Part shown: one piece after another, positions 1 through 64,000 of the stretch
Numbering within the stretch: the stretch's first letter is position 1
How the letters are laid out: the number at the start of each line of letters is the position of its first letter
Assembly (NCBI GenBank): GCA_033345195.1
Contig: JAWPOE010000004.1
Location: 108,005-172,004, forward strand
Direction of reading: 5' to 3'
Length of the DNA stretch: 64,000 nt
Origin: Alphaproteobacteria bacterium
GTDB taxonomy: Bacteria; Pseudomonadota; Alphaproteobacteria; Rs-D84
The notes under the pieces: generated by a model
What the model saw: only the letters and a program-made list of their open reading frames with translations
Database searches by the model: none
Told to the model about the DNA's origin: nothing
Program-made: the position numbers and the translations under genes

Positions 1-102
1 CAACTGAACCGTGCTCTTTAAGTTTATACAAAACTTTGGGAATTATATGAGATTCGATTAATTCCTTTTTTTGACCGCAAAATTTACAAATTCCGATTGT
101 CA
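1..102 (-). CDS. HNH endonuclease-like protein, N-terminal fragment (gene runs off the window start)
   Basis: Reverse complement of 1-102 reads ATG...MTIGICKFCGQKKELIESHIIPKVLYKLKEHGSV with no stop; CxxCG...HIIP matches the N-terminal half of the HNH motif; lies 54 nt downstream of the DUF488 gene on the same strand. Confidence 0.4.
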
Positions 103-156
103 TACATTAGACATAGTTTTGTTTTTTATATTTTTCAAGTAGCATTTATCCAAATG

Positions 157-582
157 CTACAAATGTACAATTTCAATGCCTGGGAATTGTTCTGCGATAT
201 ATTCAGTGGCTAAGCGGCGGTGGCATTGTGTCTCGGATTTTTCGGTGCAAAGCAGGCATATGCGGTCAAGAGAGTTCAAGGCAAGTCCCGCAGTTGGGTT
301 GCGAGTGGCCAATAGTTCCCTATACATACGTTCATAATCAGGCCAGGTGATGCAACCGTCTTTGTATCCTGCCAAAATGCCCGTCGTTGGGGCAAATTCA
401 GGATGGTATTCGTATCGTGAATCAAGTGTTGTGGCCAAATTTGTGCCACTGTAAAACGGAACAAAGCGGCTGGTGCGCCAAAGCCGAATATCCCAAACAC
501 AGTTTATCTTGGCTGCATTCAGGATATCCAAAAAATCATTGGGCTTTTTGCCACTAAAACCAATCGTAAAAATCTTTGTCAT
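157..582 (-). CDS. DUF488 (YeaO-like) family protein
   Basis: 141 aa ORF; N-terminal TIGFSGK... pattern typical of the DUF488 family; start is 1 nt after the stop of the upstream gene. Confidence 0.7.
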   Translation of the reverse strand: MTKIFTIGFSGKKPNDFLDILNAAKINCVWDIRLWRTSRFVPFYSGTNLATTLDSRYEYHPEFAPTTGILAGYKDGCITWPDYERMYRELLATRNPTAGLALNSLDRICLLCTEKSETQCHRRLATEYIAEQFPGIEIVHL

Positions 583-583
583 A

Positions 584-1234
584 TCAGTATAAAAATAACC
601 CGTTTAACATTAAATAGCAATGATTTTCCTGCATCAGGAACTTGCGTGCCAACCCTATACGACAATGAGCATACTGACTAGCGGCAATGGCATTATTCAG
701 ATTTTTGACATCTTTATCTTTTTCAAATATATCACGCAAGTATTTGCAACTGACCTTTAATTCATATAATTGTTTAGAATAGTCAGTAATGCGGGCGCGT
801 AGCTTGCCATCTTCCGTAAAGAATTCAATGTTGTGTGCTGGAATCAATATGGCGCCCAACGAAGGACATTTGGTTTTCTGTGGCACATAAGCATTTTCTT
901 TGACATGATGATGGAATATACTTTGTATGTCTTTTGATATGCTGCTTTTTAGTGCGTTTGCCAACTCTTTTCCTGGTTCAAATTCTTGCAAAATCTCTAT
1001 AGATTTAATATCTATGTTGACATCTTCGGTTCGGTGTGGGTAATCTCGTGGTTCTTTAAATTCTTCATTGTCGACCAATATTTCACAATATCTGGTCGGA
1101 ATCTGATTAGCGTTCCAATAACCACCGTCTATCATCAGACGTTTTATGCGTTTTTCATATGTATCAAAACCTGCAATACAGAATTTTTCTTTCATACATG
1201 TTATGTCAGAAATGATGATGTGTGACTTTTTCAT
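584..1234 (-). CDS. hypothetical protein (first gene of a putative 3-gene operon with DUF488 and HNH)
   Basis: 216 aa ORF; tightly coupled to the DUF488 gene (1-nt gap); no recognisable domain. Confidence 0.65.
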   Translation of the reverse strand: MKKSHIIISDITCMKEKFCIAGFDTYEKRIKRLMIDGGYWNANQIPTRYCEILVDNEEFKEPRDYPHRTEDVNIDIKSIEILQEFEPGKELANALKSSISKDIQSIFHHHVKENAYVPQKTKCPSLGAILIPAHNIEFFTEDGKLRARITDYSKQLYELKVSCKYLRDIFEKDKDVKNLNNAIAASQYAHCRIGLARKFLMQENHCYLMLNGLFLY

Positions 1235-1544
1235 AATTATTCCTTTTTTTGTAATAAAAAAGCCCCACCGATATCAGGTAGGGCAAATAAAAAAAGGCGA
1301 TAAAATCGCCTACTTAACTTAAGTCGTATTATACCAAAAATTAGTTAGAAAATCAACAAAAATATAGCGCTTTTTAAATAAATTCCCTGTTATTTGTTTA
1401 GGGAATTTTTTACAGGAAGTGAAGAATATGCGACTTGGGCGTGGCGCAAAATTGGTTTTGGGGGTAAAAATAGCGAGTTTTCCCTGTAAATTCCCTGATG
1501 TTGTATGCAAAAGACCATAGAAATGTCATACTCCGCCAGGAATA

Positions 1545-1580
1545 AAAAAATACCCCGCATGGGGTGTTTTTTTATTCCTG
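1545..1580. terminator. bidirectional rho-independent terminator-like hairpin
   Basis: caggaataaaaaaatacccc gcat ggggtgtttttttattcctg is a long inverted repeat with T/A runs on both sides. Confidence 0.45.
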
Positions 1581-1861
1581 ATGGTGTTGCAGTGTGGACG
1601 AAGCGTTTGCAATCAGCGATTGCCGGGTTCGGGGCGTCAGTTGATGAAAACGAGCCATTTGGCGAAGTTTGAATCTTACGTAGCGAAAGGGGCCCATTTG
1701 CGCCAATGTGGCGCAAATGGGAATCAGACAATCCCTTCGACTCCGCCAGGAAAAATTCCCCTCCCGGGGAGGGGTGGACGCGAAGCAGACGGGGGGTAAT
1801 AAAAAACCAGCACACTCGACATTGCGCGCGCAACAAACCAGCATCAATGGTATAAAATAAA

Positions 1862-1886
1862 ATACCCCGAAAGGGGTATTTATTAA
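1862..1886 (-). terminator. rho-independent terminator of the 1048-aa repeat protein gene
   Basis: taccccgaaaggggta hairpin followed by a T-run when read on the minus strand; 12 nt downstream of the stop at 1898. Confidence 0.6.
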
Positions 1887-1897
1887 CGTGGCAACGA

Positions 1898-4800
1898 TTA
1901 TTCTACTCCCTGGCTTAGACCAGTAGGTTTGAGTAAGTCCGACACTCCCCCTACTGGACAAGTGTTTGTGCCCACCAAGCCATTGAGGTCGACAGCCATG
2001 CATGTAAGCGAGTTCGCAATGTTATTTGTAAATGCTTCGTTATACTCAATCCTTGTTTCGTGATTATCGATGTTACTCTCATTTTCGGCGATTCTACTTT
2101 CATGAGACGAGATATTACCCGCATTCGTCGAGATGGCACTCGTATTATTCGACACCTTACTATTCAGTGAACTTATCACACTGGACCCATTATTCCCCAA
2201 TACATGGTCTAGTGTTGTATAGTTACCAAATGTGCCACCTGGTCTGGTGGTCAGGGCCACGCTTAACACATTACGATTAGTATACGTGCTATCATTAATT
2301 GGCGTGGTTAATGCATAATCCAACACATTGCGATTCTTGTATCTTACAGTATCATATATATTGGTTGTCAATGCAGATTCCAGCGGTGTGAAGTTAACGT
2401 ATCTTGTATCTATCAATGCGTCGCCCAACAGCGTTGTCTTTTGACCTGTTTGCGTCAACAAATTGTCTTTCAAATTACTTTTTGTTATTGCGTTGGCCTG
2501 CAATGTTTCAAGCCCGGATGACAAGTTAGAAATATCGGTCGCTTGATTGCCCACTGTCGTACCCAGATCTCGATAGTTCCCAGAGAGTGTAGACAACCCG
2601 GTGTTGAGGGTTTCAACACTGCCCGACAAACCAGATACCTTGTTATCTACAGTGTTAACCTCTACCTTGGTTGCGTATGTTTGACCCAGGGTTGCGATTC
2701 TGTTATCAAGCGCATTTGGTGTCACAAAGATAGATCCGCCCGCATCTGCCAGTCCATCTGTCCGCACGAATATATCGCCCAGTCCTGTGACCAGTGGTGT
2801 CAGGTTGTCTTTGTTGGACAGGTATGCTACCAATCCGTCATTTGTGACATAACCACGACCATTTAAGTCAGTATCCGTGACATAGTCAGCAAACTTGCCG
2901 TCCACAGTGTTAACCGTTGCCTTGGTTGCGTATGTGTCGCCCAGGCTATTAAATCTGCTGTTTACACTATCATTGGTTGCGTATGTGTCACCTAGGCTAT
3001 TAAATCTGTTGTTTACACTATCGTTGGTTGCATAATCTTTAATTTTGTCATTTGTCACAAATATATCTTCGCCCGTATCTGTTTTCAGTCCTGCAATAGT
3101 ACTCGCCAGTCCATCACTCAGCACGAACCTGTTGTCCAGTTTTGTGATAGTGTCTGTTCTGACCAGGTCACCCGGCAGAACGTTTGGCAATGTTTTTGTT
3201 GTGACATACTCCCATTCACCATCTTTGTCCTTTGGTGCATACTTACCATCCAACCCTGCGATTATTGTGTTTACACTATCGTTGGTTGCATACCCACGAC
3301 CATTTAAATCAGCATTCGTGACATAGTCAGTAAACTTGCCGTTCACAGTGTTAACCTCTGCCTTAGTTGCGTATGTGTCACCCAGGTTATTAAATCTGTT
3401 GTTCACGCTATCATTGGTTGCATACCCACGACCATTTAAATCAGTTTTTGTAACCACGATATCTTTCAGAATGTCAGAGTCGCCCAGTCTGTCTCTAAAG
3501 AATTCTGGGAAGTTATTTTTAACCACAACTGTGTCTTTCCATCCTTTGAATTCTGAATTTATCTCATCATCCTTGGCTGCAAGGCCTGCGATTGTTGTGT
3601 CCATCTCATCCAATCTGCCTGTCAGTTCGCTGACCGTGCCAGGCAAAGTTTTGATATTTTCATCCAGCCCAGCCAATATAGTGCCTTTAAATTCATCGTC
3701 GTCCAACAGTTCGCCTGCGATAGTGTTGCTGATGTTCGCAAACTTGCCGTCCACAGTGTTAACCTCTGCCTTGGTTGCGTATGTGTCACCCAGGCTAGCA
3801 ATTCTTCTATCAAGCCCCGTTGGTGTTACAAATATATCTTCGCCAGTTTCTGTTTTCAGTCCTGCAACATCGTTTGCCAGTCCGTCTCTCAGCACGAACC
3901 TAGTGTCCAGTTCTGTGATAGTGTCTGTTCTGACCAGGTCACCCGGCAGAACGTTTGGCAATGTTTTTGTTGTGACATACTCCCATTCACCATCTTTGTC
4001 CTTTGGTGCATACTTACCATCCAACCCTGCGATTATTGTGTGCACGCTCTCGCTGGTTGCGTATTTGTTGTCCAACCCCGCGATTGTTGTATTAAGTCCG
4101 TCCGTCGTTGCTTTAAGTGCCGCAGCTGTTGCATAAACAGTTGGGATTTTGTCTAGTGTTTGCTTTATTGTTGCGATATCATTAATCTTCATCAGAGAAC
4201 TTTCCGTCACAACCTTATTTTCTGCTAACTTATTCCCGACGATGTTGGCAACAGCCACTTCATCCAATGCAATATTATTTAAATCTGATACGGTTGCAAA
4301 GTTGGAATCTGTGACATATTGCTTCGCAGCAACAAGGGTTGCGTTCTTGGCAACATCGATGTCGTTGGTGACATCCGCTGTTTTTGCATAGTCGCGCAGT
4401 ACCTGGTCACGCTCGTTAATAATTTCTGACTTTATATTTGTTGTTGCGGCACGAATCGCCGTATCTACAGCGTTATTGGTGGCGAAATTCATCTGCTTTA
4501 CTTCTGCAATTGTCGCTGCCTTTACATTTTCTATGTCTGCTGCAAAATTTTCTGCGGTCATAAAACCACGGCTTTCAATTTCATCACTTATCGTTTTAGG
4601 CAGGTCAACAACAGCTTTTTTAACAGATTCATACGATTCAAGTGATGTTTCCAGTTCTGTTATTCTGTCGTCTTTTTGCGCAATTTCCGCCTTTAATAAT
4701 TCGATTTCTTCCTTATAACTAGACAAAGATTCTTCGACTGCATCACGCATTTCGTCGATTTCGTTATACAGATTTTCAAGTTCTTTTTCTGAACGATTCG

Positions 4801-5044
4801 TAATAGGCTTCCCAATGGATACATTTGTCTGTATATTGCTAGATGCAATTGCGCTAAGACGTCCGCCTGTTGTTTTTGCTTGGTTCGTGGAAACGCTGGT
4901 GCCGCTTTTGTTCGTGGGTTTTTTGCTGGTTGCCACTGCACCGCGTACAACACTGGTTCGCAATGTTGGTGTCGTTGCACATATTTCATTTGTTATAAAT
5001 GCAAAGGCAAAAATAATACTGAATAAACGCTTAAAATGAAACAT
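1898..5044 (-). CDS. large secreted repetitive protein (signal peptide, N-terminal coiled coil, tandem fibre-like repeats)
   Basis: 1048 aa ORF; N-terminus MFHFKRLFSIIFAFAFITNEICA is signal-peptide-like; coiled-coil heptads ELENLYNEIDEMRDAVEE...; repeated modules TIIAGLDGKYAPKDKDGEWEYVTTKTLPNVLPGDLVRTDTIT and LGDTYATKAEVNTVDGKF; more than 100 bp near-identical DNA repeats (3150-3265 vs 3930-4045). Confidence 0.8.
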   Translation of the reverse strand: MFHFKRLFSIIFAFAFITNEICATTPTLRTSVVRGAVATSKKPTNKSGTSVSTNQAKTTGGRLSAIASSNIQTNVSIGKPITNRSEKELENLYNEIDEMRDAVEESLSSYKEEIELLKAEIAQKDDRITELETSLESYESVKKAVVDLPKTISDEIESRGFMTAENFAADIENVKAATIAEVKQMNFATNNAVDTAIRAATTNIKSEIINERDQVLRDYAKTADVTNDIDVAKNATLVAAKQYVTDSNFATVSDLNNIALDEVAVANIVGNKLAENKVVTESSLMKINDIATIKQTLDKIPTVYATAAALKATTDGLNTTIAGLDNKYATSESVHTIIAGLDGKYAPKDKDGEWEYVTTKTLPNVLPGDLVRTDTITELDTRFVLRDGLANDVAGLKTETGEDIFVTPTGLDRRIASLGDTYATKAEVNTVDGKFANISNTIAGELLDDDEFKGTILAGLDENIKTLPGTVSELTGRLDEMDTTIAGLAAKDDEINSEFKGWKDTVVVKNNFPEFFRDRLGDSDILKDIVVTKTDLNGRGYATNDSVNNRFNNLGDTYATKAEVNTVNGKFTDYVTNADLNGRGYATNDSVNTIIAGLDGKYAPKDKDGEWEYVTTKTLPNVLPGDLVRTDTITKLDNRFVLSDGLASTIAGLKTDTGEDIFVTNDKIKDYATNDSVNNRFNSLGDTYATNDSVNSRFNSLGDTYATKATVNTVDGKFADYVTDTDLNGRGYVTNDGLVAYLSNKDNLTPLVTGLGDIFVRTDGLADAGGSIFVTPNALDNRIATLGQTYATKVEVNTVDNKVSGLSGSVETLNTGLSTLSGNYRDLGTTVGNQATDISNLSSGLETLQANAITKSNLKDNLLTQTGQKTTLLGDALIDTRYVNFTPLESALTTNIYDTVRYKNRNVLDYALTTPINDSTYTNRNVLSVALTTRPGGTFGNYTTLDHVLGNNGSSVISSLNSKVSNNTSAISTNAGNISSHESRIAENESNIDNHETRIEYNEAFTNNIANSLTCMAVDLNGLVGTNTCPVGGVSDLLKPTGLSQGVE

Positions 5045-5236
5045 CTGTCCCTTCCTTTTTTTTCATCCTACAAGGTTTAAATAACATAGCGCAAGAGTTT
5101 TTTCACATGTACACATATTTTTGTATTCTAATACGAAAAAATACATGGCAATTGTGACCGGTATAAAAATATCTTTGGATTATTTGTTTTTGTAAATAAA
5201 ATATATACAGTGTTAGAATTTAATATACGGTGCGCG

Positions 5237-5548
5237 CTATCCCAGATTCTTGCACGAAGTGGCTTTTTTGCATGTGCGCTTTCTGACGCCTTTTTTGGGT
5301 GGATATATTGCAGGATAATCCTTGATTAGCATAATTTTTGCGAATTCCAGTGGTGATACATGTGTTGCCTCTAATATCTTTGAAATCGTTTGGCACGATG
5401 GCCAACGTGGCGTGCCATCAGAAGAGAATTGTTTGCTCTTGTTAAATGTTGTTGCGTCCAGACCGCTTATTTTTGCAAGACCAGAAAATGATAGCCCGTG
5501 AATTTTTGCTAATTTTTCAATTGCATTCCAAAGCATCTTATGGTCCAT
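5237..5548 (-). CDS. XRE-family helix-turn-helix transcriptional regulator
   Basis: 103 aa; LSFSGLAKISGLDATTFNKS is a classic Cro/C1-type HTH. Confidence 0.7.
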   Translation of the reverse strand: MDHKMLWNAIEKLAKIHGLSFSGLAKISGLDATTFNKSKQFSSDGTPRWPSCQTISKILEATHVSPLEFAKIMLIKDYPAIYPPKKGVRKRTCKKATSCKNLG

Positions 5549-5718
5549 AATCCCATTCCTTTTTTATACTGTTGCAGAATTTTATCAATTTATAGTTGAA
5601 TTATTTCTTATTTTCTATGATAAATCAAGTATAAAAGAGACAAGCAAACAAGATTCAATCAAGAGTTGTGTTCTTTTTTTGCTTTTTTGTATGTCACTTA
5701 TGTGATATAATACTTATC

Positions 5719-6027
5719 ATGACGAAGAAAATTTTACCTTTTATGGTTTTTGTGTTGGCTCTGGCGGGTTGTCAGACCACATATGATGAGGTTATCGTTG
5801 AACCAGATGCCCAGATGGATTGCGTTGGCGCAAATTGTGAAATTGTTCGCTATGATTCTCCAAACGGGAATGATTTGGTTCTGGAAACGGACAGACATAT
5901 TATTCAGATTGTTGCAAACCCTGGGACAAAGTATTCGTATCAGGTTTGGACCGGTGGCAAGGATACGTCGACCGAACCGGATTTGGTGGTTCGTGACGGC
6001 AATGCAATGGTCCTGGTAGAAGAATAA
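5719..6027 (+). CDS. lipoprotein, hypothetical
   Basis: MTKKILPFMVFVLALAGC signal with lipobox LAGC; start moved to the internal ATG; hairpin cgccccaaattggggcg plus T-run follows. Confidence 0.55.
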   Translation: MTKKILPFMVFVLALAGCQTTYDEVIVEPDAQMDCVGANCEIVRYDSPNGNDLVLETDRHIIQIVANPGTKYSYQVWTGGKDTSTEPDLVVRDGNAMVLVEE

Positions 6028-6117
6028 CAACGCCCCAAATTGGGGCTTTTTTATACTTGTTTTTTTGTGGTGAATTTCCTAATCTTTTGGCGATATATGA
6101 AAATGGGGGAATCAAGA

Positions 6118-8736
6118 ATGGGTTTACATGGTTTGACATCGTCACAGGTTATCAAAAGCCGCGAAAAATACGGCTCTAATAAAATGCCAGAGCCAACAAA
6201 AAAAACAGCCTGGCAGTTTTTTAAAGAGGTATTTGATGACAAGATAAACGTAATCTTGTTGGTTATGATGTTGCTGTTTGTGGTGCTTAGCGCTTTTGGC
6301 TATGGCAGTATGTACGAAGCGATTGGTATCGGTGCGGTATTATTGGTTGTCACCTGTGTCACAGTAATAACGAAATTAAAAAGCCAGAAAAGTACACTTG
6401 AATTACGTCGTCGTGCGTCACAATTATTTGTAAATGTTTTGCGTGATGGTATTGTGACACGTCTGGATAGTTCAGACGTTGTTGTTGGCGATATTGTGCT
6501 TGTCCAGGCGGGCGAAACAATTTGTGCAGATGGTTTCTTAATTTCTGGGGCAATCAGTGTAAATAATTCGATTCTAAATGGCGAAAGTGAAGAATGTGAA
6601 AAAACACCAATCAAAGATTTTGTTTATAACAGAAATAAAACAATTAACTCTGACGATTATGTAAATCAAAATTATGTTTTTGCAGGCACAACGGTTTTAA
6701 GTGGCGATGGCGTAATGCAGGTTGCGCGCGTTGGTCTTGATACAGAAAATGCAAAAATTCTGACCGCCCTGCACAGTATTGATGAGGTTAAAACAACCCT
6801 GCAATTACAGTTGGATGATTTAGCCGACAAAATTAGCAAGATTGGTTCAATCAGTGCATGTTTAATTTGTGTGATAATGTTTGCCGTTCATGTTTATACA
6901 AATGGTATCGGCACGCCCGGCGATATGTTATATGCGGCATTAAATATTGTGACGGTTGCATTGACTATTTTTGTTGCCGCCGTTCCCGAAGGTCTGCCGT
7001 TTATTATTGGTATTATCACCGGTCAAAATGTTAAATATATGATAAAGCATAATATTCTGGCCAAGAATCCAAACAAGATACCAGAGGCAGGAAATATCCA
7101 ATTACTATGCACCGATAAAACAGGAACGTTGACGCGTGGAAACCTGTGCCCAATTTCAAATTATCTGGGGAATGGTTTTGATATGGGATTTGATGTTGAT
7201 GTCGGTGGTGTGGCCAAAGACGCATTTGTTAAAAACGTTTTGTTAAATGGTCGTGCAATGTACGATGATAACAATCAAATTGTTGGTGGCAATGTTACAG
7301 AACGTGCATTGTTGTCTGTGTTGGGATTGTCACGCGATGAAATATCTGCATATCATCATGATGTGAAAATAGGACATAAAATTATATTTAACAGTACAAA
7401 TAAGTATTCTGGAACATGTATAAAACATAAAAAATTAAGCCGTACATATTTTATGGGTGCGCCCGAGGTTTTATTGTCTCATACAAAAAATTATATCGAT
7501 GAAAATGGCGTGTTAAATAAAATTAATCACAAAAAGATAGATGCGATTATTTCTGAAAATGCCGCCCGTGCAATGCGTGTTGTTGCACTTGCGTATTCTG
7601 AAACCTGTATCGATAGTGATATGATACCAGACGACTTGGTTTTGATATCGTTGGTCACGATGCGTGATGAAATCAGACCGGGGGTCAGCGATGTTATTGC
7701 ATCCATGCGCAAATCAAATATTCAGGTTATGATGATAACCGGCGACACAGTAAGTACTGCGCGTGCGATTGCGTCCGATTGTGGAATTATAACCGACGCA
7801 TCAGATATCGCAATAACTGCGACCGAGTTCGATGAAATGTCTGACGCTGTTGCATTGCGCAAATTATCAAAAATAAAAGTAATTGCGCGCGCAACACCCG
7901 CCACAAAATTGCGTGTTGTAAAATTGGCGCAATCACGTGGGCTATGTATCGGCATGTGTGGCGACGGCACAAACGACGCCCCGGCATTAAAGCGTGCAGA
8001 TGTCGGCTTTGCAATGGGCGACAGCACAGACGTCTGTAAAGAATCCAGCGATATAATTATCACCGATAATAATTTTATATCGGTCGCGAACAGTATCTTA
8101 TTGGGTCGCACGTTTATGCGCAACGTGGTAAACTTTCTGCGTTTTCAATTGCCGATAAATTTCAGTTTGGTAATCATCAGTATGTTGTTCCCGATTTTGT
8201 TGGGCTTTGATGCACTGACTGCGGTTCAAATATTGTTGGTAAATATTGTTATGGACAGTTTGAATTCTCTTGCCTTTGGTGGTGAACCGCCACGTTCAGA
8301 ATATATGCAGACGCCTGCAATGGGCAAGAATGCGCCGTTGTTAACACGTGCGACAATGATAAATGTTGCATGGTCTACGATAATATTTACTGCAATATTT
8401 GGTTTGACGTTGTTGCCGTTTGTGCGTGACATATTTGGTTCGCCGGACACATATTTGTCTGGACGCTTTGCCTTATTGATAGTCATGGCAATAATAAACG
8501 GATTTTTTGTGCGTACAGATGGCTATAATATCTTCTATGGGCTGCGTCGCAATCCGATGTTTATTGTCGTTGCATTTGACGTTATAATGGGCTGTGTCGC
8601 GTGTGTTCAGCTTGGTGGTAACATCTTGCAACTTGTTCCATTAACATTGTCTCAGTGGGCAATTGTATTTGGTCTATCTTTGTTAATCATCCCGTTAAAT
8701 TATATACGCATATTTCTTTCGCATATTGGGAAATAG
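6118..8736 (+). CDS. P-type cation-transporting ATPase (type II, Ca2+/Mg2+-like)
   Basis: CTDKTGTLT phosphorylation motif, MITGD, GDGTNDAPAL hinge, about 10 predicted TM segments; start chosen at the ATG preceded by GGGGGA, downstream of the terminator of the previous gene. Confidence 0.9.
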   Translation: MGLHGLTSSQVIKSREKYGSNKMPEPTKKTAWQFFKEVFDDKINVILLVMMLLFVVLSAFGYGSMYEAIGIGAVLLVVTCVTVITKLKSQKSTLELRRRASQLFVNVLRDGIVTRLDSSDVVVGDIVLVQAGETICADGFLISGAISVNNSILNGESEECEKTPIKDFVYNRNKTINSDDYVNQNYVFAGTTVLSGDGVMQVARVGLDTENAKILTALHSIDEVKTTLQLQLDDLADKISKIGSISACLICVIMFAVHVYTNGIGTPGDMLYAALNIVTVALTIFVAAVPEGLPFIIGIITGQNVKYMIKHNILAKNPNKIPEAGNIQLLCTDKTGTLTRGNLCPISNYLGNGFDMGFDVDVGGVAKDAFVKNVLLNGRAMYDDNNQIVGGNVTERALLSVLGLSRDEISAYHHDVKIGHKIIFNSTNKYSGTCIKHKKLSRTYFMGAPEVLLSHTKNYIDENGVLNKINHKKIDAIISENAARAMRVVALAYSETCIDSDMIPDDLVLISLVTMRDEIRPGVSDVIASMRKSNIQVMMITGDTVSTARAIASDCGIITDASDIAITATEFDEMSDAVALRKLSKIKVIARATPATKLRVVKLAQSRGLCIGMCGDGTNDAPALKRADVGFAMGDSTDVCKESSDIIITDNNFISVANSILLGRTFMRNVVNFLRFQLPINFSLVIISMLFPILLGFDALTAVQILLVNIVMDSLNSLAFGGEPPRSEYMQTPAMGKNAPLLTRATMINVAWSTIIFTAIFGLTLLPFVRDIFGSPDTYLSGRFALLIVMAIINGFFVRTDGYNIFYGLRRNPMFIVVAFDVIMGCVACVQLGGNILQLVPLTLSQWAIVFGLSLLIIPLNYIRIFLSHIGK

Positions 8737-8744
8737 ACCTTCTT

Positions 8745-9275
8745 TTAACCGCGCATATGTGCGCGGTTAAAAAATGATAAAATATCCTGTTGGCCTGTAT
8801 TGATTAACTGGTCTGATTGTGCTTCTGGATATATGACAAATTTCATGCCGGGTGCGTTTTGCATGTTGGGGGCCCATATACTATACTTGTTACCAATAAT
8901 CAGTAATGGGCATTTTACGTCGCGCCATTTTCGCGGACGCATATGTCTAACATTTGATGCAACACAAACGCCCCCAGAATATAAGTTCGAATTATGCACC
9001 AATTCACAAACTGTTTGTTGGTTCTGACTGTCGCCCAGTACAAACAATGGTATCTGATACATTTGTTTAATCATCGATGCAATTTCCAATCGATTTTGGT
9101 CTTTATGGCATGGTATGGCAATATATCGATTGTCATTTAAAAAAGAACAAATTTTATCGCATTGATTTTGGCTGTGTGGTTCATCCTGAAATATCAGAAC
9201 AGCACCGATTGGATTTTTTATATGTCCCCATATATCAAGATTATAGTTTGTATTATTTATCGCAACAATTGTCAT
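8745..9275 (-). CDS. hypothetical protein
   Basis: ORF with start moved to the internal ATG (MTIVAINN...) preceded by AAAGGTGA RBS; no confident domain. Confidence 0.5.
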   Translation of the reverse strand: MTIVAINNTNYNLDIWGHIKNPIGAVLIFQDEPHSQNQCDKICSFLNDNRYIAIPCHKDQNRLEIASMIKQMYQIPLFVLGDSQNQQTVCELVHNSNLYSGGVCVASNVRHMRPRKWRDVKCPLLIIGNKYSIWAPNMQNAPGMKFVIYPEAQSDQLINTGQQDILSFFNRAHMRG

Positions 9276-9355
9276 TGCTTTCACCTTTTTATTCCTGTGT
9301 ATGGGAATAATGGTAAAAAACAAAAAAATAATATCACTAGGTATGTTTTCGTGGC

Positions 9356-10522
9356 CTAAATATTTCCGGCATTTTGCCCTGCAACACGACCGCTGGCCCA
9401 CGCCCATTGCAGATTAAATCCGCCCAGGTCACCTGCGACGTCCATAACTTCGCCTGCAAAAAATAGCCCGTTGCATAACACAGATTCCATTGTTTTTGAT
9501 GATATTTCACGTGTGTCAACGCCGCCACGAACGATTTCTGCGCTTGCCATATTATGCAATTTTATTTTGTTCCCTGGTATGATAATGTTTGTAATACGTG
9601 TTGCGATTTTCGCAATGTCTGCATCCTTTATATCGGCAATGTTTCGTATGTCGCCTGCCATAATCCACTTTGCTAGACGGTTGGGCAAATATTGTGTTAG
9701 TATGTTTGCAACATTCTTTTTCCCAGATGTGCGTTTTGCATCACGCAGAACCTTTTGTACATCGATATTCGGCATCAGATTTATGACAATGCCATTGTGA
9801 ATGTCACGCACACTTGCGCGGTATGCCAACGGCCCACCAATACCAAAGTGCGTGAACAATAAAGAATCGCACAGTTTATACTTTCCGATTTTAATTTCTG
9901 CATCTATTGAAATACCTGCCAGCTCAGATGGCATATTTGGAATTGATAACGCGCACAGGGCAGGGCGCACAGGTATAATTTTGTGCCCGAACGATTTTGC
10001 AATTTTATACCCGATATCAGACACCCCCAAACCGTCAAAAGATATTCCGCCTGTTGCAACAATCACAGATTTTGCACAAAATGCATTTTGATTGGTGTTT
10101 ATAATAAATATACCCGTTGTTTTTTGAACAGATTTTACATTTGTGTTGTAAAAAATATCAATTCCGCGAACATCTTTCATCAGTGCTTCTACCACAGCAC
10201 TTGCGCCATTTTCACAAAAGTATCGCCCTGGCGTCTTTTCAACCAACGACAATTTCTTGCTGTTTGCCCATTCAATAATATCGTGCGCCGAAACACGACT
10301 TAATGCACCGCGCACAAAGTTCGGATTTTCTCCAAAATATCGTGTGTGATTTGCGTCTGTATTTGTGATATTGCAACGTCCACCACCAGATACCATTACC
10401 TTGCGTGCGGGCGTTTCGCCCATTTCCAGTATCGCGACACGTTTACCACGTTCGCGTGCAACTGCGGCCGCGCTAAGGCCTGCGGCACCCGCCCCAATAA
10501 TAATAACGTCATATTGTTTCAT
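9356..10522 (-). CDS. HI0933/YhiN-family NAD(P)/FAD-dependent oxidoreductase
   Basis: N-terminal dinucleotide fold DVIIIGAGAAGLSAA...GGGRCNITN typical of the HI0933 family. Confidence 0.85.
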   Translation of the reverse strand: MKQYDVIIIGAGAAGLSAAAVARERGKRVAILEMGETPARKVMVSGGGRCNITNTDANHTRYFGENPNFVRGALSRVSAHDIIEWANSKKLSLVEKTPGRYFCENGASAVVEALMKDVRGIDIFYNTNVKSVQKTTGIFIINTNQNAFCAKSVIVATGGISFDGLGVSDIGYKIAKSFGHKIIPVRPALCALSIPNMPSELAGISIDAEIKIGKYKLCDSLLFTHFGIGGPLAYRASVRDIHNGIVINLMPNIDVQKVLRDAKRTSGKKNVANILTQYLPNRLAKWIMAGDIRNIADIKDADIAKIATRITNIIIPGNKIKLHNMASAEIVRGGVDTREISSKTMESVLCNGLFFAGEVMDVAGDLGGFNLQWAWASGRVAGQNAGNI

Positions 10523-10557
10523 AGGTTGTATTGTATCATGAACGATAAAAAAATCCT

Positions 10558-10591
10558 ATAAAAATCCCCCATTGCATGGGGGATTTTTTGT
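10558..10591 (-). terminator. rho-independent terminator of the giant surface protein gene (member of the AAATCCCC..GGGGATTT hairpin family)
   Basis: aaaatcccccattgcatgggggatttttt immediately downstream of the stop at 10593. Confidence 0.6.
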
Positions 10592-10592
10592 T

Positions 10593-13500
10593 TTACCATG
10601 TTGTATAACCTGGTGCACATGTATGTTCACACTTCTTTCGTGACGCATTCCACTTTCTGGAACCCGTTTCATCCGAATATGTATCACAGATTAAACGACA
10701 TTCGTTATCTTCCAGATTGTACAATTCTCCCTGGTACATACAGGACGCGATCTCGCAACCACGAACATAACTACTTGCGGCCAATTCGCCATTCGCGCTA
10801 TACATGTTGTTGCAGCGACCGCACTGTTTCCAACCTTCGTTCGTCAGACTGCTGTCATTTGTATATCCTGGATTACATTCGGTTGCAATACATTCGCCCC
10901 ATGTGTTTGTATTATGGTTCCATTCGCGCACGCCAATACCATTTTCCAGTTCACAGACTTGTTCGTCAACCTGGCATGCATTTGAACCAAGATGATATCC
11001 GTCTTCGCAGTCTGTAATTATACATTCGCTAAACGCATTCTTATTAGAATCCCACTTTTGTGTTGCGGCAATTGCATTTGGCGCAGAACATTCAATCACA
11101 TTGGATTCACACGCTTGGCCATTCGGATGATACCCAGAAACACACGATTCAACGACACAGTTTCCACCTTGCTTATAAGATATTGCATTTTCACGCGCAC
11201 ATGGTGTGCATATGCCATCGATTAATTCAAAGTTGTAATTGCATGATGTTTCAATACATACATTGTCGATTATGTCACATGGATTGCCGGTTGGTGAACG
11301 TCCTTCAAATTCGCATTCGAATGGATAGAATACGGTATCCTCGACTGGTACGGCTGTACCATTTGTGACGGCATATTCCACACATTCTTTATAACACGCA
11401 TCGACAGACGACGAACCTGGAACAGACAGCGTATACAACCCACCTGTTAATTCTGAACATGTCTTTGGCATATTGTCAGGCGTATCTGTTGAGCATACAC
11501 TACCTGCTGGACATATCACGCACTGCGCGTTACTCAGATAATACCCTGTATCACACGCAAATGTTTGACATGTATCTGGAATATTTGCGCCATAATAGTC
11601 GCGTCCGACCATTTGTGTTGCATTTTCTGCCAGCCCACAGTCTGCATAGCAGTAATTAACATCTGTCGTTCCCGCATCTGCATACGTGTACGCACCATTT
11701 GTCAGTTCAGAACAACTCATAGGTTTATTGCCTGGTACATTGGTTGAGCATACGCTGCCCTCTGGACATATTATGCATTGACCATCGCTCAGATAATACC
11801 CCGCATCGCACGCTGTTATCTGACATGTGTCTTCGATACTGTCGCCGTAATAGTTGCGGCCTGACACCTGTGTTGCGTTTTCACCCAAATCGCAGTCTGC
11901 ATAGCAGTACGCAACATCTGTCGTTCCAGCCTCTGCATACGTGTACGCACCACTTGTCAGCTCTGAACATGTTTTAGGATCTTCTTGTTGGTTCTCTGTA
12001 TCGCATACACTGCCTGCTGGGCAAATTGTACACTGACCATCATTTACATAGAATCCGCTAGTACATTTTGCTATCTGACATGTATCTGGAATATTTGCGC
12101 CATAATAGTTGCGTCCGACCATTTGTGTTGCATTTTCTGCCAGCCCACAGTCTGCATAGCAGTAATTAACATCTGTCGTTCCCGCATCTGCATACGTGTA
12201 CGCACCATTTGTCAGTTCAGAACATGTCTTTTGTTCCCCGCCAAAGCACACATTATCTGCTGGGCAACCGATACAAGTATTTCCAACTTGTGAATACTTT
12301 TCATCACATTCTGTCACAATACAGTTTGTACAATTCAACGCGTATGCCTCAACTGCTTCATCATAATTACACGTGTTTTCTCCTTTCCCATTGACAATAT
12401 TGCACGACAGATTTTGTTTATAACACTCCGCTGCGCGTTTTGCCTTTGTTGTATCTGTTTTCCCATCGTCTGGACATTGGTACAGCAATGTCGAAGAACC
12501 TGGTTTTGCAGACAATGGTTGCTCCAATTCATTGGCAAAGAATGTTTGCTCCGGACTATAATTATTCGCGCCAACAGGTACACAGTCACGAACACCATCT
12601 TCGTCAACATACTTTCCGTCATCATAATAGCCTGCATTACATGCCACAATTACAGGCATTGCGCATTGATAGCTATAGCCTTTATTTATGTCCGTCTCAC
12701 TTGCGTCGTCAATATGATAGCAACTCAATCTCTGTGCGCCGTTTGTTGTTTCGAACCATCTATCCCCCAGATAACACTGTGTCACCTTTTCTGACGTTGT
12801 GTTTTGTGTTGTCACACCATCAACATCACCCAGATTTGGACATGCCACACGTCCCAAACTTGGTGCAGGACTATAATATCCGTATCCAACTTCTGTACAA
12901 TCTATGTCTTTATTGCTTTCCAACCAATGTCCTGCGATACAAGACATAACCTGTATGTTATCACAATTCACAGAATATGAGTTTGTCGCGTCATCATAAT
13001 AACATGTTTGTTTGCCGCTTGCACGATTTGTATCGGATACATACTGTACATTTGTTGCATAACAGTCCGCCTTTTCATCAGAACCTTTCGCAGATGATAT
13101 AGATACTTCTGTCGGTCTACCATTTTGATTTATTACTTCAACATATGTACCATTTAATGCCGCGCAGTATTCGATACCTTTATCAATTTTGTCGCCGTTT
13201 TGGTGGGTCGTAACACCCCCACAGTATGCTCCATTTGGACATACAACACACGCGTCTTCAAAACCATCATAATACATACCTTTATCGCATTTGATGATTG
13301 GATTTTCACCCCATACCGCAGTTAATGTAGCATTCTCACTAAATATAGTATAGTTCGAGCTAAGACTGCCGTCTGGATTAATGACAACTTCGTCATTCAA
13401 AGCCTTGTATCCACCGAATGAATAGTTTTGTTTTTTAGGTACTGTGATTGATTCAATCCTATCTGTTGCGTCTGCTTGACCGTTCGTACCATTGGTCAGT

Positions 13501-16500
13501 TTTAAATACCAGCCATCGTTATATTTCAAATATATTGTGTCGACTGCCTGTGTCACATCTTCTGCGCCCTTATCAAGTGTGATTGTTAATACTTTCGGGT
13601 AACATACATCGCCCAACGCCGTATACCCTGTGTTGCATTTTGTCTCATATTCACACGCAGGTATCGTGGAATCGTCATAATACACATACTGTTGTTTTGG
13701 TACACGTACGCCATTTTCAATACTGATATTACTGCATGTATTATAGCATTGTATTGGTGACGATGCGTTGTCCACACTGGTTGTTGTGGTCTCGTTCGCG
13801 CCACTTAAATTTGCGCACAACATTTTTTCAATACTGCCCTCAATACTATATGCGCCAATTCCGACCAACGCACATGTTTGTGAATTTTCCGCTTCGCGCC
13901 ATCTGCCGGCGACACAACTTGTAATTTTGATGTTACAACTTGCGTTATATGCATCAGACCCGTAATAACAGGTTTGATCCCCTGCGCCGGTTTTATCGCT
14001 CAATTGGGTGTCTGAACGTACAGCATAACAGTCAGTTATATCATCACTGCCACTTGTCGAGCTGACTTCGCCATTTAATGTATCTGTTGGACATACGCGC
14101 ATACAGCCCAGCGTCGTATCTGTTTCTGTCCCCGCATCAACCCAGCCACCCGGACAATAGTAGCCAGCTTCACATGTGTTGTTATTCACATCAAAACCCG
14201 CACTACATTCTGTCTGCAAGCGTTCCCATTCGGCTGTTAATACGCCATCGTTATTTGTGAACAGTGCAACCTCATCTGTGTTTGGTTTTCCATTCTCGTC
14301 AATGACTTTTATATCTCCTTTGAAATAACCCTTGAAAGCATAATTTGTTCTTTGTGGCGTTTCTATTGCCGATAAAACATTGCTGCCCCCTTCGTCAGAA
14401 TACCAACCGACCGTATATTTTTGATAAATTGTCTCTGTTCCACCAGAACCACCATTGGTATTCAGTGTTACTTTCCACACCCCTGGATCACATGATGCAA
14501 TAGTCGTCGCAGTATTTGGTGCACCATATAACGTACGCGAATAACCATATTCAATATCGCCAGTTGTACGTGCTATATAGCCTGTATCACATGTATATGT
14601 AAATGAACAGAATGTTGTAGGTGTACATATTGTATTTGGATACCAACGGAATCCATTACGTGCTGTTAAATTTTCTGTACAGGTTGCATGTTCTGGACAA
14701 TGGTTAACATATTCGCCAGTTAATTTGTCATCTGCCCCCAGTACATAGTCGTGATATAAGTTACATGTAGGCGTACATCCCGCGCCATAGCATGCGCTTG
14801 CCCCCGCGCTCATGTTTGCATTAATGGACGAAGACCAGCATGTTTCTGTGCCACCACTCGCATTCGGACACAGCCCCTCTAACGAAGAGCACTTTTCAGA
14901 ACAGTCATTTACATCGCTGGTTAAATACATGCCAGAAGAGCACTTTGTATACGTATTATATAGAACTGGGCAAGTATTATCATCCCCTCCCTCGGTGTTG
15001 CCGGTCGGGTACAGTGTAATAGTCGTCTTTGCTGTTGTGTCGTACGCGCAACTTAAGAAGTTCTTATTAGGACATATTTTGCAATATCTTTCCCCCTCGC
15101 ACGGGTCGTAACATGCTGTTTCTTCTGTTTTATAACATTCATCTGCTGATGTTGCGCCTGCGTCAGATTCAGTATAACTGCCGTCGCCAACAGTTTGGCA
15201 ACTGTAAATGCCTTGGTCGTTATTGGAATCAATTTCATAGACGTCTTCGTCGGTTCCTGGGCAGTAATTCCCTGGGGTACATGTTTCACATTTCAAAGTC
15301 CCACGTGGCAGGTATTCACCCACGTCGCAAGCATCTATCGTCTCTGTATTTTTTATCCAGCCTGCTGTTAATGTCGTATCTTCAGCAATGTCCCAGTCTT
15401 GTGCAGAAGAATTGTCTGCATTAATATACAGTGTTTCATTATACCACCACCCCGTAAATACATATCCTGTGCGTACCGGTGTTATGCCCGGATTACTCAT
15501 TGGCTGACCATATGTCACAGTCATTGGGTCTGGTGTTCCGACCCCGTCGCCCGGGTCAAACGTCACAGTATATCTGTTTGCATTACAACTGGGGGTTGCG
15601 GTGTTTGCATTGCTGACGGTATAACCCGTATTGCATGACGCGGTATACGTTGCCGTGCCATTGCTGTTAATGGTCAGAGCGCATATACCATTCTCAGGTT
15701 TGACGCAATCCATGGCCCAGCCCGCGTACAAGGTGGTGTCTCGGGTGGCTGATGTTGGTTTTGGCAATTCTGCCGATGGTCCAATGACAGGTATACTTTC
15801 ACCACCACTGGCGGTCAGGTCAGCCTGTTGTTTAGAATAATATCCACGGAACTTATAGTCTGTGCGTGCAGGAACCGGTGCTACCTTCAATGACTGGGTT
15901 CCATCACTAATATCGTACCAACCTGTATCATATCTTTCATAAATTTTCGTCTCGTCATCTGTGCCATCATTGTGCATTAATGTAATTATATAGATGCTTG
16001 GCGCGCATGCTTTTGCAATTGTAACGCCAAAGCCCTGATAGTTGTCATAACAATCATAACGTGCATACAACTTCGCCGTGTTGTCCAAGGCACTCATACA
16101 TGCAGATGACGACGAAAGAGCGCCGTTAGAATCAATACACTGTATGCCAACACTGGTGTGCGCGGTGTATGCCCCAACATAACGTGCATTTGTCTTTGAT
16201 GGTTTTGTAACGCTTGTAATTTGGGTGGAACAATCGCTGTCACTATAATAATAGGATGAATCCGTCTTTTTATAAATCTCTGTCGTGCCACCTGTGCCAC
16301 CATTGGTGGTATTGTCTATGGTAATTTTGGTACATGCCGACGTCCAGCATGCATGCAGCGCTGCATTTTCTGTATACGACGTATTGGTGAAATCGGTGGT
16401 TATATAACCATTGGCATCGATACGCTGGATCCCAGAGCAAGCTGTACTGGTATAATATCCACCAAATTTATAACCTGTTTTGGCTGGGGTTGTAATTGGA

Positions 16501-17873
16501 TTTGCAGTCGTTGACATCTTTTTTGTCAAAGATGTATCCAGATAAACACCATCGGAATACACAAAATATACTGTACCAGGTGCGGTCCCATTGTCATTAA
16601 CCAGCCCAATCATACGTATCGGGCGACGCCCCGCATAATATGTAACAGTTGCCGCCGTTGACGTAATAGATGGCTTATGTGTAAGCGTCACGGAACTATT
16701 ATCTGGCAGGGTTTCACTTGTATACCAGCCATCAAAAATCTTGTATCCTGACGCCGGTGTTAATGTCGCCGGACTGGGCATTGGACATTCCTTGTTATAT
16801 TTACAACACTGGGTTATAGTGTTGGCACTGGAACTGGGGGTCCATGTCTTTGGATTTCCACATCCATCTGGCCACGTCAATGTTGCACCTGTTGCACCAT
16901 TTGCATTTAATGTCACGGTACGATAACAATCTGTCTGCGCCCCTGCACCTGCCGCCGACGTCCAATTCGTTGGACACTGGTTTTGTGTCACACTGGTCGA
17001 CCCAGCCGGACAGTAATAACCCGCAGTACATGCCGACCATACGACATACAGTTCAACAGTACCGCCATTGGCTGTGGTCAGATTTGTAACAGATTCTTTA
17101 TCGGTGTACTCCACCTCCTCGTTTGTTGCCGTTGGCGATGTTGCCCAACCCTGGAAAACATAGCCCGTGCGTTTAAATGTATTTGCGCTTAGTTCCTGTG
17201 CCACCCCATATGTAAATGACTGACGTTTTGTGGCGGCACTTGTCGAATTGTCATTTGAATGGAACAAAACTGTGTATGTATTTGCGGTACATTTATTATT
17301 ATATACATGATATCCGGTGCCGCATATAATCCATCTTGCATAAATGGTTTTGTCACTTGTTACTGTCCATGTCTCACCTGTATTGGCGCCATCGCTATCA
17401 AACAACTGTGTCCCACCGATAAGATTGGTGGTATATATTCCTTTAAATTCGGCGCTTGATGATGTTGCAGATATATTCCCCGATAATTCGGTTGTACATG
17501 TTTCGTCTGTGTACCATGTATTGTCCCCAGTTTTCTTGTACAGTACATTTCGTAAAACCGTAGAGTTCGCAGTGCTGGATGAAATTGTTATCTTGTTACA
17601 GTTTTGAACAGGATGCGCAATCCCAGCATTACATGTCCAACCGTCTAAACATTTTATACATGAGTTTCCAGTATGTGGTCGTACACCACCATACTTCAAA
17701 CTTTCAATCAGTTCTTCTTGTGTTGTGCCCCAGTCAGCAAGATAATACCCCGCACTACACGACGTGTATGTTTTTAATGTCGGACACGTATATCCCGCAG
17801 CAAGCACATTTGTGCCCAAAAATACGGTTGCAAAAATTGTTAAAATTCCCAGAAATCTGCGGATTTTCCCCAT
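10593..17873 (-). CDS. giant cysteine-rich surface protein with Listeria-Bacteroides (InlB B-repeat-like) repeats
   Basis: about 2426 aa from the ATG preceded by AGAGAGGAAG RBS (the track ORF extends to 18017); signal peptide MGKIRRFLGILTIFATVFLGTNVLAA; many TGYxFxGW(Y) motifs; Cys-rich modules CxxGYYxxDGQCxxCPxGSxC; 3 x 86-aa perfect tandem repeats. Confidence 0.85.
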   Translation of the reverse strand: MGKIRRFLGILTIFATVFLGTNVLAAGYTCPTLKTYTSCSAGYYLADWGTTQEELIESLKYGGVRPHTGNSCIKCLDGWTCNAGIAHPVQNCNKITISSSTANSTVLRNVLYKKTGDNTWYTDETCTTELSGNISATSSSAEFKGIYTTNLIGGTQLFDSDGANTGETWTVTSDKTIYARWIICGTGYHVYNNKCTANTYTVLFHSNDNSTSAATKRQSFTYGVAQELSANTFKRTGYVFQGWATSPTATNEEVEYTDKESVTNLTTANGGTVELYVVWSACTAGYYCPAGSTSVTQNQCPTNWTSAAGAGAQTDCYRTVTLNANGATGATLTWPDGCGNPKTWTPSSSANTITQCCKYNKECPMPSPATLTPASGYKIFDGWYTSETLPDNSSVTLTHKPSITSTAATVTYYAGRRPIRMIGLVNDNGTAPGTVYFVYSDGVYLDTSLTKKMSTTANPITTPAKTGYKFGGYYTSTACSGIQRIDANGYITTDFTNTSYTENAALHACWTSACTKITIDNTTNGGTGGTTEIYKKTDSSYYYSDSDCSTQITSVTKPSKTNARYVGAYTAHTSVGIQCIDSNGALSSSSACMSALDNTAKLYARYDCYDNYQGFGVTIAKACAPSIYIITLMHNDGTDDETKIYERYDTGWYDISDGTQSLKVAPVPARTDYKFRGYYSKQQADLTASGGESIPVIGPSAELPKPTSATRDTTLYAGWAMDCVKPENGICALTINSNGTATYTASCNTGYTVSNANTATPSCNANRYTVTFDPGDGVGTPDPMTVTYGQPMSNPGITPVRTGYVFTGWWYNETLYINADNSSAQDWDIAEDTTLTAGWIKNTETIDACDVGEYLPRGTLKCETCTPGNYCPGTDEDVYEIDSNNDQGIYSCQTVGDGSYTESDAGATSADECYKTEETACYDPCEGERYCKICPNKNFLSCAYDTTAKTTITLYPTGNTEGGDDNTCPVLYNTYTKCSSGMYLTSDVNDCSEKCSSLEGLCPNASGGTETCWSSSINANMSAGASACYGAGCTPTCNLYHDYVLGADDKLTGEYVNHCPEHATCTENLTARNGFRWYPNTICTPTTFCSFTYTCDTGYIARTTGDIEYGYSRTLYGAPNTATTIASCDPGVWKVTLNTNGGSGGTETIYQKYTVGWYSDEGGSNVLSAIETPQRTNYAFKGYFKGDIKVIDENGKPNTDEVALFTNNDGVLTAEWERLQTECSAGFDVNNNTCEAGYYCPGGWVDAGTETDTTLGCMRVCPTDTLNGEVSSTSGSDDITDCYAVRSDTQLSDKTGAGDQTCYYGSDAYNASCNIKITSCVAGRWREAENSQTCALVGIGAYSIEGSIEKMLCANLSGANETTTTSVDNASSPIQCYNTCSNISIENGVRVPKQQYVYYDDSTIPACEYETKCNTGYTALGDVCYPKVLTITLDKGAEDVTQAVDTIYLKYNDGWYLKLTNGTNGQADATDRIESITVPKKQNYSFGGYKALNDEVVINPDGSLSSNYTIFSENATLTAVWGENPIIKCDKGMYYDGFEDACVVCPNGAYCGGVTTHQNGDKIDKGIEYCAALNGTYVEVINQNGRPTEVSISSAKGSDEKADCYATNVQYVSDTNRASGKQTCYYDDATNSYSVNCDNIQVMSCIAGHWLESNKDIDCTEVGYGYYSPAPSLGRVACPNLGDVDGVTTQNTTSEKVTQCYLGDRWFETTNGAQRLSCYHIDDASETDINKGYSYQCAMPVIVACNAGYYDDGKYVDEDGVRDCVPVGANNYSPEQTFFANELEQPLSAKPGSSTLLYQCPDDGKTDTTKAKRAAECYKQNLSCNIVNGKGENTCNYDEAVEAYALNCTNCIVTECDEKYSQVGNTCIGCPADNVCFGGEQKTCSELTNGAYTYADAGTTDVNYCYADCGLAENATQMVGRNYYGANIPDTCQIAKCTSGFYVNDGQCTICPAGSVCDTENQQEDPKTCSELTSGAYTYAEAGTTDVAYCYADCDLGENATQVSGRNYYGDSIEDTCQITACDAGYYLSDGQCIICPEGSVCSTNVPGNKPMSCSELTNGAYTYADAGTTDVNYCYADCGLAENATQMVGRDYYGANIPDTCQTFACDTGYYLSNAQCVICPAGSVCSTDTPDNMPKTCSELTGGLYTLSVPGSSSVDACYKECVEYAVTNGTAVPVEDTVFYPFECEFEGRSPTGNPCDIIDNVCIETSCNYNFELIDGICTPCARENAISYKQGGNCVVESCVSGYHPNGQACESNVIECSAPNAIAATQKWDSNKNAFSECIITDCEDGYHLGSNACQVDEQVCELENGIGVREWNHNTNTWGECIATECNPGYTNDSSLTNEGWKQCGRCNNMYSANGELAASSYVRGCEIASCMYQGELYNLEDNECRLICDTYSDETGSRKWNASRKKCEHTCAPGYTTW
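11459..12232. repeat. intragenic tandem repeat, 3 copies of about 258 bp, near-perfect
   Basis: identical stretches longer than 140 bp at about 11575-11720 and 12075-12225; the track shows identical antisense peptides in 11565..11747 and 11985..12293. Confidence 0.8.
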
Positions 17874-18033
17874 GTTCTTCCTCTCTTTTATACTGTATGG
17901 TAGAAAATTTGTAGCCATATGCGCAAGGGAAAACGTGTATATACAATGAAAATATTTTTTATTTGATAAAAAATTAAGAAATAGAAATTTTTGGCTTGCA
18001 TGATTTTTATAATACATATATAATGACCGCCGT

Positions 18034-18110
18034 GGGTTAGTAGCTCAGTTGGTTAGAGCGGAGCGCTCATAACGCTTTGGTCGTGGGTTCAAGTCCTACC
18101 TAACCCACCA
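18034..18110 (+). tRNA. tRNA-Met (anticodon CAT; could be the tRNA-Ile2 lysidine type)
   Basis: gggttag...ctaaccc acceptor stem, anticodon loop ctCATaa, T-loop ggttcaagtcc, 3-prime CCA encoded; 77 nt. Confidence 0.9.
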
Positions 18111-18115
18111 AGATT

Positions 18116-18146
18116 AAAATCTGTCCAAACGGACAGATTTTTTTAT
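18116..18146 (+). terminator. rho-independent terminator after tRNA-Met
   Basis: aaatctgtccaaacggacagattttttt. Confidence 0.6.
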
Positions 18147-18172
18147 TATATTTATTTTGTAAATATGTAATC

Positions 18173-19453
18173 ATGACGCACATGAATGGAATTGTCCCAA
18201 TTTTAAACGAAACACAAATGGCTGCCTTTAACGCGGTAGAGCGGACAAATTCAAACGTTTTAATCTTTGGACCTGCTGGGACTGGGAAATCAACGTTTGT
18301 AAATTTTCTAAAAAGCGCATCAAAGAAACGTATTGTTTGTGCATGTCCGACGGCGGTTTCTGCATTAAACGTTGGTGGACAAACGATACATTCTTTGTTT
18401 CAGATTCAGCCCCGTGACTTTATTATGCCCGAATTTTTAAAATTAAAGGCAAAACCACGTAATATATTAAACGCCACAGATGTTTTGATTATTGATGAAA
18501 TATCAATGGTTGCGCCTGATTTATTGGATGCGATTGACATCTTGGCACGTATGGCGCGCCGAAATAACGAACCATTTGGTGGAATTCAGGTTGTTGCAAT
18601 TGGTGACTTGTTTCAATTGCCACCGGTTATAACGCGCGATGCGGCCCAGTACTATGCGTCTGAATACGGTCATGCAAATTCGTATTTCTTTGATAGTAAT
18701 GTTTATAAGCGTGCAGATTTTATAAAATTTGATTTTGATTTTGTATATCGTCAGAACGATATGCCATTGTTAGAGAATCTGGTACGTCTGCGACAAAATC
18801 AAACGGATTCACTGGAATTTTTTAATGCCTGTCGCATTGATGATGCTGAGCGTCGTTCGAATGCAGTAATAATTACGCCGTTTCGCGCAGTTGCCGAACG
18901 CATAAATGCAACACGTCTGGCACAAATTCCAGAGACAGAGGTTGCCTATAACGGTGTCCTGACTGGAAATTTTTCAGAACGCGATGTTCCGGCACCACTC
19001 AGTTTGGTATTAAAGGTTGGCGCGTTGGTTGTTTTTGTTAAAAATTGTGATAAATGGCACAATGGTTCCATGGGTATTGTGCGCAGTTTGTCTGCGCGTG
19101 AAATTGTTGTGCAACTGTTATCTGATTCCCGTGAATTGGTGACGGTTAAACCAGACAAATGGCAGAAAATAGAATACAGTCGCGATGAAAACGACCGCTT
19201 GGTTGAAAACGAAGTTGGATCATACAAACAATTCCCATTAAACCTGGGGTATGCCATGACAATACACAAGGCCCAGGGAAAAACGCTGGACGCGGTTGTT
19301 GTTGATATTTCGCGTGGCGCATTCGCCCACGGCCAGGTTTATGTTGCACTGTCGCGCACGCGTCGTGCGTCTGATATGCATATTGCGTCGCCGTTGCGAC
19401 CACGTGATGTCATATTTGATAATCGTGTATTGGAATTTGTGGGTGATTTATAA
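18173..19453 (+). CDS. PIF1/RecD-like superfamily-1 DNA helicase
   Basis: Walker A GPAGTGKST, Walker B DEISMV, Pif1 signature GDLFQLPPV; 426 aa. Confidence 0.8.
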   Translation: MTHMNGIVPILNETQMAAFNAVERTNSNVLIFGPAGTGKSTFVNFLKSASKKRIVCACPTAVSALNVGGQTIHSLFQIQPRDFIMPEFLKLKAKPRNILNATDVLIIDEISMVAPDLLDAIDILARMARRNNEPFGGIQVVAIGDLFQLPPVITRDAAQYYASEYGHANSYFFDSNVYKRADFIKFDFDFVYRQNDMPLLENLVRLRQNQTDSLEFFNACRIDDAERRSNAVIITPFRAVAERINATRLAQIPETEVAYNGVLTGNFSERDVPAPLSLVLKVGALVVFVKNCDKWHNGSMGIVRSLSAREIVVQLLSDSRELVTVKPDKWQKIEYSRDENDRLVENEVGSYKQFPLNLGYAMTIHKAQGKTLDAVVVDISRGAFAHGQVYVALSRTRRASDMHIASPLRPRDVIFDNRVLEFVGDL

Positions 19454-19834
19454 TTCTTTTTTCATCATGATTGCATCGACCCCGTCATAGTACTTTGGGC
19501 GAACGCCGACCTGAACATATCCATTTTGCTCATACAAAGAACGGGCAGGGCGGTTATCTTCTGCAACCTCTAAGAAAACATGTTTTATTCCATTTTTTCG
19601 CAGTTCGTTTTCCATAATGCCCAACATCGCCGCTGCAATTCCGCCACGACGTGCATCGGGCGCAACGCCAATTGTAATCAGTTCTGCTTCGTCTGCGACC
19701 GCGCGCCAAACAATAAAACCATTTTGACTGGCGATAATTTCACATCCTGATTTTTTTAAATCAGCAAAATCGTCCGCCCCCCACGGCTTGTGCGGAAAGC
19801 ATTTTTGATGAAGATTCGCCAACGTGTTTAACAT
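19448..19834 (-). CDS. rimI: GNAT N-acetyltransferase, RimI-like (ribosomal-protein-alanine acetyltransferase)
   Basis: GNAT motifs; directly downstream of and overlapping tsaB, the conserved tsaB-rimI arrangement. Confidence 0.75.
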   Translation of the reverse strand: MLNTLANLHQKCFPHKPWGADDFADLKKSGCEIIASQNGFIVWRAVADEAELITIGVAPDARRGGIAAAMLGIMENELRKNGIKHVFLEVAEDNRPARSLYEQNGYVQVGVRPKYYDGVDAIMMKKEL

Positions 19835-20373
19835 TATTTTTTATTTTGTTCTGCATAACTGGGACGCAGGTACATTGGCACCGCAGGTTCATTGTCGCCA
19901 TTTGCAATTTTTTCTGCGACAACTTTTACCCCCAGTTTTAAATCGAATGGTTTATGACCGACGGTACGCGCCCATTCCATCTGCTTTGTTTCGATTTCTT
20001 CGATTTGCATTGTTTGCGGTTCTAATCCGTTCGCCGCGACAAAGAAATCACCGCGCCCCGAATCGATTGCAACAAAGGCATCTGGTGTCGCCGCCAGATA
20101 TAAATCAAATGCACTGATACCAACAACTGGAATATTTAACCCCATTGCAATCCCTTTGGCGTATGCGATACCCAGGCGAATGCCTGTAAAACTGCCTGGA
20201 CCAACAACGATACCGATTGCATCAATTTCACGCCATGACGCGCCACATTCTGTTATAAACTTTTCGCATTCTGTCGGCAATGCAACAGATTGCTTTTCCA
20301 CCACAACAGATTTGTATTTATCATCCAATACAAATTCTAAATCTTTACCTGATGTATTTATAACAAGAATCAT
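19834..20373 (-). CDS. tsaB: tRNA threonylcarbamoyladenosine biosynthesis protein TsaB (YeaZ)
   Basis: AIGIVVGPGSFTGIRLGIAYAKGIA is the YeaZ/TsaB fold signature; 179 aa. Confidence 0.85.
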   Translation of the reverse strand: MILVINTSGKDLEFVLDDKYKSVVVEKQSVALPTECEKFITECGASWREIDAIGIVVGPGSFTGIRLGIAYAKGIAMGLNIPVVGISAFDLYLAATPDAFVAIDSGRGDFFVAANGLEPQTMQIEEIETKQMEWARTVGHKPFDLKLGVKVVAEKIANGDNEPAVPMYLRPSYAEQNKK

Positions 20374-20672
20374 CTTCCGCGCTCCTTGGCATTCAGTGTT
20401 TCAAATACGGCGCGTGCCAACATGCCGTCGCCATCATACTGCAATGTTTTTTTATTCGCAGATACGATGTTTTCAACCCGCAGTCTATATGAATATGGCG
20501 CGTTTGGATATCGGATATCAGCAATACTTCTTTCAGATAATACGTGTGTTTTTCCCAAAGACATTTCATAACAATAAGATACGGATATATCGGCTATATT
20601 GTATTTCCCTTTGGGTTTTGTTCTTAAATTATTAATTTTATCAAAAAAAATTGCCATTTCCAAATTATTCAT
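20370..20672 (-). CDS. hypothetical protein
   Basis: 100 aa ORF with 4-nt overlap with tsaB; no recognisable domain. Confidence 0.45.
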   Translation of the reverse strand: MNNLEMAIFFDKINNLRTKPKGKYNIADISVSYCYEMSLGKTHVLSERSIADIRYPNAPYSYRLRVENIVSANKKTLQYDGDGMLARAVFETLNAKERGR

Positions 20673-20686
20673 ATCATATATCCTTG

Positions 20687-22450
20687 TTATACGCGTGCAT
20701 TAAATCCAATTTTTTTATTAAAACCGGCAGATTTTCGAACAGATAACAGTTCATCAATTTTTTCTGGTGTAAATTCTGTTTTGATATCTTCGCAGTTATT
20801 TTCCAACAAAGAGCGGCGCAGAATCGCGGTCAGTTCGCGCTTAATTTCGCGCACACCTTGTTCAGATGTATAGTTTTGAATAATATGCTTAATCGAATCA
20901 TCAGAAATAACGATATCTTCAACGTTCCATCCCGTATCGCGTGCCGAGCGTTCAATTAAATGTTCGCGTACAATTTTAATCTTGTCGTCCATTGAATAGC
21001 CTGGAATCTCAATAATTTCCATACGGTCTTTCAACGCGTTTGACAGGTTTAAGCTGTTTGCAGTCGCGATAAACATAACCTTAGACAAATCGAAATCAAC
21101 TTCTAAATAATGGTCGCGAAATGTTTTGTTTTGTTCAGGGTCTAAAATTTCCAATAATGCGGATTCTGGGTCGCCACGCCAATCACGCCCCATTTTATCA
21201 ATTTCATCCAACACAATCACAGGGTTGTTTGTTTTACAGCGTTTTAATGCATCCATAATACGACCTGTTTGCGCGCCAATATATGTTTTGCGATGGCCAC
21301 GGAAATGTGCCTCATCAGATATTCCGCCCAATGATATACGTTGATATTTGCGCCCCAGCGCAGTCGCAATCGATTTGCCCAACGATGTTTTTCCAACACC
21401 CGGCGCACCAACAAAGCACAGTATTGTACCCTGATTGGATTTTGTTTTTTTCATAACCGCAATATGCTCCAAAATGCGTTCTTTGACAGCCTGCATTCCG
21501 GAATGTTCAGAATCCAAAACTTCGCGTGCTTTTTTCAGGTCAATTGGCGCATCGTCAGATTTATCCCACGGCATCGCCAACAGTTCGTCCAGATATGTTT
21601 TTAACAAACCGCCTTCGTTTGACATTGGTGACATGGAACGCATACGTTTCCATTCATTCATTGCTTTTTCTTTGGCGTCATTTGGCATTGCCGATTTTTG
21701 AATCTTTTTGCGAATGTTTGCAGTATCCATTTCACCGTCATCTTCGCCCATTTCCTTTTGCAACGCACGCATTTTTTCTTGCAAGATTGCTTCGCGGCGT
21801 CCCTGTTCCATCTGTTGATGAATACGTTTGTTAATTGATTCTTCAATCTTAACGGTTTCCGCCATCAATTTGACTTCTTCTAACAAGATTGTCAGTTTCT
21901 TTTCCCAACTGTCTGCGCACAAAACCTTTACCGCAACATCGGTGTCGATATCAGCTGTTTGAATAACAGAATCAACAAACGCGGGCAGGGGATAATTATT
22001 TACCACATTGCGTAATTTTTCGGCTTTGAATTTACGTGTTGATGACGCTAATGCCTGCATATTGTCTGCCAGAATATCGCGCAACATTTGTGTCTGTTCC
22101 GCGTTCATATCGTCGGCAATTTTTATTATCTCTGTTGTGGCAGAAAACAGGCCGTCTTTAACCTCTATCTCGCGCAGGGCGACAACATCTGTTGTACGAA
22201 CCAACGCATGAATCGCGCCATCTGGCATGGTTAAAATTTGAACGACGTCCGCCATTGTCCCGAAATGATAAATATCATCAACATTTGTTGGGTATGACCA
22301 ACTGTGTTGTGGAACTAAAATCAATTGATGATGTCCTGCGCCTGTTGCGGTTTTAACGCATGATACAGACATTTGATTATCGATTAACACTGGTACGGTC
22401 AGCCCAGGCGACACGACCAAATCACGAAATGGTAAAATATAGTTTCTCAT
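20687..22450 (-). CDS. lon: Lon-like ATPase (Lon N-domain plus AAA+ module) lacking the S16 peptidase domain
   Basis: collinear with E. coli Lon from residue about 10 to the AAA+/protease junction (GAPGVGKTS, DEIDK, ends ...IDELLSVRKSAGFNKKIGFNARV where E. coli has LGVQRFDYG); stop falls exactly where the protease domain should begin, and the next 600 nt encode unrelated ORFs. Confidence 0.85.
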   Translation of the reverse strand: MRNYILPFRDLVVSPGLTVPVLIDNQMSVSCVKTATGAGHHQLILVPQHSWSYPTNVDDIYHFGTMADVVQILTMPDGAIHALVRTTDVVALREIEVKDGLFSATTEIIKIADDMNAEQTQMLRDILADNMQALASSTRKFKAEKLRNVVNNYPLPAFVDSVIQTADIDTDVAVKVLCADSWEKKLTILLEEVKLMAETVKIEESINKRIHQQMEQGRREAILQEKMRALQKEMGEDDGEMDTANIRKKIQKSAMPNDAKEKAMNEWKRMRSMSPMSNEGGLLKTYLDELLAMPWDKSDDAPIDLKKAREVLDSEHSGMQAVKERILEHIAVMKKTKSNQGTILCFVGAPGVGKTSLGKSIATALGRKYQRISLGGISDEAHFRGHRKTYIGAQTGRIMDALKRCKTNNPVIVLDEIDKMGRDWRGDPESALLEILDPEQNKTFRDHYLEVDFDLSKVMFIATANSLNLSNALKDRMEIIEIPGYSMDDKIKIVREHLIERSARDTGWNVEDIVISDDSIKHIIQNYTSEQGVREIKRELTAILRRSLLENNCEDIKTEFTPEKIDELLSVRKSAGFNKKIGFNARV

Positions 22451-22507
22451 AGTGAGATAAATATAAAACTTTTTTATATTTTTTCAAGACATACTTACAC
22501 AGATAAA

Positions 22508-22535
22508 AAACCCACCGTTTGGTGGGTCTTTTTAT
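22508..22535. terminator. terminator hairpin downstream of rubrerythrin
   Basis: aaaaacccaccgtttggtgggtcttttt. Confidence 0.55.
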
Positions 22536-23155
22536 TAGTCAATGTTTGTGTATTCACAAAAGCCTTCATTCGTATCACAGCGTGAAATTGTTCCTTCGCT
22601 GATGAAATAGCCTTGTGCATGTAAACATGCTGGACATACTTTTGGTGCTTCTGTTCCAATATGCCACATGCCACAGTTTGTGCAACGCCACATAACGATT
22701 TTATCTTGTTTAAAGATTGTGCCGTCTTCGACCGCTTCGGCCAATGCGCGGAAACGTGATTCGTGATAGCGTTCTGCATAACCAATGTTTTTCAAAATTT
22801 CTGCAATTGCAGGGAAGCCTTCCTGCGCTGCGATTTGTGCAAACTTTGGATACATTTCTGTGTTTTCTTCGTGTTCGCCATATGCCGCCGCTTGCAGGTT
22901 TTCCAATGTTGTGCCAATTTTGCCTGCTGGGAAAGATGCAGTAATTTCAATATCGCCACCCTCCAAGAATTTAAACAAGCGTGATGCGTGTTCTTTTTCT
23001 TGGTCTGCGGTTTCTAAAAAGATTTTAGAAATTGCCTGAAACCCTTCTTTCTTTGCAGCAGACGCAAACATTGTATAGCGGTTACGTGCCTGTGATTCGC
23101 CGGCGAACGCAATCAACAGATTCTTTTCTGTTTGTGTACCCTTTAATGATACCAT
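22535..23155 (-). CDS. rbr: rubrerythrin
   Basis: ferritin-like di-iron domain plus C-terminal rubredoxin-like CTNCG...CPAC; AAGGAGAA RBS. Confidence 0.9.
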   Translation of the reverse strand: MVSLKGTQTEKNLLIAFAGESQARNRYTMFASAAKKEGFQAISKIFLETADQEKEHASRLFKFLEGGDIEITASFPAGKIGTTLENLQAAAYGEHEENTEMYPKFAQIAAQEGFPAIAEILKNIGYAERYHESRFRALAEAVEDGTIFKQDKIVMWRCTNCGMWHIGTEAPKVCPACLHAQGYFISEGTISRCDTNEGFCEYTNID

Positions 23156-23230
23156 AGGTGCTTCTCCTTTTGCTTTGTGTTATGTTTCTGATGCGAATTG
23201 TAACAGAGGTTATATCAAATTGCAAAAAAA

Positions 23231-24758
<1,528 letters not shown>

Positions 24759-24766
24759 TTAAAAAC

Positions 24767-24795
24767 TTGCAATTTCCAGTCCAAAAGACTATAAT
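24767..24795 (+). promoter_or_regulatory. sigma70-type promoter of ssrA (TTGCAA-17 nt-TATAAT)
   Basis: perfect -35/-10 hexamers with 17-nt spacer, about 7 nt upstream of the predicted 5-prime end of the tmRNA acceptor piece. Confidence 0.6.
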
Positions 24796-24801
24796 TATAT
24801 G

Positions 24802-25150
24802 GCTGCATTGCAGTGATGATTCTGAAACCGTTGTGAAATAGTCATTATGGACTGGGGGGCGGTACCCCACAGCTCCACCATTTCTTGATACGATTATTGG
24901 TCGTATTTGGGAATGGGGCTGACATAGATTCGACAGATGATGAAAGACAAATTGGCTGAATCCGACATGGCGTCGTAAAAAGCCGACTAAAAACTGAATG
25001 GCGATAGAATCGCTGCGAACGACAATGTTCGCCTTGCAATGGCTGCCTAAGAATGGCGTTGAATATGGTTGGCGATTGTTGACTGTATTCGTTTAAGCGA
25101 TTGCGGTGTTCGCCGGGTACATGGCACCAGAAACCCGGCATTTAATTTTG
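24802..25150 (+). ncRNA. ssrA: two-piece (circularly permuted) tmRNA gene: acceptor piece about 24802-24880 ending in CCA, intervening segment, coding piece about 24915-25150
   Basis: acceptor piece ends ...ggggggcggtaccccaCAGCTCCACCA (tRNA-Ala-like 3-prime strand plus CCA); coding piece starts GGGGCTGACATAGATTCGACAG (cf. E. coli GGGGCUGAUUCUGGAUUCGACGGG); tag ORF 25015-25050 GCG AAC GAC AAT GTT CGC CTT GCA ATG GCT GCC TAA encodes ANDNVRLAMAA; terminal hairpin gccgggt..acccggc plus T-run; this permuted gene order is established for alphaproteobacteria. Confidence 0.8.
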
Positions 25151-25184
25151 TTTATATTGTTATAACACAGGGAAAGGACAAAAA

Positions 25185-25412
25185 ATGTTTGGAAAAATCA
25201 AGAAAATATTTTTTACCGGCGTATTTGGCGCATTATACATTTCGTTTTTGGCACAATTGGTATATATTTTGGGCTGGGTACTTGGTATTGAAAACAAATT
25301 AATCGGCTTGGGGCTGTTGTCTTTGGAATGGTTAATTTTGATTGCTGCGCGCTATCTGTCAAAACGTTCCAGCAACAATGCCCAATACAACGGATATAAC
25401 CGCCGTCGTTAA
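25185..25412 (+). CDS. small hydrophobic (2-TM) protein, hypothetical
   Basis: 75 aa ORF with GGGAAAGGA RBS; followed by its own terminator aaatcggcccaccattggtgggtttttt at about 25430-25460. Confidence 0.4.
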   Translation: MFGKIKKIFFTGVFGALYISFLAQLVYILGWVLGIENKLIGLGLLSLEWLILIAARYLSKRSSNNAQYNGYNRRR

Positions 25413-25527
25413 TTGTATTGGTTTGCGATAAATCGGCCCACCATTGGTGGGTTTTTTATTGCGTTATCTTATTGATTCGAAGAAAAATATCCTATAATAT
25501 GCACTTATAAGTTAAAGAGGTTAATCC

Positions 25528-26484
25528 ATGGTAACAACAAAAAAACAACCCTTAATTTCTGTAATAATTCCGGTTTATAACGCGGAATCCTTTCTGTCGA
25601 CGTGTTTGGAATATTTGATTCATCAAACATATAAAAATCTGGAATTTATCATTATTGATGACGGCAGTACGGATAATTCTGCATCTGTATACAAAAAGTA
25701 TGCAAAACAAGACAAACGTTTTAAAATCGTGCGCCAGGAAAATTCCGGCCCCGCAAATGCGCGAAACAAGGGCTTGTCACTGGCAACAGGTGATTATGTT
25801 CATTTCCACGACAGCGATGATTACGTCGAACAGGATTATTATGAAAAGATTGTAAATGCAATTACATTAAGTGATGCGGATATTATCTGTGGCGAGGTTG
25901 TTGAAACGGGTTATATGTTTCCAACATTTGATAGGGTGCATATATTGTGTTCATTAATGGATAAAATTGTTGTCACGCGTGCAAATCTGTTTAATGTTGT
26001 TTGGCGTTTTGTTTATAGTCGTGCCTTCTTAAAGAAACATAAATTGAAATATCCGACCAATATGTTTATTGGCGAAGACACCCAATTTATGATGCGTGCG
26101 ACGTATTTTGCCGAAACAATCGCAACTGCACCCGGTGCAAAATATCACTGTATCAGTATGCCTTCGTCGCTTGGCAAAAACGCTGCAAAGATTATGCGCG
26201 GTCGTGCGAATGGCATTAATGCAGAACATGCAGAATATGATCGTTTTATGACAGATAGTGGAATGCGCCAAATAATATCTGAAATAAATCAGGGGATTTT
26301 GATCGCACGTGAACGTTTCGAATTTTTGCGTATCCCATTGTTTATGAAAAAGTTTTATTCAAATGGCGACATAAAGTTTTGTGCATTAAATATCCCGTTG
26401 TTTACACGAAAACAATCCCATAACCGTATTCAGTATTTTGTATGCGGACTATATGTATTTCGTCGTTATACGCGTTCGGCATAA
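25528..26484 (+). CDS. family-2 glycosyltransferase
   Basis: SVIIPVYNAE...IIIDDGSTD...DSDD motifs of the GT2/GT-A fold. Confidence 0.85.
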   Translation: MVTTKKQPLISVIIPVYNAESFLSTCLEYLIHQTYKNLEFIIIDDGSTDNSASVYKKYAKQDKRFKIVRQENSGPANARNKGLSLATGDYVHFHDSDDYVEQDYYEKIVNAITLSDADIICGEVVETGYMFPTFDRVHILCSLMDKIVVTRANLFNVVWRFVYSRAFLKKHKLKYPTNMFIGEDTQFMMRATYFAETIATAPGAKYHCISMPSSLGKNAAKIMRGRANGINAEHAEYDRFMTDSGMRQIISEINQGILIARERFEFLRIPLFMKKFYSNGDIKFCALNIPLFTRKQSHNRIQYFVCGLYVFRRYTRSA

Positions 26485-26489
26485 AAATA

Positions 26490-26526
26490 TACGCCAAAAA
26501 AATCCCCATTTTGGGGATTTTTTATT
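26490..26526. terminator. bidirectional terminator between convergent genes (AAATCCCC..GGGGATTT family)
   Basis: aaaaaaatccccattttggggatttttt. Confidence 0.55.
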
Positions 26527-27763
26527 TGCTTATACAATTCGAAAATTGCTGTGCAACTGACGATGTCTCAGATGGTGTCATTTGTGCAACCTGCACAATA
26601 AAACATCTGGCACCGTCGCGAACAATAAATACTTTTGTGCCTTTGACATATGCCTGTTGCATGTTATCGACCTGCGCCGTTGTAAAGAACGGGTTTTGCG
26701 TTAATGCTGTATTTGTTAATGCTGCTTGAACCGCCTGTGATGCGCGATCATATGTATAAATCTGTTCGCTCATTGATTCTACTTCCATCCAGGTTGGCCA
26801 AAACTGATACGGATTTTCTGCTTTTTTTTGTTCGCCTGGCCCAATCGCGACACCCGTTGCCAGTGCTGCAATCGTTTGCAGATTGCTTGGTTGTGATGCG
26901 CCAGATGATTTTGTTGCCATGTTTAATTGCAGATTATCACCGCACGCCAAATTCATACGATTAACGTAGTCTGCCAAGACAGAATTGACCGCCATTTCCC
27001 AATTTTCACCCTTGCTGTTCATCTCCAGGCTAACAATCTTTTCCGCCCAGCCCCAAACACTTGCGCCTGTATTCCCTGCGTTGGCAAAGCGCGTCACCAT
27101 TTCTGCACTGCCCCCCGGAACACCTGCACCGCAATAGTCGGTTAATTGTGTCCTCAACATGCTGTCTGTTTCGTTTCCATATGCCATTGCTGCCGAATGA
27201 CATGCCATCGCTGCCTCTAATTCCTGGCGACGTTGCAGGCACAAATCAGAATGCTGTTTTGACAACTGATTTGCCATATTTGCCATTGACAGATACGCCA
27301 TCAGTTCTTGTTGAACATATGATGGGCAAAGGCGTGCAGCAGTATTCATGCCATTTTTTCCATTCATGGTATTTACGCCGTACTGTGGTAATAAAATACT
27401 TGTGTCGCGTTGCAGACACAGCAATGCATAATTATATAGTTCGCTTTCTGTTGCATACTTGCATTTTGATTCGCGTACACCTGGCACAACCGTTGTGTCG
27501 CCACAGTATTCGGTCAGGCATGCAAAAATACGTTCACGACATGCCGTGTCAACGTCTGGCTGATTAATCATAAAATAATTATTCCGTTGATTTGTTTTAT
27601 ATGCGTTTGCCAAACCCGCATTTCCGCGTAATTGCGTTGTTGTATTTGAACCAACATAGTTCTTGGTACCATGAACAGTCACACCTGCCGGCGAAACAGC
27701 ATTTGCAGAATTTGCCAGCAAACATGCACCAATTATGCCGAAAATACAGAAAAAGTTCTTCAT
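26522..27763 (-). CDS. secreted protein, hypothetical
   Basis: start moved to MKNFFCIFGIIGACLLANSANA (signal peptide) preceded by GAGAGGGA RBS; about 413 aa; no known domain. Confidence 0.65.
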   Translation of the reverse strand: MKNFFCIFGIIGACLLANSANAVSPAGVTVHGTKNYVGSNTTTQLRGNAGLANAYKTNQRNNYFMINQPDVDTACRERIFACLTEYCGDTTVVPGVRESKCKYATESELYNYALLCLQRDTSILLPQYGVNTMNGKNGMNTAARLCPSYVQQELMAYLSMANMANQLSKQHSDLCLQRRQELEAAMACHSAAMAYGNETDSMLRTQLTDYCGAGVPGGSAEMVTRFANAGNTGASVWGWAEKIVSLEMNSKGENWEMAVNSVLADYVNRMNLACGDNLQLNMATKSSGASQPSNLQTIAALATGVAIGPGEQKKAENPYQFWPTWMEVESMSEQIYTYDRASQAVQAALTNTALTQNPFFTTAQVDNMQQAYVKGTKVFIVRDGARCFIVQVAQMTPSETSSVAQQFSNCISK

Positions 27764-27857
27764 AATAATCCCTCTCGTTGAAACGATTTTAACATAAATG
27801 CATAAAAAAGGCAAACATTCATTTGATTTAATAAAATAAAATGTTATCATCACGAAC

Positions 27858-28929
27858 ATGATTATTGTTTCGGACGTTTTATCGCAAATCTCAGACGACA
27901 TTTCTGCCGTCAGGGGGTTTCTTTGACCCAGAAAAATTGCAAAAACAGATTGATGAATTGAACACTCTGGTAAACGCCCCCGATTTGTGGAATAATCCAG
28001 ACAACGCGCGCGCGTTATTGCAAAAGAAGTCCGGTCTGGAAAAGACGTTGAACGACTTATTATCTATGGAATCGGAACTTTTGGGCTTGCGCGAATTGTA
28101 TGAAATGGATTCGAATGACCAAGAAATAATTTCCGCAATTGAAAATTTGGCAGATGTTGCCCATCGTGCAAAGTTTATAACGTTGTTCCGCGAACCTGCG
28201 GATAATGATGGTGCATTCTTGTTTATTCAGGCGGGTGCCGGCGGGACCGAGGCACAAGATTGGGCGCAAATGCTGTCGCGTATGTATTCGCGCTGGGCAG
28301 AACGCCATGGCTTTAGTTGCGAGGTTATAGAAGAACACGAAGGCGACACTGCTGGTATTAAAAACATAACATATCGCATATCAGGCGCGCGTGCGTACGG
28401 TTGGTTAAAAAACGAAATCGGCGTTCATCGTCTGGTTCGTATATCGCCATTTAATGCCAATGGCAAGCGTCAGACCAGTTTCGCGTCCGTCGACGTATGG
28501 CCCGATATCGATGATACAATTGAAATTGAAATTAATGACAAGGATTTACGTATTGATACATATCGGGCATCTGGTGCCGGCGGTCAACATGTTAACAAGA
28601 CAGACAGCGCGGTTCGTATCACGCACATCCCAACAAATACTGTTGTTACATGTCAGAACGAGCGCAGCCAAATTCAAAATCGCGAAATGGCGATGAAAAT
28701 GTTGCGCAGTAAATTGTATGAACTGGAAATGCAAAAGCGTGCCGCCGAAGAAGATGCCGCCAAGGCTGCGCAAAAGAAAATAGAGTGGGGCAGTCAAATC
28801 AGAAATTATGTCCTGTATCCGTATCAGTTGGTCAAAGATGTACGTACCGGCGTTGAAAAAACGGATTCGGATGCTGTTTTAGATGGTGATTTAGATGATT
28901 TTATGTTGGCGCTATTGCAACGCGGATAA
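27858..28929 (+). CDS. prfB: peptide chain release factor 2 with programmed +1 ribosomal frameshift at 27921-27926
   Basis: frame-0 MIIVSDVLSQISDDISAVRGFL then CTT TGA C slippery site preceded by AGGGGG; the +1 frame continues DPEKLQKQIDEL... with RF2 motifs SPF and GGQHVNKTDSAVR. Confidence 0.9.
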
Positions 28930-28988
28930 AACTTGACTTTCACTGTTTTGACAATAAAATATTTCTGACAACCAAAAAGATTCACGAA

Positions 28989-29816
28989 ATGAAGCAGTAT
29001 AAACTAGAAGATTGTATATATGCGATTAAAGACATGTATTCTGATGTCGTAAAAATCAAGATGCCCAAAATTGCCGGAACTCAAAATAATGTATTTTTTG
29101 CGCATACTGCTAATAACAAGGATGTCGTTTTTAAATTTTCGTCGCCTCAAATGGTTATTAAAAATGCAATGATCAGTTCTTTGTATCGCAGTTATGGTAT
29201 TCCTGTGCCAATTATTTCTGCGAATAAACATAATGGGATGTTTTTTGAAAAATATGAAATGTTGTCTGGGTGTACTTTGTTTGAAGCAATAAAAGACGGC
29301 ATGACATCGGCGCAGATTAAACAAGTTTATCGTGAAATTCTGGTCGAATTTGCCAAGATGGCACAAATTCGCCCGGACATGTTGGCGCAAAACATGATAA
29401 AAGATATTAATGGCGTCGTGTACAGGCACGTCTCAAATGTACACAATCCTGCAATGGCAGTATTGTTTGCGACGGTTGCATATTTGTTAAATATTGGGCG
29501 TGACGAAAACAAAGCTGTCTTCCATTCTGATATAACACCAAAGAATACAATTGTATCGCCAGATGGATATTTGGTTGGTTTTGTTGATATCGATTCTACA
29601 TCTGTTTGTAATAAAAGTTATGCATTTGGTGCGCTGGCGGCAAAGTATCAAGAATTGGGATTTGATATGACAGAATTGTTTGATTTTTATGAAAATAATA
29701 CCGCAGATACGCGCAGGTTAAATCGTGACAGGATTAAAGCAATGGCCAACATTACTAATTTTGGCAAGCGTTTGATGTGGCAGTTTTCTCAGCGCAAGGC
29801 AAATCATTCAAAATGA
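28989..29816 (+). CDS. aminoglycoside-phosphotransferase (APH)/choline-kinase-fold protein, paralog 1
   Basis: catalytic loop FHSDITPKNTIV and metal-binding VGFVDID of the protein-kinase-like APH family. Confidence 0.7.
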   Translation: MKQYKLEDCIYAIKDMYSDVVKIKMPKIAGTQNNVFFAHTANNKDVVFKFSSPQMVIKNAMISSLYRSYGIPVPIISANKHNGMFFEKYEMLSGCTLFEAIKDGMTSAQIKQVYREILVEFAKMAQIRPDMLAQNMIKDINGVVYRHVSNVHNPAMAVLFATVAYLLNIGRDENKAVFHSDITPKNTIVSPDGYLVGFVDIDSTSVCNKSYAFGALAAKYQELGFDMTELFDFYENNTADTRRLNRDRIKAMANITNFGKRLMWQFSQRKANHSK

Positions 29817-30601
29817 TTTCGCGCAGTACCGAATTTTATCATTCTGCAATAAAAAACGCATATCCTGATGCCACGTGTATTCGGTGCCCAGATGTACCAG
29901 GTATGATTGCGCCGATTTTTTTTGCAGATGTTCTGAAAAAGACGATAGTATGTCGTTTTAGCCTGCCTGAAATCGTTTTTAAAAACAAGATTGCCAGTGA
30001 TTTATTATGTGATTATGGTGTTCCTGTGCCTCAGACAAAGGTGCATGCGTATGTTGGAACTTGGTTTGAATCGTATGAATATTGTAAGGACAAGACGCTA
30101 TATGAACATATAAAATTAGGTTTGCCTGACGATAAAATATTTAAAGCATACGTTGGTGCATTTGAAATTCAAAATAAAATTTCAAAAATTTCTGCAAATG
30201 AATTTTGCCCTGAAAAATTTCGTGAACATGTTGATATGTTGTGCGCAACAACAAAAATACGTGGCAGACTAAGCAAGATATATAATGATATTTTGTTTAA
30301 TGCATCTGTACGTTCACCACTACGTTTATTGCACAACGATATTCATTCTAAAAATATTTTATATTCGCCAGAAACAGATCGTATTCATTTGATTGACTTA
30401 GATGCAGTATCGCTGTGTAACGAAAATTTCACAATGATGACGACTGTGCAACGCTATCCGTTAAAGAATGCGCGACAATTAATGTCTGTCTATCAAGATA
30501 TAACGGGACGTAAACTGGATGTGAATAAAATATTGTTTGCGTGTAACGCAATGCAACTATTGCATAATTTGCGCCATCCGTTTGGTATACGTCAAAAATG
30601 A
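29813..30601 (+). CDS. APH/kinase-fold protein, paralog 2 (translationally coupled by ATGA overlap)
   Basis: LHNDIHSKNILY...HLIDLD; start ATG overlaps the stop of paralog 1 (ATGA). Confidence 0.7.
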   Translation: MISRSTEFYHSAIKNAYPDATCIRCPDVPGMIAPIFFADVLKKTIVCRFSLPEIVFKNKIASDLLCDYGVPVPQTKVHAYVGTWFESYEYCKDKTLYEHIKLGLPDDKIFKAYVGAFEIQNKISKISANEFCPEKFREHVDMLCATTKIRGRLSKIYNDILFNASVRSPLRLLHNDIHSKNILYSPETDRIHLIDLDAVSLCNENFTMMTTVQRYPLKNARQLMSVYQDITGRKLDVNKILFACNAMQLLHNLRHPFGIRQK

Positions 30602-30640
30602 CGGTTAAATTTTTGGCGCACCCGGCGGATTCGCTTGACA
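30594..30640 (-). repeat. degenerate copy of the tRNA-Arg 3-prime end plus downstream flank (att-scar-like direct repeat)
   Basis: caaaaatgacggttaaatttttggcgcacccggcg occurs at 30594-30628 and again at 30757-30791; the second copy is the authentic tRNA 3-prime end. Confidence 0.6.
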
Positions 30641-30777
30641 TTATAATGTCTGTGCGGCATTCGTATACGCTCAAACATCGCGTTGCTTGTTTTCGCGAAC
30701 TCATTGTCGAACGCGGCGCGTCCAAATCGCGGGTTGCAATACAAAAATAAAACCGTCAAAAATGACGGTTAAATTTT

Positions 30778-39296: not shown

Positions 39297-41042
39297 ATGT
39301 TATTTGGTAAAAAATCTGGGATAAAAAACCGCAATCGTGAACGTTATGAACGCGTTCGTCGCCTGCTGTGGATTAAGTGCGAGGCATGCGGTCGCCTTGT
39401 TTATTACAAAGATTACAAAGAAAATAAATATATTTGCCCGAACTGTGGTCGTGCGTTTATTATGACGCCGAAACAGCGTTTTGATTTACTGTTTGATGAC
39501 AATACATGGGAACGCCTGACACCACCAACAATATCGGATGATCCGCTGGAATTCACGGATCGTGTGTCGTATGCCGACAGATTGGCTGACGCACGCTCTG
39601 AAACAGGTTCTTATGACGCCATCACAACCGCAGACGGCACAATTGGGGGTGTTCCGTCAACTGTTTGTGTGTTAAATGGCCTGTTTATGATGGGGTCAAT
39701 GGGGCGTGCCGCCGGTGATGCGATTGTTGCTGCAATGGAACATGCGATTGCAGAACGTCGTCCATTTATTATGGTGACGTCCAGTGGTGGTGCCCGTATG
39801 CAAGAAAACATTTTGTCGTTAATGCAGATGGCGCGTACAACGGTTGCTGTGAACAAATTGCACGAAAACGGAATACCATATATCGTGTTGTTAACTGACC
39901 CAACATTTGGTGGGGTGACGGCGTCTTTTGCAATGTTGGGTGATATTCATATTGCTGAAAAGGGCGCACGAATTGGGTTTGCAGGTCGTCGTGTTATCGA
40001 ACAAAATATTCGTGAAAAATTACCGTCAAAATTCCAGACGGCGGACTATTTATATGAACATGGTATGGTTGATATGGTTATCGCGCGCGGTGATTTGCAT
40101 GATGCCATTGCGCGAATTTTGCATGTCTTAACCAAACAAGAATGTGAACCAAAGACAATCAAGACAATAACGCCACCACATGATGCGTCAAAGAAAATAC
40201 GTGGCATGGGTGAAAACGAGGCCTATGACAAAGTTTTGTTGGCGCGAAATGAAAACCGTCCGCATTTCTTGGATTATATTGACGGCATTGTTGATGAATG
40301 GACATATTTGGCCGGCGACAGATTATTTGCCGAAGATGCCGCCATGGGTTCTGGTATTGGTTATTGGCGTGGCATCCCGGCTGTGATTATTGGTCAGGAA
40401 CAGGGACGCACAATTGAAACGCGTCAAAAACATCGCTTTGGTATGGCGAATCCAGACGGCTATCGCAAGGCACAACGTATGATGCGTCTGGCAGAAAAGT
40501 TTAATTTACCACTGATATCGTTATTTGATACCGCCGGCGCATTCGCAGGCCGCGAAGGCGAAGAACGTGGTCAGTCCCAGGCGGTTGCCTCATCTATCTC
40601 GGTTGGTTTGTCTATCAAGACGCCATATGTCGCCGTTAACGTGGGGCAGGGTGGCTCTGGCGGTGCTATCGCGATTGGTACGGGCGACCGTGTCTTGATG
40701 ATGGAAAACGCAATTTATTCGGTGATTGCACCAGAATCTTGTGCCAGTATTTTATGGAAAGATAATAAGTTTAAGGCAACCGCCGCCCAGGCAATGAAGT
40801 TGACTGCACGCGACATGGCGAATCTGAATGTTATCGACGAAATTATACCGGAACCGGCCGGTGGGGCGCATACAGATTGGCAAACGACAATGGAATTGTT
40901 GGCAAATGCTGTGGCAAAACAGATTACAGAATTGCAGCAAATTCCGGCAAATGAATTGCCGGCCCGTCGTGCTGAAAAGTATATCGCAATGACGCGTGAT
41001 GTCGAAATATGTCAACCCGACCACGTCAGTGACGAACATTAA
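39297..41042 (+). CDS. accDA: fused acetyl-CoA carboxylase carboxyltransferase beta-alpha (AccD-AccA) polypeptide
   Basis: N-terminal AccD zinc ribbon CEACGRLVYY...CPNCGRAF plus MGSMG...SSGGARMQE; C-terminal AccA motifs NPDGYRKAQRMMRLAEKFNLPLISLFDTAGAFAGREGEERGQSQA and GQGGSGGAIAIGTGDRVLMMENAIYSVIAPESCASILWK; single uninterrupted 581-aa frame. Confidence 0.85.
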   Translation: MLFGKKSGIKNRNRERYERVRRLLWIKCEACGRLVYYKDYKENKYICPNCGRAFIMTPKQRFDLLFDDNTWERLTPPTISDDPLEFTDRVSYADRLADARSETGSYDAITTADGTIGGVPSTVCVLNGLFMMGSMGRAAGDAIVAAMEHAIAERRPFIMVTSSGGARMQENILSLMQMARTTVAVNKLHENGIPYIVLLTDPTFGGVTASFAMLGDIHIAEKGARIGFAGRRVIEQNIREKLPSKFQTADYLYEHGMVDMVIARGDLHDAIARILHVLTKQECEPKTIKTITPPHDASKKIRGMGENEAYDKVLLARNENRPHFLDYIDGIVDEWTYLAGDRLFAEDAAMGSGIGYWRGIPAVIIGQEQGRTIETRQKHRFGMANPDGYRKAQRMMRLAEKFNLPLISLFDTAGAFAGREGEERGQSQAVASSISVGLSIKTPYVAVNVGQGGSGGAIAIGTGDRVLMMENAIYSVIAPESCASILWKDNKFKATAAQAMKLTARDMANLNVIDEIIPEPAGGAHTDWQTTMELLANAVAKQITELQQIPANELPARRAEKYIAMTRDVEICQPDHVSDEH

Positions 41043-41044
41043 AA

Positions 41045-41075
41045 AAATCCCCACAAATGGGGATTTTATTTTTGT
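41045..41075. terminator. bidirectional terminator (AAATCCCC..GGGGATTT family)
   Basis: aaaaaaatccccacaaatggggattttatttttg between convergent genes. Confidence 0.55.
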
Positions 41076-41590
41076 GCTATGCGTTTTATTTTTGCGATAT
41101 ACCGTACCATATTGTGATTTGGATAGCGCGCAATAATTTCGTCTTGGTTTTGTGCAATTTCTTTGCATGCGTCTTGGGCAACTTGTTTGATGTTTGTGTG
41201 ACGCACAATTTCAATCTGGTTCGCGCCACATTGCCACAGTTCTGTTTTATCGGGTGCCTGATTCTTATAAATGGTCCCGATTGGCTTAATTTCCAGAAAT
41301 GTTATTGTTGGGGTGTCATAGTCGATAAAATCGTAAACTTCCCAATACCACAACAGCATATCAACCGCATTATCACAAAAATGAAACACAGGCTCTGTTG
41401 CGCGTACGCCAAATCCTCCGAAATAATTTTTTCGTGGAATTGCAGTAAATTGACGCCCAGGGGTATACTCTTCTGTGCTTTTTATGTTGAACGAAATGCT
41501 TAACCCATCGGGCAAGCTATCAGCTGGCCAAACCATTTTATACGATTTGGCAGCATATATTTCTTCAAAATCAGTATTTTTTTCATTCAT
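41066..41590 (-). CDS. hypothetical protein
   Basis: about 174 aa ORF (start at MNEKNTDFEE or 24 nt upstream); no domain recognised. Confidence 0.5.
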   Translation of the reverse strand: MNEKNTDFEEIYAAKSYKMVWPADSLPDGLSISFNIKSTEEYTPGRQFTAIPRKNYFGGFGVRATEPVFHFCDNAVDMLLWYWEVYDFIDYDTPTITFLEIKPIGTIYKNQAPDKTELWQCGANQIEIVRHTNIKQVAQDACKEIAQNQDEIIARYPNHNMVRYIAKIKRIAQK

Positions 41591-41647
41591 GATGTTCGCA
41601 ATATAATACAACAATACAATTTGTCAACAATAAAAAACAAAAATAAA

Positions 41648-41693
41648 ACCCGCCGATTTGGCGGGTGAATTTTCTGGCGGAGCGTATAGGACT
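41648..41693 (-). repeat. 46-bp perfect direct repeat: copy of the tRNA-Ser(GCT) 3-prime end (18 nt) plus its terminator-hairpin flank
   Basis: acccgccgatttggcgggtgaattttctggcggagcgtataggact occurs at 41648-41693 and at 41824-41869; the second copy is the genuine tRNA 3-prime end. Confidence 0.65.
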
Positions 41694-41850
41694 GTACTCC
41701 CCATCCCCTTACGGGGTGGGGATGCCCCTATCCACTCGTAACGATTTGTGCGCGTTTCACTTCCCAAATCTACTTCGTGTCGAACCTTTTACGGTTCTCG
41801 TCCAACGTCCGCAGGCATAAAATTACCCGCCGATTTGGCGGGTGAATTTT

Positions 41851-41938
41851 CTGGCGGAGCGTATAGGACTCGAACCTATGGACCAAAAATTTCGGTCACA
41901 GATTAGCAATCTGCTGCATTACCACTCTGCCAACGCTC
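41851..41938 (-). tRNA. tRNA-Ser (anticodon GCT), long variable arm
   Basis: revcomp GGAGCGT TG GCAG..GCAGA TTGCTAA TCTGT..GACCGAAATTTTTGGTCC..GGTTCGAGTCC..ACGCTCC G CCA; 88 nt. Confidence 0.9.
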
Positions 41939-42165
41939 CGTGCGACGGTTATTATATATAAACAGAAAATTAAATGCAAGCAAGAAAATCTAAAAAACGC
42001 CTTGACCCAGATTGGCGTGGCGTGGCATAATCAACACATGACAATTCGTTTTATTAATTTTTACTGTTGTCGTTAGTATTTATTTTCTGCAAACTAAATT
42101 TGTTTGCATTTCAATCACGCAATTATTAAAATTTCAAAAACATAAACTGACAAAGGACACATATC

Positions 42166-43590
42166 ATGACGATTAAATTATATAATACATTAACGCGAAA
42201 ACTAGAAGAATTCAAGCCATTGGAAGCAGGCAAAGTTGGCTTTTATTCATGTGGTCCGACGGTTTATCATTATACGCATTTAGGGAATTTGCGTACTTTT
42301 TTACATAACGACTTTTTAAAGCGTATGTTCTTGGCAAATGGCTATGACGTTCGTCATGTTATGAATATTACAGATGTCGGTCATTTAACCAATGACGATG
42401 ATGATAGTGGCGAAGACAAAATGGAAAAGGGCGCTGCACGCGACAATAAGTCTGTCTGGGATATCGCAAAATTTTATAAGGGCGAATTTCTGCGTGATTT
42501 TAACGACTTGAACATGATTGCACCAACCGTTATGCCGCACGCCACAGATTATATTACAGAGCAAATAGAATTGGTTCAAAAGTTGGAAAAATTGGGTTAT
42601 GCATATGAAATTCCGGGCGATGGAATATATTATGACACATCAAAATTTGCTGCATATGGCGCATTGACTGGTGGATCTTTGTCTGGAAATCGTGCCGGCG
42701 CACGTGTTGGTTTTAATGACGCAAAGCGCAATCCAACGGACTTTGCTTTGTGGAAATTTTCGCCAACAGACACCAAGCGTCAAATGGAGTGGGACAGTCC
42801 GTGGGGCGTTGGTTTCCCAGGTTGGCATGCAGAATGCAGCGCAATGAGCATGAAATTATTGGGCGACCACTTTGACATTCATACCGGTGGCGAAGATTTA
42901 TCGCGTGTTCATCACGCAAATGAAATCGCGCAGAGTGAACCAATCACAGGCGCGCCGTGGGTAAATACGTGGTTGCATTACAGCTTTTTGTTAGATAAGT
43001 CAGGCGAAAAGATGGCAAAATCTAAGGGTGAGTTCTTAGGAATGGATGCAGTGCGTAATCGTGGGTACGATCCGATGGTGTATCGTTATTTTGTTGCGAT
43101 GGGGCATTATCAGTCACAGTTGGCGTTTTCGTGGGAAACCATGGACGCAACTGCAAAAAGTTATGCAAATTTGGTGCGTCGTGTATCTGAATTGCTGAAC
43201 TCAGAAAAGGGACAGGTTGACGACACGGTTTATAACAAGTGGCGCAACGAAATGATTGAAGCGATGTCTGATAATTTAAAAACAGCGTCTGTCTTGGTCA
43301 TATTGCAAGAATTTATTAAATCAACCGATATAAATGATGCAACCAAGTTGGCATTGGTTCATGTTGTTGATGACCTGCTGGGCTTGCAGTTTATCGATCG
43401 TGCGAAAAAATTGGTTGCATTGGAAAATGAATCTGCCCCAGCGGAAATTGTCGCACTTGCAGAAAAACGCGCAGCTGCCAAGGCGAACCGTGACTGGGCG
43501 ACTGCGGACGCGTTGCGTGCCGAAATTGATGCGGCTGGCTGGGCAATTTTGGATTCCAAGGACGGATACAAAATCGTAAAAAAGGCATAA
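42166..43590 (+). CDS. cysS: cysteine--tRNA ligase
   Basis: class-I HIGH (YHYTHLGN) and KMSKS (KMAKSKG) motifs, Zn-binding Cys; 474 aa. Confidence 0.95.
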
Positions 43591-43679
43591 ATTGCCAAAA
43601 AACAATATTTTATTAAAAAACTGTTGAAATGGGGGCAATATTGGTGTATATTGCCCCCAGTAATTAAGAGGAATTTTCC

Positions 43680-44231
43680 ATGAACTATCCATATATGCCA
43701 AAATCAACAGCCCTGTGGTTAATTGAAAATACTGCCCTGACATTTGAACAAATCGCGGAATTCTGCGGCTTGCATGAGTTAGAGGTTAAAAACATCGCAG
43801 ATGCTGAAACATACAAAATTCAACCATTAAACCCAATTCTAAGTGGCCAGGTCACACGTGAAGATATTGAAAAGTGCGAAGCAGATTCTGACGCACGACT
43901 GACATTGCGCAAAGAAATCGTTGATGCCCAGCAAAAGCAGAACAAGCGTGGCGTTGGCTATACACCAAAATTGCATCGCCAGAACCGTTTGGGTGGTATT
44001 TTGTGGATTCTGAAAAACTATCCAGAATTGTCAGACGGTCAGGTTGCACGCCTGATGCGCAGTACAAATCCAACGGTTGCGTCCGTCCGCAATAAAACGC
44101 ATGCGTCTTATTCAATCATTCAAATTCAAAGCCCGATTGTTTTAGGTTTGGTTTCTGAATCCGCCATTCATGATGCGGTGGCCAAGGCACAAAAACAGGC
44201 CAGCAAACCGGTAAAAAAGAAGAAAAAATAA
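43680..44231 (+). CDS. conserved alphaproteobacterial protein (DUF1013-like)
   Basis: 183 aa; my recollection is that this family is conserved upstream of rpoD in alphaproteobacteria; assignment from memory of the family, not verified. Confidence 0.55.
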   Translation: MNYPYMPKSTALWLIENTALTFEQIAEFCGLHELEVKNIADAETYKIQPLNPILSGQVTREDIEKCEADSDARLTLRKEIVDAQQKQNKRGVGYTPKLHRQNRLGGILWILKNYPELSDGQVARLMRSTNPTVASVRNKTHASYSIIQIQSPIVLGLVSESAIHDAVAKAQKQASKPVKKKKK

Positions 44232-44286
44232 TATTGTTTTCTGAAAAACTGAACGCACAACATTAAAGACTGAAAAAGGCTGATTG

Positions 44287-46365
44287 ATGGTTAAAAAACT
44301 GGACGAAGCAACAAGATTATTAATTGATTCTTTGCCGGACAATTTGCAAAAACTGGCAACCAGTGCGATAGAGGTTGGCTATCTGTCGCGTATGGATTTT
44401 ACCGCTGCAACTGACGCGGACGAGGTGCCATCCGAAGAACATGATGAAGTTTTGGATTTCTTTCAGCAAGATTTAGGTCTTGAAATTCTGGAAACAGATA
44501 ATTACCCCCAAGATTTGGGGCGTTATTATGATACAGATGATGACGAACCACGCGATAAAACGCGCAATCTGTTAAATGCAGATGCCGAACAGGTTGATGT
44601 TAATGACGATGATTATGAACACTATGCAAAACAGTTGGAACGCAGTCAAACAGGTTCGCTTGTTTTGGGGGTTCAAGATTCTGTTCAATCTTATCTAAAA
44701 CAAATTGGTACTGTTCAGTTATTGACCGCTGCAGGCGAAGTTGCAATTGCCCAACGTATAGAGGCAGCGTCACGCCTGATGGTATATGGTCTGTGCGAAA
44801 GCCCAATGACAATTCAGGCAATGTTGGATTGGTATCAGCAGCTGTTGAACGAAGATATTCGTTTGCGTTACATTGTAAATCTGGAAGTTATGTATTCCAG
44901 TGATTCTGAACAAAAATCCCTGGCCGCATTGTCCGAGGCATTAAAGTCCAAGGGTGTTGAACATGTCGATGAACTGGACGATGACGAATTGGATGATTTA
45001 ACAGATGCCTCTGTCGAAGATGACGAAGAAGATGATGACGACGAAGATGAAGACGGCATCAAAAAAGAAGATACGCCACGCGGGACGTCGGGCGTTCCAA
45101 TTCCTGTGATGGAAGAATCTTTGATGCCAATGATTACCGAATTGTTTGCCAAGATAAAGCGTATCTTTAACAGTATGCAAAAATTACAGGCAAAACGTTT
45201 GGACAATTTGTTGTCGTCAGACACCCCAGATGCCGCACTGGAAAAGAAATACACAAAAATGCGTCTGGAATTGTTTGAACATGTCAGCAAAATCCGCCTG
45301 AATGACGATCGCATCGCAGAAATCTTGGAACAGTTAACCAAGCGTGACCAGTTGTTAATGGGGTTGGAAGGAAAGTTGTTGCGTTTGGCAATGGCAAACA
45401 AAATCAAACGCGAAGATTTCTTGGCAGAATATGCTGGCAACGAATTAAATCGCAATTGGGTTAAAAAGTTGGCGAAACATAAAAATGCAACTTGGGCAAA
45501 CTTTGCGAAAAAGCACGAAGCAGATATTTTAAAGATTCAAGAAGATATCACTGCAATCGCGGTTGAAACAGGACAGCCAACATCAGAATACAAAAAGGTT
45601 GTTGAACTGGTTCGTCGTGGTCAGACCGAGGCCGCACGCGCCAAGCGCGAAATGATAGAGGCGAACCTGCGTCTGGTTATTAAATTCGCAAAAAAGTCCA
45701 GCAACCGTGGGCTTGGCTTGGATTTTTCGGACTTGGTTCAGGACGGAAATATCGGCTTGATGAAGGCTGTTGATAAATTTGATTATCGTTTGGGTAATAA
45801 ATTTTCAACCTATGCGACAAACTGGATTCAACAGGGTATTTCACGCAGCATTGCCGACCAGGCACGCACAATTCGCATTCCTGTACATATGATTGACAAC
45901 ATACACAAGATTCAGCGTGCATCGCGTCAATTTATGCACAAATATGGTCGTCAGCCAACCGCCGAAGAATTGTCCAAGATTATCTATCTGCCGGTTGACA
46001 AGATTCACAAGGCAATGAAGGTTAATCTGAAACCAATTTCATTAGAGGCACCCGTTGGTACCGAAGATGACAGTTCGCGTATCGAAATCATCGCAGACGA
46101 AACAGCCAAGAATCCATTTACATCTGCGGCACAAAAGAATCTGCGTAAAATCGTCACCCAGATTTTGTCAGAACTGGATCCAAAAGAAGAAACTGTTTTA
46201 CGTCAGCGTTTCGGTATGTCTACCAACAAAACCAGCACATTGGAAGAGGTTGGTGAATACATCGGTGTTACCCGTGAACGTATCCGTCAGATTGAACAAA
46301 AGGCGCTGAACAAGTTGAAACACCCAACACGCGCACGTAAATTGCGCAGCTTCTTAGAAGATTAA
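44287..46365 (+). CDS. rpoD: RNA polymerase sigma-70 factor RpoD
   Basis: regions 1.1-4.2 present ([37 protein letters not shown], region 4 HTH), acidic non-conserved insert [27 protein letters not shown]. Confidence 0.95.
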
Positions 46366-46380
46366 AAATAGGGGTTAATT

Positions 46381-46515
46381 ATGGCGAACAACTTTGGTTC
46401 TGTATCTAAAAAGATTCAAGATTTAATGACGTTATACGCACACCAAACCGACGACGCATCAAAAATTAACGATGCTTTGTTGGAACAAGAATGGTTGCGT
46501 CAACGTCAAAAATAA
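46381..46515 (+). CDS. possible small protein (44 aa), not in the ORF track
   Basis: ATG with AGGGGT RBS 16 nt after the rpoD stop, encodes MANNFGSVSKKIQDLMTLYAHQTDDASKINDALLEQEWLRQRQK; followed by hairpin atctgccgtaatggcagat. Confidence 0.3.
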   Translation: MANNFGSVSKKIQDLMTLYAHQTDDASKINDALLEQEWLRQRQK

Positions 46516-46564
46516 GTTATTAATCTGCCGTAATGGCAGATTTTCTTTAATGCAAGGGGGTAAA

Positions 46565-47161
46565 ATGAAAAAGAAAACATTGTTAATTTGTAATGGTTTG
46601 TCAGGCAGTGGAAAAACATATTTTATTCAGAATACTTTACCAGCCGGTTTGTTTTATAGTTTAAAATCCATGACCACGCGCCCCATGCGCCCCGGCGAAA
46701 GCGAAGGCAATCCATATTTCTTTCGGGCAGAGCGCGATTTTGACACAACGCCACTCGTAACTCATTTGTGGGTAAATCAGGCACTGTGGACGCCTGGAAT
46801 GCCGAAATGGCTGTATGGTGTACCGGAATCAGAGGTGTTAAATCATTTGAATCAGAATTTGGTATATGATGTTATTCAGCCGTGTTATACACGACAGATG
46901 ATTGATTGGTTTAAAGAAAAAGGTTTGGACAAACAATACAATTTTCGTGTCGCGTATTTTTTGACGCCAGACACCAACTTGGAAACAGCGCGCGGTCGTG
47001 CAAATATGCCAAATGATACAGCGGTACGCACAATGAATACATGTACACCCGAAGACTTCTTGGACGCAGGCATTGATATTGATTATATCTTAAAGCCCCG
47101 CGACGGAAAACTAAATCCACGTTTGTTGGCGCATATAAAACGTTTGCAACGCCAACGCTAA
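46565..47161 (+). CDS. guanylate-kinase-like P-loop NMP kinase
   Basis: start at MKKKTLLICNGLSGSGKTY (AAGGGGG RBS); P-loop plus TTRPMRPGE(S)EG.PYFF resembles the guanylate kinase substrate motif; the C-terminal half is divergent. Confidence 0.55.
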   Translation: MKKKTLLICNGLSGSGKTYFIQNTLPAGLFYSLKSMTTRPMRPGESEGNPYFFRAERDFDTTPLVTHLWVNQALWTPGMPKWLYGVPESEVLNHLNQNLVYDVIQPCYTRQMIDWFKEKGLDKQYNFRVAYFLTPDTNLETARGRANMPNDTAVRTMNTCTPEDFLDAGIDIDYILKPRDGKLNPRLLAHIKRLQRQR

Positions 47162-47164
47162 AAA

Positions 47165-47190
47165 AAACGCCCATTCGGGCGGTTGTTTTT
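47165..47190. terminator. bidirectional terminator (cgcccattcgggcg hairpin)
   Basis: aaaaaaaacgcccattcgggcggttgttttt between convergent genes. Confidence 0.55.
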
Positions 47191-49114
47191 ATACATAGTT
47201 TTTCAGTGCGATGTATATTTGTCCCAACTCTGTCTTTATCATTGTGGCAGACACCTTGTCCGCATTGTCGGTTTGTTTTGCAGAATTTAGTATCTTATCA
47301 AAACCACGCACGAATTGTGACGCCTGGGAACGAAATACTGCATCGCCTTTCATCATTTCACGTATGCGTTTTTTGTCTGCTGCGGTCAACATTTTTGCCA
47401 ACCACTTAGAGAATATGGTTTTGTCACCACTATGATACTTCTTCCAAACAACGTCTGGTATTTCTGCGCCGGCCGTACGTGTCAGGTCCATTGATTGTTC
47501 ATGCAATTTTTCAAACATTTTTTCGCTTTGCGCTAAAAAGTCCTGGGAACTAACATGCCCAAATGTTTCTGATGGTGCACTTTTTATTGCGTCCATCGGC
47601 GCACTGGCTCGTGCCACCATCATTTGTTTGTTTAGTGTCTGCATCGTATTTACTGCCTTGGCATAGTCTGACATCAGGTCTATCATTTGTTGACGTGACG
47701 CGCCGGCCAAATCTTCTAATTTAACCGCAGAATTAGAAATCGCATCTGTTGATTCTGCGACCGTTGTTTTCATAAGATTTAATTTTTCATTCAGGCTGGT
47801 TACAATTTTTTCCAGTGTCTCGCTGGCCTGGACAGAACCGCGTGACAAATCGGGCAGGGCGGAATAATACTTTTCAATCAATGCAGACAGTGGTTGCAAC
47901 TGGGCTGTTGTATCATTCGACATCTTTATAAGATTTGCAGATTGACCCGACAATTGTGTGTGCGCAGTATTCATTTCTATTAACGTTTCGCGTACGCCAG
48001 TTGCCATTGTCTTTACAGAATCAGAGAAAGCATTTGCCGCAGTTTTTGTGTTTTCTAATGTTACATTTGCAACCCCAGAAACGGTTTTTAGTTCTGATAC
48101 AACGCCCGTCGCAAATTCTTTAATTTCGCCATCAAAGCGATTGGTTAGCGTTGCCAACTCGGTCGATATGCCACGCACAGAATTTTCAGTGGTTGCCGCC
48201 GATGACATTAACGTTTCGACCGCCGTGGTCAGTTTTTTTATTTGTTTATCGATTGACGATTCTGTCAAACGAATTTGTCCGGAAACAACGTTTGATGTGC
48301 TTGTCAATGTGTTCATTTGGCTGGTCAGTTGTTTCTTTGATTGTTTGCTGAATGTATCTAATTTATCTAAATAGCCATTTAGCAATTTGTCGTTGCGCAC
48401 CATAACATCTTCATAGTTTGTGGCGCTTGTTTTTACATTGTCAAAACCGTCTGCCGTTGACTTTGCTAATTGTTCCAATTTGTTTTGCAGCGTATCGCTT
48501 TCGCTGGTCATTGTTTTCATCTGGTCTGCATTCGAATTAAATTCATTTTGCAGATGTTCTGATAATGCTTTTCCTGTTTCGACCCATGAATCAATTTGTG
48601 ATTGTATCTGTGCGATTTTGTCCGTTGTTTCTTGTGAAGTTGTATCAATTTTGCATAATAATTCATTGACTGTATTGCTAAATTTATCAGTTGAATTTTC
48701 TACGTCATTCCATGATTGCGATGTAACTATTTCGCCCAAACCTGCGACGGTGTTATCCAATCGTCCTGACATCGTGGCTAACTTTTTTGTTGCGTCATCT
48801 GCCAAATTGATTAGCTGATTATTTTGCTCTGTCAGGGTGTTTTTTAATTCCTTGGCATATTCGATTTGTGAATTTAGTGTATCGCGCATTGTTTGAAAGC
48901 TAGATTCGATTTTTGCGATTTCATCTGCCAATATAACATTTAACACACGCGTTGCGTCTGCGATTTTTGCACGTTCCGGCTTTGTAATTATGGTCAACAG
49001 CGATTCCATAACTTTTTGTGATTTTCTGGACACGAAAAACAGTACGCCCAGTGTTATAACCAGCAGTGTACCCAATACACCACCACCAATTATCAATAAT
49101 TGTGTGATTTCCAT
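47189..49114 (-). CDS. membrane-anchored long coiled-coil protein, hypothetical
   Basis: N-terminal TM helix ITQLLIIGGGVLGTLLVITLGVLFFV then about 600 aa of heptad-rich low-complexity coiled coil (Q/T/S/N/L/E rich); the track start is at 49135 and the likely initiation Met is a few codons in. Confidence 0.7.
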   Translation of the reverse strand: MEITQLLIIGGGVLGTLLVITLGVLFFVSRKSQKVMESLLTIITKPERAKIADATRVLNVILADEIAKIESSFQTMRDTLNSQIEYAKELKNTLTEQNNQLINLADDATKKLATMSGRLDNTVAGLGEIVTSQSWNDVENSTDKFSNTVNELLCKIDTTSQETTDKIAQIQSQIDSWVETGKALSEHLQNEFNSNADQMKTMTSESDTLQNKLEQLAKSTADGFDNVKTSATNYEDVMVRNDKLLNGYLDKLDTFSKQSKKQLTSQMNTLTSTSNVVSGQIRLTESSIDKQIKKLTTAVETLMSSAATTENSVRGISTELATLTNRFDGEIKEFATGVVSELKTVSGVANVTLENTKTAANAFSDSVKTMATGVRETLIEMNTAHTQLSGQSANLIKMSNDTTAQLQPLSALIEKYYSALPDLSRGSVQASETLEKIVTSLNEKLNLMKTTVAESTDAISNSAVKLEDLAGASRQQMIDLMSDYAKAVNTMQTLNKQMMVARASAPMDAIKSAPSETFGHVSSQDFLAQSEKMFEKLHEQSMDLTRTAGAEIPDVVWKKYHSGDKTIFSKWLAKMLTAADKKRIREMMKGDAVFRSQASQFVRGFDKILNSAKQTDNADKVSATMIKTELGQIYIALKNYV

Positions 49115-49208
49115 TCCTTTTCTCCCTAAGTGCAAAATGCAAACTTCTTAATATCTTGCAGTTCTTTTGAATTTATACTAAAATCCAAGAAATAAAGCAA
49201 GGGCAGAA

Positions 49209-51791
49209 ATGGCAAAAAAACGCACTCTTTCACCAGAACAAGATTTGGCGGCAAATCCATTGGAAAACGTATGGGTTCAGGCCAATGCCGGCACTGGCAA
49301 AACCAGTGTTTTGGTTCAGCGTTTGTTGCGTATATTGTTCCGCAGTCCTGATTGTATGCGTACTGGAATCCTTTGTTTGACATATACAAATGCCGGTGCC
49401 GGTGAAATGCGCAATCGTATTTTGGCGTCGTTGCGTGAATGGGCGCTGGCGTCTGATGGCGAATTAATCGATATGCTGGACGGCATTGCGATAAACAAGC
49501 CTGCAACAATGGATGATGTTGCGCGTGCGCGCGCAATATTTTTTAAGTATATCGACGCCCCTGAAATATTAAAAATAAAAACCATCCATGGTTTTTGTGA
49601 AGAGATTTTGCATCGTTTCCCGTTAGAGGCAGGCTTGTCACCATCGTGGTCATTGGTATCCGATGCGGCACAGCGTGTATTGCTGCAAGACGCGTTTAAT
49701 AAACTTGTAAATTCGCCGTCTAACGACACGAATGTATTAAACGCCTTTATGCATATCGTAGGGCGGGTCTCAGAAACCTATATGACCGACCTGTTGGGTA
49801 TATTAAGTTCGCAATATAAACAATTCTTTCAAGTTAAAGACCTTGTTAAATATCGCGAATACTTTATTGATACGACTAAGAATTATTTAAACTTAACCGC
49901 CGCCCCAAAAGCCGATTTTGATGTCAAAAACCTGAAAAAAATCGTACAAAATGCAACAGAAGATCAAAATAGTGCGAAAAAGCCGGTAAAGTACCTAAAC
50001 GACATTATTAACTTAACAAATCAATATATTGATACGACAATTGATTTTGAAAAATATAAAACAGCATATCTGACGGCCGAAGGCAACATAAAATCCACCG
50101 TGTCCAAAAAGGATTATTTGCTGGGCGAAGCGCACCGTGTATATGAATTAAATCAATATAATGCAAATAAACTGCTGTTCGAAGATAGTGTTGCGTTGTT
50201 TGATTTGTCTGCAGCCTTTGCGTCCGAATATCAAAAAATAAAGCGCGCACGAAATCTGTTGGATTTCGAAGATATGATTTTATATACACGCAAATTGTTT
50301 TCGGACGCGTCGACCATGGGTTGGGTGCTATCGCAATTGGATTTGTCGTTGTCTCATATTCTGGTAGACGAAGCGCAAGACACATCACCGCTGCAATGGG
50401 ATATTCTGCGAATGCTGGCGGGCGATTTCTTTGCAGACGGCAATGTTGCTGATGATGTCCATTCGTTGTTTGTCGTAGGCGATACAAAGCAATCCATTTA
50501 CGGCTTCCAGGGTGCTGATCCGCGTGCTTTTTCGGTCAGTCGCGACGCAATCCGCGAACAAATCGCGCACAATATGCGCACAATACGCGAAGTGCCATTG
50601 GCACAAAGCTTTCGTTCGTCTGCGCCGATACTATATGCGGTCGATAAATTCTTTGCTGATTCAACGGTTATAGATTTATCTGATTTTGCAAATAACCCAC
50701 ATAAGTGCTTTCGCACAAACGCGCCCGGCGTTGTGGAATTGCATAAACTAACTGCAAAGCAAGAAAGTGATACAGATGTTCGACAATACATAAAAAACAT
50801 CGCAAACAAAATTCATTCTATAATTTTAAGCGGTAAATATGCCGCGCGCGACATAATGGTGTTGGTTCAAAATCGCAATCCGATGGCGTCACCATTGGTC
50901 GCGGAATTAAAGAAATTGGGTGTCGATGTCGCCGGCAGCGATCGTATCGTTTTGCCAAACTTTCCTGCAATTCGTGATATGTTAAACCTGGTTCGCTGGT
51001 GTATAAACAGGGACGATGATTACAGTTTGTGTTGCGTGTTAAAAAGTCCGTTTTTTCGTATGAAAGAACACGATATTTTTAATTTATGCAAGATAAAAAA
51101 CAGTGATAAAAAGACCGTGTTTTCAATTCTGGCAGATACAAATCCAGATGTATACGAACGCCTAAATCAAATATATGAATGGTCAAAAAAATTGGCACCA
51201 TATTCTTTCTTTACAAGCATATTGAATTCAGAAAATACGCGTGCAAAATTTATATCTGCATTGGGTAATCAGATAATCGACCCATTGGAAGAATTCTTAA
51301 CAATATGCCTGTCGTATGAACGCACCCAGCCTGGAACATTATATCAATTTTTAAAGTGGTTCATCACGGGTGGCAGTGAAATAAAACGTGACATGGATGC
51401 GTCTAATGGCGTTCGCGTTGTAACCGTGCACGGCAGCAAGGGGTTAGAGGCACCTGTTGTCTTCCTAATCGATACTGTACGAACGCCAAAGACGGAAAAT
51501 ATATTGCCGATAAAATCAGAAACCACAATGCCTGTATGGTTGTGGGCGCCACGCAGTGACAGCAGTGTTTCGCGTGCCACGGCAACAGACGAATTGATGA
51601 AAATGCGTACATCTGAATACTATCGATTGCTATATGTCGCAATGACACGCGCCCGCGACGAATTATACATATACGGATTTACACCACGCAAAAATGCCGC
51701 TGTTGAGTCCTGGCACAGCCAGTTGTGGCGCGTATTTGCCGGCGAAACAGATGCAGAATACATCAGGATAACAAATGACGATATTAAATAA
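49209..51791 (+). CDS. addA: AddA/UvrD-family helicase, helicase portion of a frameshifted addA
   Basis: motif I ANAGTGKTS, UvrD motif VI VTVHGSKGLEAPVVFL; ends by stop at 51791 overlapping the next ORF in the +1 frame. Confidence 0.8.
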   Translation: MAKKRTLSPEQDLAANPLENVWVQANAGTGKTSVLVQRLLRILFRSPDCMRTGILCLTYTNAGAGEMRNRILASLREWALASDGELIDMLDGIAINKPATMDDVARARAIFFKYIDAPEILKIKTIHGFCEEILHRFPLEAGLSPSWSLVSDAAQRVLLQDAFNKLVNSPSNDTNVLNAFMHIVGRVSETYMTDLLGILSSQYKQFFQVKDLVKYREYFIDTTKNYLNLTAAPKADFDVKNLKKIVQNATEDQNSAKKPVKYLNDIINLTNQYIDTTIDFEKYKTAYLTAEGNIKSTVSKKDYLLGEAHRVYELNQYNANKLLFEDSVALFDLSAAFASEYQKIKRARNLLDFEDMILYTRKLFSDASTMGWVLSQLDLSLSHILVDEAQDTSPLQWDILRMLAGDFFADGNVADDVHSLFVVGDTKQSIYGFQGADPRAFSVSRDAIREQIAHNMRTIREVPLAQSFRSSAPILYAVDKFFADSTVIDLSDFANNPHKCFRTNAPGVVELHKLTAKQESDTDVRQYIKNIANKIHSIILSGKYAARDIMVLVQNRNPMASPLVAELKKLGVDVAGSDRIVLPNFPAIRDMLNLVRWCINRDDDYSLCCVLKSPFFRMKEHDIFNLCKIKNSDKKTVFSILADTNPDVYERLNQIYEWSKKLAPYSFFTSILNSENTRAKFISALGNQIIDPLEEFLTICLSYERTQPGTLYQFLKWFITGGSEIKRDMDASNGVRVVTVHGSKGLEAPVVFLIDTVRTPKTENILPIKSETTMPVWLWAPRSDSSVSRATATDELMKMRTSEYYRLLYVAMTRARDELYIYGFTPRKNAAVESWHSQLWRVFAGETDAEYIRITNDDIK

Positions 51792-52221
51792 GGTTTTATC
51801 TGAACGCAATCGCGTTGCACATGCAACAAACACAGGAACAAAAACGCACCGTTTGTTGCAACGTGTCGTTATAACTGATGACGCCTGTATCGGCGATGAT
51901 GATTTGGTAAAAAAAATCAAAAGCATACCCGAATTATGCAAATTCTTTGCACCAAATTCTAAGACAGAGGTTCCGGTCGCCGGCACACTGTCCGGTCGTT
52001 TTATCAGCCGACGTATTGATCGCCTGATTATAGACACAGAAAAACAAACTATTTTGATTTTGGATTATAAAACAGACGTCGACAAACAGTGTTTTTATAG
52101 CAAGTACCTGGGGCAAATGCGTGAATATGTTGCGTTGATGCGCGTATTGTATCCGACGTATATTATTCAATCGTATATCCTGTGGACGCATGATTTTTTG
52201 CTGGAAAAATTACCCGTATAG
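51775..52221 (+). CDS. addA: PD-(D/E)XK nuclease domain, C-terminal portion of the frameshifted addA
   Basis: GRFISRRIDRLIID...ILILDYKTD matches the AddA/RecB-family nuclease motif; 17-nt overlap and +1 frame relative to the helicase ORF. Confidence 0.7.
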   Translation: MTILNKVLSERNRVAHATNTGTKTHRLLQRVVITDDACIGDDDLVKKIKSIPELCKFFAPNSKTEVPVAGTLSGRFISRRIDRLIIDTEKQTILILDYKTDVDKQCFYSKYLGQMREYVALMRVLYPTYIIQSYILWTHDFLLEKLPV

Positions 52222-52236
52222 GCCCATAATAACAGC

Positions 52237-53892
52237 ATGTTAGTTGGATTAAACATTTCGAATATTGTATTGATTGAAAAGCTGAACCTGGAATTCGGTT
52301 GTGGCTTAAATGTCTTGACCGGCGAAACCGGTGCAGGTAAAAGTATTTTATTAGACGCACTGTCGTTGGCATTGGGGGCGCGTTCTGATGTTGGATTGGT
52401 GCGTCATGGCTGCGATACGGCATCTGTTGTTGCAGAATTCGATTCTGTGCCGTCATCGGTCGCAACAATTTTGTCTGAATTTGATATTGATTGTGACGAT
52501 GGTTTAATACTGCGTCGCACACTGTCAATTGACGGGAAAAGCAAGGCGTGGGTAAACGATACGCCCGTATCTATCAAGACGCTAAAATCAATTGGTGACG
52601 CATTGGTTGAAATACATGGTCAATTTGCGAACCATGCGCTGTTAAACCAGGCCACGCACCGACCAACACTGGACGCGTTTGCACAAAATAACATCCCAAC
52701 ATTTAAAAACTTATTGCACGCAACCAAGGAATGTTATGATAAATTGCATGCGGCTGAAAAACGTTTGGCCCAATTGCAAGACATGTTAGAACGCAGTGCG
52801 TCTGAACGTGAATTTTTAGAGCACAACGTTGCAGAATTGCAAAAATTAAATCCACAACCAGGCGAAGAAGAAGAACTATCCACTCGACGCGCAAACATGA
52901 TGAATGCAGAAAAAAATTCTGCCATTTTAAAAGAGGCCCTAGATGCGCTATCGCCACGTGGCAATTCATTGGATTCGCAATTGTTTGCGGTTGCGCATAT
53001 TTTACAACGTATCAAGGGCGACGCGAATCCATACAGCGAACAAATCGACAAATTATATGATATCGCAGAATCTGTTGCACAAATCGCGCAGTCACTGGAA
53101 CCAGAAGATTCTGATACTGCAAACATGGACGAAATCGAAGAACGTCTGTTCGCAATCCGTGCCGCGGCGCGCAAACATCGCGTGTCGGCCGATGAACTGG
53201 CCCAGAAATTGGCTGAGATGACCGAACAACTAAATGCAATTGATAATTCTGATGCAGAACTGAAAAAATTAACAGATGACGTAAAACATCATCACACAGA
53301 GTTTGATGTTGCATCCAAGGCGTTGTCCGACGCACGTCGCGTGGCGTCAGAGATGTTGCGTACGCAATTACTGTCAGAACTGCCTGATTTAAAGTTAGGC
53401 TCTGCCGATTTTATGGTTGAATGCAAATCGTGCAACGCCACATATTCTGGCACAGACGACATCACATTTATGATAAAGACGAATCCCGGTTCGCCATTCG
53501 CGCCATTACATAAATCTGCGTCTGGTGGCGAATTGGCGCGATTAATGCTGGCAATGCGCGTCGTATTGTCTGGTGGCGAAGATGCCATAACCTTTATTTT
53601 TGATGAGGTTGACACCGGTATCAGTGGCGCAACAGCATCGGCCGTTGGCGCACGCCTAAATCGACTGGCAAGCGCGGGGCAGGCACTGGTCATAACCCAT
53701 TCTGCCCAGGTTGCAGGCTATGCCAATCGGCACTTTAAAATTGCAAAATCGGTCACAAACGACAAGACAATAACGTCTGTCCGTGAAATATTGTCCGACG
53801 AACGCGTAAATGAAATTGCCCGCATAATCAGTGGTGCCGAAATTACCCCAGAATCCATCACGATGGCAAAAACGCTTATAAAGGGAGAATGA
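52237..53892 (+). CDS. recN: DNA repair protein RecN
   Basis: N-terminal Walker A GETGAGKSILLDAL, coiled-coil middle, C-terminal signature/Walker B region; 551 aa. Confidence 0.95.
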   Translation: MLVGLNISNIVLIEKLNLEFGCGLNVLTGETGAGKSILLDALSLALGARSDVGLVRHGCDTASVVAEFDSVPSSVATILSEFDIDCDDGLILRRTLSIDGKSKAWVNDTPVSIKTLKSIGDALVEIHGQFANHALLNQATHRPTLDAFAQNNIPTFKNLLHATKECYDKLHAAEKRLAQLQDMLERSASEREFLEHNVAELQKLNPQPGEEEELSTRRANMMNAEKNSAILKEALDALSPRGNSLDSQLFAVAHILQRIKGDANPYSEQIDKLYDIAESVAQIAQSLEPEDSDTANMDEIEERLFAIRAAARKHRVSADELAQKLAEMTEQLNAIDNSDAELKKLTDDVKHHHTEFDVASKALSDARRVASEMLRTQLLSELPDLKLGSADFMVECKSCNATYSGTDDITFMIKTNPGSPFAPLHKSASGGELARLMLAMRVVLSGGEDAITFIFDEVDTGISGATASAVGARLNRLASAGQALVITHSAQVAGYANRHFKIAKSVTNDKTITSVREILSDERVNEIARIISGAEITPESITMAKTLIKGE

Positions 53893-53893
53893 A

Positions 53894-54298
53894 ATGGAAA
53901 AATATTATGTTTTGAATGTAGATAATCATGGTTTTTATTCCCAATCTGTAACATTAAAAAACAAAGCAGGCAGACTTAAACAGATTACGGTCTCGCATTC
54001 TTTCCCAAACATCCCTGTTGGAACGATGTTCAAATGTTATTATGAATCCGCAGACGCGAAGCCCTTCTCTCTGGCTATGGCGTATTCATACAAAATTAAT
54101 GGACGACGTTTTGTTGAGTTACCACGCCGACCACTAACAATGTCGGTAGTTTGCAAATTTTGGAACGAACTGGGGTTCTTTGATAGCGTCCGTCTGCATC
54201 GCGATATTAAGCAAGTGTTGCGTCAACGCAAACTTAGGCCGTCGCTTAGCAAAGCCACAAATTTATATATGCTCTTGCATGGGCCAGTGGTGCGATAA
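53894..54298 (+). CDS. hypothetical protein, coupled to recN
   Basis: ATG 1 nt after the recN stop; 134 aa; no known domain. Confidence 0.5.
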   Translation: MEKYYVLNVDNHGFYSQSVTLKNKAGRLKQITVSHSFPNIPVGTMFKCYYESADAKPFSLAMAYSYKINGRRFVELPRRPLTMSVVCKFWNELGFFDSVRLHRDIKQVLRQRKLRPSLSKATNLYMLLHGPVVR

Positions 54299-54304
54299 AG
54301 AAAT

Positions 54305-54340
54305 AATAAAGAATCCCGCACATGCGGGATTTTATATTTT
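54305..54340. terminator. bidirectional terminator
   Basis: aaagaatcccgcacatgcgggattttatattttc between convergent genes. Confidence 0.55.
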
Positions 54341-55564
54341 CATAACGCCATCTGCAAATTCGATTGTTTTTGGGGTGCCGGCATCGGCGCGGCTTATAAT
54401 TTTCCCGTCTGCGTCGCGTACAATGGCATATCCGCGCGACAAAACGCTTTTATACGACAGCGATTGCAACATTTGTCCCAGATGATTCACCGCCTGATTT
54501 AATGAAGCCATGCGATTGTGCAAAATATTTGGAAATGTGGCCAGGGCGTCAATACGTTGATGCAAACTGTTCATCTTTGCACTGATGATTATATTCATTG
54601 TACGTTCTGCGTCGTCCAGACGTTGTTGTTGTTCCATTAATACTTGTTTTGGACTTTTGATATTAATCGATTCAATGCGCTGTTTTGCATTCATCAGGCG
54701 CGTTGTAAAGTTGCCTGACAGACGCATCCACATATTATCTAATTCTTGAAACAATGCGAGCTTTGTTGGCACAACAGCCTCTGCCGCGCCGGTTGGTGTT
54801 GGCGCGCGATGGTCGGCGGCAAAATCCACCAACATCCAGTCAGGCTCGTGTCCGACACCGGTTATAACTGGGATGTGACTGTTTGCAACGGCGCGCACAA
54901 CAATCTCTTCTGAAAACGGCAACAGGTCTTCCAGGGATCCGCCCCCACGTGCGACGATAATAACATCAACATTGTTCATACGATTAAAGTATTCAACACC
55001 GTTTGCAACCTCAACCGCGGCGGTGGCACCTTGTACGGTTGCTGGATACAATAATACACGCACCGGGAACCTTTCACGCAGTCGATTTTGAATGTCTTGA
55101 AATGCGGCACCGGTTGGACTGGTAACAACACCGATTATTTGTGGCAACCGGGGCAGGGGCTTCTTTCGTGATGCGTCAAACAGTCCTTCGCGCGCCAGTT
55201 TTTGCTTTCGCTCTTCCAGCATTTTTAGGATTGCGCCTGCGCCCGCCATTTCAATTTCACTGGCGATTATTTGATAATTGCTGCGTGCGGGATATGTTGT
55301 AAAACGACCGGTTATAATAACTTCCAGTCCGTCTTCCAGCTTAAACGGTACAGGGGTCCCGCGCCAAATAATAACGGAAATTGCCGCCCCAGAATCCTTT
55401 ATAGTCATATACATATGCCCCGATGTTGCGCGTGTGATTTGTGACAATTCACCACGGATTTTTATACGCGGGAATGCCGTTTCAACAACATTTTTTAACA
55501 GTGCAGACGCATCAGAAACACTGAATATCATGTCTGGCTTTACAAAAGGTTCTGGTTTTTGCAT
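54332..55564 (-). CDS. xseA: exodeoxyribonuclease VII large subunit
   Basis: OB-fold N-terminus IKIRGELSQITRATSGHMYMTIKD and catalytic core typical of XseA; 410 aa. Confidence 0.9.
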   Translation of the reverse strand: MQKPEPFVKPDMIFSVSDASALLKNVVETAFPRIKIRGELSQITRATSGHMYMTIKDSGAAISVIIWRGTPVPFKLEDGLEVIITGRFTTYPARSNYQIIASEIEMAGAGAILKMLEERKQKLAREGLFDASRKKPLPRLPQIIGVVTSPTGAAFQDIQNRLRERFPVRVLLYPATVQGATAAVEVANGVEYFNRMNNVDVIIVARGGGSLEDLLPFSEEIVVRAVANSHIPVITGVGHEPDWMLVDFAADHRAPTPTGAAEAVVPTKLALFQELDNMWMRLSGNFTTRLMNAKQRIESINIKSPKQVLMEQQQRLDDAERTMNIIISAKMNSLHQRIDALATFPNILHNRMASLNQAVNHLGQMLQSLSYKSVLSRGYAIVRDADGKIISRADAGTPKTIEFADGVMKI

Positions 55565-55610
55565 GTTTTTTATGATAAGATTTAATTGTTGTTATTGATG
55601 GAGTCATATT

Positions 55611-56564
55611 ATGAGTAATCTGGATAAATTGCAACAACTAAATACCAACATACCACGCGAAACATTGGTTGTCGCGACGGATGGATTGGTTATAAAGCGT
55701 CCTGTAATTAAATCAGGTGGGATACCGCGCAAATCATGGGTAGCAAAGCAATATCATGCCCAAAAGGTACAAGATTCATTGCAGGCTAAATCTGGTAAAT
55801 ATTATTTTGTTCCTAAAATGTTAGAGATTTCAGACGCCCAGATGTTTGCAATTGAACAACGTGTTTCTGGCGTCCCTGTCACAGATACATATTTTGAAAC
55901 CCTGGGCGAAGGTGACAGGGCAATAATATATTTGGGATTGGCGCATTTTTTAAATGATATTAATCAATCAAGGCCGGTATTAACACAACGTGACATATTC
56001 GATACCCCAGAACACCCAGGAGACATTGCTTTTGCACGAATTGTAAAACATTTACGCAAAGATTTAACCAGCAAGGAAATTGACATATTAAACAAATCCA
56101 AGGAATGGTTTGATACAAATTCTGCCAACGACGCCAGCATTGTGTTTTGTCAGGGTGACATGAATCAACATAACATATTCTATGACCAAGCGACCAAAAC
56201 AGTATCGTTTATTGATTTTGCAGATGCGCGATATGAAAATGCGCGGGATATGTTTCATCGCGATATTGCGCGTCTAACATGGCTTGATATCGATAAATTG
56301 GTTCAAATATATAAGGGGTTAGAACGCGCGCAACCTGTTATAACGGAATCAGACCCAACTGTTTCACGCATGCGAAACGCTTTGCAAAATATAAAATGGA
56401 CAGGCTCAGAAGTTATTAATGCCACACCAAAGTTATATAAAGCGCGCCTGGCCATTTTAAAAGATGAAATTGCAAAACTTGGTAAATTGCTTATGTCTAT
56501 AAAGACAAAGAATACTTTTGAGCACGCGTTAAACACACTGAACGATAATAAAAAGCAAAAATAG
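55611..56564 (+). CDS. APH/kinase-fold protein, paralog 3
   Basis: FCQGDMNQHNIFY...FIDFAD catalytic and metal-binding loops as in the paralogs at 28989-30601. Confidence 0.7.
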   Translation: MSNLDKLQQLNTNIPRETLVVATDGLVIKRPVIKSGGIPRKSWVAKQYHAQKVQDSLQAKSGKYYFVPKMLEISDAQMFAIEQRVSGVPVTDTYFETLGEGDRAIIYLGLAHFLNDINQSRPVLTQRDIFDTPEHPGDIAFARIVKHLRKDLTSKEIDILNKSKEWFDTNSANDASIVFCQGDMNQHNIFYDQATKTVSFIDFADARYENARDMFHRDIARLTWLDIDKLVQIYKGLERAQPVITESDPTVSRMRNALQNIKWTGSEVINATPKLYKARLAILKDEIAKLGKLLMSIKTKNTFEHALNTLNDNKKQK

Positions 56565-56567
56565 CTT

Positions 56568-57689
56568 TTACAGTTCGGTTAGTGGCCAACGTGGACGTGG
56601 CGCAATCGGTTCTGTAACAATATTGCCAATACGATAGTTTTCGATTCCGGCCCATGCAATCATTGCGCCGTTATCGGTACACAAATTCATTGGTGGTGCT
56701 GCAAATATCATTTTATTTTTATTGGCGAACGTCTCCATCGCTGCACGAATTGCACTGTTCTTGGCGACACCACCGGCCACGACCAATGTTTTTGGATTGT
56801 ATTCACGAACACGCGAATCTTTTAACGCATTGTCCAATCGATTAATTATACAATCAACAACCGATGCCTGAAAAGACGCGCAAAAATCGTTTATATACTC
56901 ATCTGATAATGGCAAAACTGCACGCGACAAGAATGTACGCGCTGCGGTCTTTATACCGCTAAATGAAAAATCGCAACCTGGTTTATCGCATAACGGACGT
57001 GGAAATGCAAATGCACGCGGGTCGCCAGACTGTGCGCGCTTGTCCACGATTGGTCCGCCTGGATATCCCAACCCCAGCATTTTTGCAACCTTGTCATATG
57101 CCTCGCCGGCACTATCGTCCAGTGTTTGACCAATCATTTCATATTGCCCAACGCCACGTACCAACAGTATTTGACAATGCCCCCCAGACGCCAGCATTAA
57201 CAAATATGGAAATTCAATATTTGCATCACCATTTGACCCATCTGCCATTGTTGCGCACAAACGTGGCACCAATGCGTGACCTTCCAAATGATTTACCGCA
57301 ATTAATGGCTTTGATGTTGATTGTGCAATACCGGTGGCCGCCATCCAACCAACTAAAACGCCACCAATCAGCCCAGGCCCCGCAGTCGCCGCAATAATAT
57401 CAACGTCATCAATTGTTTTTTTCGCTTTTTCAAGCGTCTGCTTAACAACGTCTTCGATTGCCAAAATATGCGCGCGCGCTGCCAGTTCCGGCACCACGCC
57501 ACCATACTTTTGATGTTCTGGAATTTGCGAATAGATAATATGTGACAGAATATTTCTGTCAGAATCAACCAGTGCAGCGCTGGTTTCATCGCAAGACGAT
57601 TCGATACCCAAACATAACACAGATCGACTACTGTGTTGTTTGCTATCTAAACTGCCCATATCAACACGAATAATTTTTTCTTCGGACAT
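56568..57689 (-). CDS. tsaD: tRNA N6-adenosine threonylcarbamoyltransferase TsaD (Kae1/Gcp)
   Basis: LGIESSCDETSAAL N-terminal motif, metal-binding HxxxH region; start taken 5 nt after the stop of the upstream small gene (the track ORF is longer). Confidence 0.9.
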   Translation of the reverse strand: MSEEKIIRVDMGSLDSKQHSSRSVLCLGIESSCDETSAALVDSDRNILSHIIYSQIPEHQKYGGVVPELAARAHILAIEDVVKQTLEKAKKTIDDVDIIAATAGPGLIGGVLVGWMAATGIAQSTSKPLIAVNHLEGHALVPRLCATMADGSNGDANIEFPYLLMLASGGHCQILLVRGVGQYEMIGQTLDDSAGEAYDKVAKMLGLGYPGGPIVDKRAQSGDPRAFAFPRPLCDKPGCDFSFSGIKTAARTFLSRAVLPLSDEYINDFCASFQASVVDCIINRLDNALKDSRVREYNPKTLVVAGGVAKNSAIRAAMETFANKNKMIFAAPPMNLCTDNGAMIAWAGIENYRIGNIVTEPIAPRPRWPLTEL

Positions 57690-57694
57690 AATAT

Positions 57695-58000
57695 TTATAA
57701 GCTCTGTTTTAATTGGTTGCCAGTATAGCACAAAGATGCTGCATCACGTACCATCATTTCACCAGAATCTGGCAGGGTTGCCATTTTATCAACGCAGGCA
57801 ACCAATAATTCCACATCTTTATCTGCGCCTGTCATAATCTGAATTGCAGAAATCCGTCTGTCCATCGGTGCTGACAACCAGTCTTTTAATGTGCTTGTTT
57901 CCAGTGCCGAACTGCGTTGTGCGAAAAAGAACACAACGACCGCCAAAATCAATACCGCGATACCAACAAAAATTTTAAAATATTTTTTTATAAAGTTCAT
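57695..58000 (-). CDS. small membrane-anchored protein, hypothetical
   Basis: 101 aa with N-terminal TM helix IFVGIAVLILAVVVFFFA; 4-nt overlap with the upstream ORF. Confidence 0.5.
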   Translation of the reverse strand: MNFIKKYFKIFVGIAVLILAVVVFFFAQRSSALETSTLKDWLSAPMDRRISAIQIMTGADKDVELLVACVDKMATLPDSGEMMVRDAASLCYTGNQLKQSL

Positions 58001-58407
58001 TTTGCTCTCCCTTTCATTCTCTCCTTGAATAGCTTTCTTGTTATTTTTGAAAATCCCACTTGAATATCTTTTGCATTTGACAACAGCTGTTCTTCGGTTG
58101 TAAAGAAATTTGGGTTTTTGTAAAGGACAGGTTCATCGACATATATTTTTGTTGGCATATCTGTTAACCATAAACCGTTTTTCATCAAGTCACATTCGAT
58201 ATCATGTGCGACAACACGATAAATAGTTGTCCAAATAGTGTTGCCATCCAAATGATTGGCCTGTGATTTTTCTAAAATCTCTAATGCTTTACGCATTGTT
58301 GGACAAATCCACACAGGCAAAGAATTATCGTTTGTCCAAGGCGCACCACTGCGATGTTCAGCACGTTCATTCCCCAGCATATAACCTGTCATATTTCTAA
58401 ATTTCAT
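57997..58407 (-). CDS. hypothetical protein
   Basis: start set at MKFRNMTGY preceded by AAGGA RBS to avoid overlap with the upstream gene; no domain. Confidence 0.45.
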   Translation of the reverse strand: MKFRNMTGYMLGNERAEHRSGAPWTNDNSLPVWICPTMRKALEILEKSQANHLDGNTIWTTIYRVVAHDIECDLMKNGLWLTDMPTKIYVDEPVLYKNPNFFTTEEQLLSNAKDIQVGFSKITRKLFKERMKGRAK

Positions 58408-58420
58408 TGCGTGTCCTTTT

Positions 58421-58768
58421 TTATTCGCAACGCACCAACCATACGTCATAGTCAGCATGTTGTAATGGATTTTGTCCTGGTTCGTTGCGTGACATCCATC
58501 CGCCAAATATTTGCCCATTATCTTTTTCTGAAATTTCAATAAACATCCAATAATCTTCTGCCTGAAACGGATCTGTTTGTTTGCATGTACGAATATTCAT
58601 ATACAGTTTTTCAAACTGTACTTCCTGTCCAGCTGGAATTATAATTTCCTGAACCTTGCCTGCGGCCTTGTTCATCACACGTACGACGGCGTTCTCACGT
58701 TCAACATATGCATTTGCCAAACCTGGCAATACACCCAACGTCATCAAGACAAATAAAAACTTTTTCAT
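58421..58768 (-). CDS. secreted small protein, hypothetical
   Basis: MKKFLFVLMTLGVLPGLANA signal peptide; 115 aa mature-form ORF. Confidence 0.5.
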   Translation of the reverse strand: MKKFLFVLMTLGVLPGLANAYVERENAVVRVMNKAAGKVQEIIIPAGQEVQFEKLYMNIRTCKQTDPFQAEDYWMFIEISEKDNGQIFGGWMSRNEPGQNPLQHADYDVWLVRCE

Positions 58769-58804
58769 AACGGATATATTATCGTGTGTAATATACAATG
58801 TCAA

Positions 58805-58835
58805 AAAAAATCCGCCATTTGGCGGATTTATTATT
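58805..58835 (-). terminator. terminator downstream of rplS
   Basis: aaaaaaatccgccatttggcggatttattatttg. Confidence 0.55.
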
Positions 58836-59223
58836 TGTTTGCATTCTTTTCTGCTGATGTTGCAGCCAAGTCTTCGACGATACGCGCCTTTTTACCTGAC
58901 AGACCACGCAAGAAGAATAATTTAGCACGACGAACCTTACCGATACGAACCTTTTCAATCTTTTCGATTGCAGGGCTGTACAGTGGGAACTTACGTTCAA
59001 CACCAACACCGTATGATTCACGACGTACTGTGAAAGATGCATTATTCCCATTGCCACCATCGCGTGCGATAACAACACCTTCGAAAACCTGGATACGGAA
59101 TTTATCACCATCTTTAATTTTGACGTGAACCTTTAATGTATCCCCAGCTTTGAAATTTGGGATTTTTTTGTCGCCTTTCAGTTTTTCAACTTGTGCGGCT
59201 TCGATTTTTTTAATAATGCTCAT
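58831..59223 (-). CDS. rplS: 50S ribosomal protein L19
   Basis: high identity to L19 ([17 protein letters not shown]...EGVVIAR). Confidence 0.95.
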
Positions 59224-59906
59224 TTTTCATTTTCCTTTATTAAGTCCGGTCGACGTTCTTTGGTTATGTCAACCGATTGTTGTTTCCGCCACCGTTCGAT
59301 ATTGCCGTGGTGACCGGACAGCAGGACTTCTGGGACGCTTCGTCCACGCCATACTGACGGGCGGGTATATAACGGCCATTCCAACCCCCCGATTTCGAAA
59401 CTTTCATTCTGGGTGGTGTCAATTCCACCGTGAACAACATTATCTAACAGACGAACGCAACTGTCAACAAAAACTTGCGCAGCAATTTCCCCGCCCGACA
59501 GTATATAATCGCCAATAGACAATTCCATTATATCATATTCTTCGATAATACGCTCATCAATTCCTTCGTATCGCCCGCACAATAATGTATATATTGCATC
59601 CTGATTAGCGGTGAATTCATGAACCATTTTTTGATTAAGCGTCGGCCCGCGCGGTGAAAAGTATATGATTTTACCTGGATTTTTAATCGAGTCCAACGCA
59701 TCGCCCAAGGCGTCTGGTCGCATAACCATGCCGGCGCCACCACCGAATTGCGTATCATCAACACTGCCATAGTTGTTGATTGCAAAGTCACGAATATTTA
59801 TCACATCACATGACCAGATTCCCTTATCCAGCGCGCGTCCAACCACACCGCCCGACAGCGTCCCTGGGAACATTTCTGGAAAAATAGTCAATATATTAAA
59901 GTGCAT
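59220..59906 (-). CDS. trmD: tRNA (guanine37-N1)-methyltransferase
   Basis: [13 protein letters not shown]... SPOUT knot motifs; 4-nt overlap with rplS. Confidence 0.95.
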
Positions 59907-59910
59907 TTAT

Positions 59911-64000: not shown

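Follow-up and report, generated by a model that had tools for sequence, protein, structure and literature searches.

Proteins with Flg_new domains (PF09479 and TIGR02543) are viewed as adhesin-like, are enriched in host-associated gut microbes, and have been proposed to act in attachment (PMC9723798). The giant gene analyzed here lies in a 64,000-nucleotide stretch of DNA (the whole of which is called the window below), and its product has in common with these proteins a PF09479 match, multiple tandem copies of the domain, predicted export, and an association with the gut of a host. The giant protein differs from them in consisting mostly of Cys-rich modules that have no family assignment, and its conserved N-terminal module and ~330-amino-acid (aa) C-terminal domain were found in no described Flg_new protein. 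Listeria InlB, which is about four times smaller, has the B-repeat in common with the giant protein by sequence, a small beta-rich domain type. Identity as an internalin was rejected. The leucine-rich repeat (LRR) domain, the inter-repeat region, the GW modules or LPXTG motif that serve as anchor, and a C-terminal hydrophobic segment are missing, and no LRR or internalin family was found among the Pfam or NCBIfam matches at an E value of ≤1.

Cysteine modules comparable to those of the giant protein are known from TNFR, ephrin-receptor, and ELAPOR1-type domains (PF07699 and PF23091) and from laminin/EGF-like domains, with which it shares the pattern CxxGYY...C..CPxGxxC and 4- to 8-Cys beta-hairpin modules. 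In contrast to the eukaryotic modules, those of the giant protein are bacterial, form very long arrays, and are combined with Flg_new domains. The Giardia VSPs and the ciliate immobilization antigens have periodic Cys-rich modules, a variable body, a conserved terminus, multigene families, and a gut or anaerobic setting. The likeness of these coats to the giant protein is an analogy only. The C-terminal transmembrane helix and CRGKA tail of the VSPs are missing here, and the Pfam matches at an E value of ≤1 include no VSP family. Unlike these protist coats, the giant protein gives no evidence of copy switching, and its host is a bacterium.

The type I secretion system (T1SS) RTX adhesins (LapA, SiiE, and BapA) and the type V adhesins resemble the giant protein in size, in rod-of-beads repeats, in conserved termini, and in a variable repeat-rich body with varying repeat number, as in the family described below. 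However, T1SS substrates have no Sec signal, whereas the giant protein has a conserved, predicted one at its N terminus, and neither RTX/HemolysinCabind nor Ig-like BIg repeats were found in it. Type V features are likewise missing among its Pfam matches, with no barrel translocator and no TPS domain, and its C-terminal 326 aa are modeled as disulfide-type beta-hairpin modules rather than a barrel (pLDDT, 90). The very high Cys content is also unusual for proteins that are threaded unfolded across the outer membrane. A T9SS sorting domain (e.g., PF18962) was not found in the giant protein, and the host is an alphaproteobacterium, not a member of the Bacteroidota. The Cys pattern of the "CysRRep" repeat (Cx6-9Cx5-7Cx8-11Cx7-8CC; 10.64898/2026.06.07.730663) is not that of the giant protein, and this repeat is not applicable.

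Gene structure and domain layout

The coding sequence, which comprises 2,426 sense codons and a stop, is part of a minus-strand open reading frame (ORF) that runs unbroken from 10593 to 18017 in the ORF list. Databases already list its product, generically named: MDW2958556.1 (NCBI, "InlB B-repeat-containing protein") matches the giant protein with 100% identity and 100% coverage (P0001) and has the same start. Its features, in window coordinates, are as follows.

17879 to 17885, minus strand: Shine-Dalgarno-like GAGAGGA, located 6 nt ahead of the ATG at 17873
10593 to 17873, minus strand: complete coding sequence (ORF list, translation, match to P0001)
17799 to 17873, minus strand: predicted Sec-type signal peptide, aa 1 to 25, MGKIRRFLGILTIFATVFLGTNVLA/A (hydrophobicity, family conservation)
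17559 to 17798, minus strand: N-terminal Cys module, aa 26 to 105, AGYTCPTLKTYTSCSAGYYL... (family-conserved motif, BLAST HSPs)
15294 to 17558, minus strand: ~6 to 7 divergent Flg_new-like (InlB B-repeat) domains, aa 106 to 860 (internal BLAST, per-segment Pfam)
14517 to 15293, minus strand: Cys-rich region I, aa 861 to 1119 (~10 Cys per 100 aa)
13284 to 14528, minus strand: super-module, aa 1116 to 1530 (AlphaFold2 model, alignment A2)
12309 to 13283, minus strand: Cys-rich region III, aa 1531 to 1855 (internal similarity)
11301 to 12308, minus strand: array of four 85-aa (255-bp), 8-Cys modules, aa 1856 to 2191 (HMM, repeat finders)
12076 to 12224, minus strand: near-identical tract, unit 1 copy (148/149 bases shared with 11566 to 11714)
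11566 to 11714, minus strand: near-identical tract, unit 3 copy (148/149 bases shared with 12076 to 12224)
10596 to 11300, minus strand: core of the C-terminal Cys-rich domain, aa 2192 to 2426 (alignment A1, AlphaFold2)
10560 to 10588, no strand assigned: terminator-like G+C-rich hairpin flanked on each side by T-runs (terminator scan)

The start and signal peptide proposed in the initial annotation are supported by the GAGAGGA upstream of the ATG, by the NCBI start, and by the N terminus that is conserved throughout the family. Its estimate that one gene takes up more than 11% of the window also holds (7,281 nt, 11.4%). A start at 18017, which would add 48 residues with neither a signal peptide nor a ribosome-binding site, was rejected. 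The signal peptide is the sole strongly hydrophobic 19-aa window of the giant protein; it has no lipobox, and hydrophobicity windows found no transmembrane segment beyond it. The hairpin, a consensus match only, starts 5 nt past the stop, at the boundary with the co-directional downstream gene. A promoter scan returned sites no commoner than in shuffled sequence.

This layout, in which an N-terminal Cys module is followed by ~8 divergent Flg_new domains set among Cys-rich stretches, by the 85-aa array, and by the C-terminal domain, is that of a modular, almost all-beta protein with predicted Sec export. Thr, Ser, Asn, and Gly are abundant in the protein, and its mass calculated from 2,426 aa is ~250 kDa. 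The CxxGYY...C..CPxGSxC modules that had been described are present, but the cysteines number 148 (6.1%) rather than "hundreds"; they could form ~74 disulfides or, alternatively, bind metal.

Roughly one quarter to one third of the giant protein is Flg_new-like. PF09479 matches the protein as a whole with 57.5 bits (E = 1.4e-15; gathering score, 27 bits), and TIGR02543 lies slightly under its cutoff (20.4 versus 20.95 bits). The "many" repeats of this type claimed at first reduce to two copies that pass the Pfam cutoff, at 35.3 and 43.6 bits (aa ~200 to 266, window 17076 to 17276, and aa 768 to 837, window 15363 to 15572), and about six divergent ones. Of the latter, one scores 22 bits, and five more give E values of 0.018 to 0.47 or nothing and are recognized only through internal BLAST or predicted fold. 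AlphaFold2 folds the sub-threshold copies at aa ~1130 to 1215 and 1425 to 1520 into compact beta domains (pLDDT, ~90), and a Foldseek search with the 415-aa multidomain model that covers two Flg_new-like copies gave no significant match. Within aa 106 to 860, the domains are separated by short Cys-rich linkers.

The Cys-rich stretches are modeled as small beta-hairpin modules. BLAST HSPs at the N terminus span aa 1 to 45 up to aa 1 to 90, and the N-terminal Cys module has no Pfam match; neither has region I at an E value of ≤1, nor region III. The super-module (mean pLDDT, 88.3, from a shallow alignment) is predicted to be nearly all beta and to consist of a Flg_new-like domain, a ~200-aa Cys-rich rod, and a second Flg_new-like domain, and alignment A2 contains 20 invariant Cys. 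Region III partly repeats the Cys-rich stretch at aa ~1220 to 1420 of the super-module, and internal similarity pairs aa 1270 to 1350 with 1592 to 1675 and aa 1598 to 1645 with 1811 to 1856.

Likeness to the eukaryotic Cys-rich domains lies below conventional thresholds in both sequence and structure searches. Pfam searches with 20 family C termini and Cys-rich segments returned sub-threshold matches to cEGF/EGF, TNFR_ELAPOR1, Ephrin_rec_like, Sushi, ADAM_CR, and TIL, the best E value among such families being ~0.004. Ephrin_rec_like was found in 1 of the 20 C termini (E = 0.0045) and TNFR_ELAPOR1 in 2 (E = 0.02), and the latter also in the repeat array (E = 0.47). PF07699 has no match in the full-length giant protein at an E value of ≤1; the distant homologs P0099, P0109, and P0120 carry precomputed matches to it. 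Foldseek comparison of the super-module with the PDB recurrently returned Elapor1, the Cys-rich domains of EphA2 and EphA4, and DcR3, DR6, and TNFR2, all sub-threshold (best E = 4e-3; TM below 0.35), with E values of ≥0.015 and target-normalized TM of ≤0.34 for the EphA2 CRD, Elapor1, DcR3, and DR6.

The array had been described as three perfect tandem repeats of 258 bp (86 aa). The period is in fact 255 bp (85 aa). Tandem Repeats Finder reports 11488 to 12224 (period, 255; 2.9 copies; 75% matches) and a second repeat finder reports three copies, while a repeat HMM recognizes four units at aa 1856 to 2191, the last one already diverged, so that the three repeats sit within a four-unit array. 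Nor are they perfect, with pairwise DNA identities of 73%, 81%, and 71% and a longest exact repeat of 114 bp. Identity over more than 140 bp, attributed to all three, survives as near-identity of units 1 and 3 only, in a 149-bp tract with one mismatch, the longest near-exact tract. These two units lie 510 bp apart and are only 55% identical outside the tract. The 149-bp patch is a genuine trace of gene conversion or duplication in the recent past. The suggestion of recent expansion or conversion is thus upheld for this patch, but most units are old (55 to 75% identical).

Copy number varies over evolutionary time, as had been anticipated, with 2 to 6 units among homologs and 2 in the closest relative (L001/P0002) against 4 in the giant gene. 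Rapid variation within a species, which had also been implied, was not seen in three independent full-length assemblies of a sister species (a small sample), where the ortholog is 2,574 aa long throughout and differs by 2 to 4 substitutions. Two metagenome scans (an exact 36-mer and a degenerate C-terminal codon pattern) found no match to same-species variants.

The source is a metagenome-assembled genome (MAG) and the exact protein is a singleton cluster, which would fit an assembly artefact of the array or of the whole gene, or a decaying pseudogene; we regard this explanation as highly improbable. The array units differ by 19 to 29%, and typical reads would span the longest exact repeat, which makes it unlikely that the array was collapsed or falsely expanded. 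The 7.3-kb frame is unbroken and is accompanied by a ribosome-binding site, a signal peptide, and a hairpin of terminator type. No Cys column of the family domain has been lost, and >100 independent MAGs encode this same architecture, conserved termini included. The giant gene is real and encodes a Cys-rich repeat protein that is predicted to be exported.

Family, genomic locus, and rate of evolution

The host is a Candidatus Enterousia-like gut alphaproteobacterium of the order Rs-D84, and the window contains an alpha-type permuted tmRNA. Members of Enterousia/Rs-D84 have genomes of ~0.75 to 1.0 Mb, have been proposed to be partner dependent, and are without the tricarboxylic acid (TCA) cycle, respiration, and standard uptake transporters (PMC12306168). 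The giant Cys-rich family of this lineage was defined operationally in the present analysis by its two ends and, for its positional ortholog group, by locus. The query has both ends: A/GY[TS]C[PD]xxKxYTSCxxGYY after the signal peptide and a C-terminal domain of ~330 aa with ~30 conserved Cys and a terminal GYxxW. Family members are 2,000 to 4,400 aa long, occupy multiple loci, and are restricted to the Enterousia/Rs-D84 lineage. Of the related loci, 169 in number, nearly all come from Ca. Enterousia or from gut MAGs of uncultured alphaproteobacteria, and the signal peptide plus AGYTCP...YTSCxxGYY module is present in 33 of the 120 listed homologs, query included.

The core of the C-terminal domain is built of ~44-aa four-Cys modules and ends the protein with ...CAPGYTTW. 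Alignment A1 and the structural model, both of which take in aa 2101 to 2426, show 29 invariant Cys and an invariant terminal Trp, with all query columns intact, and all-beta modules with a pLDDT of 90.4 from a shallow alignment. The query scores 606 bits against the domain profile, which matches 728, 444, and 273 representative proteins at E values of ≤1e-3, ≤1e-10, and ≤1e-30, respectively, and the match reaches the C terminus of the protein in nearly all of the 150 matches listed. The profile found nothing among PDB sequences at an E value of ≤1, and Foldseek found no match for the model in the PDB or the BFVD viral structures at an E value of ≤1e-3, although global superposition of elongated multimodule rods makes for a poor test of this kind. 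The ~330-aa domain is undescribed, with no Pfam, PDB, or viral-structure match. A phage origin is unsupported, as tblastn returned 0 matches in 50,697 phage records.

In the window, the giant gene has a PIF1-like helicase/tRNA-Met on one side and an HI0933-like flavoprotein gene on the other, and an HI0933-like gene is directly downstream in 34 of 70 assessable related loci. It is the positional ortholog of the giant gene that occupies this PIF1-like helicase/tRNA-Met to HI0933-like locus in many Enterousia/Rs-D84 genomes. Six loci hold a tandem second family gene; the window contains no second member and no further copy of the C-terminal domain. Across 79 family loci, the neighbors are housekeeping genes (HI0933-like, DnaE-like, and SecA-like by N-terminal sequence) or a tandem paralog, and no conserved transporter or partner gene adjoins the family members.

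The giant gene is far more diverged than its flanks in both close-relative comparisons. In the comparison with L001, flanking proteins are 93 to 98.6% identical, whereas the identity of the giant protein is 61 to 64% over the N-terminal and middle parts and 86 to 93% at the C terminus, and ~2.3 kb of the gene interior has no nucleotide similarity. The dS values are 0.68 to 1.0 for the giant gene versus 0.23 to 0.39 for the flanks, and dN/dS is 0.11 to 0.41 versus 0.03 to 0.10 in four of five flanking genes (0.25 for the unannotated neighbor at 8745 to 9407), staying below 1 wherever measured. The alignments show conserved gene ends and an interior that is replaced or highly diverged, even between genomes with flanks that are 88 to 91% identical. 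The giant gene is the fast-evolving signature giant gene of Candidatus Enterousia. Its faster evolution relative to the flanks fits an exposed interaction protein.

Candidate role at the cell surface

From these sequence features, we infer a surface location and an adhesin function, and the product is probably an adhesin-like surface fiber. The best reading, to which we give slightly better than even confidence, is a Sec-exported, rod-like surface adhesin that displays its variable interior outward. Disulfides (or metal) would stiffen an elongated, bead-on-a-rod fiber. The C-terminal domain, and perhaps also the N-terminal module, would be the invariant cell-proximal or assembly part, while the variable Flg_new/Cys-rich interior would face outward. 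The interior may attach to gut surfaces or to the supposed partner cell of this reduced bacterium, and it may diversify through recombination, gain and loss of units, and gene conversion.

Several observations weigh on this reading. For anchoring or outer membrane translocation, the giant protein has no autotransporter barrel, TPS domain, T9SS CTD, LPXTG motif, lipobox, or C-terminal transmembrane helix, none of the neighbors in the window suggests a dedicated transporter, and the search for a domain that binds a ligand of known specificity found none in the protein. A heavily disulfide-bonded protein is a poor type V secretion substrate, which counts against this reading, and so do the ~74 disulfides that the cysteines would form in an anaerobe reported to have no respiratory chain, with which they sit oddly (PMC12306168). 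The dN/dS values below 1, which fall short of demonstrating positive selection, and the sister-species orthologs, equal in length and nearly identical, also weigh against it.

The missing translocation and anchoring modules, with a Sec signal peptide as the only export feature, would also be expected of a periplasmic or released soluble protein, for example, a metal or thiol buffer or a secreted decoy. Cys-rich proteins may bind metals in place of forming disulfides, and 148 Cys in an anaerobe reported without a respiratory chain (PMC12306168) would suit such a role. Nevertheless, a periplasmic buffer would hardly need to be a rod of 2,426 aa that carries ~8 Flg_new domains and varies so strongly in its interior, exposed proteins are the ones that typically evolve fast and as mosaics while keeping their ends, and the Cys columns fall in confident beta-hairpin models like those of extracellular Cys-rich domains. 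We consider a soluble protein of this kind quite improbable.

An exposed protein need not be a specific adhesin. It might instead be a structural component of the envelope or coat, an S-layer- or capsule-like fiber matrix that protects the cell against host immunity, phage, or bile. The gene is a core syntenic one across many genomes of the genus, its conserved termini are what assembling or anchoring parts would require, its Thr/Ser/Asn/Gly richness suits a hydrophilic and possibly glycosylated coat, and hypervariable interiors are typical also of coat proteins exposed to phage and immunity. However, the Pfam and NCBIfam scans returned neither an S-layer domain (SLH or RsaA-like) nor one for self-assembly, and discussions of Flg_new domains usually treat them as adhesin-like (PMC9723798); a coat without specific adhesion is a doubtful, though less remote, alternative. 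Shielding and adhesion are compatible roles, and the present data do not separate them.

The adhesin reading could be carried further, tentatively and with a good deal less confidence, to an undescribed adhesin class in which TNFR/ephrin-type modules are combined with beta-grasp domains, export follows a route outside types I, V, and IX, the C-terminal domain holds the fiber on the cell, the interior diversifies cassette by cassette, and the fiber tethers the bacterium to an obligate partner or to epithelium. Such a class, if real, would be a bacterial counterpart of the variable Cys-rich coats of protists, on each copy of which ~1% of a tiny genome would be spent.

The locus is biologically meaningful although the "perfect" repeats were wrong. 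The family defines a ~330-aa C-terminal Cys-rich domain that has no counterpart in Pfam or the PDB and is confidently predicted by AlphaFold. It also poses the questions of how ~74 cysteine pairs would be oxidized in an anaerobe without a respiratory chain and how a disulfide-rich 250-kDa rod would cross or attach to the envelope. The uncultured members of Rs-D84/Enterousia, with genomes smaller than 1 Mb and a proposed dependence on a partner (PMC12306168), are widespread in human and livestock guts. Because the giant family is lineage specific, occupies a fixed locus in most genomes and often has extra copies, and encodes proteins that are very large for so small a genome, much more diverged than the flanking genes, and predicted to be exported, it is the obvious candidate for contact with that partner or with the host.

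An intact gene for a modular, cysteine-rich protein

The minus strand from 10593 to 18017 is a single open reading frame without interruption. Translation from the ATG at 17873, which has GAGAGGA 6 nt 5' of the start codon, yields a 2,426-aa giant protein beginning with MGKIRRFLGILTIFATVFLGTNVLA|AGYTCP, and the MGKIRRFLGILTIFATVFLGTNVLA stretch is its sole strongly hydrophobic segment. Residue for residue, this is the protein NCBI MDW2958556.1 ([quoted passage not shown] contig of 277,557 bp), and the gene is already deposited under this generic automated name. These observations uphold the start proposed in the initial annotation, and the measured share of the window (11.4%) agrees with its figure of more than 11%. 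The gene is real, intact, and Sec-targeted; that it is an assembly artefact is unlikely.

Features of the window
10560-10588: G+C-rich hairpin with T-runs on both flanks, 5 nt past the stop codon
10593-17873, minus strand: giant gene
18034-18110, strand opposite the giant gene: tRNA-Met, just upstream
24763-25142, plus strand: two-piece (permuted) alphaproteobacterial tmRNA (RF01849, 137 bits; ARAGORN tag peptide AANDNVRLAMAA)

The protein is rich in Thr, Gly, Ala, Ser, Asn, Tyr, Asp, and Cys, with 148 cysteines (6.1%) where hundreds had been claimed. Its architecture is modular, all-beta, and Cys-rich.

Domain layout of the giant protein
aa 1-25: signal peptide
aa 26 to ~105: conserved Cys module
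up to aa ~860: ~6-7 Flg_new-like domains with short Cys linkers between them
aa 860-1120: Cys-rich block I, after the Flg_new-like region
after block I: Flg_new-like domain, Cys-rich block II (aa 1215-1420), second Flg_new-like domain
aa 1520-1860: Cys-rich block III
aa 1856-2191: four 85-aa, 8-Cys units
protein end: C-terminal domain of ~44-aa four-Cys modules, ending ...CAPGYTTW

Flg_new (PF09479) is the sole Pfam match (E=1.4e-15), and NCBIfam TIGR02543 scores slightly below its cut-off. When candidate copies were each scanned singly against Pfam, two exceeded the cut-off (aa ~200-266, 35.3 bits; aa 768-837, 43.6 bits), one further candidate reached 22 bits, and five gave E=0.018-0.47 or no match, their kinship to the other copies being seen by internal BLAST. 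A segment scan found zero Pfam matches in Cys-rich blocks I to III, and those of the 85-aa array were limited to sub-threshold TIL and TNFR_ELAPOR1.

Repeat units and divergence of the interior

Tandem Repeats Finder reported a single array (11488-12224; period 255 bp, 2.9 copies, 75% matches), and a gap-free repeat finder returned 3 copies with 76-84% identity to the reference. The three perfect 258-bp repeats described initially are therefore not present: pairwise DNA identities between units are 73%, 81%, and 71%, and no exact repeat exceeds 114 bp. Units 1 and 3, 510 bp apart, share a 149-bp tract with 1 mismatch (11566-11714 vs 12076-12224) and are only 55% identical beyond it, the pattern of a recent, conversion-like patch instead of three perfect copies.

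An HMM made from the units finds the four in the giant protein and 2 to 6 per homologue. At L001, the locus of the closest relative (a roe-deer MAG), one unit region aligns with three places in the window, so the giant gene has two more units than L001; repeat number shifts over evolutionary time. The sister species' ortholog is 2,574 aa long in 3 of 3 independent assemblies, with 2-4 substitutions, which counts against rapid variation.

Flanking regions are 88-91% identical to L001 in DNA and 93-98.6% in protein (81% for one unannotated neighbour), while identity in the giant protein is 61% for the N-terminal part, 64% for the middle, and 86-93% for the C-terminal part. Nucleotide similarity to L001 is not detectable at 16920-14645, and nearly the entire interior of the gene cannot be aligned with L012, a further related locus. 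By Nei-Gojobori estimates against L001, dS is 0.23-0.39 and dN/dS 0.03-0.10 in the flanking genes, apart from the unannotated neighbour at 8745-9407 with dN/dS of 0.25. Where the giant gene can be aligned, dS is 0.68-1.0, up to 1.7, and dN/dS climbs from 0.11 in the C-terminal part to 0.41 in the N-terminal part. Since dS and dN are both raised, the pattern suggests old or imported alleles, with recombination between the conserved ends, rather than relaxed constraint alone.

Family, locus, and host lineage

The window (G+C ~42%) encodes the permuted tmRNA, which helped to assign it to the Alphaproteobacteria, together with rubrerythrin, Lon, Obg, sigma-70, and more housekeeping genes. When species-representative genomes were scanned with the C-terminal profile, 169 related loci emerged. 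Almost all of them belong to "Candidatus Enterousia" or to MAGs of uncultured Alphaproteobacteria from the guts of roe deer, sheep, yak, buffalo, chickens, and humans; a few differently labelled bins probably result from mis-binning. Enterousia, of the order Rs-D84, has a genome size of 0.75-1.0 Mb, lacks the TCA cycle, respiratory chain, and standard uptake transporters, and has been proposed to depend on a partner (PMC12306168).

Full-length homologues span 2,000-4,100 aa. Their best-conserved part is in every case the final ~330-410 residues, always C-terminal, with 50-62% identity for most and 86-93% for the closest. The C-terminal domain profile matched 728 representative proteins at E<=1e-3, 444 at E<=1e-10, and 273 at E<=1e-30; in nearly all of the 150 listed, which are as long as 4,444 aa, the match extends to the C-terminal end. 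The N-terminus is also kept (MGKxRxFLG...NxxAA|GYTCPxxKxYTSCxxGYY). The family is lineage-restricted, with conserved ends and a hypervariable interior.

An HI0933-like flavoprotein gene directly follows the family gene in 34 of 70 assessable loci, as in the window, and PIF1/TsaB/Lon lie upstream where the contig extends far enough, which makes the window gene a positional ortholog at a core locus. The remaining loci have other neighbours or a tandem second family gene, and several MAGs carry two loci each; the relatives make up a small multigene family. In six Enterousia loci (L067, L072, L078, L009, L033, and L022) the HI0933-like gene lies 5-9.5 kb past the family gene, and at least in L078 this gap contains another family gene that shares the AGYTCP N-terminus, so some species have a tandem duplication of the locus. 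Neither transporter nor secretion genes consistently adjoin family genes in the window or the related loci.

Two genes downstream of the giant gene, a 220-aa ORF without Pfam match (8745-9407, minus strand) overlaps the HI0933-like gene (9356-10522) by ~50 nt and has 81% aa identity to L001 (dN/dS 0.25), compared with 93-99% for housekeeping neighbours. Elsewhere in the window, a 1,275-aa ORF (33718-37545, plus strand) without Pfam match begins much like a signal peptide (MTKKILAAIIAFFVCNAHA) and has a Cys-rich N-terminal part whose CNPGFEFQRGAC motif is reminiscent of the giant protein's CxxGY modules, a hydrophobic segment in the middle, and degenerate tandem "TDAGRAANNA/TSRATN" repeats; it is not matched by the giant protein's C-terminal-domain HMM and is possibly a second exported or membrane protein specific to the lineage. 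On the minus strand, an ORF of at most 459 aa (26522-27901), also without Pfam match, has a signal peptide from an internal start (MKNFFCIFGIIGACLLANSANA) and scattered Cys in its mature part, and is another uncharacterised, predicted exported protein. Adjacent overlapping paralogous ORFs of ~275 aa each (28989-29816 and 29777-30601, plus strand) resemble APH/choline kinases weakly (E=4e-4 and 7e-5) and contain HxDxxxxN motifs; with a third choline-kinase-like ORF at 55611-56564, they could be a sign that small-molecule kinases were duplicated although the genome is reduced. Two large minus-strand ORFs (1898-5044, 1,048 aa; 47189-49135, 648 aa) have weak Pfam matches only: DUF2730 (26.2 bits, cut-off 24.9) and, below cut-off, coiled-coil-type CENP-F_leu_zip and ATG17-like.

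Predicted structure and possible role

AlphaFold2 models from shallow family alignments reached mean pLDDT of 90.4 for the C-terminal 326 aa and 88.3 for aa 1116-1530. Both consist nearly throughout of short beta-strands and hairpins, and pTM values of 0.54-0.59 would be in keeping with elongated rods of many modules. The corresponding alignments contain 29 and 20 invariant Cys columns. Foldseek found no match at E<=1e-3 for either model in PDB, nor for the C-terminal model in BFVD, and a profile search of PDB sequences found none. The sub-threshold Foldseek list of the middle model has a consistent theme (Elapor1, EphA2/EphA4 Cys-rich domains, DcR3/DR6/TNFR2, mastigoneme, and Treponema sialidase), with which the sub-threshold Pfam matches cEGF, TNFR_ELAPOR1, Ephrin_rec_like, and Sushi agree. 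Because these matches are sub-threshold and PDB sequences give none, the likeness to TNFR/ephrin-receptor Cys-rich domains is held as resemblance, not membership.

A giant, Flg_new-containing, adhesin-like repeat protein of a gut microbe is a known kind. Three features appear undescribed in the libraries and literature searched: the Enterousia-specific family, whose N-terminal module is conserved; the Cys-rich C-terminal domain of ~330 aa with Trp as its last residue; and long TNFR/ephrin-like Cys-module arrays in a reduced-genome alphaproteobacterium.

The 148 cysteines amount to 74 potential disulfides. The lineage lives in an anoxic habitat and reportedly has no respiratory chain (PMC12306168), leaving no obvious oxidant for ~74 disulfides, and no DsbA/DsbB-like gene lies within the window; the cysteines may alternatively bind metal. 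Neither an anchor nor a module for outer-membrane translocation was detected in the giant protein, which is a weak point of an adhesin-like role; a periplasmic or soluble protein is one rival reading, and a coat or shield protein another. The adhesin-like role is suggested by the link of Flg_new proteins to gut colonisation (PMC9723798), the apparent partner dependence of the organism (PMC12306168), and an evolutionary pattern like that of an exposed protein. As such an adhesin, the giant protein would form a stiff extracellular fibre, with attachment or assembly via the conserved C-terminal domain, perhaps also the N-terminal module, and its variable interior would contact host or partner surfaces.

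Follow-up and report, generated by a model that had tools for sequence, protein, structure and literature searches.

Lon is the textbook AAA+ protease, in which a single chain combines the motor with the protease, and the natural Lon variants known to us so far have lost the motor, not the protease. All Lons have been described as single chains that carry both an ATPase and a protease domain (PMC9569914). Among the variants, "a Lon-like protease with no ATP-powered unfolding activity" is an ATP-independent Lon-like protease (PMC3391209). AAA+ partners of separate peptidases dock by "P-loops or C-terminal tails", and PhiGF has been described as the motif that docks into the H-sites of ClpP (PMC12521514, PMC9035409).

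In the present study, we analysed a gene, here called lon', that lies in a window of 64,000 nucleotides (the whole stretch of DNA under analysis) from a gut alphaproteobacterium. Its product, Lon', is a functional and strongly conserved derivative of Lon that lost the S16 protease domain through an in-situ deletion and retained the N-domain and an intact AAA+ motor. We consider it almost certain that Lon' is a real, selected, ATP-active and protease-less protein derived from the primary lon.

Architecture of Lon' and loss of the S16 domain

The features of the locus are listed in Table 1. The lon' reading frame started with ATG and its C-terminal end was ...IDELLSVRKSAGFNKKIGFNARV, followed by TAA. 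The N-domain match was weak for the family (75 bits, compared with 105-166 bits in other Lons in the same scan). In the AAA+ module, we identified Walker A (GAPGVGKTS, aa 348-356), pore-loop-1 (GHRKTYIG, with Y390), Walker B (VLDEIDK, with D415 and E416), sensor-1 (N465) and the Arg finger (R476). Both Walker motifs, the pore-loop Tyr, sensor-1, the Arg finger and sensor-2 were invariant across 70 aligned sequences. The alignment with E. coli Lon (6u5z) was collinear, residues 5-549 of Lon' corresponding to residues 13-557 of Lon (417 bits), which confirmed the claim of an earlier note on this DNA that the two proteins match through the N-domain and the AAA+ module. The AlphaFold2 model of Lon' had a mean pLDDT of 80 and consisted of a Lon-like N-domain, a long helix and the AAA+ module.

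Table 1. Coordinates of lon', its domains and its neighbours in the window
Feature	Coordinates	Strand	Remarks
lon' (protease-less LonA-derived AAA+ protein, 587 aa)	20687..22450	-	NCBI protein MDW2958561.1, annotated "AAA family ATPase"
Lon N-terminal substrate-binding domain, aa 5-193	21872..22438	-	Pfam LON_substr_bdg, PF02190, E 1e-20
AAA+ core, aa 344-480	21011..21421	-	Pfam AAA
Lon AAA+ lid (alpha subdomain), aa 506-549, sensor-2 R534	20804..20935	-	Pfam Lon_lid
C-terminal tail SVRKSAGFNKKIGFNARV, aa 570-587	20690..20743	-	Homologous to the AAA+/protease linker and first strand of the lost S16 domain
I581-G582-F583, invariant PhiGF motif, preceded by KK	20702..20710	-	
TAA stop codon at family-wide kept position	20687..20689	-	4 residues past IGF in 180/195 relatives
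Sigma-70-like promoter match TTGAAA-16-TATATT, 10/12, just upstream of lon' start	22460..22487	-	Consensus match only
100-aa ORF, no family, in variable slot between lon' and tsaB	20370..20672	-	
tsaB, 179 aa, conserved downstream neighbour	19834..20373	-	Start overlaps the 100-aa ORF stop
rimI-like GNAT acetyltransferase, 128 aa	19448..19834	-	Last gene of the conserved lon-tsaB-rimI arrangement

The S16 Ser-Lys dyad domain is absent from the Lon' chain. On the NCBIfam lon model TIGR00763, the match covered only model positions 2-567 of 795 and scored 530.1 bits, under the equivalog cutoff of 608.05 bits; the PRK10787 score was 448.7 against a cutoff of 891. The Lon' protein gave no Pfam match to Lon_C (PF05362, S16). 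Together with the end of the TIGR00763 match, this result confirmed that the chain stops at the start of the S16 domain. With Lon_C of the closest full-length relative as query, a tblastn search of the whole 64-kb window returned no match, and a Lon_C profile HMM matched nothing in the six translated reading frames of the window. The same HMM was applied to the six-frame translation of 785 kb (the window and about 90 related loci), in which the positive control, locus L004, was recovered and no remnant of the domain was detected. These searches, which gave only the positive control, ruled out a protease domain that is frameshifted or encoded nearby, in line with what had been concluded earlier. 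Misassembly, which the earlier note had raised, was excluded because an independent Logan assembly of run SRR22345191 carried the identical gene and neighbours.

Conservation of the truncation and origin from the primary lon

The same stop position was found in at least 195 relatives at 64-100% identity, and the deep members (P0121 and P0122, about 52% identity) carried the same truncation. At least 120 clusters at 78-100% identity shared the length and the domain set, and all complete metagenomic loci at 64-88% identity (73 of 73) stopped at the same place. A profile search of genome contigs with the family alignment returned at least one clade genome (UBA6376, L006) among the matches listed, and the 79 canonical lon loci obtained in this search were reused as controls. 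The dN/dS within the family was 0.06-0.14, with synonymous sites nearly saturated, and Lon' showed none of the marks of a pseudogene, namely relaxed selection, sporadic occurrence and variable truncation points. The shared truncation and the purifying selection refuted one of the two readings that the earlier note had offered, a lon recently truncated by genome decay, and supported the other, a protease-less Lon-like AAA+ protein.

The two downstream genes that had been reported, a 100-aa ORF and tsaB, were both present. The 100-aa ORF was considered as a protease remnant or an obligate partner and was rejected: it had no Pfam or Lon_C similarity and was missing from about half of the loci. 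The slot between lon' and tsaB holds fast-evolving small ORFs, to which the 100-aa ORF showed marginal similarity only (E 0.023), and in about 35 loci tsaB started 10-23 nt past the lon' stop or overlapped it.

The truncated clade was monophyletic (100/100) and nested in a clade of full-length Lons (100/100). Its full-length sister Lons (P0125 and P0392) were located at lon-tsaB-rimI, and a deeper full-length Lon (P0395) was located at lon-orf-hupB; a lon next to hupB is the classic context of the primary lon. Thus, lon' is the positional ortholog of full-length lon, i.e., the primary lon of its lineage. Two other candidates were rejected. A Lon-like ATPase of anti-phage defence received generic AAA+ similarity only in PADLOC (DolB, 53 bits), and the neighbours were housekeeping genes. 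An 831-aa canonical Lon (P0505) from the same rumen project was considered as a second lon of the Lon' genome. Its loci had a GC content of 32% and correlated with the window at about 0.5 in tetranucleotide composition, compared with 0.91 within the clade, and its NCBI accession numbers fell outside the Lon' accession blocks. Because P0505 comes from a different organism, it is not evidence for a second Lon.

A second protease-less group was found in Bacteroidales (P0145 and P0271-P0274). It was nested among the Bacteroidales full-length Lons (100/100) and was grouped with the alphaproteobacterial truncated sequences in 0/100. The group was positionally orthologous to the full-length P0275 (tig...AlgH-lon<-CN_hydrolase<-PAD_porph), was also devoid of Lon_C, and ended in RR[TV]FG[RH]-V-G-F-S-[AVT]-xxx, a tail that was not collinear with its ancestral PGVVTG. 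In the Bacteroidales group, the protease domain was lost in situ a second time, independently, and the tail converged on R-V-G-F-S-[AVT]. The two ORFs that separate tig from AlgH in these loci were checked as possible divergent ClpP genes and were not ClpP.

The C-terminal PhiGF tail and its possible roles

The earlier note had not seen the PhiGF tail of Lon', in view of which the docking of an unfoldase onto a separate peptidase becomes a likelier mechanism than plain chaperone action. The flexible stretch at the end of Lon' is about 14-18 residues long and bears the motif [KR]-I-G-F-[GS]-[VA]. Residues 574-587 had pLDDT values below 50 and no secondary structure in the AlphaFold2 model and were predicted to be disordered; a second, less conserved A575-G576-F577 was present upstream of IGF. 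In 194 of 195 relatives, the tail contained [KR]-I-G-F, followed by G (147) or S (35) and then by V (112) or A (56). Between four and seven residues came after IGF, and the last four were variable (G/S, V/A, R/H/G/N..., I/A/L/V/Q). A Phe after the conserved Gly occurred in none of the 181 canonical Lons, nor in any of the closest full-length relatives. Compared with the canonical strand, the tail had shifted to F for V/Q/I and to G/S for V/A. The motif owes its [VI]-G to strand 1 of the protease domain that was lost; therefore only the F and the next G/S are new. Proteobacterial ClpX IGF loops from the control loci (n=68) followed IGF[GSA]A.V[KR], and the Lon' sequences in which Ala occupies +2 (56 of 194, compared with 112 for Val) had exactly IGFGA or IGFSA. 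The PhiGF motif of Lon' also resembles that of ClpP partners in its position, a flexible element on the side that faces the peptidase. In summary, the tail matches the PhiGF motif of ClpP docking, which suggests that a Lon motor may have been rewired to feed a different protease.

We tentatively propose that Lon' is an unfoldase, derived from Lon, whose docking onto ClpP occurs in trans; to this reading we give not far short of an even chance. Lon' would keep the Lon-type ring, in which substrates would be gripped through the N-domain and the pore loops and translocated with ATP. Six C-terminal PhiGF tails would exit the ring face that formerly bore the protease and would insert into hydrophobic clefts, the H-sites, of a peptidase on another chain, which is most likely ClpP. 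The tails would thus take the role of the ClpX IGF loops and the PhiGF P-loops of ClpA/ClpC, and motor and peptidase would together make up a two-component "Lon motor + ClpP" protease. Somewhat more tentatively, a natural hybrid AAA+ protease of Lon unfoldase and ClpP may have arisen on at least two occasions, among gut Alphaproteobacteria and among Bacteroidales. In this hybrid, the Lon unfoldase, with substrate selection by the N-domain and the Lon motor, would have given up its S16 chamber and would use ClpP through ClpX-like PhiGF tails. Neither clpP, clpX nor hslV was found in the window or in the +/-10 kb flanks of about 90 clade loci, with E. coli sequences as probes; the same probes detected clpP-clpX beside 64-69 of the 79 canonical lon loci. 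In the ClpP partners known to us, the PhiGF motif is part of an internal loop and not of a C-terminal tail.

As a counterpoint to docking, PhiGF is short and hydrophobic and could fit some other groove.

The main rival of ClpP docking is a stand-alone unfoldase, chaperone or remodeller, which we regard as a real possibility on the doubtful side. Lon' would then act without a peptidase (in holding, unfolding, disassembly or on DNA-bound proteins), and the PhiGF tail would serve Lon' itself, for example as a clamp between adjacent subunits that replaces the protease ring, which stabilises the hexamer, or in autoregulation. The motor and the N-domain, both intact and under purifying selection, are consistent with this role, as is the lack of a linked peptidase gene in about 90 loci. 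Proteolytically inactive Lon/Pim1 mutants are known to keep chaperone-like activities, which also counts in its favour. Because both convergent lineages share the Lon AAA+ body, with the same surfaces, convergence on a receptor within Lon is possible. However, a stand-alone role leaves the ClpX-type PhiGF[GS][AV] in two independent lineages unexplained, and the tail was predicted to be disordered, not packed, in the monomer. Furthermore, we know of no pre-existing pocket of the AAA+ module for the tail, because the matching segment belongs to the protease domain in full-length Lon.

A split Lon is improbable. In such a system, a free-standing S16 gene would lie elsewhere, and the tail, as the retained strand 1, would complement its product in trans to form a two-chain Lon. 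The homology of the tail to the linker and strand 1 would fit this arrangement, and so would the cut just before the most conserved GLAWT block. However, no Lon_C was detected in the window or in the 785 kb of clade flanks, and the tail has drifted from the canonical strand through the F (0/181 in canonical Lons) and the G/S. The tail of the Bacteroidales group is not derived collinearly from PGVVTG, and the motif is followed by four variable residues, which also speak against a complementing strand.

It is very unlikely that Lon' docks onto another self-compartmentalised peptidase, such as HslV, or that it co-assembles with or regulates a second full-length Lon paralog. HslU and proteasomal ATPases do dock by a C-terminal tail (PMC12521514), but the extreme C-terminus of Lon' is not conserved like an HbYX or HslU tail, because its last residues are variable and extend four to seven positions past the motif. 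Lon' had neither a conserved extreme C-terminus with a penultimate Tyr nor an HslU motif, and no flank of the roughly 90 clade loci contained hslV. As for a second Lon, the sole canonical Lon recovered in this sample series comes from a different organism (GC 32%, r about 0.5 versus 0.91).

A misassembled, frameshifted or freshly pseudogenised lon has a negligible probability, since only the missing domain itself speaks for it, against the identical gene in independent assemblies, at least 195 homologs with the same stop position, a dN/dS of 0.06-0.14, the lack of a protease-domain remnant in any frame, and the tsaB gene that directly abuts the lon' stop in many loci.

Significance and comparison with known systems

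Of its primary Lon, an entire clade of bacteria from gut and rumen has retained just the motor, which is under strong selection, and a second phylum has done likewise, independently. Both groups have reached the short motif that other motors use for ClpP docking. If the tail binds ClpP, Lon' would be part of the first Lon-ClpP hybrid, and Lon substrates would be degraded by ClpP in these organisms. Docking onto ClpP would also mean that fused and two-component designs of AAA+ proteases can interconvert in nature and that the partner specificity of unfoldase and peptidase can be rewired by a handful of residues. The tail peptide and ClpP would then provide a simple natural system for the minimal needs of coupling a foreign motor. 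Even without ClpP binding by the tail, the family remains a natural and selected "protease-dead" Lon, on which the protease-independent functions of Lon, long a matter of debate, can be tested directly. A literature search for naturally occurring Lons that lack the protease, or for Lons with an IGF tail, found none, which, given its incomplete coverage, is weak evidence of novelty.

Compared with LonA (endopeptidase La; E. coli Lon, MEROPS S16, TIGR00763), the N-domain, long helix, AAA+ module and lid of Lon' are homologous and collinear, all ATPase and pore-loop motifs are kept, and the gene descends from the primary lon locus. In contrast to LonA, Lon' is devoid of the entire S16 Ser-Lys domain and carries the PhiGF tail in place of its start.

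With ClpX, ClpA and ClpC, Lon' shares a hexameric-type AAA+ motor, pore loops and a PhiGF motif on a flexible element of the peptidase side, and its IGF[GS][AV] partly coincides with IGF[GSA]A, the consensus of the ClpX loops. Unlike ClpX, Lon' has no zinc-binding domain, its homology to ClpX is confined to the generic AAA+ fold, and its motif is on a C-terminal tail instead of an internal loop; the binding of Lon' to ClpP is a prediction. Descent from ClpX was not indicated by the family matches, the best of which were to Lon (ClpA, 33 bits; no match to ClpX or zf-C4_ClpX).

HslU and the proteasomal ATPases insert an AAA+ C-terminal tail into pockets of a separate peptidase (PMC12521514), as is proposed for Lon', whereas the motif of Lon' is PhiGF, not an HbYX or HslU tail, and its extreme C-terminus is variable. 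Finally, LonC and the ATP-independent Lon-like proteases resemble Lon' as natural variants of the Lon family in which one of the two activities was lost; in those enzymes the protease was kept and the ATPase was lost, which is the mirror image of Lon'.

Domain content and conservation of the truncated Lon

The Pfam scan of the protein (Lon') detected the Lon N-terminal substrate-binding domain (aa 5-193), the AAA core (344-480), and the Lon lid (506-549), while Lon_C, the S16 protease domain (PF05362), was absent. Lon' aligned collinearly with E. coli Lon (6u5z residues 13-557) and covered only positions 2-567 of 795 in the NCBIfam lon equivalog, scoring 530 bits, below the cutoff of 608. These results agreed with the earlier note, which had described a Lon ending at the AAA+/protease boundary without peptidase S16. 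The AlphaFold2 model (mean pLDDT 80) revealed a Lon-like N-domain, a long helix, and an AAA+ module. Walker A (GAPGVGKTS), pore-loop-1 (GHRKTYIG), Walker B (VLDEIDK), sensor-1, the Arg finger (DRME), and sensor-2 (GVR) were invariant in 70 aligned sequences.

As described before, lon' was followed by an ORF without any family and by tsaB, and then by a rimI-like acetyltransferase gene. The protease domain was found nowhere in the 64-kb window, either by tblastn, with Lon_C from the nearest full-length relative as query, or by the Lon_C profile HMM in all six frames, confirming that it was not frameshifted nearby. The same HMM, applied to the 785-kb six-frame translation of the window and 90 clade loci, matched only the full-length control L004. 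An independent assembly from a different sequencing run contained identical lon' and neighbours, which contradicted misassembly.

A search of 5.8 billion proteins, clustered at the 90% identity level, yielded at least 120 clusters matching Lon' at 78-100% identity (586-597 aa, a few 608-610 aa). They had one common domain set, without Lon_C in any, and their NCBI name was 'AAA family ATPase [Alphaproteobacteria bacterium]'; no curated family covered Lon' proteins. When the 50%-identity representatives were searched exhaustively, two deep members at 52% identity joined the family: P0121 (593 aa) and P0122 (580 aa), neither with Lon_C. A metagenome scan contributed 80 more loci (64-88% identity) from human-gut and other gut-type metagenomes, and the stop position was identical in every one whose 3' end was included. 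Pairwise dN/dS between Lon' and twelve relatives was 0.06-0.14, with synonymous sites near saturation. In all, at least 195 relatives shared the truncation. Between the two readings in the earlier note, recent truncation by genome decay was refuted by the family-wide truncation, the shared stop, and the dN/dS, and a protease-less Lon-like AAA+ protein was supported by the conserved domain set, invariant motor motifs, and purifying dN/dS.

Genomic setting

The window (42% GC) encodes the TrcR cell-cycle regulator and rubrerythrin, and its source is an uncultured gut alphaproteobacterium. Truncated-lon loci L001-L165 varied in GC (33-52%) but differed little in tetranucleotide signature (mean r 0.91 to the window). 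They form a broad clade, sampled among others from human-gut and further gut-type metagenomes. The hairpin upstream of lon' is probably a terminator splitting the rubrerythrin and lon' transcription units. No terminator-like site was found after lon', in keeping with a shared transcript that also spans the small ORF, tsaB, and rimI.

Features of the window and of the compared loci
Feature	Location	Strand	Remarks
lon'	window 20687-22450	-	587 aa; C-terminus ...SVRKSAGFNKKIGFNARV, then TAA
Promoter-like match	window 22460-22487		directly upstream of lon'
GC-rich hairpin	window 22510-22527		ACCCACC-GTTT-GGTGGGT + T run; between rubrerythrin and lon'
Slot ORF	window 20370-20672	-	100 aa; variable slot between lon' and tsaB; no family
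tsaB	window 19834-20373	-	short TsaB, 179 aa
tsaB, sister lineages	L004 2795-3283; L178 10399-10800		133-162 aa
PIF1/RecD-like helicase	window 18173-19453	+	426 aa; convergent with adjoining rimI
Giant ORF	window 10593-18017	-	2474 aa
AccD/AccA-like ORF	window 39297-41042	+	581 aa
Long ORFs, no or only spurious Pfam family	window 33718-37545	+	1275 aa
	window 1898-5044	-	1048 aa
	window 26522-27901	-	459 aa
	window 47189-49135	-	648 aa
Bacteroidales lon'	L166 2905-4752; L168 4114-5994		compare L180 5352-7751

When the slot was compared in the window, L002, L006, and L088-L164, about half of the related loci carried a small ORF of 87-137 aa and the other half none. These ORFs formed fast-evolving groups, loosely linked by HMM, with a common helix-like C-terminal motif, G-x-hydrophobic-A-[RK]-x-hydrophobic-hydrophobic; the window ORF had marginal similarity to the others (E 0.023). 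It overlaps tsaB in ATGA and is predicted to be translationally coupled to it. Only the N-terminal half of TsaB in this lineage matched the TsaD/TsaB Pfam model.

The helicase arrangement was kept in the four loci read for gene content (L001, L002, L003, and L006), and the PADLOC RecD-like matches of the helicase were only weak. The giant ORF, whose sole family match was the Listeria-Bacteroides repeat (Flg_new), probably encodes a surface or adhesin-like protein. In the 581-aa ORF, an AccD-type zinc ribbon, a carboxyltransferase, and an AccA domain lie in one chain, an apparent fusion of the beta and alpha subunits of the acetyl-CoA carboxylase carboxyltransferase. Many large proteins of this lineage are unannotatable.

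Origin of the truncation

In neighbour-joining trees, calculated with the tail left out, the truncated alphaproteobacterial proteins formed a single clade (100/100), nested in a full-length Lon clade comprising the P0125 group, P0395, and P0396 (100/100). The nearest full-length relatives, P0125 (769 aa, 49% identity) and P0392 (labelled 'Rickettsiales bacterium'), retained a complete Lon_C, Ser-Lys dyad included, and occupied the same lon-tsaB-rimI locus as the window gene. The deeper P0395 locus read lon-orf-hupB, the classical context of primary proteobacterial lon. These shared settings indicated that the window gene is the positional ortholog of primary lon and that a single event in this clade eliminated the protease domain. 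The removal was clean: tsaB started 10-23 nt past the lon' stop, or overlapped it, in about 35 related loci, and the others had 285-440 nt inserted (720 nt in one locus), bearing a small ORF.

A further truncated protein, P0145 (615 aa), shared 38% identity with Lon' and likewise lacked Lon_C. Four other truncated proteins (626-627 aa) were closest to it, and next came full-length Lons of Bacteroidales (Muribaculaceae-type) at 57% identity. This family (P0145 and P0271-P0274, 615-627 aa) was monophyletic (100/100) and nested within Bacteroidales Lons (100/100); grouping with the alphaproteobacterial family received 0/100. The truncated loci, arranged as tig...AlgH-lon'<-CN_hydrolase<-PAD_porph...RuvC, were positional orthologs of the full-length P0275 locus. 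The truncated proteins ended in RR[TV]FG[RH]-V-G-F-S-[AVT]-xxx-stop, compared with [PTA]-G-V-V-T-GLAWT in full-length relatives. The protease domain was thus lost in situ twice independently, and both losses produced the same PhiGF-[GS]-[AV] tail (Phi, hydrophobic) a few residues before the stop.

The C-terminal tail and its possible role

Compared with full-length sisters, the last 18 residues of Lon' aligned to the AAA+/protease linker and the first strand of the lost domain; the boundary read ...VRKYDFGKPADKDVVGIVN/GLAY... in the sisters and ...VRKSAGFNKKIGFNARV-stop in the window. Residues 574-587 were modelled without secondary structure (pLDDT < 50). [KR]-I-G-F was present in 194 of the 195 family sequences; the next residue was G (147) or S (35) and the one after it V (112) or A (56), and exactly four residues followed IGF in 180. 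Six residues upstream, 139 sequences carried another PhiG[FLM], mostly AGF, that was less conserved. The homologous segment of 181 canonical Lons was [VIP]-G-[VQIL..]-[VA]-[TN]-GLAWT with an invariant Gly; Phe followed this Gly in none of the 181, nor in the closest full-length relatives. Such a combination of predicted disorder and an invariant short motif typifies docking elements. Taken together, the comparisons showed Lon' to be a selected, protease-less derivative of primary Lon, predicted to be ATPase-competent, with a conserved, flexible PhiGF tail.

In the Lon architecture, the C-terminus of the AAA+ module is the attachment point of the protease domain. Previous studies have reported that ClpX, ClpA, and ClpC use a PhiGF tripeptide to dock into ClpP hydrophobic H sites (PMC9035409; PMC12521514), and that AAA+ partners bind peptidases via P-loops or C-terminal tails from the peptidase-facing ring (PMC12521514). 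The loops of 68 ClpX genes adjoining canonical lon control loci had the consensus IGF[GSA]A.V[KR], so the tail match reaches the pentapeptide IGFGA/IGFSA. We tentatively infer, as the most likely reading, that Lon' is a substrate-translocating ring docking via its tails onto ClpP. The ring would still select and translocate substrates and, held coaxially on ClpP by its tails, would form a two-component protease with it. No clpP, clpX, hslUV, second lon, or free S16 domain was found in the window or the flanks of about 90 loci; as a control, the clpP/clpX probes found clpP-clpX beside most canonical lon genes.

The main rival, which we consider somewhat less likely, is that Lon' acts alone as an unfoldase or chaperone and uses its tail for self-assembly or regulation. 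A split Lon, in which an S16 domain encoded elsewhere is complemented by the retained strand, is improbable, as the tail has diverged away from the canonical strand and the Bacteroidales tail is non-collinear. Docking onto another peptidase or a second Lon is more improbable still, and the variable extreme C-terminus of Lon' argues against HbYX- or HslU-type docking. Decay or artefact has virtually no likelihood left.

The canonical Lon P0505 (831 aa; L169-L177), which comes from the same rumen project, was considered as a second lon and rejected. The low GC of its loci (32-33%), tetranucleotide r of ~0.5 to the window (0.91 among clade loci), and accession numbers in unrelated blocks assigned it to another organism, a low-GC gut/rumen alphaproteobacterium. 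The gene adjoins radA, cvpA, and a glycogen-debranching gene, and its product exceeds the usual LonA length.

By descent, Lon' belongs to LonA. It nevertheless lacks what defines the Lon protease family, an S16 domain in the same polypeptide, and scores below the curated cutoffs. All Lons have been described as single chains with ATPase and protease domains (PMC9569914), and variants with lost ATPase function are on record (PMC3391209); in the literature searched, of incomplete coverage, we found no description of a natural Lon variant with lost protease. Lon' resembles ClpX-type ClpP partners by its proposed operation, not by relatedness, and there is a substantial chance that it represents a new type of hybrid AAA+ protease.

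What the first reader, a model, noticed from the sequence alone, without database searches (positions are those of the whole stretch)
39297..41042. Single-polypeptide AccD-AccA (carboxyltransferase beta-alpha) fusion
In most bacteria accD and accA are separate and usually unlinked genes. Here one uninterrupted 581-aa frame carries the AccD zinc ribbon and catalytic half followed directly by an AccA module that lacks its usual first 50 or so residues. The fusion junction is around residue 300 (...HVLTKQECEPKTIKTITPPHDASKKIRGMGENEAYDKVLLARNENRPHFLDY...). This is an uncommon gene-fusion state of the ACC carboxyltransferase.
Basis: partly seen in the sequence, partly recalled or inferred. Interest (0 to 1): 0.55.

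Follow-up and report, generated by a model that had tools for sequence, protein, structure and literature searches.

The report
Fused AccD-AccA carboxyltransferase, known architecture
The gene really does encode both halves of the acetyl-CoA carboxylase carboxyltransferase in one chain, but this fused layout is already common in public databases and is fixed in the whole gut-bacterial lineage the window comes from, so it is an ordinary, if neatly traceable, gene fusion.

Summary
Observation confirmed. Window 39297-41042 (+) is one uninterrupted 581-aa ORF. It has an AccD N-tail and four-Cys zinc ribbon, an AccD core (res 15-281), a 27-aa non-helical linker (282-308) and an AccA core (309-567). 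The roughly 55-residue N-terminal helical hairpin of AccA is absent. It is not an assembly artefact: the frame is intact in 80 of 80 species-level genomes of Candidatus Enterousia and relatives (order Rs-D84, Alphaproteobacteria; gut; genomes under 1 Mb), with dN/dS about 0.07.

The interpretation "uncommon fusion" is only partly right. The D-to-A fusion fills about 100 of the top 150 clusters at 50% identity. It occurs in cultured Firmicutes, gut Lachnospiraceae, Kiritimatiellia and Chloroflexi, and was used as a textbook "prefusion complex" case in 2013.

New here: the Enterousia fusion arose independently inside Alphaproteobacteria. Both halves group with stand-alone subunits. The alphaproteobacterial ihfB-accD neighbourhood is kept. 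A relative carries ihfB-accD-accA as separate genes overlapping by 14 nt, where one frameshift would give a linker of about 28 aa. BC/BCCP partners were not found in the DNA held. Verdict: new member of a known kind; low-moderate interest.

The parts
38956..38984 (+). Sigma-70-like promoter match upstream of the ihfB-like gene; a possible start of a two-gene ihfB-accDA transcription unit
   Evidence: Consensus scan, 10 of 12 matches. This is a consensus match only, not evidence of function.
39013..39291 (+). Divergent IHF-beta-like (HU family) gene, 92 aa. Its stop lies 3 nt before the accDA start.
   Evidence: NCBIfam IHF-beta PRK00199, 70 bits (below the 115 cutoff), aligned 1-91 of 95. It lies directly upstream of accDA in 80 of 80 related loci. 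The same adjacency is seen in the unfused relative L085.
39297..41042 (+). Whole fused accD-accA ORF (581 aa plus stop)
39297..39365 (+). AccD N-terminal tail (res 1-23). Predicted disordered but highly conserved; it corresponds to the E. coli AccD segment that docks on the BC dimer and BCCP.
   Evidence: pLDDT below 50 for res 1-22. Conservation 0.94 over res 1-14. dN/dS 0.083. Role in E. coli from PMC11160672.
39369..39446 (+). Four-Cys zinc ribbon (C28, C31, C47, C50)
   Evidence: Pfam PF17848 at res 25-50. The four Cys are invariant across diverse fusions. dN/dS 0.023 for res 24-60.
39339..40139 (+). AccD (CT-beta) module, res 15-281, including the GG pair G205-G206 (39909-39914)
   Evidence: TIGR00515 at 328 bits, above its cutoff. 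Aligns to E. coli AccD 18-278. G205 and G206 are invariant or nearly so.
40140..40220 (+). 27-aa inter-domain linker, res 282-308 (QECEPKTIKTITPPHDASKKIRGMGEN). It is non-helical and replaces the AccA N-terminal helical hairpin.
   Evidence: Coil, with block-mean pLDDT of 59-65 over res 291-310 and below 50 at res 302-306. Mean conservation 0.76 against 0.87-0.90 for the cores, with fixed TP, D, KK.RGMGE positions and only a 1-aa indel. dN/dS 0.115. The length is typical of D-A fusions: median 23, IQR 22-27.
40221..40997 (+). AccA (CT-alpha) module, res 309-567, including the GGSGG motif (G452-G456; 40650-40664)
   Evidence: NF041504 at 329 bits, above its cutoff. Aligns to E. coli AccA 57-310. 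Foldseek TM 0.94-0.95 and rmsd 1.4 A to the short Chloroflexus AccA 9m70.
41044..41067 (.). Bidirectional terminator-like hairpin immediately after the accDA stop
   Evidence: 10-bp stem followed by a T-run on both strands. Consensus match only.

Best explanation
This is the carboxyltransferase (CT) component of a heteromeric-type acetyl-CoA carboxylase, encoded as a single beta-alpha polypeptide.

Shown:
- Both modules meet curated AccD and AccA family thresholds.
- The zinc-ribbon cysteines and the two glycine-rich oxyanion-hole motifs are intact.
- Both halves are under strong purifying selection.
- The chain is predicted to fold with the N-domain/C-domain arrangement of natural single-chain carboxyltransferases.

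Inferred:
- Two chains form a (beta-alpha)2 homodimer equivalent to the E. coli alpha2beta2 tetramer. It would transfer CO2 from carboxybiotinyl-BCCP to acetyl-CoA to give malonyl-CoA.
- Fusion fixes the 1:1 subunit ratio and mimics the alpha-beta subcomplex through which E. coli CT disassembles.
- The conserved AccD N-tail and zinc domain are retained. In E. coli these dock BC and BCCP.
- The AccA N-terminal helical hairpin is absent. In E. coli it stacks rings into tubes and touches the BC C-terminus. The holoenzyme therefore probably still recruits BC/BCCP but does not build E. coli-type stacked filaments.

Origin (shown by trees and synteny; the mechanism is inferred): the fusion arose inside Alphaproteobacteria, independently of the Firmicutes and Kiritimatiellia fusions. 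The starting point was an ihfB-accD-accA arrangement with a short AccA and overlapping reading frames. A frameshift or stop loss in the overlap then merged the two genes.
For: Family membership and residues. Intact frame in 80 of 80 species and in 120 of 120 best protein clusters. Purifying selection: dN/dS 0.069 overall, 0.072 for the D core, 0.063 for the A core, 0.115 for the linker. AF2 model: pLDDT 84.9, pTM 0.87. The whole chain aligns over 535-578 columns with PCC-beta, 12S and AccD5 chains at TM 0.60-0.73, and the halves align to AccA (TM 0.94-0.95) and AccD (TM 0.83-0.89). [quoted passage not shown] Independent origin:
- The D half is 52-55% identical to stand-alone AccDs, against 47.7% or less for other fusions.
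- In NJ bootstraps the sister group is stand-alone D in 98-99 of 100 replicates, and stand-alone A in 79-89 of 100.
- The nearest named relatives are alphaproteobacterial.
- The canonical ihfB-lapA-trpFBA-accD-folC synteny is present in L081.
- ihfB lies directly upstream of accDA in 80 of 80 loci.
- The pre-fusion arrangement HU/IHF-accD(287 aa)-accA(288 aa), with a 14-nt overlap in the +1 frame, is seen in L085 and L086. It predicts a linker of about 28 aa, against 27 observed.
Against: No BC (accC) or BCCP (accB) gene was found in the window or within 8 kb of the gene in 80 species. The lineage is reported to lack lipid biosynthesis (PMC12306168). The existence of a full ACC and of a FASII sink for malonyl-CoA is therefore assumed, not shown.

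The dimer and the non-filament inference rest on homology to E. coli and on a monomer model only.

The trees are neighbour-joining, on a sample biased towards high-scoring sequences. P0262 (L085 accD) is itself a long branch, at most 48% identical to anything else, so its sister position could partly reflect long-branch attraction. The A-half tree places the L085 accA in the sister group in only 32 of 100 replicates. dS is near saturation, so dN/dS values are approximate.
Confidence: 0.8

Rival explanations
1. Sequencing or assembly artefact: two adjacent genes (accD, accA) merged by a spurious indel in this assembly.
For: A relative does have overlapping accD and accA genes, where a single-base error would create exactly such a fusion.
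Against: The uninterrupted frame recurs in 80 of 80 independently assembled species-level genomes and in 120 of 120 best protein clusters from NCBI, ENA, JGI and Logan. The linker is conserved at the protein level with dN/dS 0.115. There is no homopolymer or stop at 40140-40260.
Confidence: 0.01
2. The fused gene was acquired ready-made by horizontal transfer from co-resident gut bacteria (Lachnospiraceae, Kiritimatiellia), where D-A fusions are abundant.
For: The host lives in animal guts alongside those taxa. The A half is about 50-52% identical to Kiritimatiellia-type fusions, similar to its identity to stand-alone AccAs. 7-18 of 100 bootstraps put some D-A fusions in the sister group of the A half.
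Against: The D half groups with stand-alone alphaproteobacterial AccDs in 98-99 of 100 replicates, and the A half with stand-alone AccAs in 79-89 of 100. The gene sits in a remnant of the alphaproteobacterial ihfB...accD neighbourhood. An unfused ihfB-accD-accA relative exists. Overall identity to any foreign fusion is 46% or less.
Confidence: 0.07
3. The protein is not part of a fatty-acid-synthesis ACC. In this reduced, reportedly lipid-auxotrophic lineage it may be an orphan or repurposed carboxyltransferase. Examples: the CT of a biotin-dependent malonyl-CoA decarboxylase, a malonyl-CoA supplier for something other than FASII, or a protein with a moonlighting RNA- or protein-binding role via its zinc ribbon.
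For: Rs-D84 and Enterousia genomes are under 1 Mb and are reported to lack lipid, amino-acid and nucleotide biosynthesis and respiration (PMC12306168). No BC or BCCP was found in 1.21 Mb of held Enterousia DNA around the gene. There is weak similarity to malonate decarboxylase beta (E about 1e-15). E. coli CT has been proposed to bind its own mRNAs through the zinc finger (PMC2831308, abstract).
Against: The scores meet the AccD equivalog and AccA subfamily cutoffs, whereas the malonate-decarboxylase and MmdA models score far below theirs (58 against 278 bits; 63 against 999 bits). The BC/BCCP-docking N-tail is among the most conserved segments. No decarboxylase pump subunit or biotin carrier is adjacent. 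The DNA searched is one syntenic neighbourhood, not whole genomes, so absence of accBC there says little. The published 'lipids missing' statement is generic for three lineages and may itself reflect mis-scoring of a fused accDA.
Confidence: 0.12

Closest known systems
E. coli / S. aureus heteromeric ACC carboxyltransferase, AccA2-AccD2 (PDB 2F9Y, 2F9I, 8UXZ)
   Same: Both catalytic modules are present, at 41-46% identity. The AccD N-tail, four-Cys zinc ribbon and glycine-rich oxyanion motifs are kept. The fold of each half superimposes at TM 0.80-0.89.
   Different: One chain instead of two. The AccA N-terminal helices alpha1 and alpha2 (E. coli res 9-57) are absent and replaced by a 27-aa coil. 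The E. coli genes are unlinked, whereas here there is a single ORF directly behind ihfB.
Naturally fused AccD-AccA proteins of Firmicutes (Natranaerobius thermophilus, Proteinivorax tanatarense, Sellimonas catena, Lachnospiraceae MAGs), Kiritimatiellia and Chloroflexi (UniRef 'Multifunctional fusion protein')
   Same: Same D-to-A order. Same loss of the AccA N-terminal hairpin. Linker length falls in the modal 20-29 aa class. Overall length is 550-650 aa.
   Different: Only 39-46% identical. Per-half trees and synteny indicate that the Enterousia fusion is an independent event within Alphaproteobacteria.
Adjacent, translationally overlapping accD-accA pairs with a short AccA (L085/L086: ihfB-accD-accA; L087: fabH-accD-accA; Chloroflexus CT-beta/CT-alpha, PDB 9M70)
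   Same: The short AccA (273-288 aa) starts at the same point as the A module here. L085 shares the upstream HU/IHF gene, and its accD is the sister of the Enterousia D half in 88 of 100 replicates.
   Different: These are two ORFs, overlapping by 14 nt or 4 nt in different frames, rather than one. Identity is 44-48%.
Single-chain carboxyltransferases of other biotin enzymes (PCC beta, transcarboxylase 12S, AccD5/AccD6, eukaryotic ACC CT domain)
   Same: Same N-domain (beta-like) then C-domain (alpha-like) order in one chain. Whole-chain Foldseek alignments cover 535-578 columns at TM 0.60-0.73. Lombard & Moreira note that the two CT units are one peptide in all other biotin carboxylases (PMC3199775).
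   Different: Only 17-21% identical. Those proteins have no zinc ribbon. The MmdA model scores 63 bits against a cutoff of 999. This protein is a secondary re-fusion of the split bacterial ACC type, not a member of that family.
Multidomain bacterial ACCs (Shewanella AccS / 'AccADCB', PDB 9KKM; BC-AccD-AccA proteins P0150 and P0238)
   Same: The CT halves are covalently linked.
   Different: Those proteins also carry BC and/or BCCP, and AccS has the A-D-C-B order. The window protein has CT only, in D-A order.

Membership tests
AccD, ACC carboxyltransferase beta subunit (TIGR00515 equivalog) | Whole-protein score at or above the curated cutoff | tested here: met
   328.3 bits against a cutoff of 317.45; res 15-281 match profile positions 16-282 of 285
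AccD, ACC carboxyltransferase beta subunit | N-terminal four-Cys zinc ribbon unique to bacterial AccD | tested here: met
   PF17848 at 32.7 bits (cutoff 24.5), res 25-50. C28, C31, C47 and C50 are invariant or nearly so.
AccD, ACC carboxyltransferase beta subunit | Glycine pair forming the oxyanion hole (E. coli AccD G204-G205; the role is from my own knowledge of Bilder et al. 2006) | tested here: met
   G205-G206 align to E. coli 'tmGGvsasf' and are invariant or nearly so in fusions
AccA, ACC carboxyltransferase alpha subunit | Score at or above the curated cutoff of the AccA subfamily model NF041504 | tested here: met
   329.3 bits against a cutoff of 300; res 311-565 match positions 2-256 of 257
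AccA, ACC carboxyltransferase alpha subunit | Score at or above the cutoffs of the full-length AccA equivalog models (PRK05724, TIGR00513) | tested here: not met
   348.8 against 357 bits and 300.1 against 319.3 bits. The match starts at profile position 54-55, so the shortfall is due to the missing N-terminus.
AccA, ACC carboxyltransferase alpha subunit | N-terminal antiparallel helical hairpin (E. coli alpha1 9-21, alpha2 37-57) | tested here: not met
   The Pfam ACCA match starts at position 48 of 310. E. coli residue 57 aligns to res 309. Res 279-308 are modelled as coil. The helix definition is from PMC11160672.
Natural AccD-AccA fused carboxyltransferases | Single ORF in D-then-A order, with a short linker replacing the AccA N-terminus | tested here: met
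   The linker is 27 aa, against a median of 23 (IQR 22-27) in 209 D-A fusions. Architecture as.
Natural AccD-AccA fused carboxyltransferases | Common descent with the Firmicutes/Kiritimatiellia fusions | tested here: not met
   Both halves group with stand-alone subunits: D in 98-99 of 100 replicates, A in 79-89 of 100. The architecture is shared but the origin is independent.
Single-chain acyl-CoA carboxyltransferases (PCC beta / MmdA / 12S type) | Sequence membership (TIGR01117 mmdA or relatives at cutoff) | tested here: not met
   63.5 bits against a cutoff of 998.8. 17-21% identity in Foldseek alignments, despite TM 0.60-0.73.
Biotin-independent malonate decarboxylase beta (MdcD) | Score at the curated cutoff | tested here: not met
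   57.6 bits against 278 (TIGR03133) and 56.8 against 228 (PRK07189)
Complete heteromeric acetyl-CoA carboxylase | Presence of BC (AccC) and BCCP (AccB) partners in the same genome | tested here: inconclusive
   No BC or BCCP motif, and no tblastn hit, in the 64-kb window or in 80 loci covering about 8 kb either side (1.21 Mb in all).
Complete heteromeric acetyl-CoA carboxylase | Carboxyl transfer from carboxybiotin to acetyl-CoA | not testable with these tools
   Requires an enzyme assay

The most novel reading that the evidence does not exclude
In a lineage with genomes under 1 Mb that is reported to lack lipid biosynthesis, the strictly conserved fused carboxyltransferase may work in a non-canonical context. 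One possibility is a minimal ACC that cannot form E. coli-type filaments, because the AccA stacking helices are gone. Another is an orphan CT without BC/BCCP or FASII, serving some other malonyl-CoA or biotin-linked function. Separately, the Enterousia/L085 pair would be a clean natural before-and-after example of subunit re-fusion through a frameshift in a translational-coupling overlap.
Probability: 0.15. Interest if true: 0.5.

Novelty: new member of a known kind. Interest (0 to 1): 0.25.

Why it matters
For annotation: these proteins are currently named only 'subunit beta' or only 'subunit alpha'. Pathway tools may therefore score ACC as incomplete. That could contribute to statements that such reduced genomes lack lipid synthesis.

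For evolution: the Enterousia fusion, its conserved ihfB neighbour, and an unfused relative with overlapping accD and accA genes together illustrate how a split enzyme is re-fused. The result converges on the same domain order and roughly the same linker length as unrelated lineages. This is consistent with the structural constraints on fusion described by Marsh et al. 2013.

For enzymology: natural fusions lacking the AccA N-terminal helices are ready-made tests of whether those helices, and the filament stacking they mediate in E. coli, are needed for ACC activity.

None of this changes current understanding. The architecture itself is already well represented in databases.

Tried and rejected
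1. Literature searches for an explicit description of natural AccD-AccA fusions ('accDA', 'accD-accA', 'fused', 'single polypeptide'). Most 'accDA' hits refer to the Bacillus accD-accA operon or to ACC deaminase. Only Marsh et al. 2013 treats CT as a prefusion complex.

2. A BCCP motif scan ([EAS]AMK[MLV]) gave 50 hits. All were rejected: 48 lie inside AccA itself (AAMKLTA) and two are chance matches.

3. A search for BC/BCCP partners with domain probes cut from BC-D-A and D-A-BCCP fusions found nothing in the held DNA.

4. The supplementary tables of PMC12306168 and the 2023 Enterousia paper are not held, so the published gene content for accB, accC and fab genes could not be checked.

5. Attempts to name the organisms behind L081 and L085/L086 failed, using accession searches, Rfam and cluster-member names. 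Only indirect labels were obtained: the nearest named relatives are Alphaproteobacteria.

6. An internal translation start at the conserved M304 was considered, as a way to make free AccA. It was rejected for lack of any Shine-Dalgarno-like sequence upstream, though it has not been tested experimentally.

7. Residual homology of the linker to the AccA N-terminal helices was considered. The linker is modelled as coil, and curated profiles do not extend into it.
Full report
OBSERVATION. Window 39297-41042 (+) is a single ATG-initiated ORF of 581 aa. Pfam finds the ACC zinc ribbon (res 25-50), the carboxyl-transferase domain, and the ACCA family at res 304-565, matching profile positions 48-309 of 310. 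NCBIfam places AccD (TIGR00515) on res 15-281 at 328 bits (cutoff 317). It places the AccA subfamily model (NF041504) on res 311-565 at 329 bits (cutoff 300). The two full-length AccA equivalog models fall just short of their cutoffs because the match begins at profile position 54-55. Against solved structures, res 19-279 align with E. coli AccD, and res 309-562 align with E. coli AccA residues 57-310. The junction DNA (40140-40220) contains no stop codon, homopolymer or other sign of a merged frame. No second accA or accD exists in the window.

NOT AN ARTEFACT, AND UNIVERSAL IN THE CLADE. The 120 best database relatives are all 581-582 aa and carry all three domains, at 85-99% identity. They come from independent NCBI, ENA, JGI and Logan assemblies. 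A scan of one genome per GTDB species returned 80 loci, at 78-91% identity. These are Candidatus Enterousia and unnamed 'Alphaproteobacteria/Rickettsiales' MAGs from ruminant, horse, chicken, mouse and human guts. In all 80 the gene is a single full-length HSP, giving proteins of 573-585 aa. The window carries a two-piece alphaproteobacterial tmRNA. NCBI taxonomy lists Enterousia under Alphaproteobacteria. The lineage (GTDB order Rs-D84) has genomes under 1 Mb (PMC12306168). Across the 80 species, mean column conservation is 0.87-0.90 in the two cores, 0.94 in the first 14 residues and 0.76 in the linker. The linker keeps fixed positions (TP..D..KK.RGMGE) and shows only a 1-aa indel. Approximate Nei-Gojobori dN/dS is 0.069 overall: 0.072 for the D core, 0.063 for the A core, 0.115 for the linker and 0.083 for the N-tail. 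dS is near saturation and only 20 pairs could be used.

HOW COMMON IS THE ARCHITECTURE? An exhaustive HMMER search of 1.84 billion cluster representatives collapses the whole Enterousia group into one 50%-identity cluster (P0061). The next hits are fused proteins at about 44% identity. About 100 of the best 150 representatives cover both halves in one chain of 550-650 aa. Of 297 non-clade relatives fetched, 209 are D-A, 5 are A-D, and the rest are single subunits or fragments. Named examples include Natranaerobius thermophilus, Proteinivorax tanatarense and Sellimonas catena (UniRef: 'Multifunctional fusion protein'). Others are Mediterraneibacter and Ruminococcus MAGs (one cluster was seen on 651 contigs), Chloroflexi and Kiritimatiellia. 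Larger combinations also exist: BC-AccD-AccA (P0150, P0238), AccD-AccA-HMGL-like-PYC_OADA-BCCP (P0208), and the A-D-C-B enzyme of Shewanella. In the literature, Marsh et al. 2013 list E. coli CT (2F9Y) among 'prefusion complexes'. [quoted passage not shown] Lombard & Moreira 2011 point out that the two CT units form one peptide in every other biotin carboxylase (PMC3199775). The fused state is thus a known, widespread minority architecture. It is poorly annotated, usually named as only one subunit, but it is not a rarity.

ORIGIN OF THIS PARTICULAR FUSION.
- The AccD half is 52-55% identical to stand-alone AccDs, but at most 47.7% identical to the D halves of other fusions. The AccA half is about 50% identical both to stand-alone AccAs and to Kiritimatiellia-type fusions.
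- In neighbour-joining trees of each half (136-155 sequences, 100 bootstraps), the sister group of the Enterousia clade consists only of stand-alone AccDs in 98-99 replicates. It consists only of stand-alone AccAs in 79-89 replicates.
- Named members of those neighbourhoods are alphaproteobacterial: Pelagibacteraceae AccA, and 'Alphaproteobacteria', 'Rickettsiales', Parasphingorhabdus and Hyphococcus AccDs.
- Synteny agrees. One of the nearest stand-alone AccDs (P0188) lies in sppA-ihfB-lapA-trpF-trpB-x-trpA-accD-folC-DUF2093. From my own knowledge, this is the conserved alphaproteobacterial arrangement.
- In the window, a divergent IHF-beta-like gene ends 3 nt before the accDA start (IHF-beta model matched end to end at 70 bits, below cutoff). 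This adjacency holds in 80 of 80 loci. Loss of lapA-trpFBA would produce it, which fits the amino-acid auxotrophy reported for the lineage.
- Most tellingly, the immediate sister of the D half (P0262, 88 of 100 replicates) comes from an AT-rich genome (L085/L086, 34.5% GC). There the order is HU/IHF, then accD (287 aa), then accA (288 aa, short form). accA starts at an ATG inside the end of accD, in the +1 frame, giving a 14-nt overlap.
- A single frameshift in that overlap would join ...ILMQKKVND to TSINFDDFLNKPLTKEKLESYKD-A..., a linker of about 28 aa. The Enterousia linker is 27 aa.
- A second example of a tightly coupled pair with a short AccA is L087, where fabH-accD-accA has a 4-nt overlap. 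The Chloroflexus CT crystal structure also has a 273-aa AccA.

The likely sequence of events is as follows. First, accA with a shortened N-terminus came to lie directly behind accD. Then a frameshift or stop loss fused the two genes. This happened in the Enterousia lineage independently of other phyla. There are caveats. The trees are NJ only. P0262 is itself a long branch (at most 48% identical to anything else). The L085 accA joins the sister group of the A half in only 32 of 100 replicates.

MECHANISM. Shown:
- The catalytic modules, the zinc-ribbon cysteines (C28, C31, C47, C50) and the glycine motifs (G205-G206; G452-G456) are conserved across diverse fusions.
- AlphaFold2 gives a confident model (pLDDT 84.9, pTM 0.87). 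Res 279-308 form an unstructured linker, and res 1-22 are a low-confidence tail.
- Each half superimposes on solved AccA chains (TM 0.94-0.95, rmsd 1.4 A, for the short Chloroflexus AccA) and AccD chains (TM 0.83-0.89).
- The whole chain aligns over 535-578 columns with PCC-beta, transcarboxylase 12S and AccD5 chains, at TM 0.60-0.73. It thus has the N-domain/C-domain topology of natural single-chain carboxyltransferases.

Inferred:
- Two chains form a (beta-alpha)2 dimer equivalent to alpha2beta2. Fusion enforces 1:1 stoichiometry and mimics the alpha-beta intermediate through which E. coli CT disassembles.
- The E. coli holoenzyme structure assigns AccD residues 2-23 and the zinc domain to docking of BC and BCCP. 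It assigns the AccA N-terminal helices (9-21, 37-57) to ring-to-ring stacking and to contact with the BC C-terminus (PMC11160672).
- The fused protein keeps the first element under strong constraint and lacks the second. I therefore infer BC/BCCP recruitment without E. coli-type tube stacking.
- The 20-29 aa linker class dominates all D-A fusions: 153 of 209, median 23. Independent fusions therefore converge on the same solution.
- The gene is bracketed by a promoter-like site upstream of ihfB and a terminator-like hairpin right after its stop. This suggests an ihfB-accDA unit, but these are consensus matches only.

OPEN POINT. No BC or BCCP gene is present in the window or within 8 kb of accDA in any of the 80 species, by motif scan and by tblastn with BC/BCCP probes over 1.21 Mb. 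No lipid or biotin genes were seen among the window ORFs scanned. The mSphere paper states that these lineages lack lipid biosynthesis. I could not access whole genomes, supplementary tables or the 2023 Enterousia paper. So I cannot tell whether a full ACC and FASII exist. The strong conservation of the BC-docking tail argues that a partner exists. The alternative, an orphan or repurposed CT, is kept as a minority rival.

VERDICT. The feature is a genuine, functional-looking AccD-AccA fusion, but it belongs to an architecture already abundant in databases, and it is fixed throughout its clade. What is new is modest. It is an independent alphaproteobacterial origin with an identifiable pre-fusion relative. 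It also converges on the same linker length and the same loss of the AccA N-terminal hairpin as unrelated lineages. I file it as a new member of a known kind, with interest 0.25.

Noticed in passing
window 24763-25142 (+): Two-piece (permuted) alphaproteobacterial tmRNA: Rfam RF01849 at 137 bits; ARAGORN tag peptide AANDNVRLAMAA. It independently confirms the alphaproteobacterial origin of the window.
   Followed up: partly
window 10593-18017 (-), 33718-37545 (+), 1898-5044 (-): Three very large ORFs (2474, 1275 and 1048 aa) with almost no recognisable domains. The first has only Listeria-Bacteroides 'Flg_new' repeats. The second has no family hit at all, but carries degenerate tandem DAGRAANNA[ST]-like repeats. 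These are striking in a genome under 1 Mb and may be surface or host-interaction proteins.
   Followed up: partly
window 41648-41666 and 41825-41845: The same GC-rich hairpin (ACCCGCCGATTTGGCGGGT) occurs twice, about 180 nt apart. It lies in the intergenic region between orf182 and cysS, just next to tRNA-Ser(gct) at 41852-41939. Both copies score as bidirectional terminator-like sites.
   Followed up: no
window 41066-41614 (-): A 182-aa ORF directly downstream of accDA, convergent with it. It has no Pfam or NCBIfam match and is detectable in only about 10 of 80 related loci, so it is a variable gene in an otherwise conserved neighbourhood.
   Followed up: partly
window 28989-29816 (+), 29777-30601 (+), 55611-56564 (+): Three ORFs with weak choline/ethanolamine-kinase or APH-like phosphotransferase matches (below Pfam cutoffs). 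Two of them are adjacent and overlapping.
   Followed up: no
L085 7708-9717 (also L086): An unfused relative with HU/IHF, then accD, then accA. accD and accA overlap by 14 nt in different frames. The locus sits beside a Tcp/T2SS-like secretin-ATPase cluster in a 34.5% GC genome of unknown identity (GCA_016735395.1). Its AccD has no relative above 48% identity.
   Followed up: partly
protein P0208 (1300 aa; also P0256, 1216 aa): An ACC-type AccD-AccA module fused to an HMGL-like plus PYC_OADA (oxaloacetate decarboxylase/pyruvate carboxylase-type CT) module. In P0208 there is also a C-terminal biotinyl domain. This gives two different carboxyltransferase types on one chain, which suggests a transcarboxylase-like enzyme.
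   Followed up: no
proteins P0150 (1005 aa) and P0238 (972 aa): Biotin carboxylase fused N-terminally to AccD-AccA (order BC-D-A, no BCCP). This order differs from the A-D-C-B order of the Shewanella AccS type.
   Followed up: no
database annotation of P0006, P0036, P0122, P0299, P0328 and others: Fused proteins are named as only 'subunit beta' or only 'subunit alpha' by NCBI and JGI. Pathway-completeness tools may therefore miss one ACC subunit in these genomes.
   Followed up: no
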